Position numbers and translations under genes: made by a program. From assembly GCF_901765095.1 (NCBI RefSeq), contig NC_044034.1, forward strand, positions 62,690,339-62,754,338: a stretch of DNA of 64,000 nucleotides, written 5' to 3'. This document shows, piece by piece, positions 1 through 64,000 of this stretch. The notes beneath the pieces are model-generated. The model had not been told where the DNA came from. It ran no database searches and worked only from the letters and a program-made list of their open reading frames with translations. The DNA comes from Microcaecilia unicolor. Its lineage: Eukaryota. Numbering within the stretch: position 1 is the stretch's first letter; each line of letters begins with the position of its first letter.

Positions 1-2406
1 ATAAACCTAGATTGTGAGCCTTCCTGGGACAGAGAAATATCCAGTGTACCTGAATGTGACTCACCTTGAGCTACTACTGAAAAAGGTGTGAGCGAAATAA
101 AAATAAAATAAAAAATTTCTATTGCAAATGCTGACATATTGCATAACTTTTATAACTTTATTATCTCCTGGCATATCATGCTCATTAGCAACTTTCAAGC
201 AGGATTGCTTTGCTGGATACTTGGGTTCTTTCATTTCTTGGTTATAATAGGATCGGATGCATAGTACACATGCAGTTATTTCAGTGGTTGTTTTCTGTCC
301 ATGAATGCATTGCTGCTGTTGCCCTTCACCAACTAAGAATGTTCTTCCTTACGTTAAAGATTACTCAGTACTGTCTGCCACTGAGTGACTCTCACCTGTG
401 TCACATATAATTATGTTCCAATTTTTCAATCTATGGCAAAGCTAAATTGAAATGCCCATTTCCTCATACATTTTTGAGGTATTGTTCAGTATAGGTGTAA
501 CATGAATCAGCACAGTAGAAAAAATGGCGAGCATCTGCTTACAAGAGTTGTGCAGATAGTTCCTACATAGAGTTATACACTCTCCATCCAAAAATCCTGA
601 AAAAGACAAAAGTGCATGTTATACTAAAATATTTCTTAAGCATCACAACAAACATTGTCAAATATACTTCTGCAGAACACGAGACCAAAGCATTTCCTCT
701 CATTCTACTATCATACAGCCACATTCTGAATTGTTCAACAGGTGTACCAAGTCCACTAAGATCTCACATTAAAGTTTAAATGGAGAATTAAATTCAATTT
801 AAACTCTACTAGGCTGATGCTCAGAACTCCAGCGCTGTAGGGAACAGTGCAGCAAAATAACTTCCCAATGCTCAACACTAATAGCATGCAAATTGTATGT
901 GCATTGGGAAGTTAAGGAGAAGGAACATGCCTGGTGCATGTGAGCTGTGAAGCACAGCTCTTATGTGCATACTCAAACTGGAGAGCAGGGAGCTTATGTA
1001 CAGAAAATAAAAATCTACAACCGCAAAAGATCTATGGAGACATTCTTCAATGGGATTTCATGGACACATTTTTCAACTTGATGCTCAAGGAAGTAGTTTT
1101 TCTGAAGTACTGCCACAATGACCAGTTTATCTTCAAAGGGGATGATTACATTTTTGTTCACCGAATTTCTGGATTTCAGAAAAGGATGATCCTTCTTTGA
1201 GAAATCCCTTTTTCAAATAACTAACATCAGCTCTGAGCTTCCAGCATTAGGGAAGGGTTTTTTTTTTTGTGCCCTGTTTTTCTGAGCATGGGAGGGAATA
1301 GCTGATGAGCTCATTTGCATTTGACTACATTTTAATACTATCTGTGGCCATCTTTCCCTCACATGTCTTCAGCACTGGTGCCCTTCGAACATCCTGCACA
1401 TCCAAATGCCGGCAGTAGGTTTTTGCACTGGCCCCTAGATAAGCTAATTTTTTAAGGAAAGGATTCCAGTTAGACCATAAGTTCTCCACCCAGGCTGTAC
1501 AGAACATGAAGTGAAAACAACTGTGAACAACACAAACTATGCACTGTGTTCTTCTACATATGTTGAAATGGATTAACACACACACTAGTTGTAGAAAGGG
1601 GGGGGGGGGGGGGGGGGGGAAGAGACCTCAGCAACCATTATGAAAAATAAATTTCTCTTTCAATGAAGGGTTCCTTTATCATTCATCAGTCCTCTAAAAA
1701 GCCTCTCCTATATTTATTCTGTGTTGCTTGTGATAATTGTACAAAATACTTAGAAAATGAAATCACATTCTAAAAAAAAACACTGCTTGTGATGTGTCAA
1801 AAAATGTGCCTTATATATCAAACAACAAAGTAGCAAGAGCACTTATCTGAAAAACCAGATGGGGTCACAGTGTCACTCAACAAAGCTAGCTTCCTCAGGG
1901 GTTAATTTCTTCTACACGATCTTCAAAACGAACTGTTAAGGAAGTCAGCATTTTTTGTGTGACATGGTGACCCCGTTGGGTTAAATGCTTTCTCTGCTTT
2001 AAGTTGTTTGATTTAAGGCACGTTTTTCGACACAGCCAGCACAAGGAGAAGCTGTTTTTAACAATGATTTATTTTCAAAGTATCATATACAAACAATGGT
2101 TAAAATATGATTTTAAGTTCCATGAAGCAGGGACTCTCTCCTTTATGTGTGCATACAGGGCTGCATCATATACCCTGCAGTGCTATATAACTGGGTGGTT
2201 GTAGTAATTGTATTCTCCTCGTTCTGACATCCAGTTTTTAGTCCTATCCCTATAGTTGTCAAGCATGGTCCTCAAAATACCACTTGGAATTTTGTGATAG
2301 ACTGCTAGAAAGAACATTATGGTTTCAATAATGGATTATATTCTACAGCCTCTAATAGCATATTTCCATATTTTCATAATTCAGAATATCATTTAAAAGA
2401 CTAAGG

Positions 2407-2820
2407 GGTCCTTTTACTAAGGTGCACTGAAAAATGGCTTGTGGTAGTGTAGGCACAGGTTTTGGGTGTGCGCAGAATCATTTTTCAGCGCACCTGTAAA
2501 AAAAAATGCCTTTTTTAAAGTTTTTCCCAAAAATGGACGTGTGCTAAAATCAAAAAATTGCCATGCGTCCATTTTGGGCCTGCGACCTTACCACCAGCCA
2601 TTGACCTAGCGGTAACATCTCATGCGGTAACCGGGCGGTAATGACCTACGCGCGCCAAATGCCACGTGTCCGTTATGCACGGCCGAAAAATAATTTTCAT
2701 TTTTGGCTGTTCATATCAGACGTGCACCAAAAATGAAATTAGTACAAGAGCCATTCGGTAGCTGGCCGGTAACTCCATTTTGGCACATGCGCAGAGCCTT
2801 ACACAGCTTAATTAAAAGCC
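2407..2820. mobile_element. PIF/Harbinger-like non-autonomous element (MITE) with a TAA target-site duplication
   Basis: The termini are ggggtccttttactaagg... and ...aaaagcccc, flanked by cTAA|...|TAAt. Copies of the same family at 25231-25368 and 21270-21690 share the terminal motif aggggtccttttactaa / ttagtaaaaggacccct. Confidence 0.55.
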
Positions 2821-3179
2821 CCTAATAGACCCTACAAAAACAATGCAGTTGTATTTCTATCAGCTGTCTGGTACCAGGAAATAGAGGAGCTTTTTTCAAG
2901 TATATCAGAAGCAGGAAGCCTGCTAGGGAATCTGTGGGAAGGAGCAAAAGGAGCACTCGGAGCATAAGCCATATTGGGGAGATTGAATGAATTCTTTGCT
3001 TCGGTCCTTATGGAAGATGATGTAAGAGATCTACCCATACCACAAATAGTTTTCAGTAGCGATGATGCAGAGGAACTGAAAGAAATTTAGGTTCATTATA
3101 TACAATACGCTGAAATCTGCCCAGTGTGCGGCAGCCAAAAAAGCAAACAGGATGCTAGGAATTATTATAGGAGAGGGAT

Positions 3180-3640
3180 GTAAAATAAGACCAAAAATAT
3201 TATGATGCCTCTGTATCACTCTATGGTGCGAACTCACCTTGAGTGTTATGTTCAATTCTGGTCGCTGTACCTCAAAAAAATATATAGCAGAATTAGAAAA
3301 GGTTCAAAGAACAGCAACCAAAATGACAAAGGGGATGAAACTGCTACCATATGAGGAAAGGCTATAGAGGTTAAGGCTCTTCAGCTTGGAAAAGAGATGG
3401 CAGAGGGGGGGATATGATTAATGTCTACAAAATCCTAAGTGGTGTGAAATGGGATGAGGCGAATCGATTTTTCACTCATTCATGTCTAATTTGATTTCAA
3501 ATAAAATATATCCAGCATAAAACAAATTGGAGGAAATATTTTTTCACTCGAATAGTTAAGCTCTGGAACCTGTTGTCGGAGGATGTGGTAATGGCAGTTA
3601 GCGTATCTGGGTTTAAAAAAAAAAAAAAAGGTTTGGACAA
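3180..3640 (+). mobile_element. Degenerate CR1-like LINE 3' fragment
   Basis: Decayed version of the same motif (mplyhsmvrthlecyvqfwslylkk... kmtkgmkllpyeerl.rlrlfslekrwqrgd), readable in frame-shifted pieces. Confidence 0.6.
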
Positions 3641-4066
3641 GATCCTGGAGGAAACATCCATAGTCTGTTACTGGAAACTGGACATGGGGGAAGCCACTGC
3701 TTGCCCTGGAATTGGCAGCATGGAATGGTGCTAATTGGGTTTCTGCCAGGTACTTGTCACTTAATGCCAAAGTCACCCACCTGAGGTTAACCCTGCGGCC
3801 ACCTACAGGGTCTGTCCCAGCACTGCCTATGCCCGCTAGCATATACTCCTACACTGGCATACCCTCCCTCCACCCACCGCACTGGGTTCCGCTTGCATTT
3901 GGGCCCCACTTGCAAGTTATTTCCCTGGTGGTTTCTAAGGACAGAGGAGCCACAATCCCAGGGGTCTCAGTTCCTAGAAAACACTCCAGACCGAGAACAC
4001 AAACCATCAGGATTCTTAGTCCAGAACACCAGAGCTAATAAACTAATAGGTTTATTACCAGAAAAA

Positions 4067-4620
4067 AGTACATAAGTACATAAGTAGTGCCATACTGGGA
4101 AAGACCAAAGGTCCATCTAGCCCAGCATCCTGTCACCGACAGTGGCCAATCCAGGTCAAGGGCACCTGGCACGCTCCCCAAACGTAAAAACATTCCAGAC
4201 AAGTTATACCTAAAAATGCGGAATTTTTCCAAGTCCATTTAATAGCGGTCTATGGACTTGTCCTTTAGGAATCTATCTAACCCTTTTTTAAACTCCGTCA
4301 AGCTAACCGCCCATACCACATTCTCCGGCAACGAATTCCAGAGTCTAATTACACGTTGGGTGAAGAAAAATTTTCTCCGATTCGTTTTAAATTTACCACA
4401 CTGTAGCTTCAACTCATGCCCTCTAGTCCTAGTATTTTTGGATAGCGTGAACAGTCGCTTCACATCCACCCGATCCATTCCACTCATTATTTTATACACT
4501 TCTATCATATCTCCCCTCAGCCGTCTCTTCTCCAAGCTGAAAAGCCCTAGCCTTCTCAGCCTCTCTTCATAGGAAAGTCGTCCCATCCCCACTATCATTT
4601 TCGTCGCCCTTCGCTGTACC
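4067..4620 (-). mobile_element. 5'-truncated CR1-like LINE 3' fragment (RT C-terminus plus 3' UTR ending in an (ACATAAGT)n octamer microsatellite)
   Basis: The ORF at 4239-4598(-) has the CR1 C-terminal signature ...YEERLRRLGLFSLEKRRLRGDMIEVYKIM..N.RTRGH..KL....F.T..RKFFFTQRV..LWNSLPE. The 3' UTR shares the conserved block gacctggattggccactg...gctgggctagatgg. The octamer repeat gtacataagtacataagtac lies at 4067-4086. Confidence 0.8.
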
Positions 4621-6839
4621 TTTTCCAGGAATCAACATTAAAACTAACTAAATACTGTCTTACTACCTAAGTAGTACCTGGGGAGTTCAGGAAAAATAGC
4701 TGCTTATAGGTTTTGAATAGGGTCTCAGTGCAGAGGTCTTCACTCTCCCACTCCGAGTGGAGATTTCCAGCATCATCTGGCTGGATCTTGCACTAATCAG
4801 GGCTAATCAGGGCCCAGAGCATTAGAACTGAGGGGTTTCTGGCCAATGGCACTGCAGGGGTTTCCTCTTTCCCTCAGGGAAGATAAGCTAAGAAGTAAAC
4901 AGATCTCTGCTACTGCTATAATGCAAAGGTCAGACTCTACCTGCTGCCCAAACAAGGGAAATACACTGAAAATGTGATTTGTAACTATATTTATGACAAG
5001 CATAAACACACCCTGTTCCGCCACAATTGTGACCTGGATTGGCCACTGCTGGAAGCAGGATACTGGGCTAGATGGACACTGGTCTGAGCCAGTATGGCTA
5101 TTCTTATGATATGCTGGCTTCATATTCAGTGTGTGTGTCTGTTAAAAAACCATAATGAATATGTATGAGAGGTATGCATGAAAATGAATATGTTAATGTG
5201 TCTAGCCCCACCCTTTGCCCTCCCCCCAATGAAATAGTCAAACTACACCCATGGAGAAGAGTGAAGATATGTACAAATTCCTCCAGTCAGATCCCTCATA
5301 CCATAATTACTGCCATACTGGGACAGACCAAAGGTCCATCAAGCCCAGCATCCTGTTTCCAGCAGTGGCCAATCCAGGTCACAAGTGTGGCGAAACAGGG
5401 GATTTTTATGCTTGTCATAAATATTGTGATACAAATCATATTTTCAGTATATTTCCCTTGTGGCCAATCCAGGTCACAAATATCTGGCAAGATCCCCAAA
5501 AAAGTACAAAACATTTTATGCTGCTTATCCCAATAATAGTGGGTTTTCCCCAAGTCCAATTTAATAATGGTCTATGGACGTTTCCGACAGTGACCATAAA
5601 GGGCAAAAAAACTGTGAAACCCAGGGTGAGAGTCTAGAAATGGTATGAGGAATCTGGAGGCGCTAATAAGTGACTGAGAGTGACCATAAAGGGACAAAAG
5701 ACAAATCCAAGGTGAGAGACTGTGGAAACGGGTTTGGAGAGAAAGTGCAATAGGAAGCTTGGTAAAATTAAGAGAAATAGGTTGAATGACGGGAGGAGCT
5801 GGTGAAGGAATGGGAGTCAAAGGATGATAGTCTGGGGAGACAATGAGTACAGAGGGTGGCTAAAGGGGACGAGAGAATGGGTGATGGGAAAAAGGAAGTT
5901 AAGAGGAGGAGTTAGGTGGCGAGATCTCCATTATCAATGCAGTTCTGTTTTTCTCACATCCAGCTTGTTACTGGTGGGAATGAAAATGTTCCAAGTAGTC
6001 ATAAGTTCTTCGTGCTCAACTATACTTTTCTGGTTGTAATATCAGCATTTTTCCAGTACAGCAATCTGCCTTTCTGTACAGAAAGTTTCTGCCATCAGCA
6101 CTTGCAGCTAGATATGAAGCTCATTGTTACAGAGTCTATAGTTGCTATGTCAGTAATAGTGGTTTCAGTGGACACCTGAGACTGGATAGAGATGTTTTCC
6201 TTTATGTATAGAAGGTGCCCTTGAGGACTTTCTAGCATGCATTTTTATAGCTACTTTACAGGTGAGGCAAGGCTGGGGTAGAGAGAGAGAGAGAGAAATA
6301 GATAGGGATAGAGATTGCAAAGCGATGCTGGGTGTGATGTGTGGAAATGGCACTCCATACAACCCTCCCCAATTAAAGAAAGCTAAAACAAAACAAAGGT
6401 AACAGAGGGATAAGGGGGATATAATTCTGAATATCTGTCATAGGTGCAGAAAAAGCAAGTCCCTGCTCTAGCTTCTTTACTCGGATACGTTTCCTTTATA
6501 TTAGTTACATGGCATCAAACTAAATTTATGTGATTTTTTAAAAATAATGACAACAAACAGATAATAAAACCAACTATGATTCAGTGGTATAAAGTAGCTA
6601 CACATGCACAACCCTAAACAACCCCCCCCCAACTTTATTTATCCCCACACCCAAAATAGAATAAATTTAGCACCGTCAAGTAAAACAAGCTGTTATATAA
6701 CAAATCGAATGACACGAAGATAAGCAAAAACACGAAGATCATCCCACTCCTCTCCCCCATTCCCTCAGAATCAAAAAATGCTGGTAAAGGTTGAACTACC
6801 AATCTGCAAATGAAATCAGCAGAATGCAGAACGGCCCTT

Positions 6840-7040
6840 GTTCTGGAAATGGGACTTGATATACCGCCTGAGTTTTTTGCAACTACATTCAAAGCGGTTT
6901 ACATATATTCAGGTACTTATTTTGTACCAGGGGCAATAAGTGACTTGCCCAGAGTCACAAGGAGCTGCAGAGGAAAGCAACTCAGTTCCCCAGGATCAAG
7001 GTCCACTGCACTAAGTGGCTACTCCTCCACTCCACTTATA
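6840..7040 (-). mobile_element. tRNA-SINE copy of a related subfamily
   Basis: Contains ggggcaataagtgacttgcccagagtcacaaggagctgcag...ggatcaaggtccactgcactaagtggctactcc, the reverse complement of the SINE head and body. A near-identical copy lies at 9215-9400 and a short fragment at 28845-28925. Confidence 0.75.
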
Positions 7041-7254
7041 GCCCCTCTCCAAAACAGAAGTTCATCCTATGGTACCCAGTAACCCCCGCTCCCGAGGAAA
7101 GAAAAGCACGATGCCGTTAAAGTGAGTTCAGAATAAAACTAGGATCGGTTTCTGACTTCCGCAAACTCTTTAACAAGACATACCACAAAGATCAACAAAT
7201 GTGAACTCCTCCATATATATCCAGAATTGTCTTACAACATTTGCTTGTTATACT

Positions 7255-7415
7255 ACTATTATGCTTTATCATTATCATGTTTCCCAAGATCCTTCTGTAA
7301 CACTAAATGTCTATTTTCTTTTACATTTCCACCATTCATGATGTATTGTAAGCCACATTGAATCTGCAAAGAGGTGGGAAAATGTGGGATACAAATGCAA
7401 TAAATAAATATATGA
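7255..7415 (+). mobile_element. LINE/SINE 3'-tail fragment (+ orientation) ending in an (AAAT)n-type repeat
   Basis: ttgtaagccacattgaatctgcaaagaggtgggaaaatgtgggatacaaatgcaataaataaata matches the 3' UTR terminus of the intact LINE at 39655-39715. Confidence 0.65.
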
Positions 7416-7479
7416 GTCCCAGACAGATAAAAGCTCATATAAATACGATATTTTTGCATAATTCCCCACAGTGGTCTAG

Positions 7480-7771
7480 AGAGAAAGTTAACTCACCGCA
7501 ACATCCAACCAGAAAATAAACGCAAAAGGCGGTTCTATTAAACCTCCTTTGCTGGGATCGCTCAGTTCCCGCCCTCTTCGCCTGGCTGACGGACTCCTCC
7601 TGACTTCCGTGCTTCGTCCAATGAGATGACACTTCACCGGTGCTCCCTTAGGGCGTAAGCGAAGTGACCCTTGCCCCGACGAGCTGGCGCAGCTGCTGAT
7701 TGGTGCAGGCGTCGCTGGCGACGGACGTTGCGGTGGTTCTAGTTGTATTGTGTTGTCTTAGTCCGAGCATC
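7480..7771 (+). promoter_or_regulatory. MPHOSPH8: CpG-island, TATA-less promoter and 5' UTR of MPHOSPH8. CCAAT box at 7618-7622. Inverted CCAAT (ATTGG) at 7699-7703.
   Basis: Sharp rise in GC/CpG content (gcgtaagcgaagtgacccttgccccgacgagctggcgcagctg...) immediately upstream of the first coding ATG. Two NF-Y-type CCAAT motifs in the spacing typical of housekeeping promoters. The CpG-rich sequence continues into intron 1 (to about 8250). Confidence 0.55.
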
Positions 7772-7942
7772 ATGGCGGCGCTTCCTGCAGATGAAACCGC
7801 GGGAAGCAGTGGAGCCGAGGATGCGCCTCAGGTCCCGGTAGAGGCAGGGTTGAAAGCAGAGCCGGCAGACAGCGAGCAGGATGTGGACGATGAAGAAGAT
7901 GTCTATGAGGTGGAGAAGATTATCGACTTCAAAACGGAAGGG
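7772..7942 (+). CDS. MPHOSPH8: MPHOSPH8 coding exon 1 (start codon; acidic N-terminus and start of chromodomain: ...EEDVYEVEKIIDFKTEG)
   Basis: ATG at 7772 in good Kozak context (gcatcATGG). The translation ends in the chromodomain start motif EDV(F/Y)EVEKI(L/I)D.KTEG seen in human MPP8. Donor GAAGGG|gtaagt at 7943. Phase 0. Confidence 0.85.
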
Positions 7943-9214
7943 GTAAGTGCACTGCAGACTGTATGGAAGGGCCCTGGCTTATACACTGCCGAGCTTAAGT
8001 CGTTGCAGTAGAAGAATTTGACAGCTCCTTTTGCACGCTTTGGTTAAGGAGGATGATGATGGCTGCCCCGGATCTCGCCGTGATGGAGTTGTTCAGGAGT
8101 CAGGAGAACATGCTGGGCTGCTTGTTAATGCCCGGAAGAGGGCGGGCACCAGGTGCTTGTTTCGTCTTCACCACTCCTCTCCGTATATACGTGAGGCTGC
8201 GGGAAGTAGTGCCGAGACTTGAGACTGTAAGGCGCTGATCTTCCTGTGCATTGTTTTCCATGCTTTACGTCCTGGGGAATTTCTTCCACCCAAATTTAAA
8301 AATGATCAAAATTGTGATTATGCTGCAAGTGGCTACTTAAGTTTGCTTAAGTTGTGTTTGCTGTAAGTTTTTTTTATATAATATTTTAAATATACACCAC
8401 TGAATTGAGTTGATTTATATCTAAACTAGCAATAAATATAAACTATTCCTGGGGAAATCTCGACCAATAGTTTATCCCAACACAGCATCAGCTATTTGAG
8501 AGCTTGGGGACTGGGTTAAAGATTGGTTCGCTTGGCTCCTCCTATTAAAAAAAGGTGTTCTGTCTCCCCTCCTTATAGAATTTGCACATACGTCTGCACT
8601 TACCCTGCAGAACTCTATACCTGGAGCAGGAAACAGAAAAGTAATCAACCCCCCACCCCGCTTAGGTTGTGTTTTCACTACCAAAGTGCACCAAGAAATG
8701 GGCCTTTCCTGCACATTAAGCCCATTTCTAGCATGGCTGACTAATGTTAGCATTAGGGCACAGCCATTTAGAAAAATTACCATGGAACCACTTACCACCT
8801 CCTGTTTAGGTGGTGTTAAGGACTCCCATATTATGGACATGCTAATCAGTTAGTGCTTCAGTAAAGTGCACGTACTAGCTGATTAGTACATCCACATCCG
8901 TTCTCTGCCCTTGACACAATCTCTCCAAAAATACAAAAAAAAAATAATTACCACATGTGCAGATGACAAAACTAACAATGCTTTAGCATGTCCTGCATTA
9001 GGCCATTTCTGCTGTATTGGGTGTGTGTTAGCACCTAACACAGCTTAGTAAAAGGACACCTATGTGATGGGGGAGGGGGAGACTGTAAGTTGGAGGGTTT
9101 GTGCCATAGAGGGGGAAAGAGTAAGTGGAGCAGGGGAACTGCAGAAAGGGGGAAGGTAGATTCTTAGGAACAGAAAGAACTACAGAAAGCAGAGAGTGTG
9201 CTGAATGAAAGGGA

Positions 9215-9400
9215 AATGGGACTTGATATAATGCCTTTCTGAGGTTTTTGCATCTACATTCAAAGCGGTTTACATATATTCAGGTACTTATTTTGTACCA
9301 GGGGCAATGGAGGGTTAAGTGACTTGCCCAGAGTCACAAGGAGCTGCAGTGGGAATTGAACTCAGTTCCCCAGGATCAAAGTCCACTGCACTGACCTTGG
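9215..9400 (-). mobile_element. tRNA-SINE copy
   Basis: Near-identical to 6845-7015 over about 170 bp (ggaaatgggacttgatata..gcctt...caaagcggtttacatatattcaggtacttattttgtaccaggggcaat...). Confidence 0.75.
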
Positions 9401-12400
9401 GAAATGGGAAGAGAGAGAAAGATGGCACTTGTCTGTACTGGAGAAATAAACAGAGAAAACTGGGGGGGGGGGGCAGATCAAGTTAAGCTGGAGCAAGAGG
9501 GGGGAGAGTACAGTGATGTTGCTGAGAAGGAAAGAAACTGGTCAGATCTTATTTATGATGGGGAAATTCTTCACAACAAATTCACAAATAAGAATGTGCA
9601 CTTTTTTGTTTTTTTAGATTTCCCCCATGAGTAAATAAAACAGTACTTGAGCATTCTTAAGAGTGTACTCAGAAACTTGAACAGATTACAATAGCGATAA
9701 TGTACTGACATTTTAATGAACAAAAAATATTTCTGGAACCAAGTACCTCAGACACTTAAGCCAATTATTTCTGAGGGAATTTTGCACAATTACACTATAC
9801 TGATTTTTTTTATTTTACAGAAGTCAGGAATAGGAATGTTGCAGTTCATGATCAGCAGGAAGCTGTACAGTTCACTAGTGATACATGTTTCACCCCCAAT
9901 TCGTTTGCAGTAATCAGAGCAAGAGGAGGAGATATGACTGCGTTTTGATACACATCCTGGGCTACCCTGGCCCTGACTGCTGACGAGCTGCATAGGACGT
10001 TGTACAGTGCACAATTCAAATTACCAGTAAGGCCCAGGCATCAAAGGAGGAGGATGCAGTCTGATGTGCAACTGCTCTTTTCCTTTTTGCTGAATTTAGT
10101 ACAAGAAGGAAGGGGAGGGGAAGCTACCGCAACAGAGATGGAGAAAGAGGGTCAACTAGCAAAAGAAAGAGAGCGGGATGGGGTTGTCTAGGAAGGAGCT
10201 CTACGGTTCAAATACTATAGTCCATGAGTGGTAGAGAATGAAGACATAGCTTGACATGCAGCTCTTTTCCTCTTCACTGACTTTTACAGTGTAGGCTCTG
10301 GGGGTAAGGCAATATTAGAAGCAGTTTGTTCTGTGGAAGGGGGTCCCGCGGGAGGGTAGGAAAAGAGGGGTTAAGCTCGGGAAGTAGGGAGAGAATCATA
10401 AGAAACACCACTGCCTTGTGGTCTCTGCAGAATTCTGCACAGAAGGGGAATGGTGTGCATAATGGTGCAGATCTCCCCCAGAAGTGAATAGAGTAGGTCC
10501 TTCCTTAGGATCTCCAGCTCAAAAATCTAGATGCTAGATTTGGAACAACTGGAATTTGTATTCATTTATGCACATTTATAAATTGCACATTTGTACTGTA
10601 CAATTCTTAAATAAGCAAGTGAACCTCTCTTTTTCATTTCCTAATTTAAATTTGGAGGAAAAAGACTTCAGACGCTCAACATTCTCTGTTGAAATCAAAT
10701 TAACAGTGAATGGTTGAATGCTTTGTATCCACTATTACAGAAATTTCTTCCCGATGTGGATACATTCATAATGTACGCAAGATGATGCATAGCAAGTTAT
10801 TTAGCACAGTAGCAGGAAAGGAGCAGATGAGAGGCAGCTTCTCTCCCCTTCACCCACCCACCTACTGCCTACCATCTGGCAATGGAGAGAGGCTTTAGGC
10901 TGTGGTTGCTGGGGCAATGGGAGAGAAGCCAAAGCTGCAGTTGCCAAGAGTGGGTGGAACAGTGCACCCATCCACCCACCTCCAAAAGCTTCAGCTTTAG
11001 CCTCTCTCCATTGCCCACATGCCCCCAGCAGGTGCAGTTTTAACCCCTCCCCACTGCTAGTCTCATCTACTCCCAGCAAACACAGCCACTCTTCATCACA
11101 TGGTTGTGGAAGGAGGTAGATATGGGGGAAGCCACTGCTTTCCCTAAGATCAGTAGTATGGAATCTTGCTACTATTTGGGATTCTACCAGGTAATTGTGA
11201 CCTGGATTGGCCACTGCTGGATTGGCCAATACTGGGATACTGGCCCAGATGGACCATTGGTCTGACCCAATATGGCTCTTCATATGTTCTTACCTACCCA
11301 GCCAACCCAGCAGCAGCAGCTTTGGCTCACGTCCTCATCCACAGCAGTAGCCTCTGAATCTCTCCTCTATCCCCCAAAACAGTAGCTTCTCTCAACTCTT
11401 ATCCACCCCCCCCCCCAAAAAAAAAAAAAAAAACCAAAAAAAAAAACTAGATTCTTAAAAAATTTTAATTGATCCTACCAGCAGCACTGCTGGTGAATTG
11501 CATTTTCAGCAACAATGCTCCTTAAGGGCTACTTCTGTGGTTGCTAATGCTTCAACTATCCTCCTGATCAAGGTGGCTCCATGTAGGCTGCCTCTCCAAG
11601 GGGGTACCCCCAAATTTCTCTCTTCACCTCCCCCCCCATGCTTAAAAAACAATGTACATTCTAGAAAGAAGACAAAGCAAACAGGACTTCTACAATCTAC
11701 ACACTAGCAGAATACTGCATCTTGCCTGTGCATGCAAAACACAGATCCTCAACAAATATGAAACCAGAAACCACAGACCAGTAATAGCGATATGAAGGCA
11801 AAAAACTGAACTGGAAACCTCAAGGCGTTAGACTGCATCTATAGCAATACTAAACAGAAATGGAAATGCAAGGTATCAGAGATCCACATTTTCCAAAGCA
11901 GCTCAAAAAAAAAACAACAAAAAAGGGAAAACTTGCACAGAGAGTAATGGAGCACACTCAAGAGTGGAAGTTACCAAAACACTAGTTTCAAATAGACCAG
12001 TGAAAACTGATTAAAAGGTGTATTCTTCAAATACAGCAAATAGAGAAATCCATACTGTTATGAAGAAACAATTCCCCCCCCCCCCCCCCTGTTTACTAAA
12101 CCTCGCTAGCGGCTGCTGCACTGCAATGCTGACACAACCCATTCAGAGTGAATGAGCTGTGTCGTCATTAGTGCACAGGAGCTGCTAGCGCGACTTAGTA
12201 AGTGGGAGAGTATGAGGAGATGCTGTCAACTTGCAAGAAACAAGTGACTTTATTCCAACCAGCATAACATAACTTAACTTAAGAACAAGTTCCAATCTGA
12301 CACGGCCATGTTTCGGCAACAATGATGCCTGCATCAGGCGTCAACAATGTTTCTGAAATAATATATTTACATATCAAGTCTAAGCGTTAGTAAAATGGAA

Positions 12401-12479
12401 AGCAGCAACCAATCACATAGAAATCAAATAAAAAATAAATAAAAATATAAAAGCATAACTAGTTCATCATTAAAACCAT

Positions 12480-13560
12480 ATAGAGGGGCATAATCGAATG
12501 CGAACACCCATCTCCATGGGCGTCTGTCTCCAAGAACGGGTACGTGAAGGGGCGGGACAGACCGTATTTTCAAAAAAGATGGGCGTCCATCATGTTTTTC
12601 GATAATACGGTTTGTGCCGGGCAAATGCATCAGATTTGTACGGATTTGAGCTGGGCGGTTTCATTTTTCAGCGATAATGCAAACCGAAGGCGCCCATTTC
12701 AAAAACGAACAAATCCAAGGCATGTGGTCGTGGGAGGGGCCAGGATTTGTAGTGCATTGGTCCCCCCTATGCCAGGACACCAACCGGGCACCCTAGGGGG
12801 CACTTGTAACAATTAAAAAAAAAAAAAAAAGTAAAATACCTCCCAAGTCCATAGCTCCCTTCCCTTGGGTTCTGAGTCCCCAAATTCCCCCCCCCCCACA
12901 CAACTCTACACCATTACCATAGCACTTATGGCTGAAGGGGGGCACCTAGATGTGGGTTTTGGGGGCGGTTTGGTGCGCTCCCATTTACCAACACAAGTGT
13001 AACAGGTGGGGGGTGGGGGATGGGCCTGGGTCCACCTGGCTGAAGTCCACTGCACCCACTAACAACTGCTCCAGGGACCTGCATACTGCTGTGATGGAGC
13101 TGGGTATGGCATTTGAGGCTGGCATACAGGCTGGCCAAAAAAGTTGTTAAAGTTGGGGGTTTTTTGGTGGGAGGGGGTTAGTGACCACTGGGGGAGTCAG
13201 GGGTGGTCATCCCCGATTCCCTCCGGTGGTCATCTGGTCATTTAGGACACTTTTTTGGGACTTGTTTGTGAAAAAAAAGGGTCCCAAAAAAGTGACCTAA
13301 ATTCTCGCTAAAAACGCCCATTTTTTTCGATTATCGGCCAAAGGCGCCCATCTCTACTCGGCTGATAAACACGCCCCAGTCCCGCCTTCACCACGCCTCC
13401 GACATGCCCCCGTCAACTTTGTCCGTTCCCGAGACAGATTGCAGTTGGAGGCACCCAAAATTGGCTTTCGATTATACCGATTTGGGCGCCCACGAGAGAA
13501 AGGTGCCAGTCTCCCGATTTGGGTCGGAATATGGGTGCCTTTCTCTTTCGAAAATGAGCT
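12480..13560. repeat. Unclassified interspersed repeat, family shared with 60200-61100 in the opposite orientation
   Basis: Shared blocks include ggtgggagggggttagtgaccactgggggagtcaggggtggtcat versus atgaccactggagggaatcagg...gtggtcactaaccccctcccacc, and recurring cgaaaa / acgtccaaa / gatgttttt motifs. There is no coding signal. Confidence 0.5.
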
Positions 13561-14099
13561 GGATAGTGGTAATTGCATCTTAATAAATCATAAAATATTG
13601 CAAAAACAGGCAGTTAGATACTAAAGACTGCTCTAATGTGAATACCAAAGTATGATTAGAAATAAATAAAAATGTGACGGTATAAAAAAACATCATGAGT
13701 GATAATAGCTTAAACGAAAGATATGCTTTATGACAAGGCAGTGAAATATATAGGGTCCTGTTTACTAAGTTGCGCTGTAGGTTCCCTTTGCAGTTTTAGC
13801 ATGCGCTAATGCTAAAGACACCCTATATTTCTACATCTGTTCATTCTGGCTAGGTGGACGGTAGTACTTCTTATTACTATCCTTTTTCCCTTTACACATG
13901 GAATTTCAATCCATAGGGATTCCAAGATGTGTTTTGTTTCCTGCAGAATTTTCAATTTGATTCAATTTGATTCCTTAACATACAGAGCTACCCCTCCACC
14001 AATTCGATCCATTCTGTCACTACGTTGTAATTTGTACCCTGCTTATCCTCCTTCCACCTGATCTCAGAGATGCTTATTATATCTAATTTTTCATTTAGT

Positions 14100-14760
14100 G
14101 CAATATATTCTAACTCTCCCATCTTATTTCTTAGACTTCTGGCATTCGCATATAAACATTTAAAACTATGTTGTTACTATTTACATCTTGCTCGGCAGTT
14201 GTCAATATTAATTTGCAATCTTTTGTCTGCTTTTTATTTAAAGACACCTGGAGGCATATTTTCAAAGCACTTAGCCTTTCAAAGTTCCATAGAAACCTAT
14301 GGAACTTTGGAAGGCTAAGTGCTTTGAAAATATGCCTCCTGGTCTACTATGGTCTCTTTTGCAACCTCGCTATTGGGATACCCTATCTCCCCTGTTTTGG
14401 TGATATCTTTAAAAGATACTTTTTGAATGACCGTCAGCCTTCCCTCCCCCCCCCCCCCCCAAGGTTCTAGTTTACAAGCTGCTCTATCTCCTTTTTAAAT
14501 GACAATGCCAAAATCCTGGTTCCACCCTGGTTAAGGTGGAGCCCATCCTTCCGGAATAGGCTCCCCCTTCCCCTCAATGTTGCCCAGTTCCTTACAAATC
14601 TAAAACCCTTCTCCCTGCACCATTGTCTCATCCATGCATTGAAATTCCGGTGCTCTGCCTGTCTCTTGGGCCCTGCACACGGAATGGGTAGCAATTCGGA
14701 AACTACTACCATAGAGGTTCTGGGTTTGAGTTTTCTACCTAACAACCTAAATTTGGCTTC
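14100..14760 (-). mobile_element. LINE (CR1/L2-type) ORF2 C-terminal fragment
   Basis: ORF 14467-14745(-) reads ...NAWMRQWCREKGFRFVRNWATLRGRGSLFRKDGLHLNQGGTRILALSFKKEIEQ.LN, the conserved extreme C-terminus (DGLHLS..G...LA) of CR1-type ORF2. Confidence 0.55.
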
Positions 14761-15639
14761 CAGAATCTCCCTCTCACATTTTCATATGTCATTGGTACCC
14801 ATATTTACCAAGATGTCCGGCTCCTCCCCAGCACTATCTAAAATCCTATCTAGGTGACACATAAGGTCCAGCACCTTTGCACCAAGCAGGTAAGTGATCA
14901 GGTGATACGTCCATCAGCCTCCCAAATTTCTACATGCCTAATAATTGAATCACCAACAGCCGTTCTAACCCTTCCCTCCTGGGCAGAAGCTCTTGAGACA
15001 CATCCTCAGCGTGAGAGGATATTGCATCCTGTGGTGGGCTGGTCCTGGCTACAGGATTGCTTCCAGCTGTACTAGGGTGATGCTCTTCTTTTAGAAGACC
15101 TCCCTCCCCCAAGGAAGCACAGGGGCTGCCAGACTGGAGGTGGGACTTCTCTACAATGTCCCTGTAGGTCTCCTCTGTGTACCTTTCTGTCTTCCTTACC
15201 TCCTCCATGTCTGGTACTCTAGCCTTGAGAGAAATGTTGAAATGTGTTCTGTGCTCTGCTGTTCTTAAGAGTTAATACAAGAGAAATAATGTGGAATCTA
15301 AACATTTGTGATGAGAGGAATTTTCCCTGCTTGGCCAAATTTTGCCTAGTTTATGCGGTGTTTCCACATGATATATCCATAGCTGACAAATCCTGAAGCT
15401 ATATTTTGATAAGAGCAACATGTTGTAAAGTAGTTATTTTAACTTGAAAATCAGAGTTGTTATGTGGTGACAGGGAGATGCCAAAGCTCAACCCTGCTTG
15501 AAGTAGAAAATATAGTTTACATGCTTGTTGAGCTGCTTTGATATCCCATAATATAGTGAGTCAAACGAAAAGGATACAGGGGCATAGCATCATATTTATT
15601 TAAGGAAAATGAGGATAAAATCATTATCCTAGATCAGTG

Positions 15640-15830
15640 ATTTATAAACCTGCGAGTACCCCATTCATTTGGGGTTTTCAGGATATCTGCAATGTACATT
15701 CATGACATTGATGATATTGATTTACATACACTGGCTCCTTGGTGTGCAAATCTATCTCATGAATATTCATTGTGGATAGCCTGAAAACATAACTGGCTGG
15801 AGTTCCCCTAGGTCAGGTTTGGGAACCCCT
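15640..15830. mobile_element. Small palindromic MITE-like element (TIR ttttcaggatatc...gaatattcat)
   Basis: ggggttttcaggatatctgcaatgtacattcatga...tcatgaatattcattgtggatagcctgaaaaca is internally inverted-symmetric. A second copy at 54530-54680 shares the termini, and the same termini close the large palindrome at 50150-50200 and 51830-51870. Confidence 0.6.
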
Positions 15831-15946
15831 GCACAAATGGAAAATTGTGATTGCCAAAGCCAGATGTAATTGGTGTATGGAAATGGGAATTCACAAATCT
15901 CAGTATTTTATTTTTTTTTTTTACTATTGATGTTTTTTGAATCTAG

Positions 15947-16102
15947 AATGAAATCTTGTATAGAGTTCGGTGGAAAGGATACACTTCTGATGATGATACC
16001 TGGGAGCCGGAAGCTCATCTGGAAGACTGTAAAGAAGTGCTTCTTGAATTCAGAAAGAGAATGCCAGAAGTCAAACCAAAACCTGTTAAGAAAGATACAC
16101 CG
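15947..16102 (+). CDS. MPHOSPH8: MPHOSPH8 coding exon 2 (chromodomain core: ILYRVRWKGYTSDDDTWEPEAHLEDCKEVLLEFRKRMPEVKPKPVKKDTP)
   Basis: Near-identical to human MPP8 VLYKVRWKGYTSDDDTWEPEIHLEDCKEVLLEFRKK. Acceptor ttttttgaatctag|AAT. Donor ACACCG|gtatgc. Phase 0 to 0. Confidence 0.9.
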
Positions 16103-19100
16103 GTATGCCTTCAGTTTCCTCTTTTCTACTCTGTTTATAACTTTTTCTCCCTGTTCCCCAGAACACTTTTTAAATTGGACAGTTCTACATAGCTAAACAG
16201 ATCCCTTTTAATTATGTGTTTGTACAATAGTAATTCATGTTAATGCAAAAACGTGGATATTTTGGTTTCTCGTTTAACAAAGAAATTTAATGAAATACTT
16301 TGTGTTTGTCACTGTTAAATCCAGTGAGCAGTTTTGTTTAATAATAAGCTTGTAAAATAAACTCTTCAGAGCACAAGCAGACCATGTCCACTTTTTGCAT
16401 TTTCAGCTATGCACTGATTCATAGCTAATAAGGCCTAAAGACTTAAAAAAAAAATCAGGCCATGACTTTAATCTGTATATTTGTAAGTATGGACAGTTTA
16501 GGCATTGCTTGTTCTTTTTACTGAAATGTATACCTCACAACTTAAGATGGCCACTATCTCCCTTTGTAACAAAATGGATTTGGCTCGGTTTTGTTCTCAA
16601 GGGTCCATTACACAAGAATTCTGTCATGAGATTCCTTGCGCTTATACCTTGTCTGTTTTTGCCTTTGTTTCTGTGAACTAAGAAAATGCAGTGCTGATGT
16701 TTAGGATGTCATCTTGATGGCAGGAAGGGCATGCCCACGTTATCATACCAAAAATAAAATTAGGACACTTTTGTGTTTAAGGTGGTAAGATCTGTACATT
16801 CTCATTCAGAAGGTCCCCAGGTTGGGCCTTCTGATCCCTAGCTCTGCTGGAACTGTGGATGTTCAGAGATATTCTTCTCCTTTATGGAAAGGCAGGTAGA
16901 GAAGGATATGTTTATTACTTGAGAGGAAATCTAGTGGCAGGATTCAGGGCCTATGATTTCAGAGTTTCGGGAGGAACCTTGGTTTATAGCTACCTGTCCA
17001 GGACTGTCCGTGGACTGAAGTAAATTGGGAAGGGACATAGAATGAGAGAAAATCCCTGGGTAGTAGGAAATGGATTCATTGCCAGGTTGAAAGTACAAAG
17101 GAACAGCAGGAAGCCTCGATTAAAAACATTAATTAAAAGAACTTGTAAAGTAGTTGGTTAGCTTTGATATAATTTGCAAAGCTAATGAATAATCAAAGAT
17201 GCATGCCTTTAGGTCTTATGAAAACCTGATAAAGGATTTGGAATTTTTAGATGTAATTTATACTTATTTTTCAAAACCTGTGCTTAAGTTATCTATTTAA
17301 GGTTTATCACCTTCTTGATCAGGAGAATTGCCCAAAGTAATGTACAAAGTAGAATAAAACATAAGTTACAATTCATGTAAATCACCAGCAGGACAAATGA
17401 TACCACATCTGCCACAGATCATTATATATGCCCAGAAAAACCAACAAACTCCCTGTTGTTGGCTTTTTATCTAACTATATTCTGACTTGTCAGATATTTG
17501 GATTTTAGGTTTAATTACCTTTTTCAAATCTGAGATTAAAATGAGATATTCAGGTACTTGAGTTATTTTCCTGTTCAGGTGATCTTACAATTTTAAGTAT
17601 ACATCTGAACACTAATGAAAGTAAAATGGATATACTAAAGCAAACTTAAGCCTAACAGAAGTATTAATAGTAACTAAAATCATAATATAAAGCATAATTT
17701 CAGTGCATCATGCAATAATGTTCAAAATTTTCATAAATGAGCACATATATATAGCAGATAAATGAATACATGCACAAAAGGTATTTATAAAGTCTTTAAA
17801 AAAATGAAACTACATGCATCAAGGTTTTTAGTACATTACTTGACAAAATAAATTTTTATGGATCTTAGTGGAGAGATCAATCAGTAGTAGCCTTTCACTA
17901 GTAGCCTCTACAAAAGTTTGCAATCTCATGATCACCGGAGGTCATTGTGAACGATGCAATGGAGAGTCCAAACTTCTCACATCAAAACAAAGGAAATCAG
18001 GCAGTAAATGGAACAAAGCCAAAAATCTTTTAGGTCTAGCATTTTGTGACTGTATGGGATGGACCATCACTTTCTCTAACTGACTTGGTATATTCTTCAC
18101 ATTAGCAGTGGTATATTGCATGTGAGCCTTAAAACCATGGTTGTGTACTAGGGCTACATGCAATTGCACTCAGGTTACAGTGTTTCTGGAATAACTATAT
18201 AGGATTGGGTAATCAGGAATCCAGGAGTTTTTTGGAGCACAACACCAGATGTGGATTTGAGCAAGTGCTGCCCATTAAAGAACAATTTAGCATCAAAAGA
18301 ATCCAGCTAACTAAGTATATTTTTCATTTTTGTATTTGGATGTGATGGATGTTCAATAGTTTATTTGAAGACATATTAAGGTTTAACGATTTTGCAACTA
18401 TTGACTATATTTGGGAGGTTGGAGGTTTTTGACCTATAATTACAGTTAGACCGTATACAATATATATGGCCACATTCTAATTTGAGCCTGAGCATTATTG
18501 ATAACGGTCATTTATGAGGTCTTTTCCTGCTCTTTTTACCATGTATAAATTATGAACATATTTTCTATTTCCTAGATTTTTGCATTTTGTACACCAGTGA
18601 ATATTATAGATCATTCTAATTTTGTTTGGTGTCATAGATCCCTTTTTTTTTGGTTCTTATTGGGAAAAGCTTGCAAGATTTATTTTTTTTTTCCCTCTAT
18701 CACCATCTACTGTTTGATGGGCACAACCCATGGTTCTTGGACTAGTCTGGTGGGACTGAAGGAAAGAAAAGTAGCGCAGAAGACCTAATTTCTCCTTCTA
18801 CCACAAATTGTGCGAGGTCAGAGCTAAATCCTTGTAGCATTTAGGTAACTCAAGTATATAACTTTTTATACAAAATTTTCTGATGAATTAAGTTCTGGAA
18901 CAAAGGTCAGATATCATAAGGAAGTTTTATTTTGCCTGTAACAGGTGATTGATAGCATAGAACAACCTCCTAGTGGATGTAGTGGGAACAAAATAGTATC
19001 AGAATTCAAGGACATATGGCTCCCAGCATACAGGGCGATTAATGGTGGGAAGATCAGGGTAAAGCTGAAGCTAAAGTAAACTCAACATTTATTACAGTAG

Positions 19101-19243
19101 GTGGTAAGAATAGACACACTTGATGCATTTAGTGATCTTCATTTGACAGCTGCATTTCTGTATTTGTTTTTGGTCAAGTAAAAGGTATAGCTTCATGTAA
19201 AGATTTCATGAAATGATCTTTTCCATTTATCTTTCATTTTTAG

Positions 19244-20089
19244 AAACTATTGTTACATGATGATATTTTTGAGGCCGAATCTGACAGTGATTGGCAAAGT
19301 GAATCAAAAGAAGCAGTAACGCCAAAGAAGAAGAAAAAGAAATCAAAAGATGAGGACGATAAAACCCAGGATGAGTTAAGGAAAAAAAAATCCAAATCTG
19401 GAAAAACAAAAGAACGATCCAGGTCAGACCACCAAGAGACCTCAGATAGCTTGGATTCAAGAATAAAGAAAAGAATTTCAGAAAGTAGAGAAGATTTAAA
19501 AGAGATCAAGAAGCAAAGAAAAGAAGAATCTAGAGAAGCCAAGAAATTGAAGAAAGAGATAAAAGATGCAAAGGTGAAACATAAAGAGGATTATAAAGAA
19601 AATAAGCAGCAAAAGGAAGTTCTTGACCTTCCGTTAGAGTCTGAGTCCAGTGTAGTCGATATGGTTTCTCAGTCACCTGACTCTGAGCAAATGGATTTCC
19701 TTAATGAGAGCACATTAGAGGACCAACAGAAAGCAGACACTAGCAAAGATAAGATGGAGCAAGAGACTATTGAGACAAACACCATTGCTGACGGGCAGCC
19801 GGATGGCATGGCAAGTTCAGAAGAGGACTCTGAGATCAAGATGAAGCGAAAGAAGAAAAAAATGAAAAAAATGGACAAAAAGGAAAGTAAAAGGTTGGAT
19901 ACTAAAGATTCCCAGTTTGAGAAGAAAAGTGCACACAAAAAGCAAAAACATATAGAGAAGGTGAAAGTTCCTGTAGTGCCAGAAAAGCCGCCACCGCCGC
20001 CGCCATCATCTGCACCTGCTCCAGTACAAAAGAGTTCAAAATTAAGCATTGATGAGAAGGGGCGTAAGCCCATGGAGTCCTTTGGGGAG
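19244..20089 (+). CDS. MPHOSPH8: MPHOSPH8 coding exon 3 (large K/E/S-rich low-complexity linker exon: ...DDIFEAESDSDWQSESKE...KKKKKKSK...ESESSVVD...PPPPPPSSAP...)
   Basis: Starts with the NDIFEANSDSDQQSE motif of human MPP8 and has the same lysine/glutamate/serine-rich composition and the conserved ESESSV motif. Acceptor ctttcatttttag|AAA. Donor GGGGAG|gtaaga. 846 nt, phase 0 to 0. Confidence 0.85.
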
Positions 20090-22739
20090 GTAAGAAATAC
20101 TAAATACATACAAAACCATCTTGGTTATGATAGATAATCTACTGGAGACTTTATTTGAAACACTGTATAGCTGTTGATATCTTTGAAAGGAAATGTGATG
20201 GATAAGAAATGGTGGTGGATAAGATATAGATATAATAGTACAAGTTAAAAGGTTATACGGTCTAATGGTGTGTACATTTTTCGCATTCTGCTGTCTAAAA
20301 AATATCATTCAAAATGCATTTTACTAAGTTTGTTTCACAGATCTACACATCAAACTCTATATTTGTTTCTCAAGGAGGTCGTGGAGTATCCTCTAGCCAG
20401 CCTGGTTTTCAAGACACCTACAACAAATGTGTGAGAGAGAGAGTTGCATACACTTCCTCTGTTACCTACCAGTCTATATATCATGTATATTTGTTGTGAA
20501 TGTCTTGAAAAACAGAATGACCAGGGGATTCTCCAGGAACTAGCTTGAGAGACATTAGTCTACATGTCCAACACAATTGTAAAAATTTTCAAAAAGTAAT
20601 TAATAAGAAACAGGGAAGTCCTGATTGCACATGTCTTCACACCTTTAACTCCAGTGTTTCTCAAAATTACCTTTATAAGGCTTATAATTTAAATAGTCAC
20701 ATGTGTCCAGTCACAGTATGTGAGCTGATTCAAGTACACCTGGATGAAGAATTAAGCTGTTTCTGTTGTGTGAAGTGAATCTGGAACAGGGGTAAAAACA
20801 TGGAGCTGCCAAAACAGTCTGGAATAGTTAATGGTACAAGTTCAGGGAAGGTTCTTAGAAAATTTCAGTTTGAATATTCTTTATGACATGGACAAGGTGT
20901 TTGATCAGATGTCATGGACCTCAATGGGTCAAGGAAAGTACTGAAAAAAGTTACTATGAGGCCTAAGATTACTTAAAAAGAAAATTAGAGAGCTGTGGCT
21001 GAAATAGGGGAAAATATTGACTGTTCAACAATTTCTCTACACCCATAGTCTGTGTGGGAAGGTGGCAAGAAGAAAACCACTGCCTAAGAAAAGCCATGTG
21101 ATTTGCCATGTAGCATTTGCAAAGAAGCAGTTGAAGTACGCTGCACACATGGAAGAGAGAGGGCTGTATTTGGTCTGATAACAACGAAGTGGAATATTTT
21201 GGTCTCAGTTCTATGATATGTGCAGTATGGGGAAAAACCCAAAGCAACACCCTTCCATCTTTTAAAAAAAGTGCATAAGGGCCTATGCGCATCCGATGTG
21301 CGCCAAATCTGCATTTCCACCCAGCTACCGTGTGCCCCGGGTGGTAATTCCGAATTTGTTGCTTGATGAAAACATGCGGTAGAAAATATTTTCTACCGCG
21401 GTGCGCCTACCCAGCAGTAAACGGCAGTTGGCGTTTGCTTCATGCTTGCCGTGTGGGTAGCATGTGAGATCTTACCGCTAGGTCATTGGGTGGCGGTAAG
21501 GTCTGAAGCTGAAAATGGATGCGCGCTGGTTTCAGTTTAAGCGCATATCGATTTTCCGGCCCCTTAAAAAAGGCCCTTTTTGCTAGACTCGGTAAAAAGT
21601 GGCCCAGCGTGCCCAAAAGATGCGCTTGCACTACTGCAGGCCATTCTTTACTGTGGTTTAGTAAAAGGACCCCTCTATTGAAGAGATGCTTTGCAACAGC
21701 AGGACCAGGAAGGTTTGTAAAGACTGAGGGAAAGATTCAAAGTACAATTCCAAAATAAAGCAAGCAATATAGGTACAAAATGTATTAAACACTGTAAAAC
21801 TATTTTTGTAAATCAATAAAATAATGCAATATAGGTAAAATTAGGCATTGAAAATATAATGGAAATCAGACTCAACATAGCCATAAGAACATATGACCAT
21901 ATTTACTTTTCTACCCGGATAGGAAACTGTAGGACCAATAATTCTAGTTTGTTTTGTTTTTCTTCTATAAGGGGCAGAAAACCTTTTAAACAGGTTGAGT
22001 TTCTCTGGGTTTTCAAGTGGCAATATTTTGGACTGATTTATCTTTTGTCTGTCAGAAATCATGTTATTGAGATTTTAGAAAAAAAATCTTAAAACTTAAA
22101 TTATTTCAAAAATTTGTATTGTGAAGCAATCTGTAATTTCTGATATGCCTAAGTACAATTTCAAATTTTCTCTGTTTATATTGCATTATTCATCATTTTG
22201 AATTTATTGCAGTTGTATGTTATTCCTTGAGTTTACTCCAGCTCTTGTTTTGTTAACTACTTAGATCTACAAGGTATTAGTAGTCTACAATACTTTTTGT
22301 TATCTTATGTTGAAAGCCTAGTACAGGGGAGGAAGTGACGTCACCAAGCAACATGGTCACTTGAAACGAGAGCTCCCGCTACCCCACGTTGATTTTCTGG
22401 CGGTATCGTAGTAAGCGTTCCACTTTACAGAACGATTCAGAAGATTCTGAGTTCTTTTGTTTAGGAAAAGCGGAAGAAGCATGAGTGCGCCCTTAAGCTT
22501 AGCTAAATATGCCTTTACCGGCGATTCGGCAGCGAACCATGTGGTGGGCACACTAGCAGCGGTCCCGAACCAGGCAAGTGGTTCGGTAGAAGAAGGGTCT
22601 CAAGACTTATTTCCTTCGGAGCATGAGCGGGAAGCCCCAGACTCTTTCAGGGCCTCAGAATTACGAGACTGGTTATTGGAGACTAGAGAAAAAGGCCCGT
22701 TTCTGACAGAAATGAAACGGGCGCTAGCAAGGTTTTCCT

Positions 22740-22860
22740 CGGAGTGTGTATGTTTGAGAGAGTGTGTGTGAGATTGACTGTGTGAGAGAGAGTGAATGTG
22801 CGAGTGTGTGTGTGTGACAGAGAGAGCGTGAGACTGGGTGCGAGTGTGTGTGTGAGAATC
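22740..22860. repeat. (GT)n/(GA)n-type compound microsatellite (gtgtgtgagagagtg...)
   Basis: Direct reading. Confidence 0.8.
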
Positions 22861-23170
22861 AGTGTGTGTGCCAGGGGCCCCTCCCTCCCAGTTCCAGGGT
22901 CCCCCCTCCATCCCTCCCTCCGTCCCTCCGAGTTCCAGGGTCATCCCCCTTCCCTCCCTCCAAGTTCCAGGGTCATCCCCCCTTCCTCCGAGTTCCAGGG
23001 TCCCTTCCAGTTTCAGGGTCCCCCCCCCCACCCTCCCTCAGAGTTTCAGGGTCACTACCCTCCCAGTTCCAGGGTCACTTTCCCTCCCAATTCCAGGGTC
23101 CCCATACCAGTTCAAGGGTCCCTCCCCCTCCCTCCAAGTTCCACGGTCCTGTCCACTCCCTCCCTCTGAG
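22860..23170. repeat. GC-rich tandem repeat (units of about 30-36 bp, ccctccctccgagttccagggtca(t)cccc) giving proline/serine-rich ORFs in several frames
   Basis: Repeated gagttccagggtc / ccctccctcc blocks read directly. The three overlapping + strand ORFs at 22792-23305 are frame variants of the same repeat. Confidence 0.8.
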
Positions 23171-23639
23171 ATGCTTGGGGGGGGGGGGGGGTTGCTATTT
23201 GCTGTCAACCTAAGGAGACACTGCTTCTGGCGTCCACCAGCTAAGGCCTGTCCTGACCCAGAGGCAGCTGGAGCTCCCTCATACTCTTTCAGTGGCACAC
23301 ATTGACAGGCAACGGTGGGGCTGACGCAGCCTCGGGCACTTACCTGGATAAACTTTGTATTGTTGACAAATGATCTGAAAATACAGAGTTTAAAATTGCT
23401 GTTTCTACCACGTAGAATAATTTTTAAAGCTGTTTTAGTAATATTTAATTTAGATTTCATGATATTCATATGTACAGATGGGAAGCTTTCAAATAAATTA
23501 AAAAGGTGTGCAGTAAGAATCCAAAAACAAAAATCTTTTGTCCTTTACCTGTTAAGGCGCAGTTTATCCAGTAGAAACAGCTTTAGACGTGTTTCAGATG
23601 GAAGAAGGGAAAAAAAACGACAATATGGATCAGCAGCCC

Positions 23640-23975
23640 CTATGTGTGCTTGGTTTTGAGTGTATGGGAATGACGGCTGTGTTGGGGAGTGGAAACAGAG
23701 ATTAACCAATGGGCTTCCTTGCTTACAGTGTAGTTGATTGGGTCACTTCCACTCGTGTGTAGTAATCGTCCTGCAGCATGGCCGGAGTCGGGGAGGAGAG
23801 GGAGGGTGGCGGAACGGTGAGCGAGCGGTTGCAGGAGGGTGGGTGAGGGGAACTGTGGGCTTGGGGACGGGTCCAGCGACGATTTTGCTTGGTTTTGAGT
23901 GTATGGGAATGATGGCTGCGTTGGGGAGTGGAAACAGAGATTAACCAATGGGCTTCCTTGCTTACAGTGTAGTTG
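23640..23975. repeat. Local tandem duplication: a ~90-bp segment (gcttggttttgagtgtatgggaatgacggctgtgttggggagtggaaacagagattaaccaatgggcttccttgcttacagtgtagttg) is repeated at a spacing of about 237 bp
   Basis: Copy 1 at 23647-23737, copy 2 at 23884-23975, more than 95% identical. Confidence 0.8.
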
Positions 23976-25230
23976 TCGTCATTATGACCCGCCCTCGACG
24001 TCATCACATTTGACGTGTGGGCGGGGCAGACACTCATGGAGGAAAAGCGATCTCAGCACTTTTAGAACGTTGGGAAAGTGAGGCTTCATTAGAACGTTGG
24101 AGGTGCGTTTTATATAGAGAGATAAATAAATATAAAAATATATATATATATATAAATGCGAAGATAAGGATTCCCAAACCAAAAATAAAAAAACAAAATC
24201 ATTTACCAGCAATAATTATCTTTCCAAAGGTCTCAATGAGTATAATCCAATATACTCAATTTGAGAAAATGAAATGAAGTATTAAAACACCTGAGTTGAA
24301 AAATCAAACATGTACAGATGAACAATTTAAATACTTCCTAGTTTGTGAATCTGAAAATATAAATAGTACATACTGAATATTACATATATAGCAATAAACT
24401 CGGTCTTAATATACGCAATAAAAAGTCCATATAGGGCTAGATTCTATATATGGCACTGAAAAAAATTACGCTTAGGCATATTCTCTAAGGTACACCTAAA
24501 TTTTATAGAATTGGCTTAAATTTCCATGCAATATATAGAGTTATGCCGAGCACCTCTCCACGTGACCAAATTTAGTCATGGCCACATTTTACTTGGCGTA
24601 AATCCCGATGCCTAAATTAGGTATACAGTGGGTGTATTCTATAACAAGTCACATAGATTTTAGAAATGCCCATGCCCCACCAATGACTGCGCACCCTTTT
24701 CAACTGTACAACTTAGAATTTACGTGCACCATATTACAGAATACGCTTAGCGAGTTCTACGTGTAAATCTTAATTGCAGTTAGTGCTGATAATTGCTTGT
24801 AAATATCCAATTGACAGCACTGATTAGCTAGTTAACCAATAAGTTACACACGTTGTTATAGAATATGCTTCGATTTCCACGCAGATATTAAGGTGCAATG
24901 TATAGAGTACAGCAGATACTGCATAAAACATCTTTGTAAAAAATCTTAATTATTAAATCATCATTAATTATAAATTATGCTCTTGCAGATCAAATGTGAA
25001 GTGTACTATAGTGCATACGAAAACGAAGTTTGATTCGGAAATATACATACTTGGATGCTCTAACACCAAAGTGGATAGCATGGGAAGCCTTTGTTTTGGG
25101 AAAAAAAAAGGTGGGGGGAGGGTTAAAATAAGTTGCATAAAATTTCGACTGGGGATAAATGCTCTTATATAACTTCACATTTATGTGTTAAAAAAACATT
25201 GAGGAAAGGAATATAAGTGCATTTAGGGGT

Positions 25231-25368
25231 CCTTTTACTAAGGTGTGCCAACAGATTTAGCACGCGCTAAATAATAAGACACCTGTAAGAATATAATGGG
25301 CATCCTTTAGCACATGCTAATCAGCGTACGCTAAGTCCGTTAGCATACCTTAGTAGAAGGACCCCTTA
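25231..25368. mobile_element. Harbinger-like MITE of about 135 bp with about 17-bp TIRs (ggggtccttttactaag / cttagtagaaggacccc) and a TTA TSD
   Basis: Inverted termini read directly in the sequence. TTA sits immediately on both flanks (catTTA|gggg ... cccc|TTAgtt). Confidence 0.7.
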
Positions 25369-26399
25369 GTTCAGTGATTGCGTAACTCAGATTCATTCTG
25401 AAAAATGCCACGTATGTGTCCAGAGTCTCTTTGTGCCAAAAAATGGCATGTATAACAATTTATGCATTTGAAAATGAAACTAAAACTGGAATGAAATTAC
25501 AGATATGAAAAAATACATATTTTAGATTTTTAGAAAATTAGATAAAATTAAAAAAAATATTTGTGGTGTTACAATTAGAAGAATGCTTAAGTCACTAAAT
25601 TTTATTGGTGTGTGGATATACTCAAATTCAGTGAGGGGCACACTGAGCAGGAGTTGCATGGATGATGCCCCAAATGGTGCTACAGTTTCTTTAATGTTTT
25701 GATCTCTAGAATGGGCTATAATGAGTTTTAAGAAACATGACGGCAGGTAAGGGCCAAATATCCGATCCAGTCTGTCCATCCTCAGTAACCACTGTCTCTT
25801 CACATGCCTGTCCCATGCCTTCTTAAATTTAGAAGAAACCAAAAGAGAGGGTGAACAGCATACAAACCAATACAGAAACAAAAAGAAAGCAACACTGGGC
25901 CTTCAGGATTGAGATCATCAAAATCCTTCTTTATTATGAAATTGACCCGACACGGGCTGTGTTTCGGCACACAAGCGGCTGCATCAGGGGTCTGACATAA
26001 AAACATAAAGATCAAAAATTCATATAATCTGACTAGTGATACACATATAAAAACAAATAAAAAATTATTAGACATAAATACATAAGATCATTTAAAAAAA
26101 CAAAACAAAACCATAACAGGATAATAAGTACTTAAATAAAAACAATCAATATAAAAAAAATCCAGTCATACAAAAAGGACCAACATAATTATGCAAACAA
26201 AATATACATTCATGAGATAACCTTACCAAAAAGTTTTTGTGTCCTACAGGTCTGCTTGTGGACATAAAAGATATAGATAAACAATACAGGAAATGTTTTC
26301 TAAGGAAATGAGAAAAGGGAAGGAAGGCAACAGCATGTTAATAGGTGGGCAAACCTGTACAACCAATAGATACGGTTGTATTAAAAGAATTGAAAATAT

Positions 26400-28200
26400 A
26401 AAAAATGATTGGGATTATAATAAACTGTAATAAAACAACCTGATTAAATACTGGTGACCAACATGATGAAAACCATGTAAGGTAGCAGAGCATAGTTTAC
26501 TCACCACTGAGGTCAGACTAACAGGTCTGTAATTCCCAACCTCCTCCTTTCTTTCTGCTCTTGTGCAGCTGAACCACATCTGGTTTTTTTTTCTCCAGTC
26601 CTCTGGAACCACTCCAGACTCTAAAGCATTGAAGAGGTTAGACAATAGAGCTGCCAGAATTTCTCCAAGTTCCTTGAGTACCCTCGGTTGTATCCCATCA
26701 GACCCCATCACTTTGTCTATTTTTAGCTTAACTAGCTCCTCACGAACGCAGACTTCTGAGAGTTGGTCCTGGTCTACCATATATCTATCCCTATTAGCAT
26801 TTGTTTTCTGCAGTCCTTTCCCAGCCTTTCATCTGTGAACACAGAACACAAATATTTAAGTTCAGCTTTATCCTTATCAGCTTCTACATATTCCCCCCCT
26901 TTGCCCTTGAGCCTCACAATGCCATTTTGGCACTTCCTTCTATCTCTTACATATTAAAAAAATGTTTTGTACCCCAATTTTAACTTATTGGTTGTCTTTT
27001 CTTCCATTTGCATCTTCACTTTCCTGACAGCTTTTTCAGCTACTCTTAGCTTTTCTAGGTATTTTTGTCTGTCTTCCTCTTTCTGAGTTGCCTTGTAATT
27101 TATGAAGGCTAATCTCTTTTTTTCCCTTACCTTTTCAGGTACTACGTTTGAGAACCAAAGTGGCCTTCTTTTCCTCTTACTTTTATGTACTTTTTTAACG
27201 TGAAGGTTTGTCCCCTTTAAAATAGCTCCTTTCAGACTTGCTCACTGATGTTCTACTTCCTTCAGCTGTTCGCATCCAACAAACTACTTTGAGATATTCC
27301 CCTATCTTGTCAAAGTTAATTCTTTTGAAGTCTAGGACCTTCAGTCTTGAATAAGCCCACTCTTCCTGTAATATTGGACTACACCATTTGGTGATCACTA
27401 GATGCCAATTAATCTCCCACCTTAACATCAGAAACACTCTCCCTGTTTGTAAGCACTAGATGTAGAATAGCTCCATCCCGCATGGGTTCTGTTACCAACT
27501 GCTGGAACAGTTCTTCCTGTAGAGAATCCAAGATCCCCTTTCTTCTAGTCAACCCTGCAGCAGGGATGCCCCAATCGACGTCCGGCATAGTAAAATCACC
27601 TGAATCCAAGATCCCCTTTCTTCTAGACAACCCTGCAGCAGGGATGCCCCAATCGACGTCCGGCATAGTAAAATCACCTGAATCCAAGATCCCCTTTCTT
27701 CTAGACAACCCTGCAGCAGGGATGCCCCAATCGACGTCCGGCATAGTAAAATCACCTGAATCCAAGATCCCCTTTCTTCTAGACAACCCTGCAGCAGGGA
27801 TGCCCCAATCGACGTCTGGCATAGTAAAATCACCTGAATCCAAGATCCCCTTTCTTCTAGACAACCCTGCAGCAGGGATGCCCCAATCGACGTCTGGCAT
27901 AGTAAAATCATCTGAATCCAAGATCCCCTTTCTTCTAGACAACCCTGCAGCAGGGATGCCCCAATCGACATCCAGCATAGTAAAATCACCTGAATCCAAG
28001 ATCCCCTTTCTTCTAGACAACCCTGCAGCAGGGATGCCCCAATTGACGTCCGGCATAGTAAAATCACCTATCAGTAGTGCGTCCCCTTTCCTAGCTATCT
28101 TGTGAATGTTTTCAATTAAATCTCTGTCCATTTCTTCTGACTGTGAAGGAGGCCTGTATATCACACCATTGTAAATACATTTTCCATTCCCTCTTTCCAG
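26400..28200 (-). mobile_element. CR1-like LINE 5' portion: endonuclease domain (28164-27409) and RT N-terminus (26780-26415)
   Basis: The EN signature reads IYRPPSQSEEMDRDLIENIHKIARKGDALLIGDF(T/N)MPDVNW ... LQEELFQQLVTEPMRDGAILHLVLTNRE. The RT N-terminus reads GSDGIQPRVLKELGEILAALLSNLFN.SLESGVVPEDWRK.N......R.E.VGNYRPVSLTSVVSK. Both match CR1/L2 ORF2 conserved blocks. Confidence 0.7.
27523..28070. repeat. 78-bp minisatellite, about 7 near-identical units (ccaagatcccctttcttctagacaaccctgcagcagggatgccccaatcgacgtccggcatagtaaaatcacctgaat)
   Basis: The period was measured directly: the unit start tgaatccaag recurs at 27601, 27679 and onward. 78 is a multiple of 3, so all three frames on both strands stay open across the array. 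That is why the ORF track shows 207/251/172-aa repetitive ORFs. Confidence 0.9.
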
Positions 28201-31200
28201 GTTAACCCACTGTGCTTATTCCTTACCCCGTATGCCCTGCAATTCTTTCACTTTAATATTATTATTAACATATAATGCACTCCACCCTTTTTTCCTACCA
28301 TGTCCTTCCTGTATAGATTATAGCCAGGTATAACTGTATCCCAGTCATGGTTCTCCATGAACCACTTCTCCGTGACAGCCACTAAATCTAAGTCTGCTTC
28401 TACCATTACAGCCTCTAGGTCTAGAAATTAGTTTCCCATACTATGGGCATTGGTATACAAAGCTCTCCAGATATTACTCTTTTTCCCCATTTCTATAAAG
28501 GCATTTGATGTCTTACATTCCTGAGGGTTATTAATGACTTTGGGGCTTTTCTCTCTCATCCATCAATTTTAGTTTAAATTCCTCTTTAGTACATTACCCA
28601 GTCTACTGAAGAGACTTTGTCCCTTCTTTGATAGATGGACACCATCTCTGCTCAGTAGCTCTTGAAAAATCATCCCATGGTGTAGGAAACTGAAGCGCTC
28701 ACGGTAGTACCATCTGCACAGCCACACATTCAGTTCTAGGATGCGAGCTGCCCTCATTTGGCCTTTACCCTCAACAGAAAGGATCAATGAGAACACCACC
28801 TGTACACCTGACTGCTTCACCCTCTGTCCCAGAGCCATGAAGGGAAAGGGAATGGGACTTGATATGTTGCCTTTCTGTGGTTTTTGCAACTACATTAAAA
28901 GCAGTTTACATAGTATATACATGAAGTCATATTCGATATGTTCCGTAGGATACCTAGCAGCATCATTTGTGCCAAAATGGATGAGCAGCATAGGATTGTG
29001 GTCTGTAGGCTTGATGAGTCTCGGCAGACAGTACACCTCCCTGGACATCATGCCTGGTCGGCAGATGGGTGCCTCTTAACTTATCTGTGGTTCCCTAATA
29101 TGTGCCAGTGTTTTCTAATGATTTTTTAAAATCATTTGATAAGCTAGAGAATTTGAGTGCATACAAGGTCTGGCTGAGGATGCTCTGAAGCCATCTTGGC
29201 AATGTGGATATAGATTTAGTTACTCAGACAAGATGTATGTATTTTTCCATATCTGTAATTTCATTCCAGTTTGTTTCATTTCCAAGTGTGGAAATTGTTA
29301 TACACACTATTTTTTTGGTGCACATTTTCCTCTCACATAGCTAAGTTTCACTAGCTTCCTGTTCAAGAAAGAATTTTATATAAATCGACTTGTCTGATGT
29401 TTCAGGTCGTTCATTGAGCTGCCTCAGAATTGTTGATAAATTTGATTGTTGCACCATTAACTCGATTTTTAGCTTGATTGCAGAGTTCTTTTATTCTTTG
29501 TTCTCTTACTTTTAAAGGTGTTTGGGGGTTTTTTTTTTTTTTTTTTAGATAGCAAGTACTATGTTTTCATCTCTGGTAATTCCTTTTTTGGAACTATTTT
29601 TTGTCTGGTGTTAGAACTGAAACAAATTATTATGTTTCTCAAAGAAAGCTGAAAACTTGTTTGATAGATTCTGATTTAAAAAAAATACTGTGTTAAAAAA
29701 AAGTGTTAATGTATTGTAGCTGTTCCTAATTTGTAAACCACATTAGACCCTAATTCAGGGGATATAACGGTTGATATTTTCAGATACACTGGACTCGTAT
29801 GTGGCATTTTTCTGATTGCATCTGAATTAACACATCGCTGCAATTTTTATTCCTTTTCCTAATGTGTGTTATACATAAACATGAAGTTATATAAGAGCAT
29901 TTTACCCCAGTAGAAATCTTATGTAACTTATTTTATCCACCAGCCCCCCCTTTTTTCCCCCAAAAAACAAATGATTCTCACTCTATACATTTTGGTGCTA
30001 GAGCGCCTAAGTAAGTACGCCTTCAGTTTCTTTTGCAAGTTTTATTGCAGATACCATTCAAGTCTAAATTTATTAGTTTTGATAGTATGTGTTTTATGCA
30101 GATGTGACATCTGTTTTTGTGCGCTGCTTCTCTGCACAGTATATTACAGTCCACATTTGATCTGCAGGAGCATAATGTATAACTGATTATTTTATAATTA
30201 AGATATTTTACAACAAAGAAGTAGTTTATGGACGTTTTATTGTGTATGAGATTATTGCTTATATGTAAGTGTGTGTGCTATTTATATTTTCAGGTTCACA
30301 AAATAGGAAGTATTTTAATTTTCTGTTCATCCGAATGTTTTAATACTTCATTTTTTCCAGTTGGATATATTGGATTACACTCATTGAAACCTTTGGAAAG
30401 ATAATTACAGCTGGTAAATGATTTTTTTTGTTGTTGTTGTCATCAGCAATCCTTATCTTTACATTTTTTTTAAATGTAGAACTTAGTACTTTCCAAGTTA
30501 TAATATAGCAGTGTTTCATTTAAGACTATTACGTATTCATCACACTATTTCTTGGTCTGATGAGTCTATAAACTTGTACTTTTGTATAACTTTTGTCTTT
30601 TAAAACATTGATGTTTTTGTTATGTTTTATTTTTGCATATGTTTTATTGTTCTTTTTATAGACCCCTGAAGCAGGAATTTGCTGAAATAGGACCTGTCGG
30701 GTGTCTTCATAAAAATTGATTAACATACTGATTCCTGAGGCCTATGTGCTTTTTCTTCATTATATGGTTCTGCTGCACCATTGAGTCCCTCTCCTTGGCT
30801 TGGCTTATTTTAAAAATTATCTATAGCCTCAGTAAAAGTTGTACATGTTATTAAAATAATTTGGGAAAGTACTACTACTACTACTATTTAGCATTTCTAT
30901 AGCGCTACAAGGCATACGCAGCGCTGAAAGCATATGGAAAGCAGGGAGGAATACACATGGAAATATGTTTCTTGGAATGATTTCCTCCATGTCTGCATTT
31001 GTCTCTGGGATTGATGCAGAAAGGCCCACAGTATAGCCATGCGTGGATGGCTGAGTGCACGGTATATTGTTTTTGTTTTTTTTTTTTACAATTTTTTTTA
31101 ACATGCTTAATTTCTCTGTAATCCTTGGTCAAATTCTGTGTCTTCTCACTGTTTTTTCGACTACACCAAATGCAGTTCTGTTATGTTTTTGGAGCGTCCT

Positions 31201-31707
31201 TTTGCCCCCAGACACGTTTTTGACATCATCTGAGTAATTTCTTTTAAATATTCCATTGGTTAGAAAGAAACAAAACTGAAAACATCAGGACTTAACATTT
31301 TTTGGATCAGAAAAGACTGGAAAATAAAATTAGAAATGAAGCAGTGGTATCCAGAAGATTCCGCTAATTTGAAGAGCCAGGCTCATTGTAGCAAAAGTTC
31401 AGTGGCCTTCGTTAACCATGAAACCTCCTGATGAATATTGGTGGCTACATAAGTGGCCATATGGACACCAAGGTTCAAAGTCAGTATGACATAACATAAC
31501 ATAGTAACATAGTAGATGACGGCAGAAAAAGACCTGCACGGTCCATCCAGTCTGCCCAAGATAAACTCATATGTGCTACTTTTTGTGTATACCTTACCTT
31601 GATTTGTATCTGTCATTTTCAAAAAATAGATTTACATTATGAAATACCAGTGAATGCTTTATGATAATTATAATGTTTGGAGTTTCACTTTTTAGTTTAT
31701 TCAACAG

Positions 31708-31804
31708 GATAAGGAAATGAAGAAGATCGAAATGACAAAAGAGAAACCCAGGAAAAAAAATGATTCTGAAAAGGAAATCAGAAAAGAGCAGAGAGGAATA
31801 AAGA
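31708..31804 (+). CDS. MPHOSPH8: MPHOSPH8 coding exon 4 (DKEMKKIEMTKEKPRKKNDSEKEIRKEQRGIK)
   Basis: Matches human EEDKETKRNESKEKYQKRHDSDKEEKGRKEPKGLK. Acceptor tttattcaacag|GAT. Donor TAAAGA|gtaagt. 97 nt, ends in phase 1. That phase is exactly complemented by the next exon. Found by eye; it is not in the ORF track because it is short. Confidence 0.75.
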
Positions 31805-32335
31805 GTAAGTTAATTAAAATTAATTAAAACCAGCATAAAAGCCTGTTGAAATCAGCAAGAGTAAAAGCAGTCAGTTTTTCTTAAAATGTTTATCTGATAT
31901 TACATCAGGGGCAGTACTACAATAGTCTATATCTGCTCTAGTAATTGACAGCAGCAAGTTTTGTGCTAGGTCTTTTTTTTCCCTACTTGTTTCTGTTTGA
32001 AACCAGGGTAGAACCTTGAAGGACACCCATCGGCTACTCCTTTTAATATCTATTTAAATTCCTTCTATAGACTGTAACTAATTTATATGTGTTTCCAGTT
32101 TTTATTATTGTTCTGTACTTTGAAGGATGATGCGCTTAATCATGTAGCCCCCTGTATCATGCTGTTGCCCAATAGATGTTTGCTAATAAATGGAATGTCG
32201 TTTAGATTGTTCTTGCTGTGCTAGTCTGCTTTCTTTCCACTGCTGTTCCATCAGGAGTTTCCTTTGACAATTGGAATTTATCATTTTTGTCTTGTGTTGA
32301 GTATCTTGGAATTTTGTTCAACCCAGCATTATCAT

Positions 32336-32555
32336 AAGTACATAAGTACATAAGTAGTGCCATACTGGGAAAGACCAAAGGTCCATCTAGCCCAGCATCC
32401 TGTCACCGACAGTGGCCAATCCAGGTCAAGGGCACCTGGCACGCTCCCCAAACGTAAAAACATTCCAGACAAGTTATACCTAAAAATGCGGAATTTTTCC
32501 AAGTCCATTTAATAGCGGTCTATGGACTTGTCCTTTAGGAATCTATCTAACCCCT
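32336..32555 (-). mobile_element. CR1-like LINE 3' UTR plus (ACATAAGT)n tail, the 3' part of the split copy
   Basis: Near-identical to 4067-4285, including the octamer microsatellite at 32336-32355. Confidence 0.8.
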
Positions 32556-33467
32556 TTTTATATTTCAACTGTTTTTATTGATGATTCAACATTATAAACA
32601 TTTTAACATTGCCAATACTTCTATTATTGAGCATTATAAGTAATACAGCATATTAACTTGTATACAGCAATAAATTCCATCATCAATAGTTTTATGCATC
32701 TTCCCCTGGTCTCTTTGCCTACCCTCCCAAACATGCTCATTAACAGCCAAACGTACATTTAAGGAGGGGGGTGTTTTGTTAAATATACATCACAGTCATC
32801 TTTTATATTCCCCCCTCCTTCTCCCCTTCCTTCTTCTCTCCCCACCCTCTCCCCCCTGCTATTCATTAATAATTAAATTGTGCTTATGAGTTCAGGTAAG
32901 TGTATCATTATTCTATAATATTATCAAAGCTTATTGAGTACAAGACTCCGACCTCTCTGCGTTAAGGTATCCAACATAGGCCCCCAAACTTTAAGGAAGC
33001 ATTTTTTCCCACGACAGGAGCCTTTTGCATTCCTTGCTTCCCATGTCATTAAAAGATGCACCTGATTTCGCCATTGCCAGTAATCTGGGGGTTTATCCGA
33101 AGTCCAACATTGCAAAATACATTTTTTGGCTACCAAACATAATTTGCGACTTAACAATATTTCATCTGCCGTAAGGCCACTGAATGCTCTTGGGCAATCC
33201 AATATTAATTGCACCGAAGTGCCCACTATAGTACTTGAAATGATTGAATTCATAAATGCCAGTATCTTTTCCCAAAAAAGCTGTATTTTTGTGCATTCCC
33301 AAAATGCATGATAGAACGAATTTTCCTCCAATGTGCATTTCATACAGATTGGTGTGTCAATCCCTCCTACTTTATAGAACTGGCGTTGTGTGAAGTATGC
33401 TCTATGTATTATTCTAAATGCACATTCTCTATAGTTTGCTCCATTAATCAGTTTAGGGATGTTCCGT
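32556..33467 (-). mobile_element. L1-like LINE 3' fragment (ORF2 C-terminal CxxC region plus A/T-rich 3' end) nested inside the CR1 copy. A roughly 14-bp target-site duplication (atctaacccctttt) flanks it.
   Basis: Translation ...YRECAFRIIHRAYFTQRQFYKVGGIDTPICMKCTLEENSFYHAFWECTKIQLFWEKI... is typical of the vertebrate L1 ORF2 C-terminus. The duplicated motif atctaacccc(t)tttt is present at both junctions (32545-32560 and 33473-33488). Confidence 0.7.
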
Positions 33468-33925
33468 ATATCTAACCCCTTTTTAAACTCCGTCAAGCTA
33501 ACCGCCCGTACCACGTTCTCCGGCAATGAATTCCAGAGTCTAATTACACGTTGGGTGAAGAAAAATTTTCTCCGATTCGTTTTAAATTTACCACACTGTA
33601 GCTTCAACTCATGCCCTCTAGTCCTAGTATTTTTGGATAGCGTGAACAGTCGCTTCACATCCACCCGATCCATTCCACTCATTATTTTATACACTTCTAT
33701 CATATCTCCCCTCAGCCGTCTCTTCTCCAAGCTGAAAAGCCCTAGCCTTCTCAGCCTCTCTTCATAGGAAAGTCGTCCCATCCCCACTATCATTTTCGTC
33801 GCCCTTCGCTGTACCTTTTCCAATTCTACTATATCTTTTTTGAGATACGGAGACCAGTACTGAACACAATACTCCAGGTGCGGTCGCACCATGGAGCGAT
33901 ACACCTTTGACTTATACACCAAGCA
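33468..33925 (-). mobile_element. CR1-like LINE 3' fragment, the 5' part of a copy split by a nested insertion
   Basis: Same family as 4067-4620: the ORF segment reads MVYKSKVYRSMVRPHLEYCVQYWSPYLKKDIVELEKVQRRATKMIVGMGRLSYEERLRRLGLFSLEKRRLRGD.... The copy resumes at 32336-32555. Confidence 0.8.
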
Positions 33926-34264
33926 AGTTGTTATTTTTCAACTGTTTTTATTATGAAATAAATGCATTACAAAGACAAACTTGTAGATACACATGCAGTC
34001 TGCACAACCCAGGAAAGGTTCAAAATGCCCTGTATCCCCAGAAAATTTGACCGTAATATTCCACACTCCCATAAACATAGCTATAACGCTTGCTCCTGAG
34101 TGGAGACATACTTGATTAACAACCCAAGATAAACCCCCGTCCTAGGTGCTTCCCCCCCCTAAAGAAGCAGCAACTCAATGACAGCCCCATCTAAATGCCC
34201 CCCCCCCTCCAAAACACTGAAATCCATTCGACATCCAATCCCAACCCCCCCCCGAGCCCCCTCC

Positions 34265-34940
34265 CTACTCAAGGTGCGTACCCTCCTTATAATCAGAACC
34301 ATCCAGAATGCTCACAGTCCATTGAGAATGAGACTCCTGCCCCGTTGAGATAGTGTGTCCAAATAGGTAACCCAAATTTTCAAAAAACGGGTTTCTATGA
34401 AACTTTGGAAGGCTAAGTGCTTTGAAAATATGCCTCTTTGCCTCCCAGGACAGCAGCTGTTGCAAAAGGTTGTGCCAATGCCAATATCCAGGTGTGTTGT
34501 CTCAGGCCCAGGACCGCAATACACATTTCCTCACCAACAAACACAATTTGCGAAAAATAAGGTGCCCTCTACCGATGACCCCCTAAAAGACCCCGGGCTG
34601 TCAAGCACCATTTGAAAAGGAGTGCCCGCAATCCTCCGGGAGAACAAGAAAGATAAGTGTTCTACCACCCAGCGCCAAAAGCGGCGAACTACCCCACAGG
34701 GCGAAAAGGCATGAAAAAAGGTATTATCTAACAGTTTGCACTTTGGACAAAGAGGAAACCCAGTGCCCCCAGCCTTAAACAATTGAACCTGTGCAAAATA
34801 AGCTCTGTGTATTACTCGAAAAGCACATTCCCCATAGCTAGCACCGCTGACAAGGCTTGGAATGCCTTTGATGTGTGCCTTTGACTTCCCAGAGAGAATT
34901 AAATGAGTTGCTCCATCAGAGAGTGAGGAAATCACAATTA
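34265..34940 (-). mobile_element. L1-like LINE ORF2 C-terminal fragment
   Basis: ...ASYGECAFRVIHRAYFAQVQLFKAGGTGFPLCPKCKLLDNTFFHAFSPCGVVRRFWRWVVEHLS... shows the L1 ORF2 C-terminal Cys motif. Confidence 0.6.
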
Positions 34941-35387
34941 TACTATCGATATCAATTTTTTAGACATGGAAATAAGGCAGGGAGCATGCAGCATGCTAGC
35001 CAGACTAATCAAAGGGAGGTAAGGGACAACCCGCATAATACAACTCCAAGACGCAAGAGGCCATGGGATTCAGAAAGATGCAGATATCGCATCCCATTTG
35101 CAGGATTATTACAAACTATTGTATCAGGAGCCCACAGATGGGATGTTGGATAGTGATTTATATTTAGACAGTCTGACTTTACCGACGATTACGGAGGCAC
35201 AGAGAGAATTTCTGAATGCGCCTATCACGCAATGCAACAAAATAAGCTTCAGAAGACGCCTGGGCTGGACGGTTATGGGGTGGAATTCTATAAATTGCTT
35301 TATGAACAAGTAAAATCTCCCCTGGTGAATGTCTTTAATATGCCAAATTATCATTTCAAGCCACACATTCAGTTATACATTTCCATA

Positions 35388-35975
35388 TACTACTACTACT
35401 ACTACTATTTAGCATTTCTATAGCGCTACAAGGCATACACAGCGCTGCACAAACATAGAAGAAAGACAGTTCCTGCTCAAAGAGCTTACAATCTAATAGA
35501 CAAAAAATAAATAAAGTAAGCAAATCAAATCAATTAATGTGAACGGGAAGGAAGAGAGGAGGGTAGGTGGAGGCGCGTGGTTACAAGTGGTTACGAGTCA
35601 AAAGCAATGTTAAAGAGGTGGGCTTTCAGTCTAGATTTAAAGGTGGCCAAGGATGGGGCAAGACGTAGGGGCTCAGGAAGTTTATTCCAGGCGTAGGGTG
35701 CAGCGAGACAGAAGGCGCGAAGTCTGGAGTTGGCAGTAGTGGAGAAGGGAACAGATAAGAAGGATTTATCCATGGAGCGGAGTGCACGGGAAGGGGTGTA
35801 GGGAAGGACGAGTGTGCAGAGATACTGGGGAGCAGCAGAGTGAATACATTTATAGGTTAGTAGAAGAAGTTTGAATAGGATGCGAAAACGGATAGGGAGC
35901 CAGTGAAGGGTCTTGAGGAGAGGGGTAGTATGAGTAAAGCGACCCCTCCGCCTCCCACTAGCCCCCCCCAAACTT
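35388..35975 (-). mobile_element. L2-like LINE 3' fragment ending in a (TAG/GTA)n microsatellite plus gtagcgctatagaaatgctaaata tail (tail at 35388-35430)
   Basis: ORF 35591-35971(-) reads LKTLHWLPIRFRILFKLLLLTYKCIHSAAPQYLCTLVLPYTPSRALRS.D..LSVP.....NSRLRAFCLAAPYAWNKLPEPLR, an L2 ORF2 C-terminal signature. The same tail recurs at 30872-30960, 43893-43965, 54683-54810 and 58328-58440. Confidence 0.75.
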
Positions 35976-36049
35976 CCCTAACCTCCTCCTCCCCCCTTCC
36001 CATCCCCCAAACAACTCTATTATATTTAATACATCTAAATCGTGTGTTG

Positions 36050-37260
36050 TGTGTCAGTTAATGATTCTGCTTCTCGCTCTGGGTTGCAACGTGTCCCAAA
36101 ACCTCTCCCAGGTCTTCTGTAAAGATTTCCCTTCCTCTGTGTCCAATTCTGCCACACTGCATCGCTCCATTTTCAGCAGCTCTATCATGTGTGATCTCCA
36201 CATCCCCAAAGTGGGCGCCTCCTGTTCTCTCCAGCATATCAAAATAGACTGCTTCCCCACCATTACTGCTCTTTGCAAAAACCGGTTGAACCCTGATAGG
36301 GTTGCCCCTGTGTTGTGGTATTCCTCAAATAGGAACAGAGGGTGCCGCCGTACTCTACGGCCCCATTGAGTATAGATTTCTCTCAGTACCTGGGTCCAGA
36401 AAAACAGTATGCGCTCACAAGTCCAAAACGTGGCCCAGAGTGGCCGGGTCTCTTCCACACTTGGGGCAAGCCCCTGACTCTCCAAACCCAGCCTTATACG
36501 CTCTTGCTGGAGAAATGTGGAGGCGAAGTGCAAACCTGTACTGCAGTTCCCAGTACTTGGGAAAGGGGGAACTCTTTTGAATTATCTGAAGATACTTCCA
36601 AAACAGATCTCTTGTCACCTCTGTTCCCAATTCCAGTGTCCACACTCTCACTCTGCCCTTGCAATCCAGATCTGTTGTTGTGTCCAACAAAAAACGATGA
36701 TGAAAACGCAGGGGAATCACATTATGCGCTCCCAGTGTCAGAGCTGAGTTAAGTTTCTTGCATATCCTCACATAAATGCGTCCACTCTAGGGCCGAGATA
36801 TAATGGTGTGCCTGCATGTATGCCAAATAATCCCCTGGCAGCACCGCATATTCCTCTTGAATGTCTGCAAAAGAACGAACTTTGCCTTCTTCATTTATCA
36901 GATGATACAGGTAGCGGACTCCCTGCTTTCGCCAGCGAGCGAATGCAGCTGTGGTGGACCCCGCAGGGAAGTCTGGGTTATTATGCAATGCTATGAAGGG
37001 CGTCACACTCGCCGAGAAACCATGTCTTCTACATAGCCACCGCCAGGCTGCTGTAGCTGAATATACCAGCGGATTTTTAGAAATCCCTGGCACTGACATT
37101 GCTCTCGGCAAGTGCAGCAACCAGCTGAGATGTGCCATTGGGGACATAGCAGACTCTATTACAGTCGCTGAAAAGTCTTGTTTCCCGATTAACCAATCCC
37201 TAACGTGCTGCAGGGCACGCAACACTGTTAAATACCTTATATTTAGAAGTCCCATCCCTC
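36050..37260 (-). mobile_element. L1-like LINE ORF2 C-terminal fragment
   Basis: The minus-strand ORFs 36054-36533, 36415-36771 and 36749-37255 contain ...GACPKCGRDPATLGHVL... and ...RYLYHLINEEGKVRSFADIQEEY..., conserved blocks of the vertebrate L1 ORF2 tail. Frameshifts are present. Confidence 0.6.
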
Positions 37261-37289
37261 CCTGGGCCCTAGGCTTCTCCAGAATCTTT

Positions 37290-39600
37290 TAATGTGGCAC
37301 AAATGATTGTTTTGTTAAAACCGGGGAGGAACCCAGAAGATCCAGGGTCTTACCGCCCCATCTCTGTTAAATTATACGCAAAAATTCTGGCAAATAGATT
37401 GTCACACGTCCTCCCAGACTTGATATACCACCCCCAGGTGGGTTTTGTTAAAGGAAGATCAGTGGCTAAAAATATTTGAGCAATTTTGGCATCATTGGAG
37501 GTGGTGGAACGGTCGAAGGCACAGTCTCTTTTAAGTTTTAACAATTTTTATTGATGATTCAACAATATTTACATAACCGATAATTTAACCGGGAAAGAGT
37601 ACATCACACTTGGGATACATTCAGCCATATCTTGTATCATCAATGATTTTATCCTTTTCTCCCACCCCCCCACCCCTCCCAATCTTATCATCATATCCAA
37701 CAGGCTTGCGTGTACATTGTAACATGAATAACAAAAATAGCACTGAATCTTCCGATTACGCTTCGCAAGCAATATTTATATTGACTTCTTCCAAATTCCT
37801 TCTCTTCCCCTTCCCCTCCCCCTGGCACAGTCTCTTTTAATTAGTTGATGCAGTGAAAGCCTTCGATCGGGTCACCTGGCAATTCATGTTTGCTGTGCTG
37901 AGGAGGGTAGGCATATAGGGATTTTTTAGTGAGGCGGTAAGAGTGCTGTAGGCTGACCCAAGAGCATTTGTCTAGGCGAATGGAGAACGATCTGCAGTGT
38001 TTCCGTCACCACTGCTTTTCGTGCTTTCATTAGATCCCCTTATCAGAGAAATTAGCTCCCACCCACATATTTCGGGAGTGACTGTCGGGAACTCCATTTT
38101 TAAAATCTCAGCGTTAACAGATGATTTGTTGCTTCATATTAGTAATCCTTGCACATCTTTGGCGGCAGTTCTGGAGTTTTTTCACGAATATGGAGATTTT
38201 GAGGGATTTAAATTAAATCTCTCCAAGTCGCTAGCACTAGCCTCTATGCTGCAGGTAAAGCAGGAATAGGAAGTGGAATTTCCACTTAAACGAGTCTTTT
38301 AGATATTTAGGCATTCAACTTACAATAAAAGTGTCGTCCCTATTTCATTTAAACATCTCACGTTTATTAGAACACACTGTAGAATGTCTCACCAGATGGA
38401 GACCTCTACCACTGTCCCTACATGGACAGATACATTTATTTCAAATGGTGGAATTCCCAAGATGGCTTTTTGTTCTACAAACGTTACCACTGTGCATTTT
38501 TAGAAAAGATTTAACCGTGTTATATAAACATCTACGCAAATTTATCTGGGGGGGAGGCAAATCCAGAATGCCCTTTCACCTGATGTTGGGGTCGTGGAGG
38601 GAGGGAGGCCTGGGGGTCCCTAATTTAAGACGTTATAATCAAGCCTGTTTGCTTCGGCACCTAAGAGACTGGTTTTTAGATAGACAGGACTATACTCCAA
38701 GGGACCTAGAAATGGCCTTCTTTCATCCATGTCACTTATATTACTTATTGAAAGCCCCCAGGAAGGAGATCCCGGCAGGCATGAATATGAGTATGTTGTT
38801 AAGGCCTTTGAGGGAAGTTTGGAAAGATTTGACTAAGTACTGGGGAATTTCACAGGTGGCCTCTAATCTATTGCCCATATGGGGCAACCCAAGCTTTCTT
38901 CCGGGCTCAGACAATCCGCTGTTTCGAAAATGGGAGGCTATGGGTATCATGAGATTGGAGCATGTCTTAGATGCAAAGGGTGCTTTGTTGTCCCTGGGAG
39001 CTTTAGGTATTGGGATCAACTGCAGCAAAATGTATGCCTATATCCAACTGCCCATTATGTTCGTATGATTAGTAGTGAGTTATTGGGGGCTGCGCATAGC
39101 AGACGTATGAGAGCCTTTTTTCATTCTATTCCGGTAGAGCGTTTGTCGGTCTCTGGATTATATAAAGCACTAACACTTTTGGCTCCTCTCAAAAATAAGG
39201 GATCAATTAGAGATCGGTGGGCTTTGGACATGGGATGCACGGATCTGACATTAGATTTTGATCAGCTTTCGGCAGCCATCCCAGCTCTAGCTGTTAATGC
39301 GGACTTACGTACATGTCAGTATTGTATATTGCACAGAGCATATCTCAGGAAGGCTCAAATTTTCAATATGGGGGGAGTGGTGGAGCCTCTGTGTTCCAAA
39401 TGTAGAACTCAAGTGGGGACTTTTTTTCACTCTCTCTGGGAATGCCCGGTGGTCCAAAAATTTGGGGGGGGGGGGGGGGATATATTTCATTTTCTGGGAA
39501 AGCTGTTGAGGGTCCCAATCCTGTGTGTCTCGCTTGGAGTATTACTAGATAAATATAGACTTTTTGCCCTGCGGGGTAGAGGTGCTCAACTCTTGGTTAG
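37290..39600 (+). mobile_element. L1-like LINE RT fragment with frameshifts
   Basis: Three + strand ORFs carry L1-type RT blocks. 37294-37479 reads ...YRPISVKLYAKILANRLSHVLPDLIYHPQVGFVKGRS. 37997-38269 reads ...ISALTDDLLL.... 38331-39068 reads ..FIWGGGKSRMPFHLMLGSWREGGLGVPNLRRYNQACLLRHL. Confidence 0.65.
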
Positions 39601-39984
39601 AAAGGCCTGTCTCCTGGGCAAACAACTTATTTTATTTATTTATTTATTTATTGTTTGTACTTGTATCCCACATTTTCCCACCTCTTTGCGGGCTCAGTGT
39701 GGCTTACAATAAGATATGAATAATGAGAATACAGTTGTTACAAATTGGTTATGGGTTACATTGTACAAGTTATGCGAGATAATCGAATTATCATTAGGAA
39801 TATCACAATGGGACATCAACAGGGAGAGTTTGGGAGGAGACAATGGGAAGCTTAAGGGCAGTCTTAAGACACATAGGCACATGGTGTACATATTCCTGTA
39901 AGTATATGTATGAGTAATGTGGAATTAGGGGGATGAGAGATCATAAGTGGATGTGTGATGCATTTATGTAAGTGAGTGTGGGCT

Positions 39985-42900
39985 CTATGTGTTTTGGTTT
40001 TTTCCGTAAATTGTCTCAAATAGATGGGTCTTCAGTAATCTGTGGAAGGATGCTTGTTCGTGGATCGCTCTTAAGTTGCATGGCAGTGAGTTCCAACGTT
40101 GCGTGCTCGTGTGAGAAAAGGTTGACGCGTGTAGCGTCTTGTATTTCACGCCCTTGAAAGTAGGGAAATGGAGGTTGAGGTATGTTCGGGAAGATCTCCT
40201 AGCATTTCTGGGTGGTAGGTCAATCAACTCGGACATGTAGGCTGGGGCTTCGCCGTGAATGATCTTGTGGACTAGTGTGCATACCTTAAAGGTGATGCGT
40301 TCCTTCAGCGGAAGCCAGTGTAGTTTCTCTCGTAGTGGTGTTGCCCTTTCATATTTTGGTTTACCGAAGATGAGTCTGGCTGCTGTGTTCTGGGCTGTTT
40401 GAAGTTTCCTCAGTGTTTGCTCTTTGCAGCCTGCGTATAATGAGTTGCAGTAATCCAGATGGCTGAGGACGAGGGATTGCACTAGGCTACGAAAGACGAA
40501 TCTTGGGAAGAGTGGTCTTATCCTTTTCAGTTTCCACATGCAGTAGAACATCTTCTTAGTTGTGTTGTTTGCATGGGTTTCAAGTGTTATGTGGCGGTCG
40601 ATAGTGACTCTAAGAATTTTTAGCGTTTCTGAGATTGGAAGGTTTAGGTTTGGTGTATTTATCGCGTTGAATTCGTTGGTGTTGTATTGGGAGGTGAGTA
40701 CCAGGCATTGAGTTTTTTCTGCATTTAATTTCAGACGGAATGTGTCTGCCCATGTGTTCATGATGTTTAGGCTTTGATTGATTTCGTTGGAGATTTCTTT
40801 GATGTCTTGTTTGAAAGGGATATATATTGTCACATCATCAGCGTATATATGTGGATTGAGGTTATGGTTTGATAGGAGTTTTGCTAGAGGGATCATCATT
40901 AGGTTGAAAATAGTTGGTGAGAGGGGTGATCCTTGTGGGACTCCACATTCAGGTATCCATGCCTTGGACGTGGTTGAGTGTGATGTGACTTGATACGAGC
41001 GCATGGTTAGGAACCCCTTGAGCCAGCTTAGGACATTTCCTCCAATGCCGAAGTATTCAAGTATGTGTAGTAGGATTTCGTGGTCGACCATGTCGAAGGC
41101 GCTTGACATGTCAAATTGTAGGAGGAGTATATTGTTCCCGGTTGCTATTATTTGTTTAAATTTGGTCATAAGGGTGACTAGTACTGTTTCTGTGCTATGG
41201 TTCGACCGGAATCCGGATTGGGCATCATGCAGTATTGAGTGTTTGTTTAGATAGTTTGTGAGTTGTTTGGTTACCATCCCTTCAGTTAACTTAGTTATCA
41301 GTGGTATGGATGCTACTGGTCTGTAGTTGGTAATTTCGCTCAAGTTTTTCTTTGTATCCTTAGGAATTGGGGTGAGTAGGATTTTTCCTTTTTCTTTTGG
41401 GAAGAGTCCGTTTTGTAGCATGTAATTTACATGCTTCGTTAGGTCAATTGTGAATTGTTGAGGGGCTGATTTCATGAGGCTGTTTGGGCATGCGTCTAGT
41501 TTGCAGTTGGATTTGGCATATTTTTTGAGAGTATTAGAGATGAGGTCTTCTGGTATTGGTTCGAACTCGGTCCAGGTTCTGTCTGCTGGGTGTGCTCCTT
41601 CTTCTGGGTCCAGACAGTCTAGAAGAGTGGCGTATTCTATGGGACTGGTGGGTATTTTGTGTCGTAGTAGTATGATTTTTTCTTTGAAGTACTTCGCAAG
41701 GCTGTCGACGTCTGGTATGTTTTTACCGTTATTTGTAACTGGTGTGGTATCTAGCAGTTTGTTCACAAGGCTGAAGAGTTTGTGTGTGTCTTTGTAATTT
41801 GGTCCTATTATTGTTTTGTAGTGTTGTCTTTTTGTCTGTTTTATGGTGTATTTGTATTTTCTCCGAAGTCGTTTCCAGTCGTTTCGTGTTTGTTCGTCTT
41901 TCTTTTTGTTCCAAGCTCGTTCTAGTTTCCTGACTTGTGTTTTAAGTTTTTTCAGCTCTTCGGTGAACCATGGGTTTGCTTTTTTCCTGTGTGATGTTCT
42001 GGTTTGGGTTGGGGCGATTTTGTCTAATGTTGTTGTACATAGCTCATCCCATTCTTGGAGGAATTGGATGGTGTCAGCGTTTGTTGTCCATTCGTACTGG
42101 TAGATCTGTTGCCAGAATGTTGTGGAGTCTATTTTTCCTCTCGTTGTGTATGTTGTTCGCTCGGGTTTGTTGGTCGTGTTTAAGTGTGTTTTTCGCCAGC
42201 AGAGAGTGACATTTGCTTTATGGTGGTCTGACCATAGTGTAGGTGTCCAACTTGTGTCCGTGATCATGATATTTGAATCCGATTCGAATTTATTCGTTAT
42301 GATATCTAGTGTGTGTCCTTTTTCGTGAGTCGGTTGCATGTAAGGTGCTTGCAGATCCCAAAGTTTTAGGAATTCTTTGAACTCTCGTGTGCTTGGTGAG
42401 GTGTCATCTTCTAGGTGTAAGTTGATGTCTCCTAGTATGAGGATGTTTGAGGAAGATACGCAGGAATTCGAGACGAAATCCATGAGTTGTGTTTGGGAGT
42501 CTTGCCATTTCCCTGGAGGTCTGTAGAATAGGATTGTGTTGAGGTGGCCTGTTAGATTTGGATGGTTGATTCTTGTCGATGCAATTTTGAGATGTGGGGA
42601 GGTAGATTCACCCGTGATTGTGATGGTGAATTCAGGTTTGTAAATTATAGCTATTCCGCCTCCTCTTTTTATTCCATTCCTTGTCCAGTGGGTGATTTTG
42701 TATTCTGGTGGGCATATTTCTAAGATGGCTGGATCTGTAGGACTATGGAGCCAGGTTTCTGTGATAAATAGGAGGTCTAGTTTATCTGCGACGATCCAGT
42801 CTAGTATGTCTACTGAGTTCCTTACTGCTGATCTTGCATTGATGTATCCTAGATGAATTGAGCGATATGGTTCCAAGGGAGGGTTTGACGTGTTTATTTT

Positions 42901-43437
42901 TATTAGTTGTCTGTTCCTTCGGTGATTGAATTTGTTGTTGTTGTTGTTTTCCTCATTTTGTCGATTGTGCTCGTTTCCGGAGGCTATTCCTCTTGATTGG
43001 TTATTGTGTCTTTGGTTTGGTGGGTTGTCAAAAGGTTGTGCATATGATTGGTGGGTTGGTGGTGAGTGATTATGGGTGCTGTTTGGGGTGTTCATTGTGT
43101 CTGTGTGAGTGTTGTATGATTTGTAAGTAATTGGGTTGTTGTTGTCTGTGTTGTTTTGGTTTGTTAAGTTGTTCATAGGTTGTGCGTGGAGTTGGTGTGT
43201 TGTGGTTGGCTTGTTATCGATGCTCTTCAAGGTGGGCATTGTGTGTGTGTGAGTGCTGTGTAATTTGTGGGTTGTGGTGTTATTGTTGTCTGGGTCGTAG
43301 GTAATGTTTGCGTGAGAGAGTAGGGTGATGCAGAAAAAGGTTAGGAGTGTTTTACTGGTATTCATATCAGTATTTGAGGCGCTGTAGCAAGCAATCTGCA
43401 AGTTTATATTCAAAGCGAAGCAGGCCTGTAGTTGCAT
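39985..43437 (-). CDS. LINE ORF2-like polyprotein: endonuclease plus reverse transcriptase, 1150 aa, uninterrupted. The N-terminal ~170 aa are T/N/H-rich low complexity and may lie upstream of the true initiator.
   Basis: ORF-track translation. EN and RT motifs as listed for the parent element. No stops or frameshifts over 3.4 kb, which points to a young and potentially active copy. Confidence 0.8.
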   Translation of the reverse strand: MQLQACFALNINLQIACYSASNTDMNTSKTLLTFFCITLLSHANITYDPDNNNTTTHKLHSTHTHTMPTLKSIDNKPTTTHQLHAQPMNNLTNQNNTDNNNPITYKSYNTHTDTMNTPNSTHNHSPPTHQSYAQPFDNPPNQRHNNQSRGIASGNEHNRQNEENNNNNKFNHRRNRQLIKINTSNPPLEPYRSIHLGYINARSAVRNSVDILDWIVADKLDLLFITETWLHSPTDPAILEICPPEYKITHWTRNGIKRGGGIAIIYKPEFTITITGESTSPHLKIASTRINHPNLTGHLNTILFYRPPGKWQDSQTQLMDFVSNSCVSSSNILILGDINLHLEDDTSPSTREFKEFLKLWDLQAPYMQPTHEKGHTLDIITNKFESDSNIMITDTSWTPTLWSDHHKANVTLCWRKTHLNTTNKPERTTYTTRGKIDSTTFWQQIYQYEWTTNADTIQFLQEWDELCTTTLDKIAPTQTRTSHRKKANPWFTEELKKLKTQVRKLERAWNKKKDEQTRNDWKRLRRKYKYTIKQTKRQHYKTIIGPNYKDTHKLFSLVNKLLDTTPVTNNGKNIPDVDSLAKYFKEKIILLRHKIPTSPIEYATLLDCLDPEEGAHPADRTWTEFEPIPEDLISNTLKKYAKSNCKLDACPNSLMKSAPQQFTIDLTKHVNYMLQNGLFPKEKGKILLTPIPKDTKKNLSEITNYRPVASIPLITKLTEGMVTKQLTNYLNKHSILHDAQSGFRSNHSTETVLVTLMTKFKQIIATGNNILLLQFDMSSAFDMVDHEILLHILEYFGIGGNVLSWLKGFLTMRSYQVTSHSTTSKAWIPECGVPQGSPLSPTIFNLMMIPLAKLLSNHNLNPHIYADDVTIYIPFKQDIKEISNEINQSLNIMNTWADTFRLKLNAEKTQCLVLTSQYNTNEFNAINTPNLNLPISETLKILRVTIDRHITLETHANNTTKKMFYCMWKLKRIRPLFPRFVFRSLVQSLVLSHLDYCNSLYAGCKEQTLRKLQTAQNTAARLIFGKPKYERATPLREKLHWLPLKERITFKVCTLVHKIIHGEAPAYMSELIDLPPRNARRSSRTYLNLHFPTFKGVKYKTLHASTFSHTSTQRWNSLPCNLRAIHEQASFHRLLKTHLFETIYGKNQNT

Positions 43438-43570
43438 TTAAGCTTGGCAGCATTTCATGCTAGGTTAATCAGAGCAAGCACGCCTGTATTTACAATTAAA
43501 GCATAACAGTGAGCGTTATGTGTTGATCCAATTATCTCACTGTGCAAGGTGGCTCATTTGTCTGGAGGTC

Positions 43571-43722
43571 TTAAGCAAGCAGAGTGAGACAATTACATCT
43601 AGCATAAGCTGTAGCGGTGTAAGCAAGCAGAGTGAGATAATTACATTTAGCATGAAGCTGTAGCGGTGTAAGCAAGCAGAGTGAGATAATTACATTTAGC
43701 ATAAGGCTGTAGCGGTGTAAGT
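43571..43722. repeat. Tandem array of about three 50-bp monomers (gtaagcaagcagagtgagataattacatttagcataaggctgtagcggt) in the LINE 5' UTR
   Basis: Three consecutive near-identical units read directly in the sequence, lying 5' of the LINE ORF start in sense orientation. Confidence 0.7.
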
Positions 43723-44666
43723 TACAATTTTTCTTTGTTTTACAGTTGAACCAGGCTGTTCACTTGCCTTGTATTTAGATCGAGGCAAGGCAATAGCAAT
43801 TAAATCATTATAGAAGATAGTGTTATTTGGCTAAGCATCTTAGTTGCCTTCTATGTACAATTTTTAAGATAATTAAAGCATCTGCATTAAATACTACTAC
43901 TACTACTTAACATTCCCAGAGCGCTACCGGGGTTATGCAGCGCTGCACAAAATAAACAAAGAAGGACATAACAGAAAGTGATGCTACTGTGGCATAGCAG
44001 CTCTTTACCTTCTATTTAGTGCTAGCATAGCAGAGTATAAGCTGTAAGTCCTAGCCGACATCGGTGCATGCAGTGAGGCAAAGCAAGCAGTTAATTGTAG
44101 TAGTTTTTTGGTAGTTTTTGGTTTTTTTTTTTTGGCCTTCACCACGTGGTCCTGGGTTCCTATGTGGTTCGTCTACAATTCTGCAGCGCTCGGAGTGCAA
44201 GGGGTAGGCGCACCTCACGCCGCCTCGGAAATCCGTGGGTGCCTCGGTTGGGGGGGGACTAGTGATGTGGACTAGTGATCAACCACCAGAGTTTTGGCAT
44301 TGGTGCAGTCAGCTACATGAGCTTTTGTTATCGAAGCGCAGGTTGGTGGGAATGTCCCTCAAAAAGAAGAAACAGTTCTTGAAGATCTGGGACCCGTACA
44401 TTCAATATGTATCGCCTAGGGCACGCGGTTTTATTATGAATTCTCTTTCGGGATGATCCGGGGGGGGGGGGGGGGGGAGGAGGAAGAGGACCTCTGTGTT
44501 TTTTTGTTTTGGTTTGTTTTTTTGTGTGTGTTACTGCGAGGGGGGAGGGAGTTAGACTGATCTTTTACCAGTAAAGTTGGGGTGCTTTCGTGGGTGGGAC
44601 TTACAAGAGGGAAAGATGGGGAAGGGTCAGGGTGGGAAAGAAAATATGAAAAGGTGGATGATATAC

Positions 44667-46258
<1,592 letters not shown>

Positions 46259-46895
46259 TAAGTATTAGCCTGCACATATTTGAACAAAGTAGGCCTGCAC
46301 TTGGAACTCTACAGAAATTGCTGAAATATTGTTCTATTCATTGTGTTTAATATATCACCAGTAAAAACCGTTGAAACGTGATACTTGTGAGTAAGATAGT
46401 GGTGGAATAGTTTGTGCCCTGGTTTCTAGCAAATTGGGACATTTTTCAAACTTCTGTAATTATTTTACCCTAGTAGGTTACTTTTTTTGCAGCTACCTTA
46501 TTGGCAAAGACTCATTTGTAAGCAAATTTAGCTACAACACCGCAATGATAATAGTCAATGATGACTATTATTTTTAAAAAGACAAACATTTTTTATCATT
46601 TTCTCTAACACAGGGATCACCGTTCATTATTTTTTCATCTTCATTTTAACCATTGAGCTTAACATTTACTTTTGAAAACAGGATAATTTCTAATTTAATC
46701 ATACCTATAGCCACACAATTGTCAGAACTTGTTAGGAAATGTACAAGGTATTCCCTGTTTTTGTTCCATTAACACTGTGAAGTCCTATTCCCTGCACACC
46801 ATGTGAAACATCTCACCATTGTAATTGCCTTTGCTAACCTTTACTATCTGGTTCCAGTATTCACTATCAGCTTCAGACATCTTCTCTTTTTACAG

Positions 46896-47153
46896 ATCCC
46901 AAGGAAACTAAAAATGCCTTTGATGCATTTCGATTAACACCAGAGGAAAGGGGTGAATTTATAGAGAATTACAGGAAAAAAGAGGAGTCTGCATTTGACT
47001 GTAAACCAACAGACGAATCCAAAGCTAGAGAAAATAAGCAAGGATACAAAGAAAGGAGGAGTACAAGAGAGGAAACAGATACATGGTCGATCATTGCTTC
47101 AGAAGGGGACCAAGAGGTAGTAGACAGCGTGCATCAAGTGCAGGACAGTTCTG
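46896..47153 (+). CDS. MPHOSPH8: MPHOSPH8 coding exon 5 (..PKETKNAFDAFRLTPEERGEFIENYRKKEE...ETDTWSIIASEGDQEVVDSVHQVQDSSG)
   Basis: Matches human KEIRNAFDLFKLTPEEKNDVSENNRKREE...ETDTWAYIAAEGDQEVLDSVCQADENSDG. Acceptor ctctttttacag|AT. Donor TTCTG|gtgagt. Phase 1 to 1. Confidence 0.9.
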
Positions 47154-47475
47154 GTGAGTACAGGTTAAGATTTTTATTATTTTTAAAAAGCATACTCTTC
47201 CAGTTATTTGTAAGGCATGCTGTAGGATTGTTTGTCGGTAGCTGGTGAAATCCACTGGAAGATCTCTTCATTCTTCCCATTGCTAATACTCTTCCCCAAC
47301 CCAATTTGATCATCTTTCTCACTGGCAGCTGCCAGGTCCCTTCCCTTTGTGGAGCTAAGTGGTTGCGGTTTTGAGGACTGCTTGGTCCTCTGCCCCCATA
47401 GTTCTCAGCTCTCAGTCCGGTTAAGTACATAAGTATATAAGTATTGCCTTACAGAAAGACAGTATATCAAATTCC

Positions 47476-47507
47476 CCCCCCCCCCCCCCCCCCCCCCATT
47501 CCCCTTA
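47476..47507. repeat. Poly-C homopolymer of about 31 nt, one of many long G or C runs in the window. Others: poly-G at 1598-1620 and 44459-44477, poly-C at 12076-12091 and 14447-14460.
   Basis: Direct reading. Confidence 0.9.
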
Positions 47508-47986
47508 TTGAGCGTTCTGGAAGTCTGTTCTTTTTATTGTGTACCGGAGAGCACAGGTACAAGAGAACATTGAATATATGTTCAGAAATGATATGACAGC
47601 ATGTGATCATATTTGGTTCCCTGTTGAAGATATTTTTTGCAAAGTATGCTTTGAGGTATATGATGGGTGTTTGAATGAGAGACCACTCCTCCCCCAGAAG
47701 GACAATATCTTTCTGGCGTGGTCCTGGCAAGACAACATTTTCCCGCCTGTTAGTGTGTCATGGCTAATCACTGGTGGGTGGTTTTCACATATTTTGGGCA
47801 TGGGCAATGAACAGTCATTGATACATATATGTTGTGGGTCTGTGATTACCCTGGTTGTGTTGGTATGTGAAATATAATACTCATCTGTACTGTACTTAGT
47901 CAATATACTGAGAAAATTCCTATGTACTTGACAATTTTATAAGTTAGAAAATTGGATTTTTTTGTTTAAAAATATTTCTAATTTAG

Positions 47987-48109
47987 ATGACAAACAAGTT
48001 GTTAGCTTGGGCATGGACTTACAGTTGGAATGGATGACACTGGAGGACTTTCAGAAGCATCTTGATGGAAAAGATGAAATTCTTCCAACCACAGAACCCA
48101 TATCAAACA
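47987..48109 (+). CDS. MPHOSPH8: MPHOSPH8 coding exon 6 (DDKQVVSLGMDLQLEWMTLEDFQKHLDGKDEILPTTEPISN)
   Basis: Matches human RQQILSLGMDLQLEWMKLEDFQKHLDGKDENFAATDAIPSN. Acceptor ttctaatttag|AT. Donor CAAACA|gtaagt. Phase 1 to 1. Confidence 0.9.
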
Positions 48110-48200
48110 GTAAGTGATAGCCTTTTGGGGAAAGTATTCCTTTTTATACATGGGCAGAAACATGAAAATATTTAGAACTTATTGATTCTCTCTCCTATAG

Positions 48201-48289
48201 ATGCACTGAGGGACTCTGTTAAAAATGGAGACTACCTGACTGTGAAGTATGCACTTAATTCTAAAGAAGAATATAATTTAGAACAAGAG
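48201..48289 (+). CDS. MPHOSPH8: MPHOSPH8 coding exon 7 (NALRDSVKNGDYLTVKYALNSKEEYNLEQE)
   Basis: Matches human VLRDAVKNGDYITVKVALNSNEEYNLDQE. Acceptor tctctcctatag|AT. Donor CAAGAG|gtaact. Phase 1 to 0. Confidence 0.9.
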
Positions 48290-49146
48290 GTAACTGTTAT
48301 GTACATGATCTGTTTTCTAAGCTTGGAGGGCAGGATTAACATTATTATGGGTAAGGCTTTGAAATGATTTAAGTTCTCATAAAACATATTTCAGAACACA
48401 CAATGAAGGTGATGTTATAAACAGGGTGCTTAGGCAAGGAGCCTTTTGTACAATTGCCCATTGTTATATATGCTCCAAGGAAGAATCGGCACATACGTGA
48501 TTCTGTCTCTACTCTGCCCATTGTCTTTATTTAGAAACACCTGTGCATATAGAGGGTACATAACAGGGTGTGTAGTTTAAACCTATTATATAAAGAAAAG
48601 TAGGTACCTATTTTTCTTTATAAAATACAAACTCAAATGGGTGAAAAGGTGTGATCACTTAACTCAGTCCCATAGATGATACAAAAGTCTGGTTTATGTA
48701 TATGCGTGGGTGTTCCACCCGTACTGTGCCCAAATTCCGGCTATCTGTATGCCCACCAGCAAAGTATGTGTTATCAAATCATGGTGCTTACTTTTCCACT
48801 AGTCAATATAGGCCAATTATGCATGCAAATGACTAGAATGTGGCTTCTTATAAAATTTCTGCCATATTGTGTAAGATTAGGTGTTCTGTTTTCTAAAAAC
48901 CTGCTTTTATTCACATATACACCTGGGCAATTGAGCATGTAAGACATTGTTATAAAATTACCTCCAGTATATAATTGTGCTTTGTTTTGATTGCTGCAAA
49001 CCTGATTTTGTAATTTTAATGGTTATTTCCTGTTGTGTTTGCTTCCAACAATACTTTTCAGTCTTTAAATTTAGTTACCTGCACAAAAGTTCATAAACCA
49101 CATCTTAGAAGATAGAATTTTAATTTGTAGAATGCAATTATTTCAG

Positions 49147-49287
49147 GATTCAAGCGGAATGACTCTAGTAATGCTTGCTGCAGCCGGTGGACATGATGAC
49201 CTCCTTCGACTCCTTATTAAGAAAGGGGCAAAGGTGAATGCTAGACAAAAGAATGGAAACACAGCCTTAATACATGCGGCTGAAAAA
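49147..49287 (+). CDS. MPHOSPH8: MPHOSPH8 coding exon 8 (first ankyrin repeat: DSSGMTLVMLAAAGGHDDLLRLLIKKGAKVNARQKNGNTALIHAAEK)
   Basis: 46 of 47 residues are identical or similar to human DSSGMTLVMLAAAGGQDDLLRLLITKGAKVNGRQKNGTTALIHAAEK. Acceptor caattatttcag|GAT. Donor TGAAAAA|gtaagt. Phase 0. Confidence 0.92.
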
Positions 49288-50114
49288 GTAAGTTGCCACT
49301 GCTTCATTAAAGCATCATTGTGGTAATCTGCTGCTGTATGTGGGTTTCCTGGTGTCTGCTTGTTCCAGTTCATACTTTGGGAATTTTAGGTGTTCTTATA
49401 AAAAGCATTGCAAGAACACTTTATGGTGATATCTTGTCCATAAATCTTTGGCCTATTTTCACAGCCAAAACAATGCAAGGTACTGTCTTGTACTTTGGGA
49501 GGATCTAAAAAAAATGTGGTGTTCCAGTTCCATATCACAAGTTTCTGGCTTGTGTGCACTGTCAACAATGGACAGTTCAATGCTTATAAAAATTCTCTTT
49601 GTAAATAAACCATATCTTCTCTCTTTGTTTTATCATAGGACCTGATCACACTGTAGTTCCATGATAAAATAGAGAGAGAAGAGCTGGTTTATATACAGAG
49701 TGATTATGCTCTAGCTCTTCTGGATTTGTGATTGCTTTGGAGTTTATGCTTATAAGAATACCATATGAATATAGTTTGTCTTCAGTGAGTATATACCTAT
49801 CTATTGTATTTGATTACACACCTCCTTAGAAAGTTTGAAGCGTTGTACAATAACATTTTCATAAAATAACATCATAGTAAAATAAATTACAATAATCCTT
49901 CCCCCTTCTCAACTGTCCATAATTTGTATCTTCCTGTTCAACCTGAACTCTATATTAGTTACCAGATAAAAAAAAATCACTTTTTTTTTCATGCACTCCA
50001 CTATAAAGAGAGAGATTCCAGGTATATATTTGATGTAATAAGAGTGGGACAGTATCATAAAATGGGAGATCACATAATGTAAAAGATGTGCAGAACAGGC
50101 ATACATGCTCTAGC

Positions 50115-51900
50115 TTGACTATAGAGCAGAGGTTTTCATCCCAGTTCTCTGGCACACCCAGCCAGTTGGGGTTTTCAGGATATCCCCATTGAATATAATG
50201 TAAATTCACCTACTGAGTATACACTTAGATCTAGTTACAACATTTATTACTACAGCAGTAACTGTTCTAGTCTTTTTTTTTTTTTTTTATCAATACAAAA
50301 TGCTTTATTAAGTTTCCATAAACACATAAGTCTCTGATCCTTAATATCAATCGCACACACTCCCCATACATACCAATCTAACTTAAAACAATTCTTCATA
50401 CATTTCCTCTACCGCTAGAGAATCCATGTCTGCCAACTAAATTAGTATACAGAACAGTTCTTTATGCATTTCTTAACTTTTTAAACACATGACAGAGTTT
50501 TTCTTTCAAATTCCCGTCACTTCAAATCATTATGTATTTACTAAACAGCCTGTAGTTTTCATAGGCAATCTTATAACTAGTTAACTTGCTCTGTCGGCTT
50601 TCCCAAGTAAATAAACCTTCACTTCGAGTCATTTAAATCTGTTGTTTAAATCATTACATGGTTGTTATGCAAAACTCTAGTTTCCGAGGATAACTTTACA
50701 ACTTGCAAGCCGATTGATACTGTCAGCTCACTCAAACACTGGTGCATGCGCACAACTGCTTCTCTACCTGTTTAATGCTGATAAATAGTATCACGTGTTA
50801 TATCACTGGCCATTCTACTTCTTTGTTTAAGCCTAACGGAGTCACTGCTCTCCAGAAAATGTTCAATAGTGACTCCGTTAGGCTTAAACAAAGAAGTAGA
50901 ATGTCTATGGATATAACACGTGATGCTATTCATCAGCATTAAAGAAGTGGAGAAGCAGTTATGCGCATGCACCAGCATTTGAGTGAGCACGGCACCATTG
51001 TTTTACGACTGTCAGGAGACTCGTCCTGAATATGCAGCTTAATAGTGGTTTTGAAACATAGCATGTTTGAAATACATTTTGGTATAGCAGAGGATTTGGA
51101 TTTAAATTTGTAGGAGTCCTTTTTAATATCAGTCTATGCTGTTTAGTTGAACCCCTGATGATGCTTATAGCGAAACTCAGTGACTGTGTTGTGATTAGCA
51201 TGGAAGAGGAGTGAGGCAGGAGATTTGAACCTGCAACTGGAGAAGTAATACAAGGACAACCACAGCAAGAGAAAAAGATTAAAAAACTGTGTAGCAATAT
51301 TTGGTTTGCCTAAAAAAAAACTGACAGTATTGGTCGGCTTACAAGTTGTAAAGTTGTCCTCGGAAACCAGAGTTTTGCATGACAACCATGTAATAATTTA
51401 AACAACAGATCTAAGTAACTTGAAGTGAAGGTTTATTTGCTTGGGAAAGCCGAAAGAGCAAGTTAACTGGTTAGAAGACTATCTATGAAAACTACAGTTT
51501 GTTTAGTAAATACATAATGATTTTGAAGTATTTGAATTGACGGGAATTTGAAAAAAAGACTCTGTCATGTGTTTAAAAAGTTAAGAAATGTATAAAGAAC
51601 TGTTCTGTATACTAATTTAGTTGGCAGTCATGGATTCTCTAGTGGTAGAGCAAATGTACAAAGAATTGTTTTAGATTGGTATGTATGGGGAGAGTGTGTG
51701 ATTGATATTAAAGATTGGAAACTTTTATGTGTTTATGGAAATTTAATAAGCATTTTGTATTGATAAAAAAAAGTCTAGAACAGTTACTGTTGTTGTAATA
51801 AGCATTGAATTTAATGGGGATATCCTGAAAACCCCAACTGGCTGGGTGTACCCTGAGGACTGGGTTGAAAACCCCTGCTGTAGAGAGTAAATTTGTGGGA
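50115..51900. repeat. Large imperfect palindrome or foldback element. Two inverted arms of about 750 bp each (about 50115-50870 and 50880-51900) are separated by a ~20-bp spacer. Arm 2 contains a ~300-bp insertion (about 51000-51300) and is longer.
   Basis: ORFs 50742-50942(+) and 50772-50990(-) encode near-identical peptides, which is the signature of an inverted repeat. Direct reading shows gctcactcaaacactggtgcatgcgcacaactgc... at 50722 mirrored by ...gcagttatgcgcatgcaccagcatttgagtgagc ending at 50993. The outer arms (for example aaaacaattcttcatacatttcctctaccgctagagaatccatg versus catggattctctagtggtagagcaaatgtacaaagaattgtttt) continue the mirror out to ggggttttcaggatatcccc / ggggatatcctgaaaacccc. 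Confidence 0.85.
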
Positions 51901-52139
51901 CGTACCCAGATAACCTTCTGGGATGTTATTAGGGAACCTGACACTTAGTATAAATTACCAAAAGAACAGCACTTCACCAAGCTCTCTTATTAGGTGATAT
52001 CATGTCAGAAACAAATGTTCCTGCTTATCCCTAGATTCAAGCTCACAACGCCCAAACAATGAATGAACTAACTTCGCACCAAGGATATTATAAAAATAGA
52101 GTTCTCGTTTATTTATAAATGCAGCAAGAACCGAATGAA

Positions 52140-52900
52140 AATGCAAGTAATGAAACAGTAGGCTAGGAAAGCGAATAGAATGTTGGGTATTATTAGGAAA
52201 GATATGGAAAACAGGTGTGAGGATGGTATAATGCCGTTGTATCGCTCCATGGTGCGACCGCACCTTGAGTATTGTGTTCAGTTCTGGTCGCCGCATCTCA
52301 AGAAAGATATAGTAGAATTAGAAAAGGTGCAGCGAAGGGCGACTAAATTGATAGCGGGGATGGGACGACTTCCCTATGAAGAAAGACTAAGGAGGCTAGG
52401 GCTTTTCAGCTTGGAGAAGAGACGGCTGAGGGGAGATATGATAGAGGTATATAAAATAATGAGTGGAATGGAACAGGTGGATGTGAAGCGTCTGTTCACG
52501 CTTTCCAAAAATACTAGGATTAGGGGGCATGCGATGAAAGTACAGGGTAGTAATTTTAAAACAAATCGGAGAAAATATTTCTTCACCCAACACATAATTA
52601 AACTCTGGAATTCGTTGCCGGAGAACGTGGTGAAGGCGGTTAGCTTGGCAGAGTTTAAAAAGGGGTTAGACGGTTTCCTACAGTCCATAAACCACTACTA
52701 AATGGACTTGGGAAAAATCCACAATTCCAGGAATAACATGTATAGAATGTTTGTACGTTTGGGAAGCCTCCACTTTCCTAACAACTTACTTTCTGGTCAC
52801 CAAAAAGATAGATGGATTCTGCTTCATTCTAGACCTCAGAGCTCTGAACAGTATCTAGCCAAAAATATGTTTCAGGATGGTTTCCCTGCACACCCAACTC
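52140..52900 (+). mobile_element. CR1-like LINE 3' fragment (RT C-terminus plus 3' UTR)
   Basis: ORF 52180-52701 reads ...YRSMVRPHLEYCVQFWSPHLKKDIVELEKVQRRATKLIAGMGRLPYEERLRRLGLFSLEKRRLRGDMIEVYKIMSGMEQVD..., the canonical CR1 C-terminal motif. Confidence 0.8.
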
Positions 52901-53789
52901 CCCATGTTTCAGAATGGAGATTGGCTATACTCTATGGACTTAAAGGATGCCTACACTCACATACAGGTACATCCAGGCCACAGGAAGTATCGGAGTACGA
53001 GTAGAGAAATACCACTATCAGTACCGCATACTGTGTTTTTACCTCATGTTGGCACCCAAGGTTTTCACCAAATGCTTAGTAGAAGTCATGGCGTTTCTAT
53101 GCAGACTGGAGATGCACATATTTCCCTACCTAGATGCGCAGGATTATTGGGGTGCTGGAGCTTTTAGGGTTCATCATAAACTATTCCACTTCCTACCTCA
53201 ACCTATCCCAGTAATTGGATTTCATTGGAGCCCTTCTTGACAAGACTCAAGCCAGCACTTTCCTCCCACCATAGAGGATAAAGGCTCTTACCTCTGTGGT
53301 TTAGGACGTGCACTAGAGCCTGCAGGTATCAGCTCAGCAGACGTTGAACTTCTGTACCACATGGCTTCTGCCATTCATGCCACTCCGGTGGCATGCCTCA
53401 ACTTGAGGCAAGCTCAATGGACCCTGTCTTCCCAGTGGACTAAAACCATGGAGAACCTTCAGAATATAATTACTGACAGAATGCCTCAGAGGGAATCTAT
53501 TTTGGTGGCTAATTCACAATCATTTGTACAAGGGACTGCCATTCCAAATCCCTCAGCCCCTCAAGGTAGTTACAGTGGATGCATCCATTCTGTGGTTGGG
53601 GGCCTCATGTAAATAGGCTTCACACACAGGGTCAAAGGTCTGCTCAGTAGAGGCAGCATCAAATGAATCTTCTAGAACAAAGAGCTATTTCGAATGATCT
53701 AAAGGCTTTCAAAAACTGGCTAACGAACCAAATTATTCTGATCCAGAAAGACAACCAGTTTGTAATGTCAATGAGCAGGGAGGCACAGG

Positions 53790-54300
53790 TTTGTGCCTCC
53801 TGTTTAGGATGTGGAGATGGGCCACCTCCCATGGGATGGTGCTCAGAGCCACTTATCTGGTAGGAATAAAAAACAATCGTCTGGCGGACAGACTGAGCCA
53901 GCTCATGCAACCACACGAGTGGTCTTTAAAAATGGGTATAATCTACTCTAGTTTAGCACAACATATGATCCATCACCTTCAAATTATTCAGAATATTGCC
54001 GCCCGTATTCTCTCAGTTGTTAGTAGATTCAACCATATCACTGTCTTGCTTATTCAACAGCACTGGTTACCCATTTCTTCCCACATCCACTTCAAGGTTC
54101 TTATGCTTACTCATAAGGCTATCCATACTGACACTCCTCTTCATTTGGTCTTGCTGGTTCAACTATACTCGCCATCTAGGCTTCTCTGCTCAGCCAATGA
54201 CTTACGTTTCCGTATCCTGTCGGTACATTAGACCCATTACCAAACGACAAGGATTTGATCTTTTTTTCTGTATTTCACCTTCACTATCTATCAAAAATGT
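53790..54300 (+). mobile_element. L2-like LINE 3' fragment, + orientation
   Basis: ORF 53791-54231 reads ...HHLQIIQNIAARILSVVSRFNHITVLLIQQHWLPISSHIHFKVLMLTHKAIH.. (L2 C-terminus: LQ..QN.AAR....R..H..P.L..LHWLP...RI.FK.L). Confidence 0.65.
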
Positions 54301-56827
54301 AGGTCCTCCTTGAAGACCTGTCTGTTTGAGAAAGCTTTTAACTTACAGTTGGATGAGTTTTCATCTTTCAGGATTCACTGATGTTTGCAAGTCTTTCCCC
54401 TGACCCTTTTTGTTTTTTTTATTTTATTATTTGTTGTTGGCTATTACTCATACTGTCAGTCTGTTTTCTAGTCCTTCCACATTTTTAATCCTGTTTTCCT
54501 TCTCTGAGTGTGCTATGGCAGAGCTTCTTAGTTCCGATCCTAGAGGTCCAGAAGCAGGCCAGATTTTCAGGATATCCACAATGAATATTCATATGAGAGA
54601 GTTGTATGCACTGCCTCCTTGGTATGCAAATCTCTGTTATGCATATTCATTGTGGACATCCTGAAAACATGGCCTGTCTACTACTACTACTACTACTATT
54701 TAGCATTTCTATAGCGCTACAAGGCGTACGCAGCGCTGCACAAACATAGAAGAAAGACAGTCCCTGCTCAAAGAGCTTACAATCTAATAGACAAAAAAAA
54801 AAAAATAAAGTAAGCAAAATAAGCTTGAACCACCACAATTTTATCTCCTTCATTAAGAAAAGTTACCAGGAGTATACTCTAGCTAAGACTCAAGAAATGC
54901 TAATAAATCCACACTCTCTGAAGGACCCATAACAGCCAGAGCCCCTTCCTGGTCATCAACATGAACTTTAACATTTAACAAAAACTATTTCTTTGGCTCT
55001 GAGCAAAGCCAAGACATCTCAAAAGTATTTCCTTACCAATATTTCAGCTGAAAGGTAATGAGTAAAAGGAAAATGAAGAAACTCAATATTCCTAATTTCT
55101 AAGATGATTCTCCATAGCCTTCAACTTCTGATGCAGAGAGAGGCTATCCTTAATTGCTAAAAGTTTGGTAGATTGTAAAGAAAAAATGTTTAAATCCATA
55201 GGCTGCATATGAGAATAAGCTACCTTATCTCTTTAAACTTAGATACAGATTCAGAAGTAAAACAGCACAAGTGAGGAACAATATTCTTTAATAAATCCTC
55301 TATGAAGGAAATAACTGCCCATATATCTAAAAGTAGTATCTTGTAATCTCTAGTACAGTGTCAATAGGAAAATGTACTGCTTTAGGCAAAATGGAGGGGG
55401 GTATAGAGAAATTAAAGAATTCCTACCACATTTGCACGAGAGTCAGTCAGTAGTGATAGATGAGGTTGAGTTCTATCAGTACTTCAGACTGGAATTGAGT
55501 AGCCCTGTGCTATAATGTTCTTTTCTTTGTTTTAATTTTGATTTTAATTATTGTGTGGGAAGAAAGACTAGTATGTCAAACAAAATAAACCATAAACCAA
55601 GATTTTTCGAGAGTGGGGCATCCGCTTGATAGACCTTTTTTGCCACTTATCTCAACAAGAAAGTTCCTCAGTTCTGCTGCAGACTAGGGATACACGGTAA
55701 ACTAGCCTTTGCTGCTTCCCTCCTCATTTGGGAAAAGGTTTTCCATATGTGTATCCTCGATTGCCTTTCATAGCAAACTTTCTTGAAACTTAAGCAGGAT
55801 AAAGGATCATGATTCTTATCACACCATACTGGCTGCAGCAAATATGGTTCCCTCTACTTCTGGAGCTAGCCTCTGAACTGCTTTCTGACCCTTATCACTC
55901 AGATCAAAGGGTCCCCCTTGCATCCCTACTTCTAGGCCCTAGCCCTCACGGTTTGGGTATTGAGAGGTTAGAAGTGGATCCTTTGAACTTACAGGAGCAT
56001 GCCTTTCATTTCTTCCTGCTTCCAGGAGAGAAACAGGTATCTCAGTGCAGTTGAATCATATTGTGTAGAGAGTAAGCCCTTCTCTGTTCAGTCTTCAGTT
56101 AATCGCTTCATAAAGGGCTTGCTTCCATTAAAACATCCCATCAAACCCCTAGCAATGTCATGAGATTTCAACGTTGTGCATAATCGGCGCATGAAAGCTC
56201 CCTTTGTGCCACTTGATACCTATTGTCTGAAGTACCTGACCTGGAAGGTCTTGCTTTTGGTGGCAGTCACTTCAGCTACAAGCCTCAGTAGCTGATCCAC
56301 CTTACACTATTTTACAACCACAGGGTGGTTTTGTGCACACATCCTAAGTTCCTTCCTAACGTAATGTTGGAGTTCTATCTTAACCGATCAATTATTGTGC
56401 CAGCATTCTTCCTGAAGCCACTTGCACATCAAGGAGAAAGCACACTGAGGACTGCAAGCGAGCCTTGGTCTTCCATATGGATCAGACTAAAATCCATAGA
56501 AAGTCCACCCAATTTTGGGGGATTTTTTTTTTGACCCCCAACAGCATGGGGGCTGCTACCGGTAAAAGCACTCTTTGATTTGGCTAGAAGATGGAATATC
56601 CTTCACTTGCACCCAGGCTGGTCTGATTCATGTCGTGGCTCACAGTGTCCCAAGAGTAAAATAGATTTTATGCTGCTTACCTTAGAAATAAGCAGTGGAT
56701 TTTTCCAAATCCATCTCAATCATGGCTTATGGACTTTAAGAAATTAGCCAAATCTCTTTTAAACCCTGCTAAGCCAACTGCTTTACCACATTCTTTGGCA
56801 ATGAGTTCCAGAGTTTAATTACACATT

Positions 56828-56950
56828 AAGGGCTCTGTTTACTAAAAAGTGCTAGCGTTTTTAGTGCACACTAAAAAATTAGCACATGCTAATTTTTAGC
56901 ATGCGCTAAAAACAGTGTGCCTACAATGCGGCTTAGTAAACAGGGCCCTA
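56828..56950. mobile_element. Harbinger-like MITE of about 120 bp (TIR gggctctgtttactaa / ttagtaaacagggccc) with a TAA TSD
   Basis: Perfect 16-bp TIRs. TAA is on both flanks. The internal part is palindromic (ttagtgcacactaaaaaattagcacatgctaatttttagcatgcgctaaaaa). Confidence 0.7.
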
Positions 56951-57499
56951 AGTGACTTATATTTACTACTTAGTGGTTTTATTGCATGTCCCCTAGTCCA
57001 TGTGTCTTTGGAAAGAGTAACAAGCGATTTACGTCTTCCTGTCCTACTCCACTCAGTATTTTATAGACTTCTATCACATCTCCCCTCAGCCTGCTGTTCT
57101 CTAGGTTGAAGAGCCCTAGCTTCTTTAACCTTTCCTTATAGGAAGTCGTTATATCCTCTTTATCATTTCTATCACCCTTCTATTTACCTTTTCTAATTCA
57201 GTTATATCTTTTTTGAGATGCGGTGACCAGAACTGCACACAGTATTAGAGATGTGGTTACACCATGGAGCGATAGAAAGGCATTATAATAATTTCATTTT
57301 TGTTTTACATTTCCTTCCTAATAATTCCTGACATTCTATTTGCTTTCTTAGCCGCCACTGTGCACTGAGCACATGGTTTTAACATATCATTAACAATGGC
57401 ACCTAGATCCTTTTCCTGGGCAATGATTCCTAATGTGGAACGTTGCATCATGTAGCTATAGTTTATGTTCATTTTTTGTACATGCATCACTTTGTACTT

Positions 57500-58300
57500 G
57501 CTCACATTAACCTCAAAATTCTATGAATGGCGCTTAAAATTAGGCACTCATTCATTTTGTGCGTGCAGTTTAATTAATGAGCCAATTAGCGCTGATTGAG
57601 TGCCAGTAATCAATTATTGGCACTAATTGACCTTAATTGAAATTTACATGTTGCTCTGAAAAGAGGGCACACTCATGGGCGGATCAGGGGCATTCCTAGA
57701 ATAATGTGCGCTGTTATACAATAAGGGCGATATACACCTAATTTAGATTTGAGGATTTACATCAAGGGTTACTTGGTGTAAATCCTCACGTCTAAAGTTA
57801 GGCGCTAAGGTGCAGATTCTATAACGCCGTGCGTAACTTAATTGGCTTAACAAGCTAATGAGCGCTAACAGCACTTAAGCTCTAATGAGCACTAATTGGC
57901 ACTGATTAGAATTTAGTCGCACAACTTACTAAGTATATTTTGTAATGTGCGCCAAACTTCTAACACAAAAAGGCAAAAATGGGCATGGTTATGGGCGGGG
58001 AAATGGGTGTTGCAAAAATTTAGGTGCCTAGTTATAGAATATGACTCAGTGCACCTAAATCTTCTCGCTGAGATGTACACCAGGTTTTCGTTGGCATAAA
58101 TGGCAGATATCGGCGCTGAAATATCAACTAAGTGTATTCTATAATCGGCGCCTAAATCTAGGCACTGATTATAGAATACGCTTAGTTGGCACTGATTTCG
58201 GCACCAATTTTTTAGGCACCATATATAGAATCTTCTCCTAAGCGTATTCTTTAAACAGCACCTAAACTTTAGTATCATTTCTAGTATAGCACTTGGTGCA
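57500..58300. repeat. Unclassified interspersed repeat rich in the recurring tatagaata(c/t)gc / ggcgcctaaat / ggcactgatt motifs. A related copy lies at 24420-24900.
   Basis: Internal short direct and inverted repeats. Similarity between the two loci was read directly. No ORF. Confidence 0.45.
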
Positions 58301-58327
58301 CTATTTTTTTGCTTCTGTTTATAGAAT

Positions 58328-58765
58328 TTACTACTACTACTACTTAACATTTCTAGAGCGCTACTAGGGTTACGCAGCGCTATACAAATTGACAAAGAAG
58401 GACGGTCCCTGCTCAAAGGAGCTTACAATCTAAAGGACGAAATGTCAAGTTGGGGTAGTCTAGATTTCCTGAGTAGAGGTGTAGTGGTTAAGTGCCGAAG
58501 GTGACATTGAAGAGGTGGGCTTTGAGCAAGGATTTGAAGATGGGCAGGGAGGGGGCCTGGCGTATGGGCTCAGGGAGTTTGTTCCAAGCATGGGGTGAGG
58601 CGAGACAGAAAGGGCGGAGCCTGGAGTTGGCGGTGGTGGAGAAGGGTACTGAAAGGAGGGATTTGTCTTGAGAGCGGAGGTTACGGGTAGGGACGTAAGG
58701 GGAGATGAGGGTAGAGAGGTATTTGGATGCACAGTCGTGCAGTCTCTTAAGGTTCTCTTTCAATT
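58328..58765 (-). mobile_element. L2-like LINE 3' fragment (same family as 35388-35975)
   Basis: ORF 58488-58763(-) reads ...LISPYVPTRNLRSQDKSLLSVPFSTTANSRLRPFCLASPHAWNKLPEPIRQAPSL.IFKSLLKAHLF, plus the tactactactactta...gcgctac tail at 58328-58390. Confidence 0.75.
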
Positions 58766-61700
58766 TTTCAGAATCCTCTTATAATTTAACAACTATGAAT
58801 AACTTTGAGCATCTTTTACAAAGCAGCGCTAGCGATTCCTGTGTGGCAAATGAGAGGAAGCCCATAGGAATTGAATGGGTTTCCTCTTATTTGCCGTGCA
58901 GGAATTGCTAGCACGGCTTTATAAAAGAAGCCCTTTGTGTCATCAGCAAATTTAATTGCCTCACTAGTTATTCCCATCTCTAGATCATTTTTAAATGTAT
59001 TAAAAAGCAGGTGTTCCAGCACAGACCTCTGGGAAACCCCCACTAATCTACCCTTCTCCATTGAGAATACTGACCATTTAACCCTACTCTCTGTTTTCTG
59101 TCTTTTAACTAGTTTTTAATCCACAATAGGACACTACCTCCTATCCCACGACTTTCTGATTTCCTCATGTGGTACTTTGTCAAATGCCGTTTGAAAATCC
59201 AAATACACAAAATTGACCAGCTCACTTTTATCCATATGTTTATTCACTCCTTCAAGATATGTTGCGTGATATTTAGTTTGATTAAAGGTCTTGCCTGTTG
59301 CAGTCCTCGGTTGCATTCCCCTTTTCTTTTATGACAGCCTGGAAGCTATGTATTTCCATTGGTGAGGTATTTCTTCCTGCTTGTCCTTGGAGATAGTGAA
59401 CGTACTAATCTGTAGCAGGTGTACTCTTCAACAGGATGAATCTTCTTCCTGCTCCACCTATCTCCCCTTGGAGTTGAATTCTCATCAGTTGCATCAGACT
59501 GATCTGGTCCCGTGTGATGATATTGGGCAGGAAGACATGTGCTTGTGTCGTGAGTCGCTCCCAAGCACTTCTAGAAAGGGTGCTAGGGGGCGTTTTCTGC
59601 ACCAGGCTCTGTTTTATGATGTCACCCATCAGGGAGGATATTTGCTATAGATAACCTGCAGCAGCTTCTTAAACTGTAACATTTTATGCTAATAACTAGC
59701 CGTTAAGCCCGTTAAAACGGGCGAGATTTCCAGCTACCCTCCTCGCCGCCGCTCCCTCCCCCCTCTGTGCTGGGTCCCCTGCACTGACCTGAAAGTGCTT
59801 CCACACGGAGGTGAGAGGCGCTGTCAGGTCAGTGCAGGGGGCCCGATACGGAGGGGGGCGGGAAGCGGCGGCGGGGATGGGGGGGAGGGTGGAGGTTGGT
59901 ACACGCGATGTTCATTTCCAGGCGGCAGCGTCTGACAGTCCAACTCCGTTTCCCTCTCTGTTCCGCCCTCTGATGTCATCACGTCTTGACGCGAGGGCGG
60001 GACAGAGAGGGAAGTCTCTACTGCGCATTTGCAGGTGAGTCGGTCACTTTCAATTTATATGTTTGATTGGGGATGGATTAAAAATGAATAATGATTGCTT
60101 CTTGGATTTGATGAAGCAAATTATATATGAACCTTGAAAGCCACGGAAATAGAATACAAACAGAATGACTGAAAGCTTAAGTCAAAATAAGGAATATATG
60201 AATAAATAGTTTAAAAAAAAAACAAAAAACGTCCAAATCAGTATTTTTGAAACCTATTTTTAGATGTTTTTCTATGAAGTCCGTCAGAAGTCCGTCCAAA
60301 TTCAAGGGGGCGTGTTCAGGGCGGGACTTGGGCGTGACTTAGATGTTTTTCAGACGTAATGGAACAAAACAAAAACGTCCAGGACTAAAACTTAGATGTT
60401 TTGAGCTAGACCTGTTTTTATTACAAACAAGGCACAAAAAGGTGCCCTAAATGACCAGATGACCACTGGAGGGAATCAGGAATGACCTCCCCTTATTCCC
60501 CTAGTGGTCACTAACCCCCTCCCACCCTCCAAAAGTGTGATGAAAAACATTACTTGCCAGCCTCAGATGTTATACTCAGGTCCATTATCCCTGGAGTAGT
60601 CTAGTATTTGGTGCATTGCACTGCAGACAGGTGGACCCAGCCTTCGTCCTCTCCCTACCTGTTACAATTGTGGAGGAAACTGCGAGCCCTCCAAAACTCA
60701 CCAGAAACCCACTGTACCCACATAGGTGCCCCCTTCACCCGTAAGGGCAATGATAGTGGTGTACCTGAGAGCATTTTATGAAGTCCACTGCAGTGCCCCC
60801 TAGGGTGCCCTATTGCTGTGCTGGGATGTCAGGGGGACCAGTCTACTAAGAATACTGGCTCCTTCTACATCCCTTTGGCTTGATTGTGTACATTTTGCAC
60901 TTGGATGTTTTGTTTTGTTTTTTTCAAAAAATGAACCAAAACAAAAACATCACAAAACGTCCAAAATACAAAACGTCCGTAGTATTTTCGAAAAAAAAAA
61001 GATGTTTTTCATTTTCAAAAATGGCCTTCTTTCCTGTTCAGAATTTGGATGTTTTGTGTAAAACGTCCAAATTCAGATTTAGATGTCATATCGAAAATGC
61101 CCCTCCACGTATGACTAAAGAGTGTCAATTTATATCAGTGTCTTATTTCAAACATTGTGTAAAAACAAGCTGTTAGATTGGTCAAGTTCAGAAATTGTCA
61201 TAAAAATAAGATTGATTTTAGGGATCAATTTCCTATTATAAAAAAAATGACTGAAGGAACATCTACTATGTAATTTGATTATAAAATCAAAAGCCTTGGC
61301 GTTACTGCATTACCCAAAACGTTGGAAGTGAACTTTCAGTGCTTTTTATTTATTTCATGGAAACCTTGTTTAAGGCTGAAATATACTAACTACACCTTTA
61401 AGCTTTATTTTCTATTATACTTTTATATGCATCCCTTCCCAAGGTGCAACTCCATATATTGCCACTATTCAGATTCGTAAGCTTCAGGGATCAAGATGAG
61501 TTTTCTGTAGCTGACAAAGTAAAGCAGACTTACAAAGTTCCATAGGTTACCATGCAACTTTGTAAGTCTAAGTACTTTGAGAATATGCCTCAACATGCAC
61601 AAAAAACTGCAATATTAAGTTGCAAATCACTCTACCTGCTATTGTTAGACCTTGTCACTTTTCTTCAGAAAACCATTTTCGGAAGCACTACATCTTTATT

Positions 61701-61845
61701 TATTTATTATAGATGGCTTCAGCTGTGTATGTAATGAAAGGGTGTCCAAACCTACAGGATTAAATCAGTATTTGTATATAAATTGTCTGCCTCTATAAAA
61801 TTAATGCACTAATAATTTTATTTCAAAAAAAAAATTTTTTTTTAG

Positions 61846-61932
61846 AATTTTCTCACAACAGTAGCAGTTTTATTGGAAGCTGGTGCACACCTGAACATTC
61901 AGCAGAATAATGGAGAAACAGCTTTAATGAAG
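61846..61932 (+). CDS. MPHOSPH8: MPHOSPH8 coding exon 9 (ankyrin repeat 2 start: NFLTTVAVLLEAGAHLNIQQNNGETALMK)
   Basis: Matches human NFLTTVAILLEAGAFVNVQQSNGETALMK. Acceptor atttttttttag|AAT. Donor AATGAAG|gtatgt. Phase 0. The remaining 3' exons lie beyond the window. Confidence 0.9.
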
Positions 61933-62789
61933 GTATGTATTCATGCCTTCTTGCTTTTGTTCTGTATGTTATGGCTCATTGCCTGCCTCCTGCACAGCAG
62001 TATACAATGGACAGGGTCAAAGTACACAGCAAAACAATCCAAAAAAGAAGCACAAAAGGCTCTCAAGAAATGGTACAAGTGTGCTTTATTTATGACCCAA
62101 CACAGGGCATGTTTCGGAGTAAAACAATGCCTGCCTCAGGGGTCAGCTCTAAAATCAACTTAACACAAAACACATGCGCTGTTACTCAAATTGTTGTGTT
62201 CAGTATATTGTCAGTCCGCTCTGGAAACTGAGAAGCCCAAACTTAATGCGGAGCAAACCGCCACGGAAATTTGCGTCTTGCCTTGTGTTCATAGTGTGTG
62301 TGATGATGGAAGACTGGATTATCTCTTGCATTTACAAAGTGACCTTTTTACAAGGGATCAGAATTTTGGGTGGTCATTCTTATCTGACCTTTTTTTTCCT
62401 TTATTACTTTGGTGTCCATAACAAGGAATTGTTCAGGAAATAGTTTAAAAATAAAATTGTAATTAATGTCTTACTTTTTCCCTGCACTGATAGTTTTTAT
62501 TAAATTCCTCCCACCTGCTACAGATGCAAAACAGGTGAAAAGCATTGCTGAGTTATGTCCCCATGCCTCTGCTTCCTCCACCTTCTCTAGAATATTCTAG
62601 AATCTAATCTTTGTGTTTGTTTTTGAGAGCTCATTAGACTGAATCTCTCTCTTGGACTGAGGTAAAACTGCTGTGATACTCTGCCTGAATTTGGTCTCTG
62701 TACTGTTCTCGGCACTTTCTTCTTTTCTTTCTGTTCATTTCCTCCATTTTCCAAAGTTTTATTGTTCACATTATTTTTATTTTTGTTAC

Positions 62790-62935
62790 ATTTGTACCCC
62801 GCGCTTTCCCACTCATGGCAGGTTCAATGCGGCTTACATATTGTATACAGGTACTTATTTGTACCTGGGGCAATGGAGAGTTAAGTGACTTGCCCAGAGT
62901 CACAAGGGGCTGCCTGTGCCTAGGCAACTAAGAGA
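62790..62935 (-). mobile_element. tRNA-SINE copy, 3' portion
   Basis: Reverse complement of the 63330-63440 SINE body and tail (...gggcaagtcacttaactctccattgcccc...). Confidence 0.75.
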
Positions 62936-63257
62936 ACAGACACAGCTTGGTTTGGGATTTTAGATTTATCTGCCTTTAAAAATCCAAGCTCAGGGTGAGT
63001 TACATACAGGGAGAATACATATATCCCCCTGCCTATGGGGGCTTAAATCTAAGTTTTGTTTCTAAGGCAGTGGAAAGTTTTAAGTGATTGTCTAAAATCT
63101 CAGAATATCAGTGGGAGAAGACCAAATGACTGCCAGCATAATCAATTGGTGAGGTGAAAGAGGTCAAGGTCAAAGCTAAAAGGGCAATCTTTCAGAAAAT
63201 AGAAAGTAGACCCAAATGAGTTAAATAAGAAGCAGCATAAGTAGGGACAAGTAGGTG

Positions 63258-63452
63258 GAGTGGAGGAGTGGCCTAGTGGTTAGGGTGGTGGACTTTGGTC
63301 CTGGGGAACTGAGGAACTGAGTTCGATTCCCGGCACAGGCAGCTCCTTGTGACTCTGGGCAAGTCACTTAACCCTCCATTGCCCCATGTAAGCCGCATTG
63401 AGCCTGCCATGAGTGGGAAAGCGCGGGGTACAAATGTAACAAAAATAAAAAA
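63258..63452 (+). mobile_element. tRNA-derived SINE (A box TGGCCTAGTGG, B box GTTCGATTCC) whose 3' tail is homologous to the L2/CR1-like LINE 3' UTR
   Basis: The head ggagtggcctagtggttagggtggtggactttggtcctggggaactgaggaactgagttcgattcccggcacaggcagc carries Pol III A/B boxes. The tail ...tgtaagccgcattgagcctgccatgagtgggaaagcgcggggtacaaatgtaacaaaaataaaaa aligns with the LINE 3' end tgtaagccacactgagcccgcaaagaggtgggaaaatgtgggatacaagtacaaacaataaataaa (reverse complement of 39655-39715). Confidence 0.8.
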
Positions 63453-64000
63453 GTATAAAACAGTAGGTCCTATGACGTTATGAGCAGAAACAGGAGGTAA
63501 ATAGTTCTGCTCTGTTGGGTCCGTGCTGTCTCTGCAACTCCCCTTTAATGAAATTGAACCTCCAAAGCAGGGCTTTTGGGTAGGCATACCAAAGCTTTGA
63601 CTCTGACTCTTCTATTTTTCTACTATCTGAGTCCGAAACTGACTCCTACGTGTGAGGTAAATCTAAGAGAAACTTGATTAATTACAGAAATATTGGATAT
63701 TTCTTTATGTACAAAATTAGGACTAATAGACCACAAAATAAATTTATTTGAAGTTTGAACAAAGAATCTGAATTAAAAAAAAAGTATAAAATTATACATT
63801 TAGCATATATTATGTTTTAAGTTTTTATTTTGACACTGGATTCAGTACATTTTTACCTACTCTGACTCCACCCAAAATTGCTTCCAACTCCACAGCCATG
63901 CTCCAAAGTGACCTAGGAATAGAGAGTCACAAATTGGGGCTGCAATGAAGTGAAATGACAAAGAAACCTCCAAGGAGAGAGAGAAAAGGTGCCCATGCGG

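What the first reader, a model, noticed from the sequence alone, without database searches (positions are those of the whole stretch)
22320..24070. Intronic CpG-rich block with CRE-like palindromes, CCAAT and GC boxes and a duplicated segment: a candidate internal promoter or unannotated element
Inside MPHOSPH8 intron 3 the AT-rich background is interrupted by a CpG-dense stretch. It begins with ggaagTGACGTCAccaag (a perfect CRE/ATF palindrome at about 22333). A 104-codon ORF (22457-22771) follows, then a GT/GA microsatellite and a Pro-rich GC tandem repeat. The block ends with a duplicated ~90-bp segment containing ccaatggg, followed by gacccgccctcgacgtcatcacatttgacgtgtgggcggggc (two TGACG half-sites plus a GC box). 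The ORF product does not match anything I recognise. This could be a CpG-island alternative promoter, a nested gene, or a GC-rich repeat family.
Basis: seen in the sequence. Interest (0 to 1): 0.5.

Follow-up and report, generated by a model that had tools for sequence, protein, structure and literature searches.

The report
Intronic GC-rich repeat mosaic, promoter-like motifs
A 1.8-kb GC-rich patch in an intron of the MPHOSPH8 gene of a cold-blooded vertebrate really does contain promoter-type motifs, but it encodes no recognisable protein and looks most like young repeat-derived DNA; whether it acts as a promoter could not be tested here.

Summary
It is not one CpG island. Two ~0.44-kb CpG-rich patches (22320-22760, o/e 0.89; 23640-24070, o/e 0.78) flank 0.88 kb of CpG-poor DNA (o/e 0.26).

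The ORF is no longer than chance allows. It has no Pfam domain and no credible homologue in two very large protein searches, so the nested-gene reading fails.

The single TGACGTCA is within chance. It does lie in a near-exact ETS/CRE composite motif.

CpG-dense patches are common in this window (17 in 64 kb), and most of the others testable are repeats. The two 90-bp copies differ only at two CpG/TpG sites, which suggests methylation-driven decay. The terminal palindrome (GC box, two CRE-like sites, GC box) has a second copy 36 kb away at 59963-60000.

I found no target-site duplications, terminal repeats or second full copy. No genome close to the source was reachable, so copy number, conservation and transcription remain untested.

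Best reading (about 0.5): young, lineage-specific, repeat-derived non-coding DNA carrying its own promoter-like modules. The main rival (about 0.25) is a real internal promoter. It rests on a 13-codon ATG mini-exon (23778-23816) with a good splice donor that would join exon 4 in frame. Interest is low.

The parts
22320..22760 (.). CpG-rich patch 1: GC 50%, CpG o/e 0.89, 24 CpG. It has a sharp GC step from about 28-34% in the left flank.
22330..22344 (+). ETS/CRE-type composite AGGAAGTGACGTCAC, containing the only TGACGTCA of the window (22336-22343). It matches the published GABPalpha/CREB composite (C/G)CGGAAGTGACGTCAC except that the first CG is AG.
   Evidence: PMC3464117 and PMC4555227
22457..22771 (+). 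Open reading frame: 104 codons from TTG, 96 from the ATG at 22481. It has no homologue and no domain, and its length is within chance. Most likely not coding.
22742..22870 (.). GT/GA-rich degenerate microsatellite-like run.
22870..23170 (.). Degenerate C-rich minisatellite: about 10 units of 18-41 bp with core CCCTCCCTCC[A/G/C]AGTTCCAGGGTC. CpG-poor. The 'Pro-rich' translation is a by-product of the composition.
23177..23191 (.). Perfect G15 homopolymer.
23192..23344 (.). Unique GC-rich segment. On the minus strand it starts with a consensus 5' splice-site sequence CAG|GTAAGT (GT at 23343-23342).
23345..23646 (.). Spacer, AT-rich (GC about 26%) up to about 23550 and rising towards the repeat. 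It has an AATAAA at 23492-23497 and a short A-rich run at 23523-23532. The candidate retroposition target-site duplication (22302-22310 and 23533-23541) is not significant.
23647..23736 (+). 90-bp direct repeat, copy 1, with CCAAT at 23706. It differs from copy 2 only at 23674 (C vs T) and 23680 (T vs C). Both differences are CpG/TpG.
23737..23885 (+). G-rich, CpG-dense 149-bp segment between the two copies. It contains an inverted CCAAT (23737), GTCACTTCC (an ETS core on the minus strand, 23742), an ATG with a strong Kozak context at 23778, and 13 codons ending at 23816 followed by the donor ACG|GTGAGC. This is a possible alternative first exon, in phase with exon 4.
23886..23975 (+). 90-bp direct repeat, copy 2 (98% identical, 239 bp start-to-start), with CCAAT at 23945.
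23989..24024 (+). Imperfect palindrome: CCGCCC, CGACGTCA, 7 nt, TGACGTGT, GGGCGG (GC box, CRE-like site, CRE-like site, GC box). It is the only part of the block with a second copy in the window.
24062..24154 (.). Right edge. It holds a 12-bp direct repeat TTAGAACGTTGG (24062-24073 and 24089-24100), a TATA-like TTTTATATAG (24108-24117, which reads TATAAAA on the minus strand), AATAAA motifs, and a (TA)n microsatellite at 24111-24154. An unrelated old inverted repeat begins at 24154.
59963..60000 (+). Second copy of the palindrome module (CCGCCCTCTGATGTCATCACGTCTTGACGCGAGGGCGG). It lies in another intronic GC-rich patch, next to a ~150-nt hairpin and the best-scoring splice donor of the window (GT at 60035).

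Best explanation
The block is a mosaic of young, lineage-specific, non-coding, repeat-derived DNA inside a transposon-filled intron. It is neither a gene nor a classical CpG island. It consists of two short CpG-rich low-copy segments, an unstable core between them (microsatellite, minisatellite, G15) and an AT-rich spacer. One segment has recently undergone a local partial duplication.

On this reading the CpG richness reflects recent arrival or turnover, not germline protection from methylation. The promoter-type motifs belong to the inserted sequence's own regulatory modules. These motifs are the ETS/CRE composite, the CCAAT boxes, the GC-box/CRE palindrome and the TATA-like run. At least the palindrome module is a dispersed unit.

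Any promoter activity would then be that of a cryptic, repeat-borne promoter, most likely silenced by DNA methylation.

Shown: the anatomy, the lack of coding capacity, the second copy of the module, the base rate of repeat-derived CpG patches, and the CpG-only differences between the duplicates.

Inferred: the repeat or transposon origin of the whole block, its youth, and its methylation.
For: 1. Seventeen CpG-dense patches occur in 64 kb. Of the 14 that are neither the MPHOSPH8 promoter nor this block, 8 have at least 100 bp with a distant copy inside the same window. CpG-rich therefore usually means repeat in this genome.

2. The intron is a mosaic of mobile elements:
- a Tc1 remnant with an inserted MITE;
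- a LINE with RT/endonuclease-like ORFs;
- 1.2-kb inverted repeat arms that start right at the block's edge.

3. The GC-box/CRE palindrome recurs at 59963-60000 in the same orientation. blastn gives 84% identity over 44 bp, nhmmer gives whole-window E 0.016-0.029, and the alignment z-score is about 7.5. Weak colinear similarity of the C-rich and G-rich parts is only suggestive (z 2-3).

4. The two 90-bp copies differ at 2 of 90 positions. Both are CpG/TpG; assuming the CpG state is ancestral at both, that is 2 of 4 CpG sites against 0 of 176 other bases. This is the signature of methyl-CpG deamination. The duplication (98% identity) is much younger than neighbouring repeats (67-87%).

5. There is no domain in any of six frames and no protein homologue.

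6. No similarity and no intronic CpG patch were found in two distant orthologous MPHOSPH8 contigs.

7. The GC steps at both edges are sharp, and the block contains unstable simple repeats, including a perfect G15.
Against: - No target-site duplication, terminal inverted repeat, LTR termini or convincing poly(A) end was found.
- Apart from the 36-44-bp module, nothing in the block has a second copy in the 64 kb.
- The module match is short and only borderline significant window-wide.
- The methylation argument rests on only two substitutions.
- CpG o/e (0.78-0.89) equals that of the true MPHOSPH8 promoter (0.87).
- The motif set is what a housekeeping-type promoter looks like.
- Repeat origin and promoter function are not mutually exclusive.
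Confidence: 0.5

Rival explanations
1. The block is a functional internal promoter, that is a non-methylated island. One version is an alternative MPHOSPH8 promoter. Transcripts would start near 23760, use the 13-codon first exon 23778-23816 (MAGVGEEREGGGT) and splice in frame to exon 4. The product would lack the chromodomain and the exon-3 region. The other version is a promoter of an unannotated non-coding RNA on either strand. In both, ETS/CREB, NF-Y and Sp1-type factors would bind the composite motif, the CCAAT boxes and the GC boxes.
For: - AGGAAGTGACGTCAC is one base from the GABPalpha/CREB composite that marks proximal promoters (PMC3464117, PMC4555227).
- Two forward CCAAT boxes and one inverted CCAAT, two GC boxes and three further TGACG half-sites are present.
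- CpG o/e is like that of the true promoter.
- The ATG at 23778 has A at -3 and G at +4. Its donor ACG|GTGAGC ranks 22nd of 3657 GT sites, within the range of the real MPHOSPH8 donors.
- Exon 3 ends, and exon 4 starts, in phase 0, so the mini-exon would be in frame.
- Shorter MPP8 models without a chromodomain are annotated in other species. None shares this N-terminus, and some may be partial models.
Against: - Each element is individually within chance. One such donor occurs per ~2.9 kb, in-frame phase has a 1 in 3 chance, and TGACGTCA is expected 0.4 times.
- GC is only 50-54%, and the patches are short and separated by CpG-poor DNA.
- The CpG/TpG-only differences between the 90-bp copies suggest methylation.
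- No counterpart exists in the distant orthologous contigs.
- In cold-blooded vertebrates computed CpG islands mostly lie away from TSSs (PMC3583005).
- No expression data are available.
Confidence: 0.25
2. The left 1.2 kb (about 22311-23532) is one retroposed, polyadenylated unit. It would be a non-autonomous composite retrotransposon, or a retrocopy of a lineage-specific non-coding RNA, mobilised by a LINE. Its layout is a CpG-rich 5' part with an internal promoter, then micro- and minisatellites, a unique 3' part, AATAAA and a short A tail. This resembles SVA elements of hominoids. The right 0.5 kb would be a separate piece.
For: - AATAAA at 23492-23497 is followed 25 nt later by AAAAACAAAA.
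- That A run is followed by ATCTTTTGT, which matches ATCTTATGT (22302-22310) abutting the left GC step.
- The minisatellite is internal.
- LINEs are present in the same intron.
Against: - The 8-of-9 duplication is not significant. 22% of shuffled left flanks and 95 of 278 other intron windows do as well.
- The A tail is only 10 nt.
- No second copy exists in the window.
Confidence: 0.1
3. The block is a nested protein-coding gene whose first or only exon is the ORF 22481-22771, driven by the upstream ETS/CRE site.
For: - The ATG has A at -3, about 140 nt downstream of the ETS/CRE motif.
- An ATG ORF of 96 codons is reached by only 2.4% of shuffles of that segment.
Against: - No Pfam domain.
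- No hit among 5.8 billion protein clusters.
- The only hit in a full HMMER scan of 1.84 billion representatives is a spurious summed match to a bacterial repeat adhesin, E 9e-4.
- The stop-to-stop frame length is reached by 14% of shuffles.
- The frame runs into the GT/GA microsatellite.
Confidence: 0.03
4. The palindromic GC-box/CRE modules and hairpins are relics of an integrated small DNA virus, for example parvovirus-type terminal hairpins with their adjacent promoter and leader exon.
For: This is only a resemblance recalled from memory. Erythroparvovirus terminal repeats carry GC boxes, GGAAGTGACGTCA-type motifs and long palindromes. A literature hit for that 13-mer is an erythroparvovirus paper. 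The second locus has a ~150-nt hairpin, the module and a strong donor in series.
Against: - No viral ORF: six-frame Pfam of the block is empty.
- tblastn with a remembered AAV2 Rep78 sequence finds nothing in the window.
- A 22-mer of the module has no exact match in IMG/VR.
- These motifs are generic promoter elements.
Confidence: 0.02

Closest known systems
Young CpG-rich interspersed repeats, or cryptic transposon-borne promoters, in vertebrate introns
   Same: - Sharp composition step in an AT-rich, transposon-filled intron.
- CpG content not yet decayed.
- Internal micro- and minisatellites, and a local duplication.
- One module recurs elsewhere.
- Carries its own transcription-factor motifs.
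- No host-protein coding capacity.
   Different: - No termini, target-site duplications or transposon protein were found.
- Only a 36-44-bp module is demonstrably multi-copy.
- The family is unidentified, because no repeat library or source genome was available.
CpG-island or non-methylated-island alternative promoters inside genes
   Same: - CpG o/e 0.8-0.9, like the gene's own promoter.
- ETS/CRE composite, CCAAT, GC boxes and a TATA-like run.
- A short ATG exon with a good donor, in frame with the next host exon.
   Different: - Two short (~0.44 kb) patches at only 50-54% GC, separated by CpG-poor DNA.
- CpG-to-TpG decay between the duplicates.
- No conservation or transcription evidence.
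ETS/CRE composite motif (C/G)CGGAAGTGACGTCAC bound by GABPalpha and CREB1 (PMC3464117, PMC4555227)
   Same: 14 of 15 positions match, with exact overlap geometry: GGAAGTGACGTCAC at 22331-22344.
   Different: The 5' CG of the ETS half is AG. The paper notes that CG-disrupting one-base variants are more abundant genome-wide. Binding was not tested, and a single occurrence is within chance.
SVA-type composite retrotransposons (hominoids)
   Same: The order of parts: a CpG-rich 5' region, a GC-rich VNTR with CCCTCC-type units, a unique 3' part, AATAAA and an A-rich end.
   Different: No Alu-like or SINE-R parts and no significant target-site duplication. The tail is only 10 nt and no other copies were seen. 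The host lineage is different, so at most this is an analogy.

Membership tests
CpG island (sequence definition) | Gardiner-Garden and Frommer criteria: at least 200 bp, GC at least 50%, CpG o/e at least 0.6. | tested here: inconclusive
   Patch 2 (23640-24070) passes with GC 53.6% and o/e 0.78. Patch 1 (22320-22760) is borderline with GC 49.9% and o/e 0.89. The whole block 22320-24070 fails with o/e 0.52.
CpG island (sequence definition) | Takai-Jones criteria: at least 500 bp, GC at least 55%, o/e at least 0.65. | tested here: not met
   Both patches are under 500 bp and under 55% GC.
Non-methylated island or functional promoter | Unmethylated in germline and soma. | not testable with these tools
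   Only indirect evidence exists. Both differences between the 90-bp copies are CpG/TpG, which suggests methylation at those sites.
Non-methylated island or functional promoter | Transcription initiation, shown by CAGE, RNA-seq or open chromatin. | not testable with these tools
   No expression or chromatin data are available.
Non-methylated island or functional promoter | A cluster of core or proximal promoter motifs beyond chance. | tested here: inconclusive
   TGACG is 8-fold enriched and GGAAGTGAC is found only here, but TGACGTCA is expected 0.4 times and CCAAT is barely enriched (2.9 vs 2.2 per kb). The enrichment tracks CpG density.
Alternative first exon of MPHOSPH8 | An ATG exon with a usable donor, in frame with the downstream exon. 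| tested here: met
   The exon is 23778-23816 (39 nt). Its donor scores 5.7 and ranks 22 of 3657; real donors score 2.2-7.1. Exon 3 ends and exon 4 starts in phase 0. This is necessary but not sufficient, and it was found post hoc.
Protein-coding gene | A homologue or a recognisable domain. | tested here: not met
Protein-coding gene | An ORF longer than chance. | tested here: not met
   14% of dinucleotide shuffles reach 106 codons.
Transposable element or interspersed repeat | Multiple dispersed copies. | tested here: inconclusive
   Only the 36-44-bp palindrome module has a second copy, at 59963-60000. The rest is unique within 64 kb.
Transposable element or interspersed repeat | Defined termini: TIRs, LTR TG...CA ends or a poly(A) tail, with target-site duplication. 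| tested here: not met
   No TIR or TSD of at least 8 bp was found. The 5-bp TG...CA candidates and the 9-bp retroposition candidate are at chance level.
Transposable element or interspersed repeat | Transposon-encoded protein (transposase, RT or integrase). | tested here: not met
   Six-frame Pfam of 22300-24160 is empty. Non-autonomous elements would also lack these.
Minisatellite (VNTR) | Head-to-tail units of 10-100 bp. | tested here: met
   TRF and the repeat finder report about 10 units of 18-41 bp, with 75-90% matches, at 22870-23170.
Known structured RNA gene | A match to an Rfam covariance model. | tested here: not met
   Nothing in the block at E up to 1 other than a far sub-threshold SCARNA2 hit (17.6 vs 48 bits) over the low-complexity region, and nothing in the window at gathering score. 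The RNA fold z-score of patch 1 is -0.9.

The most novel reading that the evidence does not exclude
The GC-box/CRE palindrome, together with the adjacent hairpin or G-rich segment and a strong splice donor, would be the promoter-plus-leader cassette of an undescribed dispersed element in this amphibian-like genome. Two copies sit in introns of MPHOSPH8, a HUSH silencing-complex gene. One or both would be active as an internal promoter, donating an alternative first exon and producing a chromodomain-less MPP8 isoform.
Probability: 0.08. Interest if true: 0.45.

Novelty: new member of a known kind. Interest (0 to 1): 0.15.

Why it matters
As it stands this is an annotation question. The region should be masked or flagged as repeat-derived low-complexity DNA, and the ORF should not be called a gene. 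The case also shows that in CpG-moderate, transposon-rich cold-blooded genomes a CpG-rich patch with textbook promoter motifs is weak evidence for a promoter.

If the minority reading were true, a repeat-borne internal promoter would generate a truncated isoform of a HUSH component, a complex that silences intronic retroelements. That would be a modestly interesting example of transposon co-option.

Tried and rejected
- Protein homology for the ORF. Pfam, the word-indexed search and a full HMMER scan gave nothing real.
- Six-frame Pfam of the whole block gave nothing.
- Rfam and tRNA scans found nothing credible in the block and nothing in the window at gathering score. The RNA fold of patch 1 is not unusual.
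- Finding the source species or close relatives for an orthologous-intron comparison. Two MPP8 protein searches gave at best 48-71% identity and no close relative. Exact look-ups of 10 window ORFs were all absent from the collection.
- Two distant orthologous Logan contigs were fetched. They share nothing with intron 3.
- DNA pattern scans of public collections. Block 22-27-mers had no match. The minisatellite core gave only single chance hits in bacterial contigs.
- Searches for TSDs, TIRs and LTR ends gave nothing convincing.
- The retroposition TSD ATCTTATGT/ATCTTTTGT is not significant.
- Apparent similarity of 23505-23552 to the start of the neighbouring inverted-repeat arm was rejected on alignment.
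- Homology between the inter-repeat segment and the sequence before or after the 90-bp copies, or between patch 1 and patch 2: none.
- Extending the homology between the block and the 59.7-60.0 kb locus beyond the module: only weak (z 2-3) in low-complexity sequence.
- A Helitron reading was considered by eye and dropped. There is no CTRR end at the right distance from either hairpin.
- NUMT and rDNA-spacer readings were dropped. No rRNA or tRNA was found.
- A parvovirus-like reading: tblastn with a remembered AAV2 Rep78 found nothing.

Full report
**Setting.** The window is a vertebrate genomic segment with GC 41% and CpG o/e 0.39. tblastn with a remembered human MPP8 sequence places MPHOSPH8 on the + strand. 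Exon 1 is near 7895 inside the strongest CpG island of the window (7400-8100). Exon 2 is at 15953-16102, exon 3 at 19244-20089, the next exon near 31700, and further exons lie at 46.9, 48.0, 48.2, 49.1 and 61.9 kb. The protein is about 70% identical to both primate and frog MPP8. From memory only, the interspersed repeats look like those of caecilian amphibians. The source species and its close relatives are absent from every searchable collection.

**Check of the observation.** All the listed features are present:
- TGACGTCA at 22336-22343.
- ORF 22457-22771. It has 104 codons only with a TTG start, and 96 from the ATG at 22481.
- A GT/GA-rich run at 22742-22870.
- A degenerate C-rich minisatellite at 22870-23170, with units of 18-41 bp and core CCCTCCCTCC-N-AGTTCCAGGGTC.
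- G15 at 23177-23191.
- Two 90-bp copies, 23647-23736 and 23886-23975, 88/90 identical, each with a CCAAT.
- The terminal GC-box/TGACG string at 23986-24027.

Three corrections matter:
1. The block is not one CpG-dense stretch. Patch 1 (22320-22760) has GC 50% and o/e 0.89. Patch 2 (23640-24070) has GC 54% and o/e 0.78. The 879 bp between them has o/e 0.26 and includes a spacer whose core is only about 26% GC.
2. The terminal string is an imperfect palindrome with two inverted GC boxes around two CRE-like sites. Its DNA fold z-score is -3.8.
3. CpG-dense patches are common here, 17 in 64 kb.

**Is it beyond chance?**
- One TGACGTCA is not: 0.4 are expected, and 34 of 100 shuffles have at least one.
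- The open frame is not: 14% of dinucleotide shuffles of that segment reach 106 codons. The ATG ORF is marginal at 2.4%.
- TGACG half-sites are about 8-fold enriched (7 of 32) and GC boxes about 4-fold. This follows from CpG density.
- CCAAT is barely enriched.
- GGAAGTGAC occurs only twice in the window, both times in the block, once on each strand.
- The left one forms AGGAAGTGACGTCAC. This is one base from the ETS/CRE composite (C/G)CGGAAGTGACGTCAC, which GABPalpha and CREB1 bind cooperatively in human proximal promoters (PMC3464117, PMC4555227).
- The deviating base removes the first CG. The paper notes that CG-disrupting one-base variants are more abundant genome-wide than the consensus 11-mer.

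**Coding capacity.** The ORF product has no Pfam domain. It has no hit in the word-indexed search of 5.8 billion protein clusters. In a full HMMER scan of 1.84 billion representatives it gets one E = 9e-4 hit. That hit is the sum of 11 weak matches to a bacterial Ig-repeat adhesin and is spurious. All six frames of 22300-24160 are empty against Pfam. No Rfam family, tRNA or unusually stable RNA fold is present. The nested-gene reading is rejected.

**Surroundings.** Intron 3 is a mosaic of mobile DNA:
- A decayed Tc1/mariner copy at about 20400-21760, with an HTH_Tnp_Tc3_2 hit.
- That copy is interrupted by a CpG-rich MITE-like repeat, 21465-21674. This repeat has a copy at 2404-2622.
- Directly right of the block, a large old inverted repeat: 24154-25519 against 30466-29236, 73-87% identical. 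It encloses a minus-strand LINE with endonuclease/RT-like ORFs.
- The block's right edge is a (TA)n microsatellite that abuts the start of the left arm.

Of the 14 CpG-dense patches that are neither the MPHOSPH8 promoter nor this block, 8 have at least 100 bp with a distant copy within the same 64 kb. This is a very insensitive repeat test. The base rate for 'CpG-rich patch = interspersed repeat' in this genome is therefore high.

**Internal evidence on age and methylation.** The two 90-bp copies differ at only two positions: GACGG vs GATGG, and TGTG vs TGCG. Both are CpG/TpG differences. If the CpG state is ancestral at both, each copy has lost a different CpG: 2 of 4 CpG sites changed against 0 of 176 other bases. 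That is the signature of methyl-cytosine deamination. It argues that at least this part is methylated in the germline. The duplication (98%) is far younger than neighbouring repeats (67-87%). The sample is only two substitutions, so this is suggestive and not proof.

**A second copy of one module.** While checking another GC-rich intronic patch I found that the palindrome recurs in the same orientation:
- 23989-24024: CCGCCCTC-GACGTCATCACAT-TTGACGTGTGGGCGG
- 59963-60000: CCGCCCTCTGATGTCATCACGTCTTGACGCGAGGGCGG

The supporting numbers are 84% identity over 44 bp, nhmmer E 0.016-0.029 for the whole window, and a local-alignment z-score of about 7.5. A pattern search finds only these two sites.

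The second locus (59727-60040, GC 63%) also holds a ~150-nt near-perfect hairpin, with DNA fold z -11.7. It carries the best-scoring 5' splice-site sequence on the window's + strand 33 nt after the module: CAG|GTGAGT. Its C-rich and G-rich arms are weakly similar to the block's minisatellite and G-rich inter-repeat segment, in the same order. That signal is low-complexity and only z 2-3.

**What would make it a transposon was not found.** There are no terminal inverted repeats and no duplications of 8 bp or more at plausible boundaries. Only chance-level 5-bp TG...CA candidates turned up. One layout is attractive. AATAAA at 23492 is followed 25 nt later by a 10-nt A-rich run. Then comes ATCTTTTGT, which matches ATCTTATGT at the left GC step. 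This would make 22311-23532 a retroposed composite unit. The match is not significant, however. 22% of shuffled flanks and 95 of 278 other intron windows do as well.

**What would make it a promoter.** Patch 2 has a forward and an inverted CCAAT 31 bp apart, followed by an ETS core. Next comes an ATG at 23778 with A at -3 and G at +4. It opens 13 codons that end at 23816 before ACG|GTGAGC. That donor ranks 22nd of 3657 GT sites and lies within the range of genuine MPHOSPH8 donors. Exon 3 ends and exon 4 begins in phase 0. The mini-exon would therefore splice in frame and yield an MPP8 without its chromodomain. This was found post hoc. A donor of that strength occurs about once per 2.9 kb, and the phase match has a 1 in 3 chance. 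A consensus CAG|GTAAGT sequence also sits on the minus strand at 23343. None of this can be tested without transcript data.

In cold-blooded vertebrates, sequence-predicted CpG islands mostly lie away from TSSs; only about 17% of frog TSSs overlap one (PMC3583005). Two distant orthologous MPHOSPH8 contigs show no similarity and no intronic CpG patch. This shows only that the block is not deeply conserved.

**Verdict.**
- The most likely explanation (about 0.5) is a young, lineage-specific, non-coding mosaic of repeat-derived DNA. On this reading, CpG richness reflects youth. The promoter-like motifs are part of the inserted sequence, and at least one of them is a dispersed module. The block is probably methylated.
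- A truly active internal promoter, which could itself be repeat-borne, remains a serious rival (about 0.25).
- A retroposed composite unit for the left 1.2 kb is a mechanistic variant (about 0.1).
- A nested gene (0.03) and a viral relic (0.02) are unlikely. The viral idea is a recollection about parvoviral terminal repeats. It has no supporting ORF and no IMG/VR match.

The decisive data are genome-wide copy count, sister-species alignment, CAGE or RNA-seq, and methylation. None of these was reachable here.

Noticed in passing
window 59727-60040: A second intronic GC-rich patch (GC 63%). It contains a ~150-nt near-perfect hairpin (59734-59879, DNA fold z -11.7), the second copy of the GC-box/CRE palindrome (59963-60000), and the top-scoring 5' splice-site sequence on the window's + strand (CAG|GTGAGT, GT at 60035). 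In series these look like a palindrome, promoter and leader-exon cassette. Its nature is unknown.
   Followed up: partly
window 24154-25519 and 29236-30466: A large old inverted repeat with arms of about 1.2 kb, 73-87% identical, and later insertions in the left arm. It encloses about 3.7 kb that is mostly a minus-strand LINE fragment. It could be a long-TIR or foldback element, or an inverted duplication. It begins exactly at the (TA)n that ends the block.
   Followed up: partly
window 27409-28164 (minus strand): A LINE endonuclease-like ORF whose 'GDFTMPDVDWGIPAAGLSRRKGILDS' segment is tandemly amplified about 7 times in frame (DNA repeat 27524-28069). This is an unusual in-frame minisatellite inside a retrotransposon ORF.
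   Followed up: no
window 25227-25363: A palindromic MITE-like element (GGGGTCCTTTTACTAAGG ... CCTTAGTAGAAGGACCCC). It gives weak sub-threshold plant-miRNA Rfam hits on both strands (E 4e-4, 33 bits against a 100-bit gathering score). This is a hairpin artefact, not a miRNA gene.
   Followed up: no
window 20400-21760: A decayed Tc1/mariner transposase remnant (HTH_Tnp_Tc3_2, E 0.0014) interrupted by a CpG-rich repeat at about 21280-21690. That repeat has an inverted copy at 2404-2622.
   Followed up: partly
window 23343 (minus strand): A consensus 5' splice-site sequence CAG|GTAAGT (score 8.6) on the strand antisense to MPHOSPH8. It is preceded by a 42-codon ATG frame (23469-23344) ending in phase 0. 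It may be chance, or the first exon of an antisense transcript starting in patch 2.
   Followed up: no
window 36671-37230, 39941-40420, 40921-41260, 41621-42440, 43941-44520: Further CpG-dense patches (o/e 0.66-0.88) with no or almost no distant copy in the window. They were not examined and could be single-copy repeats or regulatory elements.
   Followed up: no
protein searches: No full-length (~860 aa) MPP8 was returned from any species. All hits were 522 aa or shorter. Several annotated 'MPHOSPH8' models (chimpanzee isoform 3, bullfrog, cobra, many fishes) lack the chromodomain. These are either partial models or real short isoforms.
   Followed up: no

What the first reader, a model, noticed from the sequence alone, without database searches (positions are those of the whole stretch)
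27523..28070. In-frame 78-bp minisatellite expansion inside a CR1-like endonuclease coding region
Seven tandem copies of a 78-bp unit (26 codons) duplicate the EN-domain segment GDF(T)MPDVDWGIPAAGLSRRKGILDS, which corresponds to the conserved GDFN.PD..W block. The period is a multiple of three, so the ORF on the sense strand (251 aa, 27409-28164) stays open through the array. Two other frames and the opposite strand are also open, which produced striking but spurious repetitive ORFs in the track. This could be a replication-slippage expansion within one TE copy or a family-specific variant.
Basis: seen in the sequence. Interest (0 to 1): 0.55.

Follow-up and report, generated by a model that had tools for sequence, protein, structure and literature searches.

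The report
Tandem duplication inside a dead CR1 retrotransposon
A 78-base piece of the endonuclease gene of a long-dead, truncated CR1-type jumping gene has been copied head-to-tail seven times at this one spot; it is an ordinary transposon-derived minisatellite, and its long open reading frames are a by-product, not a gene.

Summary
At 27524-28069 there are exactly 7.0 head-to-tail copies of a 78-bp unit (97% match, no indels). On the minus strand each unit encodes GDFTMPDVDWGIPAAGLSRRKGILDS, the GDFN..PD..W catalytic block of an APE-type LINE endonuclease.

The host element is a CR1-group LINE with an esterase-type ORF1, EN and the start of RT. It is dead: 5 stops and at least 4 frameshifts in 447 flanking codons, with the RT core and 3' end missing.

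Three internal tests favour local expansion after the copy died:
- All seven units carry Thr where all 17 aligned relatives have the Asn that aligns to L1 EN N147.
- The units differ from their consensus by 1.3%, against roughly 7-9% decay estimated for the flanks.
- The unit differences are mostly CpG transitions, and one is shared by adjacent units, which indicates stepwise turnover in the germline.

No relative found in two large protein searches carries more than one unit. However, this family's own host genome is not in those collections, so a family-level array is unlikely but not directly excluded.

Three of six frames being open is unremarkable. TE-derived minisatellites, including ones from LINE ORF2, are well documented. 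Low interest.

The parts
27524..28069 (-). Minisatellite: 7 x 78-bp units, starting at 27524, 27602, 27680, 27758, 27836, 27914 and 27992. Each encodes the 26-aa EN block GDFTMPDVDWGIPAAGLSRRKGILDS on the minus strand.
   Evidence: TRF score 1043, 97% match, 0 indels. Unit table: 7 variant cells, 5 of them at CpG.
27409..28164 (-). 251-aa open frame: 32 codons of EN upstream of the array, 182 array codons and 37 codons downstream. It is a remnant of ORF2, not a gene. It starts with GTG only under the bacterial code and is bounded by stops in a decayed TE.
27367..28490 (-). ORF2 endonuclease (APE-type) region of the CR1-group copy, from the probable ORF2 start (MGKKSNIWRALYTNAHSMGN...) to ...LASSDHQMV*SNIT. 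It contains stops and one frameshift (around 28300).
   Evidence: tblastn with P0001 aa 1-193; frame stitching; a profile of relatives hits human L1 ORF2p 8sxt at E 4e-45, with GDFN aligned to L1 D145/N147
26478..27362 (-). ORF2 linker and the N-terminal approach to RT (up to ...GNYRPVSLTSVVSKL, equivalent to P0001 aa 197-489). Homology ends at about 26478. The RT core and 3' end are absent.
28572..29101 (-). ORF1, an esterase (SGNH/GDSL-like) domain with the HFGTND and DGVHLS blocks. Decayed (stop, frameshift).
   Evidence: phmmer vs PDB: 4c1b 'ORF1-encoded protein' E 4.3e-8; weak Pfam Lipase_GDSL_2; self tblastn coordinates
24154..25519 (+). Left arm of a diverged inverted duplication that brackets the CR1 fragment. 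Context only; a relation to the array is not shown.
29236..30466 (-). Right arm of the same inverted duplication (73-87% identity to the left arm, with about 467 extra bp at 29316-29781). Its inner end lies about 135 bp upstream of the ORF1 esterase region.

Best explanation
This is a locus-specific, TE-derived minisatellite. A CR1-group LINE (esterase ORF1, APE-type EN, RT) came to lie here, lost its coding capacity and lost its RT core and 3' end. After that, a 78-bp segment of its endonuclease coding sequence was duplicated in tandem and grew stepwise to seven copies. The segment spans the strand carrying the residues that align to L1 EN D145/N147 plus the following 20-odd residues. Growth was by the usual minisatellite processes: replication slippage, unequal sister-chromatid or homologue exchange, or gene conversion. 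It has no coding function. The sense frame stays open because the progenitor unit was coding sequence without a stop and the copies are nearly identical. The other open frames are chance properties of the unit multiplied seven-fold.

Shown: the array, its position in EN, the dead and truncated state of the host copy, the shared Asn-to-Thr change, the much lower divergence among units than in the flanks, and the CpG-type mutation pattern. Inferred: that other copies of the family have one unit, which molecular process made the first duplication, and the absolute age.
For: (1) The array and frame are as described.
(2) Domain identity: PF14529 is above threshold. The de-duplicated translation finds CR1-type ORF2 proteins of an anuran (46% identity, 95% coverage), turtles and birds. 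The profile aligns to human L1 ORF2p, with the unit's GDFT on L1 G144-D145-F146-N147.
(3) The host copy is dead. There are 5 in-path stops and at least 4 frameshifts in 447 codons, and homology to the 832-aa relative stops at residue 489.
(4) All 7 units have Thr (ACT) where 17/17 aligned relatives have Asn, so the substitution predates the expansion.
(5) Relative age: stop density implies about 7-9% substitutions per site in the flanks (95% lower bound 2.6%). That predicts 37-51 unit-versus-consensus differences in 546 bp (at least 14 at the lower bound). Only 7 are seen (P about 1e-9 to 1e-14, or 0.03 at the lower bound).
(6) The mutation pattern is biological. Five of 7 variant cells are C>T/G>A at the unit's three CpGs (P 5e-5 to 5e-4), and one variant is shared by adjacent units 4 and 5, which indicates continued stepwise turnover.
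(7) None of the 120 closest relatives has more than one GDF..PD..W block. In an exhaustive HMMER scan of 1.84e9 representatives, true EN relatives match only the two array flanks. The multi-stretch hits inspected (P0121, P0125, P0128) are unrelated repeat proteins, P0121 being AHNAK-like.
[quoted passage not shown] ORF2-derived tandem repeats are known (PMC9659126).
Against: No other genomic copy of this exact CR1 family could be examined. The best relative is only 46-51% identical. None of the ten window ORFs I looked up by exact sequence, including the three array ORFs, is in the 15-billion-protein collection. The absence of array-bearing relatives therefore says little about this family.

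The flank-age estimate rests on only 5 stop codons and assumes the copy was intact on arrival. In-situ homogenisation of an older array would give the same low unit divergence.

The unit is richer in CpG (o/e 0.64) than the flanks (0.20). This fits either chance survival of a CpG cluster before amplification or an earlier origin than the divergence suggests.

There is no microhomology, flanking direct repeat or partial terminal unit to explain the first duplication.
Confidence: 0.82

Rival explanations
1. Family-level feature: the array was already present in the master, or in a trans-mobilised non-autonomous derivative, and was inherited by this copy at insertion. This would resemble the in-frame LPR repeats of mouse L1 ORF1 or the VNTR of SVA.
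For: It cannot be excluded directly, because no second copy of this family is available. LINE families with in-frame repeat blocks do exist (mouse L1 LPR 42/66-bp units, PMC3600994). CR1-group elements can carry family-specific repeat arrays (PMC13343379).
Against: Six extra 26-aa blocks would be inserted into the catalytic core of EN. No unit retains the Asn that aligns to L1 N147, so an autonomous master is implausible. The units are about 5-7 times less diverged than the flanks, so even an inherited array would need in-situ homogenisation. The CR1-group arrays described so far lie near the 5' UTR with 100-500-bp subunits, not in EN. None of the 62 EN-containing relatives among the 120 best hits has two blocks.
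Confidence: 0.08
2. Assembly artefact: the array, or its copy number, was created or mis-sized by the assembler.
For: Near-identical tandem units are a classic source of copy-number error. Units 2 and 3 are identical. No reads are available.
Against: The units carry distinct substitutions of the methyl-CpG transition type, one of them shared by neighbouring units. There are no indels and exactly integral copies. This pattern looks like germline mutation, not consensus noise. At 546 bp the array is well within a single long read (inference).
Confidence: 0.05
3. Exapted coding sequence: the 251-aa repeat ORF (or the 207-aa plus-strand ORF) is a real exon or gene encoding a repeat protein.
For: Long open frames on both strands. 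The period is divisible by three.
Against: The ORF is bounded by stops inside a decayed TE and has no ATG at its start (GTG under table 11 only). Three of six open frames is reached by 24% of shuffled units. The unit variants in the sense frame are 4 nonsynonymous cells (S>T, G>D, P>L, D>N) and 3 synonymous cells, my own reading of the codons, so there is no sign of purifying selection. No homologous repeat protein exists: the inspected multi-stretch hits (P0121, P0125, P0128) are unrelated repeat proteins. No Pfam family other than the EN remnant is significant.
Confidence: 0.02

Closest known systems
TE-derived minisatellites (Ahmed & Liang 2012, PMC3389668)
   Same: A tandem array whose unit is an internal piece of a transposable element, sitting within that element and expanded by local duplication. 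Like 94% of the human cases, it has neither flanking direct repeats nor a truncated terminal unit.
   Different: The host is a non-mammalian CR1-group LINE rather than Alu, L1 or an LTR element. Seven copies is more than the typical two.
Tandem repeats/satellites containing LINE ORF2 sequence: chicken HinfI repeat with partial CR1 ORF2 (Li & Leung 2006), Phodopus PROsat and Phoca Pvc20 (L1 ORF2), as tabulated in PMC9659126
   Same: Coding sequence of a LINE ORF2, in one case a CR1, used as raw material for a tandem repeat.
   Different: Those are long-monomer, multi-locus or high-copy satellites. Here there is a single 546-bp array with a short 78-bp unit inside the parent copy, and no evidence of dispersal.
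Length polymorphism region (LPR) of mouse L1 ORF1 (PMC3600994)
   Same: In-frame tandem repeats (42 or 66 bp, 2-3 units) inside a LINE ORF.
   Different: The LPR is a family-level feature of active elements. It lies in a coiled coil that tolerates length change and is inherited by retrotransposition. Here the repeat sits in the catalytic core of EN in a dead copy, and every unit lacks the conserved Asn.
5'-UTR repeating subunits of CR1-group elements (PMC13343379)
   Same: Tandem arrays associated with CR1-group LINEs.
   Different: Those are 100-500-bp non-coding subunits near the 5' UTR, described for some ORF1(-) elements, with species-specific lengths and sequences. This array is in ORF2 EN of an ORF1(+) copy.

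Membership tests
Minisatellite (tandem repeat, unit >10 and <100 bp) | Head-to-tail copies of a 10-100-bp unit, well above chance | tested here: met
   78 bp x 7.0 copies, 97% match, TRF score 1043; definition as in PMC3389668
TE-derived tandem repeat | The unit is homologous to, and positioned inside, a transposable element | tested here: met
   The unit aligns without gaps to the single GDFN block of CR1-type ORF2 proteins, and the flanks continue the same EN domain
CR1-group LINE (CR1/L2 lineages) | ORF2 with an N-terminal APE-type endonuclease | tested here: met
   PF14529 at 33.5 bits against GA 27.4; profile vs L1 ORF2p E 4e-45 with the catalytic block aligned
CR1-group LINE (CR1/L2 lineages) | Reverse transcriptase domain downstream of EN | tested here: inconclusive
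   Only the pre-RT region up to ...NYRPVSLTSVVSKL (P0001 aa 489 of 832) is present. The RT core is missing from this copy, and Pfam RVT_1 is not detected.
CR1-group LINE (CR1/L2 lineages) | Esterase-type ORF1, the only ORF1 type found in vertebrate CR1 and L2 (PMC13343379) | tested here: met
   ORF1 remnant 29101-28572 matches PDB 4c1b 'ORF1-encoded protein' at E 4.3e-8; literature
Canonical CR1 (as opposed to L2, Rex1, etc.) | RT-based phylogenetic placement within CR1 | not tested
   No phylogeny was made and the RT core is absent. The closest proteins are anuran, turtle and bird ORF2s, which I take to be CR1 from general knowledge, since the database names do not say so. In amphibians L2s are predominantly ORF1(-), which mildly favours CR1.
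Canonical CR1 | Characteristic 3' UTR end (hairpin plus short microsatellite, no poly-A) | not testable with these tools
   The 3' end of this copy is missing. A glance at another CR1 3' fragment (52701 onward) was not conclusive.
Family-level in-frame LINE repeat (LPR-like) | The array is present in the family consensus or in many copies | not testable with these tools
   No other copy of this family in the window or in any collection reachable here
Family-level in-frame LINE repeat (LPR-like) | The repeat is compatible with protein function in active elements | tested here: not met
   All units lack the Asn aligned to L1 N147. The array would insert 156 aa into the EN core. The copy has stops and frameshifts.

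The most novel reading that the evidence does not exclude
The array might not be a one-off. It could be the visible seed, or one member, of a CR1-endonuclease-derived minisatellite/satellite family in this genome, or of a non-autonomous CR1 derivative that carries the array and is mobilised in trans. The unusual 5'-half-only CR1 fragment framed by 1.3-kb inverted arms would then be part of a composite repeat unit.
Probability: 0.05. Interest if true: 0.35.

Novelty: new member of a known kind. Interest (0 to 1): 0.1.

Why it matters
It matters little biologically. It is one more example of decaying transposon sequence giving rise to a minisatellite. It may be useful as a polymorphic VNTR marker in the source species. 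It is also a caution for annotation: the 251-, 207- and 172-aa ORFs are artefacts, and repeat-bearing queries draw spurious hits to unrelated repeat proteins such as AHNAK-like ones. The one point of methodological interest is that a shared catalytic-residue loss and the unit-versus-flank divergence contrast allow an in-situ, post-mortem expansion to be inferred from a single copy.

Tried and rejected
1. A protein search with the raw 7-unit ORF returned nothing significant. The word index was saturated by the repeat, so I replaced it with a de-duplicated stitched query.
2. The exhaustive HMMER search gave a striking top hit with 28 matched stretches (P0121). Inspection showed an AHNAK-like giant repeat protein, and P0125 and P0128 are likewise unrelated. 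I rejected these as repeat-versus-repeat artefacts.
3. Exact-sequence look-ups of ten window ORFs, including intact young TE proteins, were all absent from the collection. The host genome could not be identified or mined.
4. An exact 24-mer scan of metagenome contigs for the unit core found 0 hits.
5. Hairpin-driven slippage: the unit contains a small palindrome (CCCTGCAGCAGGG), but its single-strand folding energy is ordinary (z -0.9 and -0.6), so this has no support.
6. Microhomology, flanking direct repeats or a partial terminal unit as the origin of the first duplication: none present.
7. phmmer of the single degraded EN sequence against the PDB failed. A profile of relatives was needed.
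8. Inverted arms as transposon TIRs: no recognisable termini or target-site duplication. Left unexplained.
9. Rfam found no RNA family anywhere in the window.
10. The third large protein search was deliberately not spent on host identification, because it would not bear on the finding.

Full report
**Observation.** The sequence at 27524-28069 is a perfect-register tandem array. Tandem Repeats Finder gives period 78, 7.0 copies, 97% matches, no indels and score 1043. This is by far the strongest array in the window; the next scores 268. Laying the units out one by one shows exactly seven, with no partial unit and no matching base beyond either end. The unit occurs nowhere else in the 64 kb. On the minus strand the array lies inside the 251-aa ORF 27409..28164, which reads GDFTMPDV(D/N)WGIPAAGL(S/T)RRKGILDS seven times. 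A second minus-strand frame (172 aa) and one plus-strand frame (207 aa) are also open.

**What the array sits in.** Three-frame translation of the minus strand shows a LINE.
- An ORF1 remnant lies at 29101-28572. It has the HFGTND and DGVHLS blocks and matches the solved 'ORF1-encoded protein' esterase 4c1b at E 4.3e-8.
- ORF2 follows, starting near 28490 (MGKKSNIWRALYTNAHSMGN...).
- The 251-aa ORF passes Pfam's threshold for PF14529 Exo_endo_phos_2 (33.5 vs 27.4 bits).
- A stitched translation with the array collapsed to one unit finds ORF2 proteins of the anuran Leptobrachium leishanense (P0001, 46% identity over 95% of the query), then turtles and birds at about 33%.
- A profile of the query with 17 of these relatives matches human LINE-1 ORF2p structures at E 4e-45.

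According to a 2026 survey, an esterase ORF1 is the only ORF1 type found in vertebrate CR1 and L2 lineages, and amphibian L2s mostly lack ORF1 (PMC13343379). 'CR1-group LINE, probably canonical CR1' is therefore well supported, although I made no RT phylogeny. The host is probably an amphibian, but this is only a guess from the best hit.

**State of the copy.** Along the homology-guided reading path outside the array there are 5 stop codons and at least 4 frameshifts in 447 codons. Homology to the 832-aa relative ends at residue 489 (...NYRPVSLTSVVSKL, about 26478). No RT core or 3' end follows on that strand. So the copy is dead. Unusually for a LINE, it retains its 5' half and lacks its 3' half. 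It cannot be a simple target-primed insertion as it stands.

**Where the unit falls in the enzyme.** The unit aligns one-to-one without gaps to GDFNLPDVNWKTKTAGCTRSTNILNS of P0001. In the 18-sequence alignment G, D, F and W of this block are invariant. The Asn of GDFN is present in all 17 relatives, and only the window copy has Thr. In the profile-to-structure alignment the block lies on L1 ORF2p G144-D145-F146-N147, counting from the printed alignment. From my own knowledge of L1 and APE1 endonucleases, D145 and N147 belong to the catalytic site. The unit thus spans that strand plus the roughly 20 residues after it. Six extra copies would add 156 residues inside the catalytic core.

**Local expansion or family feature?** Direct comparison with other family copies was impossible.
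- The window holds no second copy of this region.
- The closest database proteins are only 46-51% identical.
- None of the ten window ORFs looked up by exact sequence is in the 15-billion-protein collection.
- A 24-mer of the unit is absent from metagenome contigs.

What the databases do show is that none of the 120 best relatives has more than one GDF..PD..W block (62 have one). In an exhaustive HMMER scan of 1.84 billion representatives, genuine EN relatives match only the two flanks of the array. The multi-stretch hits I inspected (P0121, P0125, P0128) are unrelated repeat proteins, P0121 being AHNAK-like. Because the host genome is evidently not represented, this is weak evidence for the family in question.

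**Three internal tests are more telling.**
1. All seven units carry the same Asn-to-Thr change (codon ACT). The progenitor unit was therefore already mutated at a near-invariant, presumably catalytic, position before it was amplified.
2. Stop-codon density in the flanks implies about 7-9% substitutions per site since the ORF was intact (95% lower bound 2.6%). At that rate an equally old array would show 37-51 unit-versus-consensus differences, or at least 14 at the lower bound. Only 7 are seen (1.3%; P about 1e-9 to 1e-14, or 0.03 at the lower bound). The zero indels and zero sense-frame stops in the array are consistent with this but not significant on their own.
3. Five of the 7 variant cells are C>T/G>A changes at the unit's three CpGs (binomial P 5e-5 to 5e-4). 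One of them (position 60 C>T) is shared by adjacent units 4 and 5. That is the signature of real germline decay with continued stepwise duplication or conversion, not assembler noise.

Together these indicate that the copies were generated, or last homogenised, at this locus long after the element died.

**What is not special.**
- A period divisible by three has a one-in-three prior.
- The sense frame is open because the progenitor was coding sequence and the copies are nearly identical.
- Three open frames of six is reached by 24% of composition-matched shuffled units.
- The unit variants in the sense frame are 4 nonsynonymous cells and 3 synonymous cells, my reading of the codons. That shows no purifying selection.
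- The unit has no unusual hairpin potential (z -0.9 and -0.6).
- There is no microhomology, flanking direct repeat or truncated terminal unit at the array edges. The first duplication is thus unexplained, as for 94% of TE-derived tandem repeats in human (PMC3389668).

**Comparison with what is known.**
- At least 23% of human minisatellites/satellites derive from TEs and grow by local duplication of the repeat unit (PMC3389668).
- Tandem repeats built from LINE ORF2 sequence are documented: the chicken HinfI repeat containing partial CR1 ORF2, Phodopus PROsat and Phoca Pvc20 (PMC9659126).
- Family-level in-frame repeats exist in mouse L1 ORF1 (the LPR, with 42/66-bp units; PMC3600994). They lie in a length-tolerant coiled coil of active elements.
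- The CR1-group arrays described so far are 100-500-bp subunits near the 5' UTR.

The present array works like the first two classes and fails the functional-compatibility test for the third.

**One loose end bearing on timing.** The unit keeps three CpGs (o/e 0.64) while the flanks are strongly depleted (o/e 0.20; window 0.39). Either a CpG cluster survived by chance and was then amplified, or the array is older than its divergence suggests and is kept homogeneous by conversion. Either way, turnover at this locus is required.

**Verdict.** This is a real, well-described but ordinary feature: a locus-specific minisatellite born from the endonuclease-coding part of a dead, 3'-truncated CR1-group LINE. 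Confidence is about 0.8. The main rival, an inherited family or subfamily array, sits at about 0.08 and can be tested in minutes with the source genome. Novelty: a new member of a known kind. Interest: 0.1.

Noticed in passing
window 24154-25519 (+) and 29236-30466 (-): The CR1 fragment lies in the 3.7-kb spacer of a diverged, collinear inverted duplication with arms of about 1.3 kb (73-87% identity). The right arm has about 467 extra bp (29316-29781). The arms are non-coding, AT-rich and have no other copy in the window apart from a 55-bp match at 57812-57866. There are no clear termini or TSDs. Their nature (long TIRs, two repeat copies, or a local inverted duplication) is unknown.
   Followed up: partly
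window 26478-29101 (-): The CR1 copy keeps ORF1, EN and the start of RT but lacks the RT core and 3' end. This is the opposite of the usual 5'-truncated LINE copy. The 958 bp between the break and the left inverted arm (25520-26477) match nothing else in the window.
   Followed up: partly
window 39985-43437 (-): An uninterrupted 1150-aa ORF with Exo_endo_phos and RVT_1 domains (Pfam). It is only about 23% identical to the frog CR1 protein. It looks like an intact, possibly recently active LINE of another lineage, with a long N/T/H-rich N-terminal extension.
   Followed up: partly
window 43572-43721: A 49-bp x 3.1 tandem array (95% match) lies 135-284 bp upstream of the start of the intact LINE ORF. 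It is reminiscent of the 5'-UTR repeating subunits reported for some CR1-group elements (PMC13343379), though the unit is shorter.
   Followed up: no
window 44991-46043 (+): An intact 350-aa Tc1/Sleeping-Beauty-type transposase ORF (HTH_SB, HTH_Tnp_Tc3_2 and DDE_3, all above threshold).
   Followed up: partly
window 3095-3409, 4464-4631, 33659-33904, 52162-52482, 57045-57508, 58933-59259: Several RT-derived and mostly 3'-terminal CR1-like fragments (40-63% aa identity to P0001), the usual 5'-truncated copies. 52180-52701 is an open 173-aa C-terminal piece. None overlaps the EN segment, so none could be used to count units.
   Followed up: partly
window 13902-14853 (-) and 9191-9277 (-): Further weak esterase-ORF1 and EN matches (22-59% identity) suggest at least one more decayed ORF1(+) LINE.
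   Followed up: no
window 19250-20137 (+): A 295-aa K/E/S-rich ORF with a Pro-rich C-terminal part and no Pfam match. It could be a large host exon or chance low-complexity sequence. It was not searched.
   Followed up: no
window 22756-23163: A cluster of overlapping, imperfect C-rich tandem repeats (periods 24-41 bp, 75-90% match) that generates spurious Pro/Ser/Gly-rich ORFs on both strands.
   Followed up: no
window 32924-39712: Several 130-330-aa ORFs with no Pfam hit for the two tested (32924-33922 and 38879-39712). They share a ...HRAY(F/L)...C..C...FH.(F/L)WEC... motif, which by eye resembles the Cys-rich C-terminus of L1/Tx1-type ORF2. One is fused in frame to a CR1 C-terminal fragment (32924-33922).
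   Followed up: no
window 27524-28069 vs flanks 26478-29100: CpG observed/expected is 0.64 in the repeat unit, 0.20 in the flanking CR1 sequence and 0.39 for the whole window. The amplified segment happens to be the most CpG-rich piece of the copy.
   Followed up: partly

What the first reader, a model, noticed from the sequence alone, without database searches (positions are those of the whole stretch)
39630..43740. Full-length L2/CR1-type LINE with an uninterrupted 1150-aa EN+RT ORF, and a tRNA-SINE partner sharing its 3' tail
A 3.45-kb ORF without stops, encoding a complete APE endonuclease and an RT with an intact FDMSSAFD/YADD core, is unusual for L2/CR1-type elements, which are mostly ancient truncated fragments. 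The last ~60 nt of its 3' UTR are clearly homologous to the 3' tail of the tRNA-derived SINE present at 63258-63452 and elsewhere, and they also appear at 7255-7415. That is the classic signature of a LINE mobilising a SINE in trans. The element also has about 50-bp tandem monomers in its 5' UTR, reminiscent of promoter monomer arrays in mouse L1.
Basis: partly seen in the sequence, partly recalled or inferred. Interest (0 to 1): 0.7.

Follow-up and report, generated by a model that had tools for sequence, protein, structure and literature searches.

The report
Intact young L2-type LINE with SINE partner
This is an ordinary but well-preserved jumping gene (an L2-type LINE retrotransposon with an unbroken 1150-aa gene) in a vertebrate genome, and a nearby MIR-like SINE carries a related 3' end, which is the textbook sign of a LINE whose enzyme also copies a parasitic SINE.

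Summary
A stop-free 1150-aa ORF lies on the minus strand at 39985-43437. It encodes an APE-type endonuclease and a reverse transcriptase, and every residue that is invariant across 15 distant relatives is present. Three 49-bp monomers (43572-43721) lie upstream. Downstream is a 355-nt 3' UTR that ends in a three-tier hairpin followed by (TAAA)n.

An open ORF of this length implies under about 0.6-2.5% neutral decay since insertion, so the copy is young.

The SINE at 63258-63452 is a MIR/CORE-type SINE, with pol III A and B boxes and 24 of 26 identity to a published MIR core. Its tail is truly homologous to the LINE tail: 38 of 48 nt before the A-rich end, with an alignment score 13 SD above shuffles. 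The hairpin is kept.

Three caveats:
- The LINE-type and SINE-type tails differ at fixed positions.
- Two of the four SINE copies in the window carry a different tail.
- 7150-7413 is a 5'-truncated LINE copy, not a SINE.

Tail architecture, single-ORF layout, C-terminal domain and MIR partner all point to the L2 clade. This matches the known stringent LINE/SINE systems (eel UnaL2/UnaSINE1, zebrafish ZfL2-2, L2/MIR). It is a new member of a known kind, of low to moderate interest. The 5' boundary (43722-43891) and current activity remain unresolved.

The parts
39985..43437 (-). Single uninterrupted LINE ORF, 1150 aa (N-terminal extension + endonuclease + reverse transcriptase + C-terminal domain)
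   Evidence: All 50 columns that are invariant in an alignment with 15 relatives of 24-31% identity are intact in this copy.
42853..43437 (-). N-terminal extension of about 195 aa, low-complexity and rich in T/N/H/P. It is kept open but poorly conserved. It contains a tandem 144-bp (48-aa) duplication at 43011-43298.
   Evidence: Duplication is 72% identical at nt level and 49% at aa level. 0 of 20,000 shuffles stay open. Homologs cover only about 82-86% of the query.
42223..42828 (-). APE-type endonuclease domain (aa about 204-405; motifs INARS, FITETW, GGGIA, YRPP, GDINLH, SDHH)
   Evidence: Pfam Exo_endo_phos, E 1.9e-8. Invariant E227, D337, N339, D378, S403-D404-H405 are present.
40699..41355 (-). 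Reverse transcriptase domain (aa 695-913; NYRPV, QSGFR, FDMSSAFD, GVPQGSPLSP, YADD, LNAEKT)
   Evidence: Pfam RVT_1, E 9.3e-34. Invariant D776, D867, D868 are present. The best solved-structure matches are the RT domains of R2 and L1 ORF2p.
40006..40458 (-). C-terminal domain (LDYCNSLYAG...LQTAQNTAARLI...LHWLP...RITFK...WNSLP...LLKTHLF), shared with all relatives
   Evidence: Alignment.
39630..39984 (-). 3' UTR (355 nt)
39661..39709 (-). 3' tail hairpin of three stacked helices: TTGTA/TACAA, CCACA/TGTGG, CCCGC/GTGGG
   Evidence: RNA fold -19.6 kcal/mol, z = -3.4. 93% of cells are paired across the four tails, against 28-52% when the partner is slid.
39631..39652 (-). Terminal (TAAA)n microsatellite, the presumed site where reverse transcription starts
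   Evidence: The role is inferred from UnaL2 (PMC1636434).
43572..43721 (-). Three tandem 49-bp monomers in the 5' UTR
   Evidence: Tandem Repeats Finder: 3.1 copies, 95% matches, score 268.
43438..43891 (-). Largest possible 5' UTR. The true 5' end lies between 43722 and 43891.
   Evidence: An unrelated L2-like tail (family B), with four other copies in the window, ends at 43892. No target-site duplication of 7 nt or more was found.
63258..63452 (+). MIR/CORE-type SINE, subfamily 1, with a complete head. A box TGGCCTAGTGG at 63269-63279, B box AGTTCGATTCC at 63320-63330, CORE at 63348-63373, tail hairpin at 63387-63433. Flanked by a 9/10-nt target-site duplication, ACA(A)GTAGGT.
62774..62920 (-). 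5'-truncated copy of SINE subfamily 1, with the same tail (47 of 48 identical in the hairpin)
   Evidence: 117 of 121 aligned bases are identical to the 63258 copy, plus one 27-nt indel.
7150..7413 (+). 5'-truncated, decayed copy of a sister LINE subfamily. It keeps the end of the ORF (..SDFRKLFNKTYHKDQQM*), a 3' UTR and a LINE-type tail.
   Evidence: 87% identity over the last 70 nt. 45 of 49 identical in the hairpin. Sequence read.
6845..7032 (-). SINE subfamily 2: same head and CORE, but a different tail (TGTAAACCGCTTTGAATGTAG...GGCGGTATATCAAGTCCCATTTCC)
9212..9386 (-). Second copy of SINE subfamily 2

Best explanation
The region holds a young, apparently full-length non-LTR retrotransposon of the L2 clade. 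It is the single-ORF type, like zebrafish ZfL2-2.

Shown here:
- One 1150-aa ORF encodes an N-terminal low-complexity extension, an APE-type endonuclease, a reverse transcriptase and the C-terminal domain shared by its relatives.
- The 3' UTR ends in a three-tier hairpin followed by (TAAA)n.
- One subfamily of a MIR/CORE-type SINE in the same window carries a homologous tail with the same hairpin.

Inferred from the experimentally studied L2-clade elements UnaL2 and ZfL2:
- The element is transcribed from its 5' region, which carries the three 49-bp monomers.
- Its protein binds the 3' hairpin of its own RNA ('stringent' recognition).
- The endonuclease nicks the target DNA.
- Reverse transcription is primed on the terminal repeat (target-primed reverse transcription). 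This often stops early, leaving 5'-truncated copies such as 7150-7413.
- SINE RNAs, made by RNA polymerase III from the A/B-box head, present a similar hairpin and are copied in trans by the protein of this LINE lineage. That may be this copy's own subfamily or a close sister.
For: - ORF and domains. All family-invariant catalytic residues are kept.
- Youth: in simulation the ORF stays open with P < 5% once neutral divergence passes about 0.6% (indels at 10% of substitutions) or about 2.5% (substitutions only). ORF CpG observed/expected is 0.70, against 0.39 for the window.
- Tail: the hairpin folds with z = -3.4. Relatives of 26-32% protein identity (L001, L002, L003) have the same plan, a stem-loop followed by an A-rich stretch and a short tandem repeat.
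- SINE/LINE tail homology: score 44 against 15.9 +/- 2.1. The motifs occur only in these four elements. 93% of hairpin cells are paired, with one A-U to G-C compensatory pair.
- The SINE is a CORE/MIR type: 24 of 26 identity to the MIR core oligo printed in PMC6344866, found three times where 0 are expected.
- The SINE is young: the two subfamily-1 copies are 117/121 identical, one has a target-site duplication, and CpGs are retained in the tail.
- A 5'-truncated LINE copy is present in the window.
- Literature: the roles of the L2 stem-loop and terminal repeat, and trans-mobilisation of SINEs (PMC1636434, PMC4176376).
Against: - No second full-length copy is available, so the 5' end, family copy number and divergence are unknown.
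- No target-site duplication was found for the LINE.
- The tails are only 79% identical, and the differences are fixed by type. The terminal repeats also differ: (TAAA)n in the LINE, A5TA5-6 in the SINE.
- The single compensatory pair involves two CpG-type transitions and comes from only four sequences. It is not statistically significant (90 of 500 shuffles reach it).
- L2 clade membership could not be tested by RT phylogeny, because no clade-labelled references were reachable.
- There is no expression or activity data.
- In RT motif E this copy has LRV where every relative aligned has a G at that position (G-to-R; effect unknown).
Confidence: 0.75

Rival explanations
1. The LINE is real and intact but is not the SINE's driver. 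SINE subfamily 1 is mobilised by a different, unsampled L2 subfamily whose tail carries the CpG-containing version (CCGC...GCGCGGGG). This LINE is a sister lineage that shares only ancestral tail homology.
For: The two LINE-type tails (39661-39709 and 7347-7394) agree with each other at 45 of 49 positions. The two SINE tails agree at 47 of 48. LINE against SINE is only 37-38 of 48, and the differences are fixed by type. The terminal repeats differ. SINE subfamily 2 shows that this SINE family swaps tails between LINE partners.
Against: No LINE with a closer tail exists in the 64 kb. All three helices are preserved in the SINE tail. PMC1636434 reports that a ZfL2-2 construct carrying the UnaL2 3' tail retrotransposes, which suggests some tolerance to tail sequence differences within the L2 clade.
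Confidence: 0.35
2. The copy is a recently inserted but dead element. It may be inactivated by missense changes, lack a working promoter (5'-truncated or chimeric 5' end), or be silenced. In that case the open ORF reflects only its young age.
For: The 5' end is undefined, and foreign sequence sits directly upstream within the same interrupted L1 site. There is a G-to-R change in RT motif E relative to all aligned relatives. 5' UTR CpG observed/expected is 0.39, the same as the genome background.
Against: All invariant residues are intact. The ORF and even the weakly constrained N-terminal 200 codons are open. The monomers are 94-95% identical to each other.
Confidence: 0.3
3. The element belongs to the CR1 clade in the strict sense (or to Rex1 or another clade of the CR1 group), not to L2.
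For: The Pfam domains and the hairpin-plus-microsatellite tail are common to the whole CR1 group. No labelled phylogeny could be run.
Against: The partner SINE is MIR/CORE type. From my own knowledge, the mammalian partner of MIR is L2. The single-ORF layout matches ZfL2-2 (PMC4176376).
Confidence: 0.1
4. The ORF is a domesticated host gene derived from a LINE and kept open by host selection, not a mobile element.
For: An ORF of this length is open, and no closer relative than 32% identity exists in the protein database.
Against: It retains a complete mobile-element anatomy: a 5' repeat region, a 3' hairpin and a microsatellite. It is nested inside another repeat. A truncated sister copy is in the same window. 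It has the strong A-rich strand bias typical of LINEs. It has no introns.
Confidence: 0.02

Closest known systems
Eel UnaL2 with UnaSINE1/2, and zebrafish ZfL2-2 (L2 clade, 'stringent-type' LINEs; PMC1636434, PMC4176376)
   Same: - A single EN+RT ORF with no ORF1, as in ZfL2-2.
- A conserved 3' tail of about 50-60 nt, made of a stem-loop with internal interruptions followed by a short tandem repeat.
- A partner tRNA-related SINE carrying a homologous tail.
- 5'-truncated copies.
   Different: - Different tail sequence and terminal unit: (TAAA)n here, (TGTAA)n in UnaL2.
- A low-complexity N-terminal extension of about 195 aa with an internal 48-aa duplication.
- 49-bp monomers in the 5' UTR.
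- LINE/SINE tail identity is only about 79%.
- No activity data.
L2 / MIR (CORE-SINE) pair of mammals, monotremes and tuatara (PMC6344866, PMC7116210)
   Same: The SINE has the three-part MIR layout described in PMC6344866: a tRNA-related head, a core region (24 of 26 identical to the published human MIR core oligo) and a LINE-like tail. The LINE has the same C-terminal domain type (memory-based lead). Recent activity of L2 and MIR in a non-mammal is already reported for tuatara.
   Different: - Here both elements look young, with an intact ORF and SINE copies about 97% alike. Human copies are ancient.
- The tail shared by this LINE and SINE subfamily 1 differs from the classical L2/MIR tail. 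The classical type appears to be represented in this window by the separate 'family B' tails (the resemblance is recalled from memory).
Chicken/turtle CR1 with its partner SINEs (CR1 clade)
   Same: APE-EN + RT polyprotein, a 3' hairpin plus microsatellite instead of poly-A, frequent 5' truncation, and stringent recognition with partner SINEs (PMC4176376 lists LINE-SINE pairs in the CR1 clade).
   Different: The C-terminal domain is not of the CR1 type (24% against 41%, memory-typed references). The terminal repeat is a 4-mer rather than the 8-mer I recall for avian CR1. The partner is a MIR-type SINE.
Monomeric 5' UTR promoters of mouse L1 (A, Tf, Gf monomers)
   Same: Tandem direct repeats at the 5' end of a LINE, upstream of the ORF.
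   Different: The monomers here are 49 bp x 3, against about 200 bp in mouse L1 (my own knowledge). There is no sequence relation, the LINE clade is different, and promoter function is untested.

Membership tests
L2-clade LINE (non-LTR retrotransposon, CR1 group) | A single polyprotein with an N-terminal APE-type endonuclease followed by a reverse transcriptase, with catalytic residues intact | tested here: met
   Pfam Exo_endo_phos and RVT_1. Invariant E227, D337, N339, D378, S403-D404-H405, D776 and D867-D868 are present.
L2-clade LINE (non-LTR retrotransposon, CR1 group) | RT-domain phylogeny places it within L2 rather than CR1, Rex1, RTE and so on | not testable with these tools
   No clade-labelled reference sequences could be reached. 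The best hits are unnamed or misnamed, at 32% identity or less. The only lead is memory-typed C-terminal domain references: 41% (E 3e-35) for L2 type, 24% (E 1e-3) for CR1 type.
L2-clade LINE (non-LTR retrotransposon, CR1 group) | [quoted passage not shown] | tested here: met
   Hairpin -19.6 kcal/mol, z = -3.4. (TAAA)5.5 at the end. Three distant relatives have the same plan.
L2-clade LINE (non-LTR retrotransposon, CR1 group) | Dispersed, mostly 5'-truncated copies of the same family | tested here: inconclusive
   One truncated sister copy lies at 7150-7413. Five other fragments in the window belong to more distant L2-like families, at 26-35% aa identity. Genome-wide data were not available.
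Stringent-type LINE-SINE partnership (Ohshima/Okada model) | The SINE 3' tail is homologous to the LINE 3' tail beyond the terminal simple repeat | tested here: met
   38 of 48 identical. Score 44 against 15.9 +/- 2.1, maximum 26, in 1000 shuffles. The motifs are confined to these elements.
Stringent-type LINE-SINE partnership (Ohshima/Okada model) | The recognition hairpin is preserved in both partners | tested here: met
   93% of cells paired, against 28-52% in slid controls. There is one compensatory pair, but from only four sequences, and 90 of 500 shuffles do as well.
Stringent-type LINE-SINE partnership (Ohshima/Okada model) | The same terminal repeat unit in LINE and SINE | tested here: inconclusive
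   The LINE ends in (TAAA)n. The SINE copies end in ACAAAAATAAAAA(A). The truncated LINE copy ends in (AAAT)2-3 ATAT.
Stringent-type LINE-SINE partnership (Ohshima/Okada model) | The SINE tail is mobilised in trans by the LINE protein | not testable with these tools
   This needs a retrotransposition assay of the kind described in PMC1636434 and PMC4176376.
CORE-SINE / MIR superfamily | The conserved CORE domain | tested here: met
   The 26-mer from the published MIR core oligo (PMC6344866) matches three SINE copies with 2-3 mismatches, where 0 are expected.
CORE-SINE / MIR superfamily | A tRNA-derived head with pol III A and B boxes | tested here: inconclusive
   A box TGGCCTAGTGG fits TRGCNNAGTGG exactly, and B box AGTTCGATTCC has one mismatch to GGTTCGANNCC (read). 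ARAGORN and Rfam do not call a tRNA. The head aligns to a memory-typed MIR consensus, score 65 against 20 +/- 3.
CR1 clade in the strict sense | A CR1-type C-terminal domain and an octamer terminal repeat | tested here: not met
   24% identity (E 1e-3) to a memory-typed CR1 C-terminal domain, against 41% for the L2 type. The terminal repeat is a 4-mer. Both reference features are recalled from memory, so the result is weak.
Monomer-array LINE promoter (mouse-L1-like) | Tandem monomers at the 5' end that drive transcription | tested here: inconclusive
   The array is present, 49 bp x 3.1. Promoter activity cannot be tested here, and a literature search found no report of such arrays in L2.

The most novel reading that the evidence does not exclude
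This copy is a currently retrotransposition-competent L2 master element that uses a short-monomer (49-bp) 5' promoter array and is actively driving a living MIR-type SINE. If so, it would be a natural, clonable L2/MIR pair in which the partnership that shaped mammalian genomes, but is extinct there, could be tested directly.

A secondary unexplained point: the LINE lies in one interrupted L1 site together with two upstream pieces in the same orientation, each ending in a tail-like feature. This could be a tripartite chimera made by template switching of an L2-type RT.
Probability: 0.3. Interest if true: 0.4.

Novelty: new member of a known kind. Interest (0 to 1): 0.2.

Why it matters
If the element is active, it offers a clonable L2 with a cognate MIR-like SINE tail. 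That would allow the hairpin recognition rules to be tested, including which of the 10 tail differences the protein tolerates. It would also allow a test of whether short 5' monomers act as an L2 promoter. For genome annotation, it supplies a full-length reference for a LINE family with no relative above 32% protein identity in the protein database searched. It also explains several repeat fragments in the window. Otherwise it is an ordinary component of a repeat-rich vertebrate genome.

Tried and rejected
- **Exact-protein lookup of the ORF:** not on record.
- **Homology searches with the ORF and with a 16-sequence profile:** no relative above 32% identity and no clade-labelled names, so no phylogenetic placement was possible.
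- **Identifying the organism through the neighbouring Tc1 transposase:** the best hits are 82-87% (Xenopus tropicalis, fishes), so the source species is not in the database.
- **Metagenome-wide scan for the tail motif, to collect more copies:** three hits, all chance matches inside bacterial contigs.
- **Rfam and ARAGORN on the window:** nothing found, so the SINE head is too diverged to be called a tRNA.
- **MAFFT/RNAalifold on tails of distant relatives:** the alignment was too poor and gave no consensus structure. I used single-sequence folds instead.
- **Suspected homology between the sequence upstream of the family-B tail (43968-44110) and the LINE 5' UTR monomers:** not significant, as 41 of 1000 shuffles score as high. 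Rejected.
- **Search for a LINE target-site duplication of 7 nt or more:** none found.
- **DNA for the Ambystoma relative P0007:** not retrievable because the file is too large.
- **Literature search for monomer arrays in L2/CR1:** nothing relevant.


Full report
**Observation**

The window contains, on the minus strand at 39985..43437, an ORF of 1150 codons with no stop. It begins at an ATG that directly follows an in-frame TAA. Pfam finds an Exo_endo_phos (APE-type endonuclease) domain at aa 204-378 and an RVT_1 reverse transcriptase at aa 695-913. Tandem Repeats Finder confirms 3.1 copies of a 49-bp unit (95% matches) at 43572-43721, upstream of the ATG, and a (TTTA)5.5 run at 39631-39652, which is the element's 3' end read as (TAAA)n on its own strand. 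The description is therefore accurate. Only the 5' limit (43740) is arbitrary.

**Anatomy and integrity**

I aligned the ORF with 15 relatives of 24-31% identity. It keeps every one of the 50 invariant columns. These include the endonuclease residues (E227, D337, N339, D378, S403-D404-H405) and the RT catalytic aspartates (D776, D867-D868). One difference stands out: an R replaces the usual G in RT motif E (LRV for LGV).

The relatives cover only about 82-86% of the query. The first 195 or so residues are a low-complexity extension rich in T, N, H and P. It contains a tandem 48-aa duplication (43011-43298) that is 72% identical at nucleotide level and 49% at amino-acid level. This part is nevertheless kept open: 0 of 20,000 composition-matched shuffles are stop-free, and the other two frames carry 13 and 8 stops.

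There is no separate ORF1. The C-terminal 230 or so residues (LDYCNSL...LQ..QN.AAR...LHWLP..RI.FK...WNSLP...LLKTHLF) are shared with all relatives.

**Age**

I simulated neutral decay of this exact ORF. It stays open with P < 5% once divergence exceeds about 0.6% if indels occur at 10% of the substitution rate, or about 2.5% with substitutions alone. CpG observed/expected in the ORF is 0.70, against 0.39 for the whole window. Both results indicate a recent insertion. They do not prove that the copy is active.

**Boundaries and context**

The 3' junction lies at 39629/39630.

On the 5' side, 43892-43962 is the last 70 or so nt of a different L2-like tail, which I call family B. It ends in (TAG)n and has four other copies in the window. 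The LINE 5' end must therefore lie between 43722 and 43891. No flanking duplication of 7 nt or more was found.

The element sits inside an L1-like ORF2 C-terminal region on the + strand. That reading frame stops at 39629 (...RKACLLGKQL) and resumes near 44258 (..VMWTSDQPPEFWHW...). The gap encloses the LINE and also about 365 bp of unrelated upstream sequence in the same orientation: a unique GC-rich piece ending in an A-rich tract, a further ~135 nt of unique sequence, and then the family-B tail. I could not decide whether this arrived in one event (5' transduction or a template-switch chimera) or by serial insertions.

**The 3' tail and the SINE**

The last 50 or so nt before the microsatellite fold into three stacked helices, TTGTA/TACAA, CCACA/TGTGG and CCCGC/GTGGG, at -19.6 kcal/mol (z = -3.4).

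The SINE at 63258-63452 aligns to the LINE 3' UTR over exactly this segment. With the A-rich ends removed there are 38 of 48 identities. The score is 44, against 15.9 +/- 2.1 (maximum 26) for 1000 shuffles. Two tail motifs, each searched with up to 3 mismatches, occur only at four places in 64 kb, where 0.15 and 0.00 are expected:
- the LINE itself;
- 7347-7394;
- the two SINE copies, at 62792-62838 and 63387-63433.

Across the four tails, 93% of hairpin cells are paired, against 28-52% when the partner is slid. There is one A-U to G-C compensatory pair separating the LINE type from the SINE type. With four sequences, and with both changes being CpG-type transitions, this is suggestive rather than significant (90 of 500 shuffles do as well).

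The tails are not interchangeable copies, however:
- The LINE-type tails agree with each other at 45 of 49 positions.
- The SINE-type tails agree with each other at 47 of 48.
- LINE against SINE is 37-38 of 48, with differences fixed by type.
- The terminal repeats differ.

**What the other loci are**

7150-7413 is not a SINE. It carries the end of a LINE ORF (..SDFRKLFNKTYHKDQQM*, compare ..SFHRLLKTHLFETIY..*), a diverged 3' UTR and a LINE-type tail that is 87% identical over the last 70 nt. It is a 5'-truncated copy of a sister subfamily, which is the expected product of abortive target-primed reverse transcription.

**The SINE**

It has an exact pol III A box (TGGCCTAGTGG) and a B box with one mismatch (AGTTCGATTCC). 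ARAGORN and Rfam do not call a tRNA.

Its centre matches the MIR core oligo printed in PMC6344866 (TGTGACCTTGGGCAAGTCACTTAACC) with 2-3 mismatches in three copies, where 0 are expected. It is therefore a CORE/MIR-type SINE with the head-core-LINE-tail layout that paper describes.

There are four copies in the window, in two subfamilies:
- **Subfamily 1** (63258-63452 and 62774-62920, the latter 5'-truncated) has the tail related to this LINE. The two copies are 117/121 identical apart from a 27-nt indel. One has a 9/10-nt target-site duplication. CpGs in the tail are intact. All this is consistent with recent activity.
- **Subfamily 2** (6845-7032 and 9212-9386, plus a tail-only fragment near 28850-28915) shares the head and core but has a different tail.

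Tail exchange between LINE partners is the hallmark of CORE-SINEs, by my recollection of Gilbert and Labuda (cited as reference 10 in PMC7116210).

**Clade**

No labelled reference proteins were reachable, so RT phylogeny could not be run. Four indirect lines point to L2 rather than CR1 in the strict sense:
1. Three relatives of 26-32% identity (L001, L002, L003) show the same tail plan: a stem-loop containing ..GC.TTGAG/TTAGAG.., then an A-rich stretch and a short tandem repeat. PMC1636434 states that all L2-clade members have such a tail.
2. The single-ORF layout matches ZfL2-2 (PMC4176376).
3. The partner SINE is of the MIR type.
4. The C-terminal domain aligns at 41% (E 3e-35) to an L2-type sequence and at 24% (E 1e-3) to a CR1-type sequence.

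**Mechanism**

The anatomy is shown. The steps that follow are inferred from UnaL2 and ZfL2 experiments (PMC1636434, PMC4176376):
1. The element is transcribed from the 5' region.
2. The polyprotein is translated.
3. The protein binds the 3' hairpin of its own RNA.
4. The endonuclease nicks the target.
5. Reverse transcription is primed on the terminal repeat, with template slippage.
6. Reverse transcription often ends prematurely, giving 5'-truncated copies.
7. SINE RNAs that present a similar hairpin are copied in trans.

The promoter role of the 49-bp monomers rests only on analogy with mouse L1.

**Rivals**

- The SINE may be driven by an unsampled sister L2 subfamily with the exact CpG-containing tail (about 0.35, and compatible with the main picture).
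- The copy may be young but dead (about 0.3).
- It may belong to CR1 or another clade of the CR1 group (about 0.1).
- A domesticated host gene is very unlikely (about 0.02).

**Novelty and interest**

Intact, active L2 elements and their SINE partners are established in eel and zebrafish. L2 elements that 'may still be active', together with recently active MIRs, are reported in tuatara (PMC7116210). The finding is therefore a clean new member of a known kind. Its family-specific features are the 49-bp 5' monomers, the repeated low-complexity N-terminus, and a tail distinct from the classical L2/MIR tail. None of these changes the category. Interest is low to moderate.

**Dead ends**

- Exact-protein lookup.
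- Organism identification through the Tc1 transposase.
- Metagenome scan for more copies, which gave three chance bacterial hits.
- RNAalifold on distant tails.
- A suspected similarity between 43968-44110 and the 5' UTR, which was not significant.
- Literature search for L2 monomer arrays.

Noticed in passing
window 44664-46260: A Tc1/Sleeping-Beauty-type DNA transposon that looks intact. Its 202-bp terminal inverted repeats are 99% identical. Each carries a repeated 21-bp site at its two ends (the IR/DR layout). The 350-aa transposase ORF (44991-46043) has HTH_SB, HTH_Tnp_Tc3_2 and DDE_3 domains. The best database relatives are only about 82% identical (Xenopus tropicalis, fishes)..
   Followed up: partly
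window 39630-44257 (flanks 38331-39629 and about 44258-44420, + strand): An L1-like ORF2 C-terminus is split by one block. The block holds the LINE plus about 365 bp upstream in the same orientation: a unique GC-rich piece of about 120 nt ending in an A-rich tract (44100-44257), about 135 nt of unique sequence, and then the last 70 or so nt of a family-B L2 tail (43892-43962) that abuts the LINE 5' region. This could be a one-step chimera or 5' transduction, or serial insertions at one spot. Not resolved.
   Followed up: partly
window 6845-7032 (-), 9212-9386 (-), about 28850-28915 (-): A second subfamily of the same MIR/CORE-type SINE with a different 3' tail (TGTAAACCGCTTTGAATGTAG...GGCGGTATATCAAGTCCCATTTCC). 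This implies a second LINE partner that was not seen in the window.
   Followed up: partly
window 43892-43962, 58329-58403, 54685-54757, 35394-35466, 30873-30926 (all - strand): Five copies of another L2-like 3' tail, 'family B'..TTAGATTGTAAGCTCTTTGAGCAGGGACTGTC..GCAGCGCTGCGTA..GTAGCGCT..(TAG)n. They are 81-87% alike. Two of them follow decayed ORF C-termini (35600-35938 and 58494-58748). From memory, the tail resembles the classical mammalian L2 3' end.
   Followed up: partly
window 27409-29051 (- strand): The 5' half of another LINE. It has a GDSL-esterase-like ORF1 remnant (Pfam Lipase_GDSL_2, E 7e-5, below the curated cut-off) interrupted by the SINE-tail fragment. Next comes an endonuclease domain in which a unit of about 25 aa (about 75 bp), GDFTMPDVDWGIPAAGLSRRKGILDS, is repeated about 7 times in frame.
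   Followed up: partly
window 39464-39479, 44250-44257, 44460-44477 (+ strand): Poly-G runs of 16, 8 and 18 bases inside or at the edge of the L1-like element. One replaces part of the conserved zinc-knuckle region (..CPVVQKFGGGGGD..). Their origin is unknown.
   Followed up: no
window 33500-33922 (-), 52237-52680 (+), 53941-54180 (+): Further decayed fragments encoding L2-type C-terminal domains (26-35% aa identity to the LINE ORF). The window is dense in old, 5'-truncated L2-like copies, and the element studied here is the only full-length one.
   Followed up: no

What the first reader, a model, noticed from the sequence alone, without database searches (positions are those of the whole stretch)
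50115..51900. A ~1.8-kb palindromic foldback structure inside an MPHOSPH8 intron
Two arms of about 750 bp with roughly 90% identity sit in inverted orientation around a ~20-bp spacer. The mirror extends over the full length: mirrored ORFs encode near-identical peptides on the two strands. The outer ends carry the same ggggttttcaggatatcccc terminus seen in small palindromic MITE-like elements at 15640-15830 and 54530-54680. One arm carries a ~300-bp insertion at 51000-51300. Such a structure would form a long hairpin in the pre-mRNA, making it a potential dsRNA, ADAR-editing or endo-siRNA substrate. It may also be unstable during replication. It could be a foldback-type transposon or an inverted duplication of a MITE.
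Basis: seen in the sequence. Interest (0 to 1): 0.6.

Follow-up and report, generated by a model that had tools for sequence, protein, structure and literature searches.

The report
Old foldback-shaped hAT transposon in intron
The 1.75-kb palindrome is real. It is most likely a dead, non-coding "cut-and-paste" (hAT-type) transposon whose two halves mirror each other, lying in an intron of MPHOSPH8; this is an ordinary kind of genomic relic with no demonstrated function.

Summary
Window 50127-51877 (1751 bp) is one palindrome: left arm 50127-50846, 21-nt spacer 50847-50867, right arm 50868-51877. The arms are about 90% identical at aligned positions (K2P about 0.10 along the whole length). The right arm carries an extra 332 bp (50989-51320).

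The element ends in CAGRGG...CCYCTG and is flanked by an 8-bp direct repeat, CTATAGAG / CTGTAGAG (7/8; empirical P about 6e-4). TA sits at repeat positions 4-5. These are the marks of Buster-type hAT transposons.

The outer ~77 nt of each arm match a short hairpin MITE family with three other copies in the window. The inner ~640 bp matches nothing else in the window, has no detectable coding capacity and has no tandem subrepeats.

The element lies in the 12.6-kb intron between two ankyrin-repeat exons of MPHOSPH8 (49147-49287 and 61846-61932, + strand), 840 nt after the splice donor.

Best reading: a non-autonomous hAT element of foldback shape, made by inverted duplication of one end of a longer parent (template switching during repair), and now old and inert. 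As RNA it should fold into a long imperfect duplex (MFE -1062 kcal/mol against -399 for shuffles), but editing or siRNA production is untested. Genome-wide copy number and orthologous empty sites could not be examined. Interest is low.

The parts
50119..50126 (.). Left target-site duplication, CTATAGAG
   Evidence: Direct repeat of 51878-51885, 7/8 identical. The empirical chance of >=7/8 at this spacing in the window is 6.4e-4. TA at positions 4-5 fits the hAT-Buster target nnnTAnnn.
50127..50203 (+). Left terminal region homologous to the short MITE family. Terminus CAGAGG; core GGTTTTCAGGATATCC at 50170-50185.
   Evidence: nhmmer with a profile of the family's ends gives E=1e-17. Motif search. 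Alignment to the other copies.
50127..50846 (.). Left arm of the palindrome (720 bp)
   Evidence: K2P to the right arm is 0.09-0.12 in every segment.
50273..50309 (-). On the minus strand: AATAAA (50304-50309), a 15-nt gap, then an A16 run (50273-50288). The mirrored right-arm copy is AATAAG at 51745-51750 plus A8 at 51765-51772.
   Evidence: Sequence; TRF. It is the only one of 9 A-runs >=12 nt in the window with a poly(A) signal within 40 nt upstream. AATAAA frequency is 1.0e-3 per position.
50847..50867 (.). Central 21-nt spacer (the loop of the hairpin)
   Evidence: (I3: 21 nt between the arms).
50868..51877 (.). Right arm of the palindrome (1010 bp; 678 bp without the extra segment)
50989..51320 (+). 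332-bp segment present only in the right arm, ending in A9. It is either an insertion into the right arm or a deletion from the left arm.
   Evidence: Alignment gap. No flanking direct repeat. No other copy in the window. No Pfam or Rfam match.
51803..51877 (-). Right terminal region homologous to the short MITE family. Terminus CAGGGG on the minus strand; core at 51818-51833.
   Evidence: nhmmer E=1.5e-18; motif search.
51878..51885 (.). Right target-site duplication, CTGTAGAG
49147..49287 (+). Upstream MPHOSPH8 ankyrin-repeat exon (AG acceptor, GTAAGT donor). The palindrome starts 840 nt after the donor.
   Evidence: Splice sites read.
61846..61932 (+). Downstream MPHOSPH8 ankyrin-repeat exon that closes the 12,558-nt intron
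   Evidence: tblastn 79% identity over 29 aa, E=8e-10. Splice sites read.

Best explanation
Window 50127-51877 is a single non-autonomous DNA transposon of the hAT superfamily (Buster-type target preference) with a foldback, or hairpin, architecture. Almost the whole element consists of two inverted copies of one ~0.7-1.0-kb transposon end.

Shown:
- The termini are CAGRGG.
- An 8-bp target-site duplication with central TA flanks the element.
- The outer ~77 nt of each arm belong to a short hairpin MITE family that is also present elsewhere in the window.
- There is no coding capacity.
- Arm-to-arm divergence is uniform, at about 10%.

Inferred:
- A longer parent element of this family carried about 0.7-1 kb of unrelated internal sequence. 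That sequence may itself have been retro-derived, because it ends in AATAAA-N15-poly(A) 30-70 nt inside the terminus.
- The parent underwent a one-end inverted duplication. During gap repair or replication, the nascent strand at one terminal repeat switched template to the other terminal repeat and copied the same subterminal region in reverse. This left a 21-nt loop.
- A hAT transposase supplied in trans made the 8-bp duplication, either for the finished palindrome or for its parent at this site.
- Since then the arms have drifted apart by about 0.05 substitutions per site each. One arm gained or lost 332 bp, and the element is now inert.

Because it sits in an MPHOSPH8 intron, it is transcribed with the pre-mRNA and should fold into a ~600-bp imperfect duplex. 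That makes it a plausible but unproven ADAR substrate. The most likely net effect is neutral.
For: - Palindrome anatomy.
- Flanking repeat: 8-bp direct repeat, 7/8 identical, exactly at the CAGRGG/CCYCTG ends; no other repeat length fits.
- Target preference: TA at positions 4-5 of the 8-nt flank at 4 of 5 family ends, representing three independent insertion sites (P about 1e-4 to 3e-4). This matches the Buster-family consensus nnnTAnnn. The TIR start CAG(G/A)GG matches that described for the hAT MITE Mar (PMC3517528).
- Family relationship: the ends are homologous to three other short hairpin MITEs in the window.
- Single origin of the palindrome: divergence is uniform across the MITE-like part (K2P 0.118+-0.043), the outer interior (0.092+-0.015) and the inner interior (0.108+-0.032).
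- No coding capacity: no Pfam hit and no homologue among 5.8 billion proteins for all frames of the arms.
- Published precedents: long-TIR and whole-hairpin MITEs arising by template switching during synthesis-dependent strand annealing (PMC3814204). A foldback-like element sharing only its TIR tips with a MITE: Tetris and DAIBAM (PMC4079207).
- RNA folding: MFE -1062 kcal/mol against -399+-9 for shuffles, with 528 arm-to-arm pairs.
Against: - No second copy of the long form, and no autonomous hAT partner, could be found. The interior has no other match in the 64-kb window. None of the searchable public collections contains this organism or the motif. Mobility of the long form as a unit is therefore unproven.
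- The superfamily call rests on one 7/8 duplication plus target-site preference.
- The short MITE at 15635-15831 shows no recognisable duplication (2/8).
- The MITE homology stops at about 77 nt, slightly short of a full short-MITE arm. This fits equally well a short MITE whose centre was later replaced.
- The A-run after AATAAA is unexpected for a pure DNA-transposon end.
Confidence: 0.62

Rival explanations
1. In-situ, two-step origin. An ordinary ~190-bp hairpin MITE of this family inserted here and made the 8-bp duplication. Later, foreign DNA (for example a 5'-truncated polyadenylated retrocopy) landed in its central loop. A local replication template switch between the MITE's own inverted arms then duplicated that insert in reverse. 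On this reading the long palindrome never transposed and is unique in the genome.
For: - Nearly the full short-MITE arm (about 77 of 85-90 nt) is retained at both ends, and the novel sequence begins where the MITE's central loop would be.
- The interior has no other copy in the window, whereas the short MITE has three.
- An AATAAA-N15-A16 tail lies at the outer end of the interior.
Against: - It needs two or more separate rare events at one site.
- Divergence of the MITE-like part equals that of the interior, so any in-situ event must have followed insertion quickly.
- No direct repeat flanks the supposed retro-insert; its flanks are inverted, not direct.
- The final step is mechanistically the same template switch as in the best explanation.
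Confidence: 0.25
2. Snap-back retrocopy. During target-primed reverse transcription into the MITE loop, the first-strand cDNA folded back on itself and primed its own copying. This produced a palindromic insert, poly(T)...loop...poly(A), in one step.
For: - The interior is bounded by T16 on the left and A8 on the right, each preceded inward by AATAAA or AATAAG at the canonical 14-15 nt distance.
- A short 21-nt loop joins the two copies head to head.
Against: - The symmetry continues beyond the A/T runs for about 30 nt of non-MITE sequence (TTATTAC...CTAGAC) before the MITE part begins. A snap-back cDNA alone does not explain this.
- There is no target-site duplication around the insert.
- The poly(A)-signal coincidence has a post-hoc chance of about 2% and could be accidental in 64% A+T sequence.
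- I know of no described natural example.
Confidence: 0.06
3. Assembly artefact: a chimeric or missed-adapter long read produced a false palindrome.
For: Palindromes with short spacers are a known artefact class in long-read data (general knowledge). No reads were available to check.
Against: - The arms differ by about 10% substitutions, with a transition bias typical of real decay (44 transitions against 16 transversions).
- They also differ by at least 8 indel events and a 332-bp asymmetry. An artefact would give near-identical arms.
- The element has proper transposon termini and a flanking target-site duplication.
Confidence: 0.02

Closest known systems
Non-autonomous hAT (Buster/Charlie-type) MITEs, e.g. 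Drosophila Mar (PMC3517528); from memory, also the human MER1-type Charlie derivatives such as MER5A
   Same: Terminus CAG(G/A)GG, an 8-bp target-site duplication with central TA (nnnTAnnn), no coding capacity, and presence in gene introns.
   Different: hAT elements normally have 5-27-bp terminal repeats. Here the inverted symmetry runs the full 720 bp of each arm, and at 1751 bp the element is too long to be called miniature. No autonomous partner was identified.
Foldback-like elements that share only TIR tips with a MITE: Tetris/DAIBAM in Drosophila virilis (PMC4079207); Galileo of the P superfamily (PMC4168063)
   Same: A non-coding element made almost entirely of two long inverted arms. 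The extreme ends are shared with a much shorter MITE in the same genome. The foldback shape arose secondarily within an ordinary TIR-transposon superfamily.
   Different: Tetris, Galileo and the classic FB elements carry tandem subrepeats inside the arms, and their duplications are 7-10 bp. Here there are no subrepeats, the duplication is 8 bp, and the termini are hAT-like.
Whole-hairpin or long-TIR MITEs formed by template switching during gap repair (the model in Yang et al. 2013, PMC3814204; families cited there include Arabidopsis Hairpin and the C. elegans PAL elements)
   Same: The arms are an inverted duplication of one subterminal region, joined by a short loop. This shape cannot be produced by simple internal deletion of an autonomous element.
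   Different: Those examples are Tc1/mariner or other superfamilies and are mostly under 1 kb. For this element the parent is not available, so the mechanism is inferred rather than reconstructed.
Intronic inverted-repeat SINE pairs (e.g. inverted Alu pairs) as ADAR substrates
   Same: An intronic, transcribed, several-hundred-bp imperfect duplex at about 90% complementarity.
   Different: This is a single element rather than two independent insertions. No expression, editing or small-RNA data were examined.

Membership tests
hAT superfamily (non-autonomous member) | 8-bp target-site duplication | tested here: met
   CTATAGAG / CTGTAGAG directly abut the termini, 7/8 identical. Empirical P(>=7/8) = 6.4e-4. 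Repeat lengths 2-7 and 9 give at most 3 matches, and length 10 gives 6 of 10.
hAT superfamily (non-autonomous member) | Short terminal inverted repeats beginning YARNG (here CAGRGG) | tested here: met
   Termini are CAGAGG (50127) and CAGGGG (reverse complement of 51872-51877). This is the same start as the Mar hAT MITE, CAG(G/A)GG.
hAT superfamily, Buster family | Target-site consensus nnnTAnnn | tested here: met
   TA at positions 4-5 in both flanks of the palindrome and in the left flanks of the MITEs at 15635 and 54519: 4 of 5 ends. TA dinucleotide frequency is 0.069, giving P about 1e-4. Consensus taken from PMC3517528.
hAT superfamily | Related autonomous element encoding a hAT transposase (BED finger, RNase-H-like DDE, hAT C-terminal dimerisation domain) | not testable with these tools
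   The element itself has no coding capacity. No ORF of 90 aa or more in the window looked hAT-like by eye, though only a few were scanned against Pfam.
MITE | Small size (under about 0.8 kb), TIRs, TSD, non-coding, high copy number | tested here: not met
   TIRs, TSD and non-coding status are met. However, the length is 1751 bp, and no second copy of the interior occurs in 64 kb. The short relatives at 15635-15831, 20364-20556 and 54519-54679 do qualify.
Foldback (FB) elements in the strict sense | Long inverted arms that make up most of the element | tested here: met
   Arms of 720 and 1010 bp around a 21-nt spacer.
Foldback (FB) elements in the strict sense | Arms built of tandem subrepeats; 9-bp (Mutator-like 8-10 bp) duplications | tested here: not met
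   TRF finds only a T16 run in 50000-52000. A 9-bp duplication gives 0/9 matches.
Tc1/mariner or PIF/Harbinger MITEs | TA or TWA target-site duplication at the termini | tested here: not met
   At the family-defined termini the 2-bp and 3-bp flanks do not match (AG/CT and GAG/CTG). A TA/TA reading appears only if each terminus is moved 3 nt outward, and the 8-bp repeat already accounts for that. The TIRs of the Tc1 element at 44664-46260 are unrelated.
Processed retrocopy (for the interior of the arms) | Poly(A) tail preceded by AATAAA, flanking direct repeats, identifiable source gene | tested here: inconclusive
   AATAAA-N15-A16 is present. The flanks are inverted, not direct. No source gene or coding remnant was found.
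MPHOSPH8 intron (location claim) | Flanked on both sides by exons of the same gene on one strand | tested here: met
   Exons at 7859-7993, 15953-16132 and 19217-20155 match proteins named MPP8 and PDB MPHOSPH8 chromodomains.

The most novel reading that the evidence does not exclude
The interior of the palindrome is a polyadenylated RNA copied into DNA as a hairpin. Reverse transcriptase snapped back on its own first-strand cDNA inside a MITE loop and created a perfect palindromic retrocopy in one step. The host hAT machinery could then have mobilised the result. This would be a natural route by which retrotransposition manufactures long inverted repeats and foldback transposons.
Probability: 0.06. 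Interest if true: 0.55.

Novelty: new member of a known kind. Interest (0 to 1): 0.2.

Why it matters
It matters little in itself. Long-armed hairpin derivatives of cut-and-paste transposons are well documented, and this copy is old and non-coding.

It has modest value in three ways:
- It is a clean vertebrate example of a hAT-type element with whole-length inverted arms that shares only its tips with a short MITE family. This supports the view that foldback shape arises repeatedly by one-end inverted duplication.
- It is a predictable source of a ~600-bp intronic double-stranded RNA in MPHOSPH8, a gene whose product (from general knowledge) belongs to the HUSH transposon-silencing complex. 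That makes it a convenient place to look for A-to-I editing if RNA data exist.
- The poly(A)-like tail inside each arm is a small unexplained clue about how such elements acquire internal sequence.

Tried and rejected
1. Protein homology. All three + strand frames of the whole element, which cover both orientations of the arms, were searched against 5.8 billion proteins, with no hit. The same frames and five individual ORFs overlapping the element were searched against Pfam. The only match was a sub-threshold chance hit (DDR1-2_DS-like, 17 bits against a cut-off of 27). The arms therefore carry no transposase remnant or captured coding exon that I could detect.

2. Rfam on 49500-52500 gave only sub-threshold hairpin-like matches (MIR158 at 35.8 bits against a gathering score of 67, and others). 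I rejected these as generic hairpin similarity.

3. Family copies elsewhere. Exact-pattern scans found nothing for a 28-nt stretch conserved in both arms (metagenome contigs). They also found nothing for the MITE core in viral, metagenome and prokaryotic genome contigs. A full-text literature search for the motif found nothing. These collections simply do not hold this organism.

4. Organism identification and orthologous loci. The best MPP8 homologues in the protein collection are only 46-48% identical, and the exact Tc1 transposase is not on record. No orthologous intron could be fetched. From memory, the SINE-like repeats in the window resemble caecilian repeats. This is an untested lead only.

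5. Tc1/mariner (TA) and Harbinger (TWA) classifications were considered and rejected on the flank comparison.

6. Two head-to-head copies of a complete element: rejected, because there are no terminus-like sequences at the centre.

7. Target-site duplications of the older MITE copies (15635-15831, 20364-20556) were too decayed to be informative.

8. Whether the 332-bp segment is an insertion or a deletion could not be decided. There is only 1 nt of junction microhomology and no flanking repeat.

Full report
**1. The observation**

The region is a true, continuous palindrome.

- Self-comparison by blastn gives inverted matches covering 50125-50200/51803-51879, 50244-50726/51321-51801 and the self-complementary centre 50726-50988 (E from 3e-20 to 1.5e-152). 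The repeat finder reports the same arms at 87-96% complementarity with 21 nt between the innermost arms.
- A global alignment of the left arm with the reverse complement of the right arm runs without a break from the ends to the centre. 606 of the 720 left-arm bases are matched, and there are four perfect runs of 32-36 nt.
- The only large interruption is a 332-bp segment (50989-51320) present in the right arm only.
- Refined coordinates: left arm 50127-50846, spacer 50847-50867, right arm 50868-51877. The element is 1751 bp long.
- The 'mirrored ORFs' follow automatically from the symmetry and match nothing.

**2. Ends and flanks**

- A profile built from the ends of the three MITE-like sequences finds, in the window, the two ends of the palindrome, both ends of 15635-15831, the left end and part of the right arm of 54519-54679, and an older copy at 20364-20556.
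By alignment to the family, the termini are CAGAGG at 50127 and CAGGGG on the reverse strand of 51872-51877.
- Directly outside them lie CTATAGAG (50119-50126) and CTGTAGAG (51878-51885), an 8-bp direct repeat with one mismatch. Across the window, pairs of 8-mers at this spacing match at 7 or more positions with frequency 6.4e-4. No shorter repeat length fits: lengths 2-7 and 9 give at most 3 matches, and length 10 gives 6 of 10.
- Both copies have TA at positions 4-5. So do the left flanks of the MITEs at 15635 and 54519. That is 4 of 5 ends at three independent sites, against a TA frequency of 0.069, giving P about 1e-4.
- TA-only (Tc1/mariner) and TWA (Harbinger) duplications do not fit at the family-defined termini. 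The intact Tc1 element 4 kb upstream has unrelated terminal repeats.

**3. What the arms contain**

- Only the outer ~77 nt of each arm is MITE-like. The remaining ~640 nt has no other copy in the window, even at low stringency.
- It contains no tandem subrepeats.
- It has no Pfam match, no homologue among 5.8 billion proteins in any frame, and no Rfam match above threshold.
- Arm-to-arm divergence is uniform: K2P 0.118+-0.043 for the MITE-like part, 0.092+-0.015 for the outer interior and 0.108+-0.032 for the inner interior. Transitions outnumber transversions 44 to 16. The whole palindrome therefore dates from essentially one time and has decayed like neutral DNA.
- If the arms were identical at birth, each has accumulated about 0.05 substitutions per site. 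At typical vertebrate neutral rates (general knowledge, about 1-2.5e-9 per site per year), that is tens of millions of years. This is a rough inference.
- One unexpected detail: reading from the centre outward, each arm ends in AATAAA (AATAAG in the right arm), 14-15 nt, then an A-run (A16 left, A8 right), 30-70 nt before the MITE-like part. Of nine A-runs of 12 nt or more in the window, only this one has a poly(A) signal within 40 nt upstream. At the observed AATAAA frequency the coincidence has a post-hoc chance of about 2%. The interior may therefore derive from a polyadenylated RNA that had been retroposed into the parent element.

**4. Genomic context**

- Exons at 7859-7993, 15953-16132 and 19217-20155 on the + strand match proteins that their sources name MPP8, and they match PDB entries for the M-phase phosphoprotein 8 chromodomain.
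It aligns colinearly to further + strand exons:
  - about 46901-47140
  - 47995-48102
  - 48194 to about 48290
  - 49144-49287 (90% identity, E=2e-20)
  - 61852-61938 (79% identity, E=8e-10)
- Matches this strong cannot come from a wrong recollection.
- Splice sites define the last two exons as 49147-49287 and 61846-61932.
- The palindrome therefore lies in a 12,558-nt intron between two ankyrin-repeat exons, 840 nt downstream of the donor site.

**5. Mechanism**

The element cannot have arisen by simple internal deletion of an autonomous hAT element, because such elements have 5-27-bp terminal repeats.

- The anatomy is one end duplicated in reverse, joined by a 21-nt loop, with symmetry from the very terminus to the centre. 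This is what template switching of a nascent strand from one terminal repeat to the other produces during gap repair. Yang et al. proposed this mechanism for long-TIR and whole-hairpin MITEs (PMC3814204).
- The relation between this element and the short MITEs (shared tips, unrelated interiors) parallels Tetris and DAIBAM in Drosophila virilis. There the foldback shape is regarded as a secondary development within ordinary TIR superfamilies (PMC4079207).
- Open question: did the duplication happen in a parent element elsewhere, with the finished palindrome then transposing here? Or did it happen at this locus after a parent had inserted? The 8-bp duplication is compatible with both.
- A more exotic alternative, a snap-back cDNA giving a palindromic retrocopy, would explain the T-run/A-run boundaries. 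It does not explain the ~30 nt of non-MITE symmetry outside them or the lack of a direct repeat around the insert.
- An assembly artefact is very unlikely, given about 10% substitutions, at least 8 indel events and the 332-bp asymmetry between the arms.

**6. Consequences**

- Transcribed with the MPHOSPH8 pre-mRNA, the element is predicted to fold arm on arm. The MFE is -1062 kcal/mol for 1767 nt, against -399+-9 for ten mononucleotide shuffles. There are 528 arm-to-arm base pairs, and stacked helices reach 73 pairs when G-U pairs are allowed.
- That is within the range of known ADAR substrates (general knowledge), so A-to-I editing is plausible. No expression data could be examined.
- Nothing suggests selection on the structure: the arms are decaying at a uniform, neutral-looking rate.

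**7. Comparison and novelty**

- The element passes every hAT (Buster-type) test that can be applied to a non-autonomous copy.
- It fails the size criterion for a MITE.
- It fails two criteria of classic foldback elements (subrepeats and 9-bp duplication).
- It is best described as a foldback-shaped non-autonomous hAT element: a new member of a known kind.
- I could not check Dfam/Repbase or the rest of the genome, so the family may already be catalogued.

**8. Limits**

None of the sequence collections available here contains this organism. Copy number, the parent element, the autonomous partner and orthologous empty sites are all unexamined. These are the decisive missing data.

Noticed in passing
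window 44664-46260: A Tc1/Sleeping-Beauty-like transposon that looks complete. It has 202-nt terminal inverted repeats that are 99% complementary and an uninterrupted 340-350-aa ORF (45021-46043, +) with HTH_SB, HTH_Tnp_Tc3_2 and DDE_3 domains. It looks young and possibly active, and it sits in the MPHOSPH8 intron just before the exon at 46901.
   Followed up: partly
window 39985-43437 (- strand): An uninterrupted 1150-aa LINE ORF with an endonuclease/exonuclease/phosphatase domain and a reverse transcriptase. This is a potentially intact non-LTR retrotransposon inside the same gene.
   Followed up: partly
window 15635-15831: A short hairpin MITE of the same hAT-type family lies only about 120 nt upstream of the chromodomain-coding exon of MPHOSPH8 (15953-16132). 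Its flanks show no recognisable 8-bp duplication (2/8).
   Followed up: partly
window 50273-50309 and 51745-51772: Each arm of the palindrome carries a poly(A)-signal-like AATAAA/AATAAG, followed 14-15 nt later by an A-run (A16 / A8). This hints that the interior came from a polyadenylated RNA. It is the only one of nine long A-runs in the window with such a signal.
   Followed up: partly
window 54519-54805: A family MITE (54519-54679) is cut off at its right side by a SINE-like unit that starts with (ACT)6 and ends in an A-rich tail (54680 to about 54805). The MITE's right terminus is not found downstream.
   Followed up: partly
window 27409-28164 (- strand): An ORF containing about seven tandem copies of a 26-aa unit (GDFTMPDVDWGIPAAGLSRRKGILDS). 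It looks like an internally amplified piece of a retroelement protein.
   Followed up: no
window 49594-49703: A separate small hairpin (48-nt arms, 81% complementary, 14-nt loop) lies about 300 nt after the donor site of the same intron. It has only a weak, sub-threshold Rfam miRNA-like score.
   Followed up: no
window 20364-20556: An old, heavily decayed fourth copy of the MITE family lies about 200 nt downstream of the large MPHOSPH8 exon (19217-20155).
   Followed up: partly
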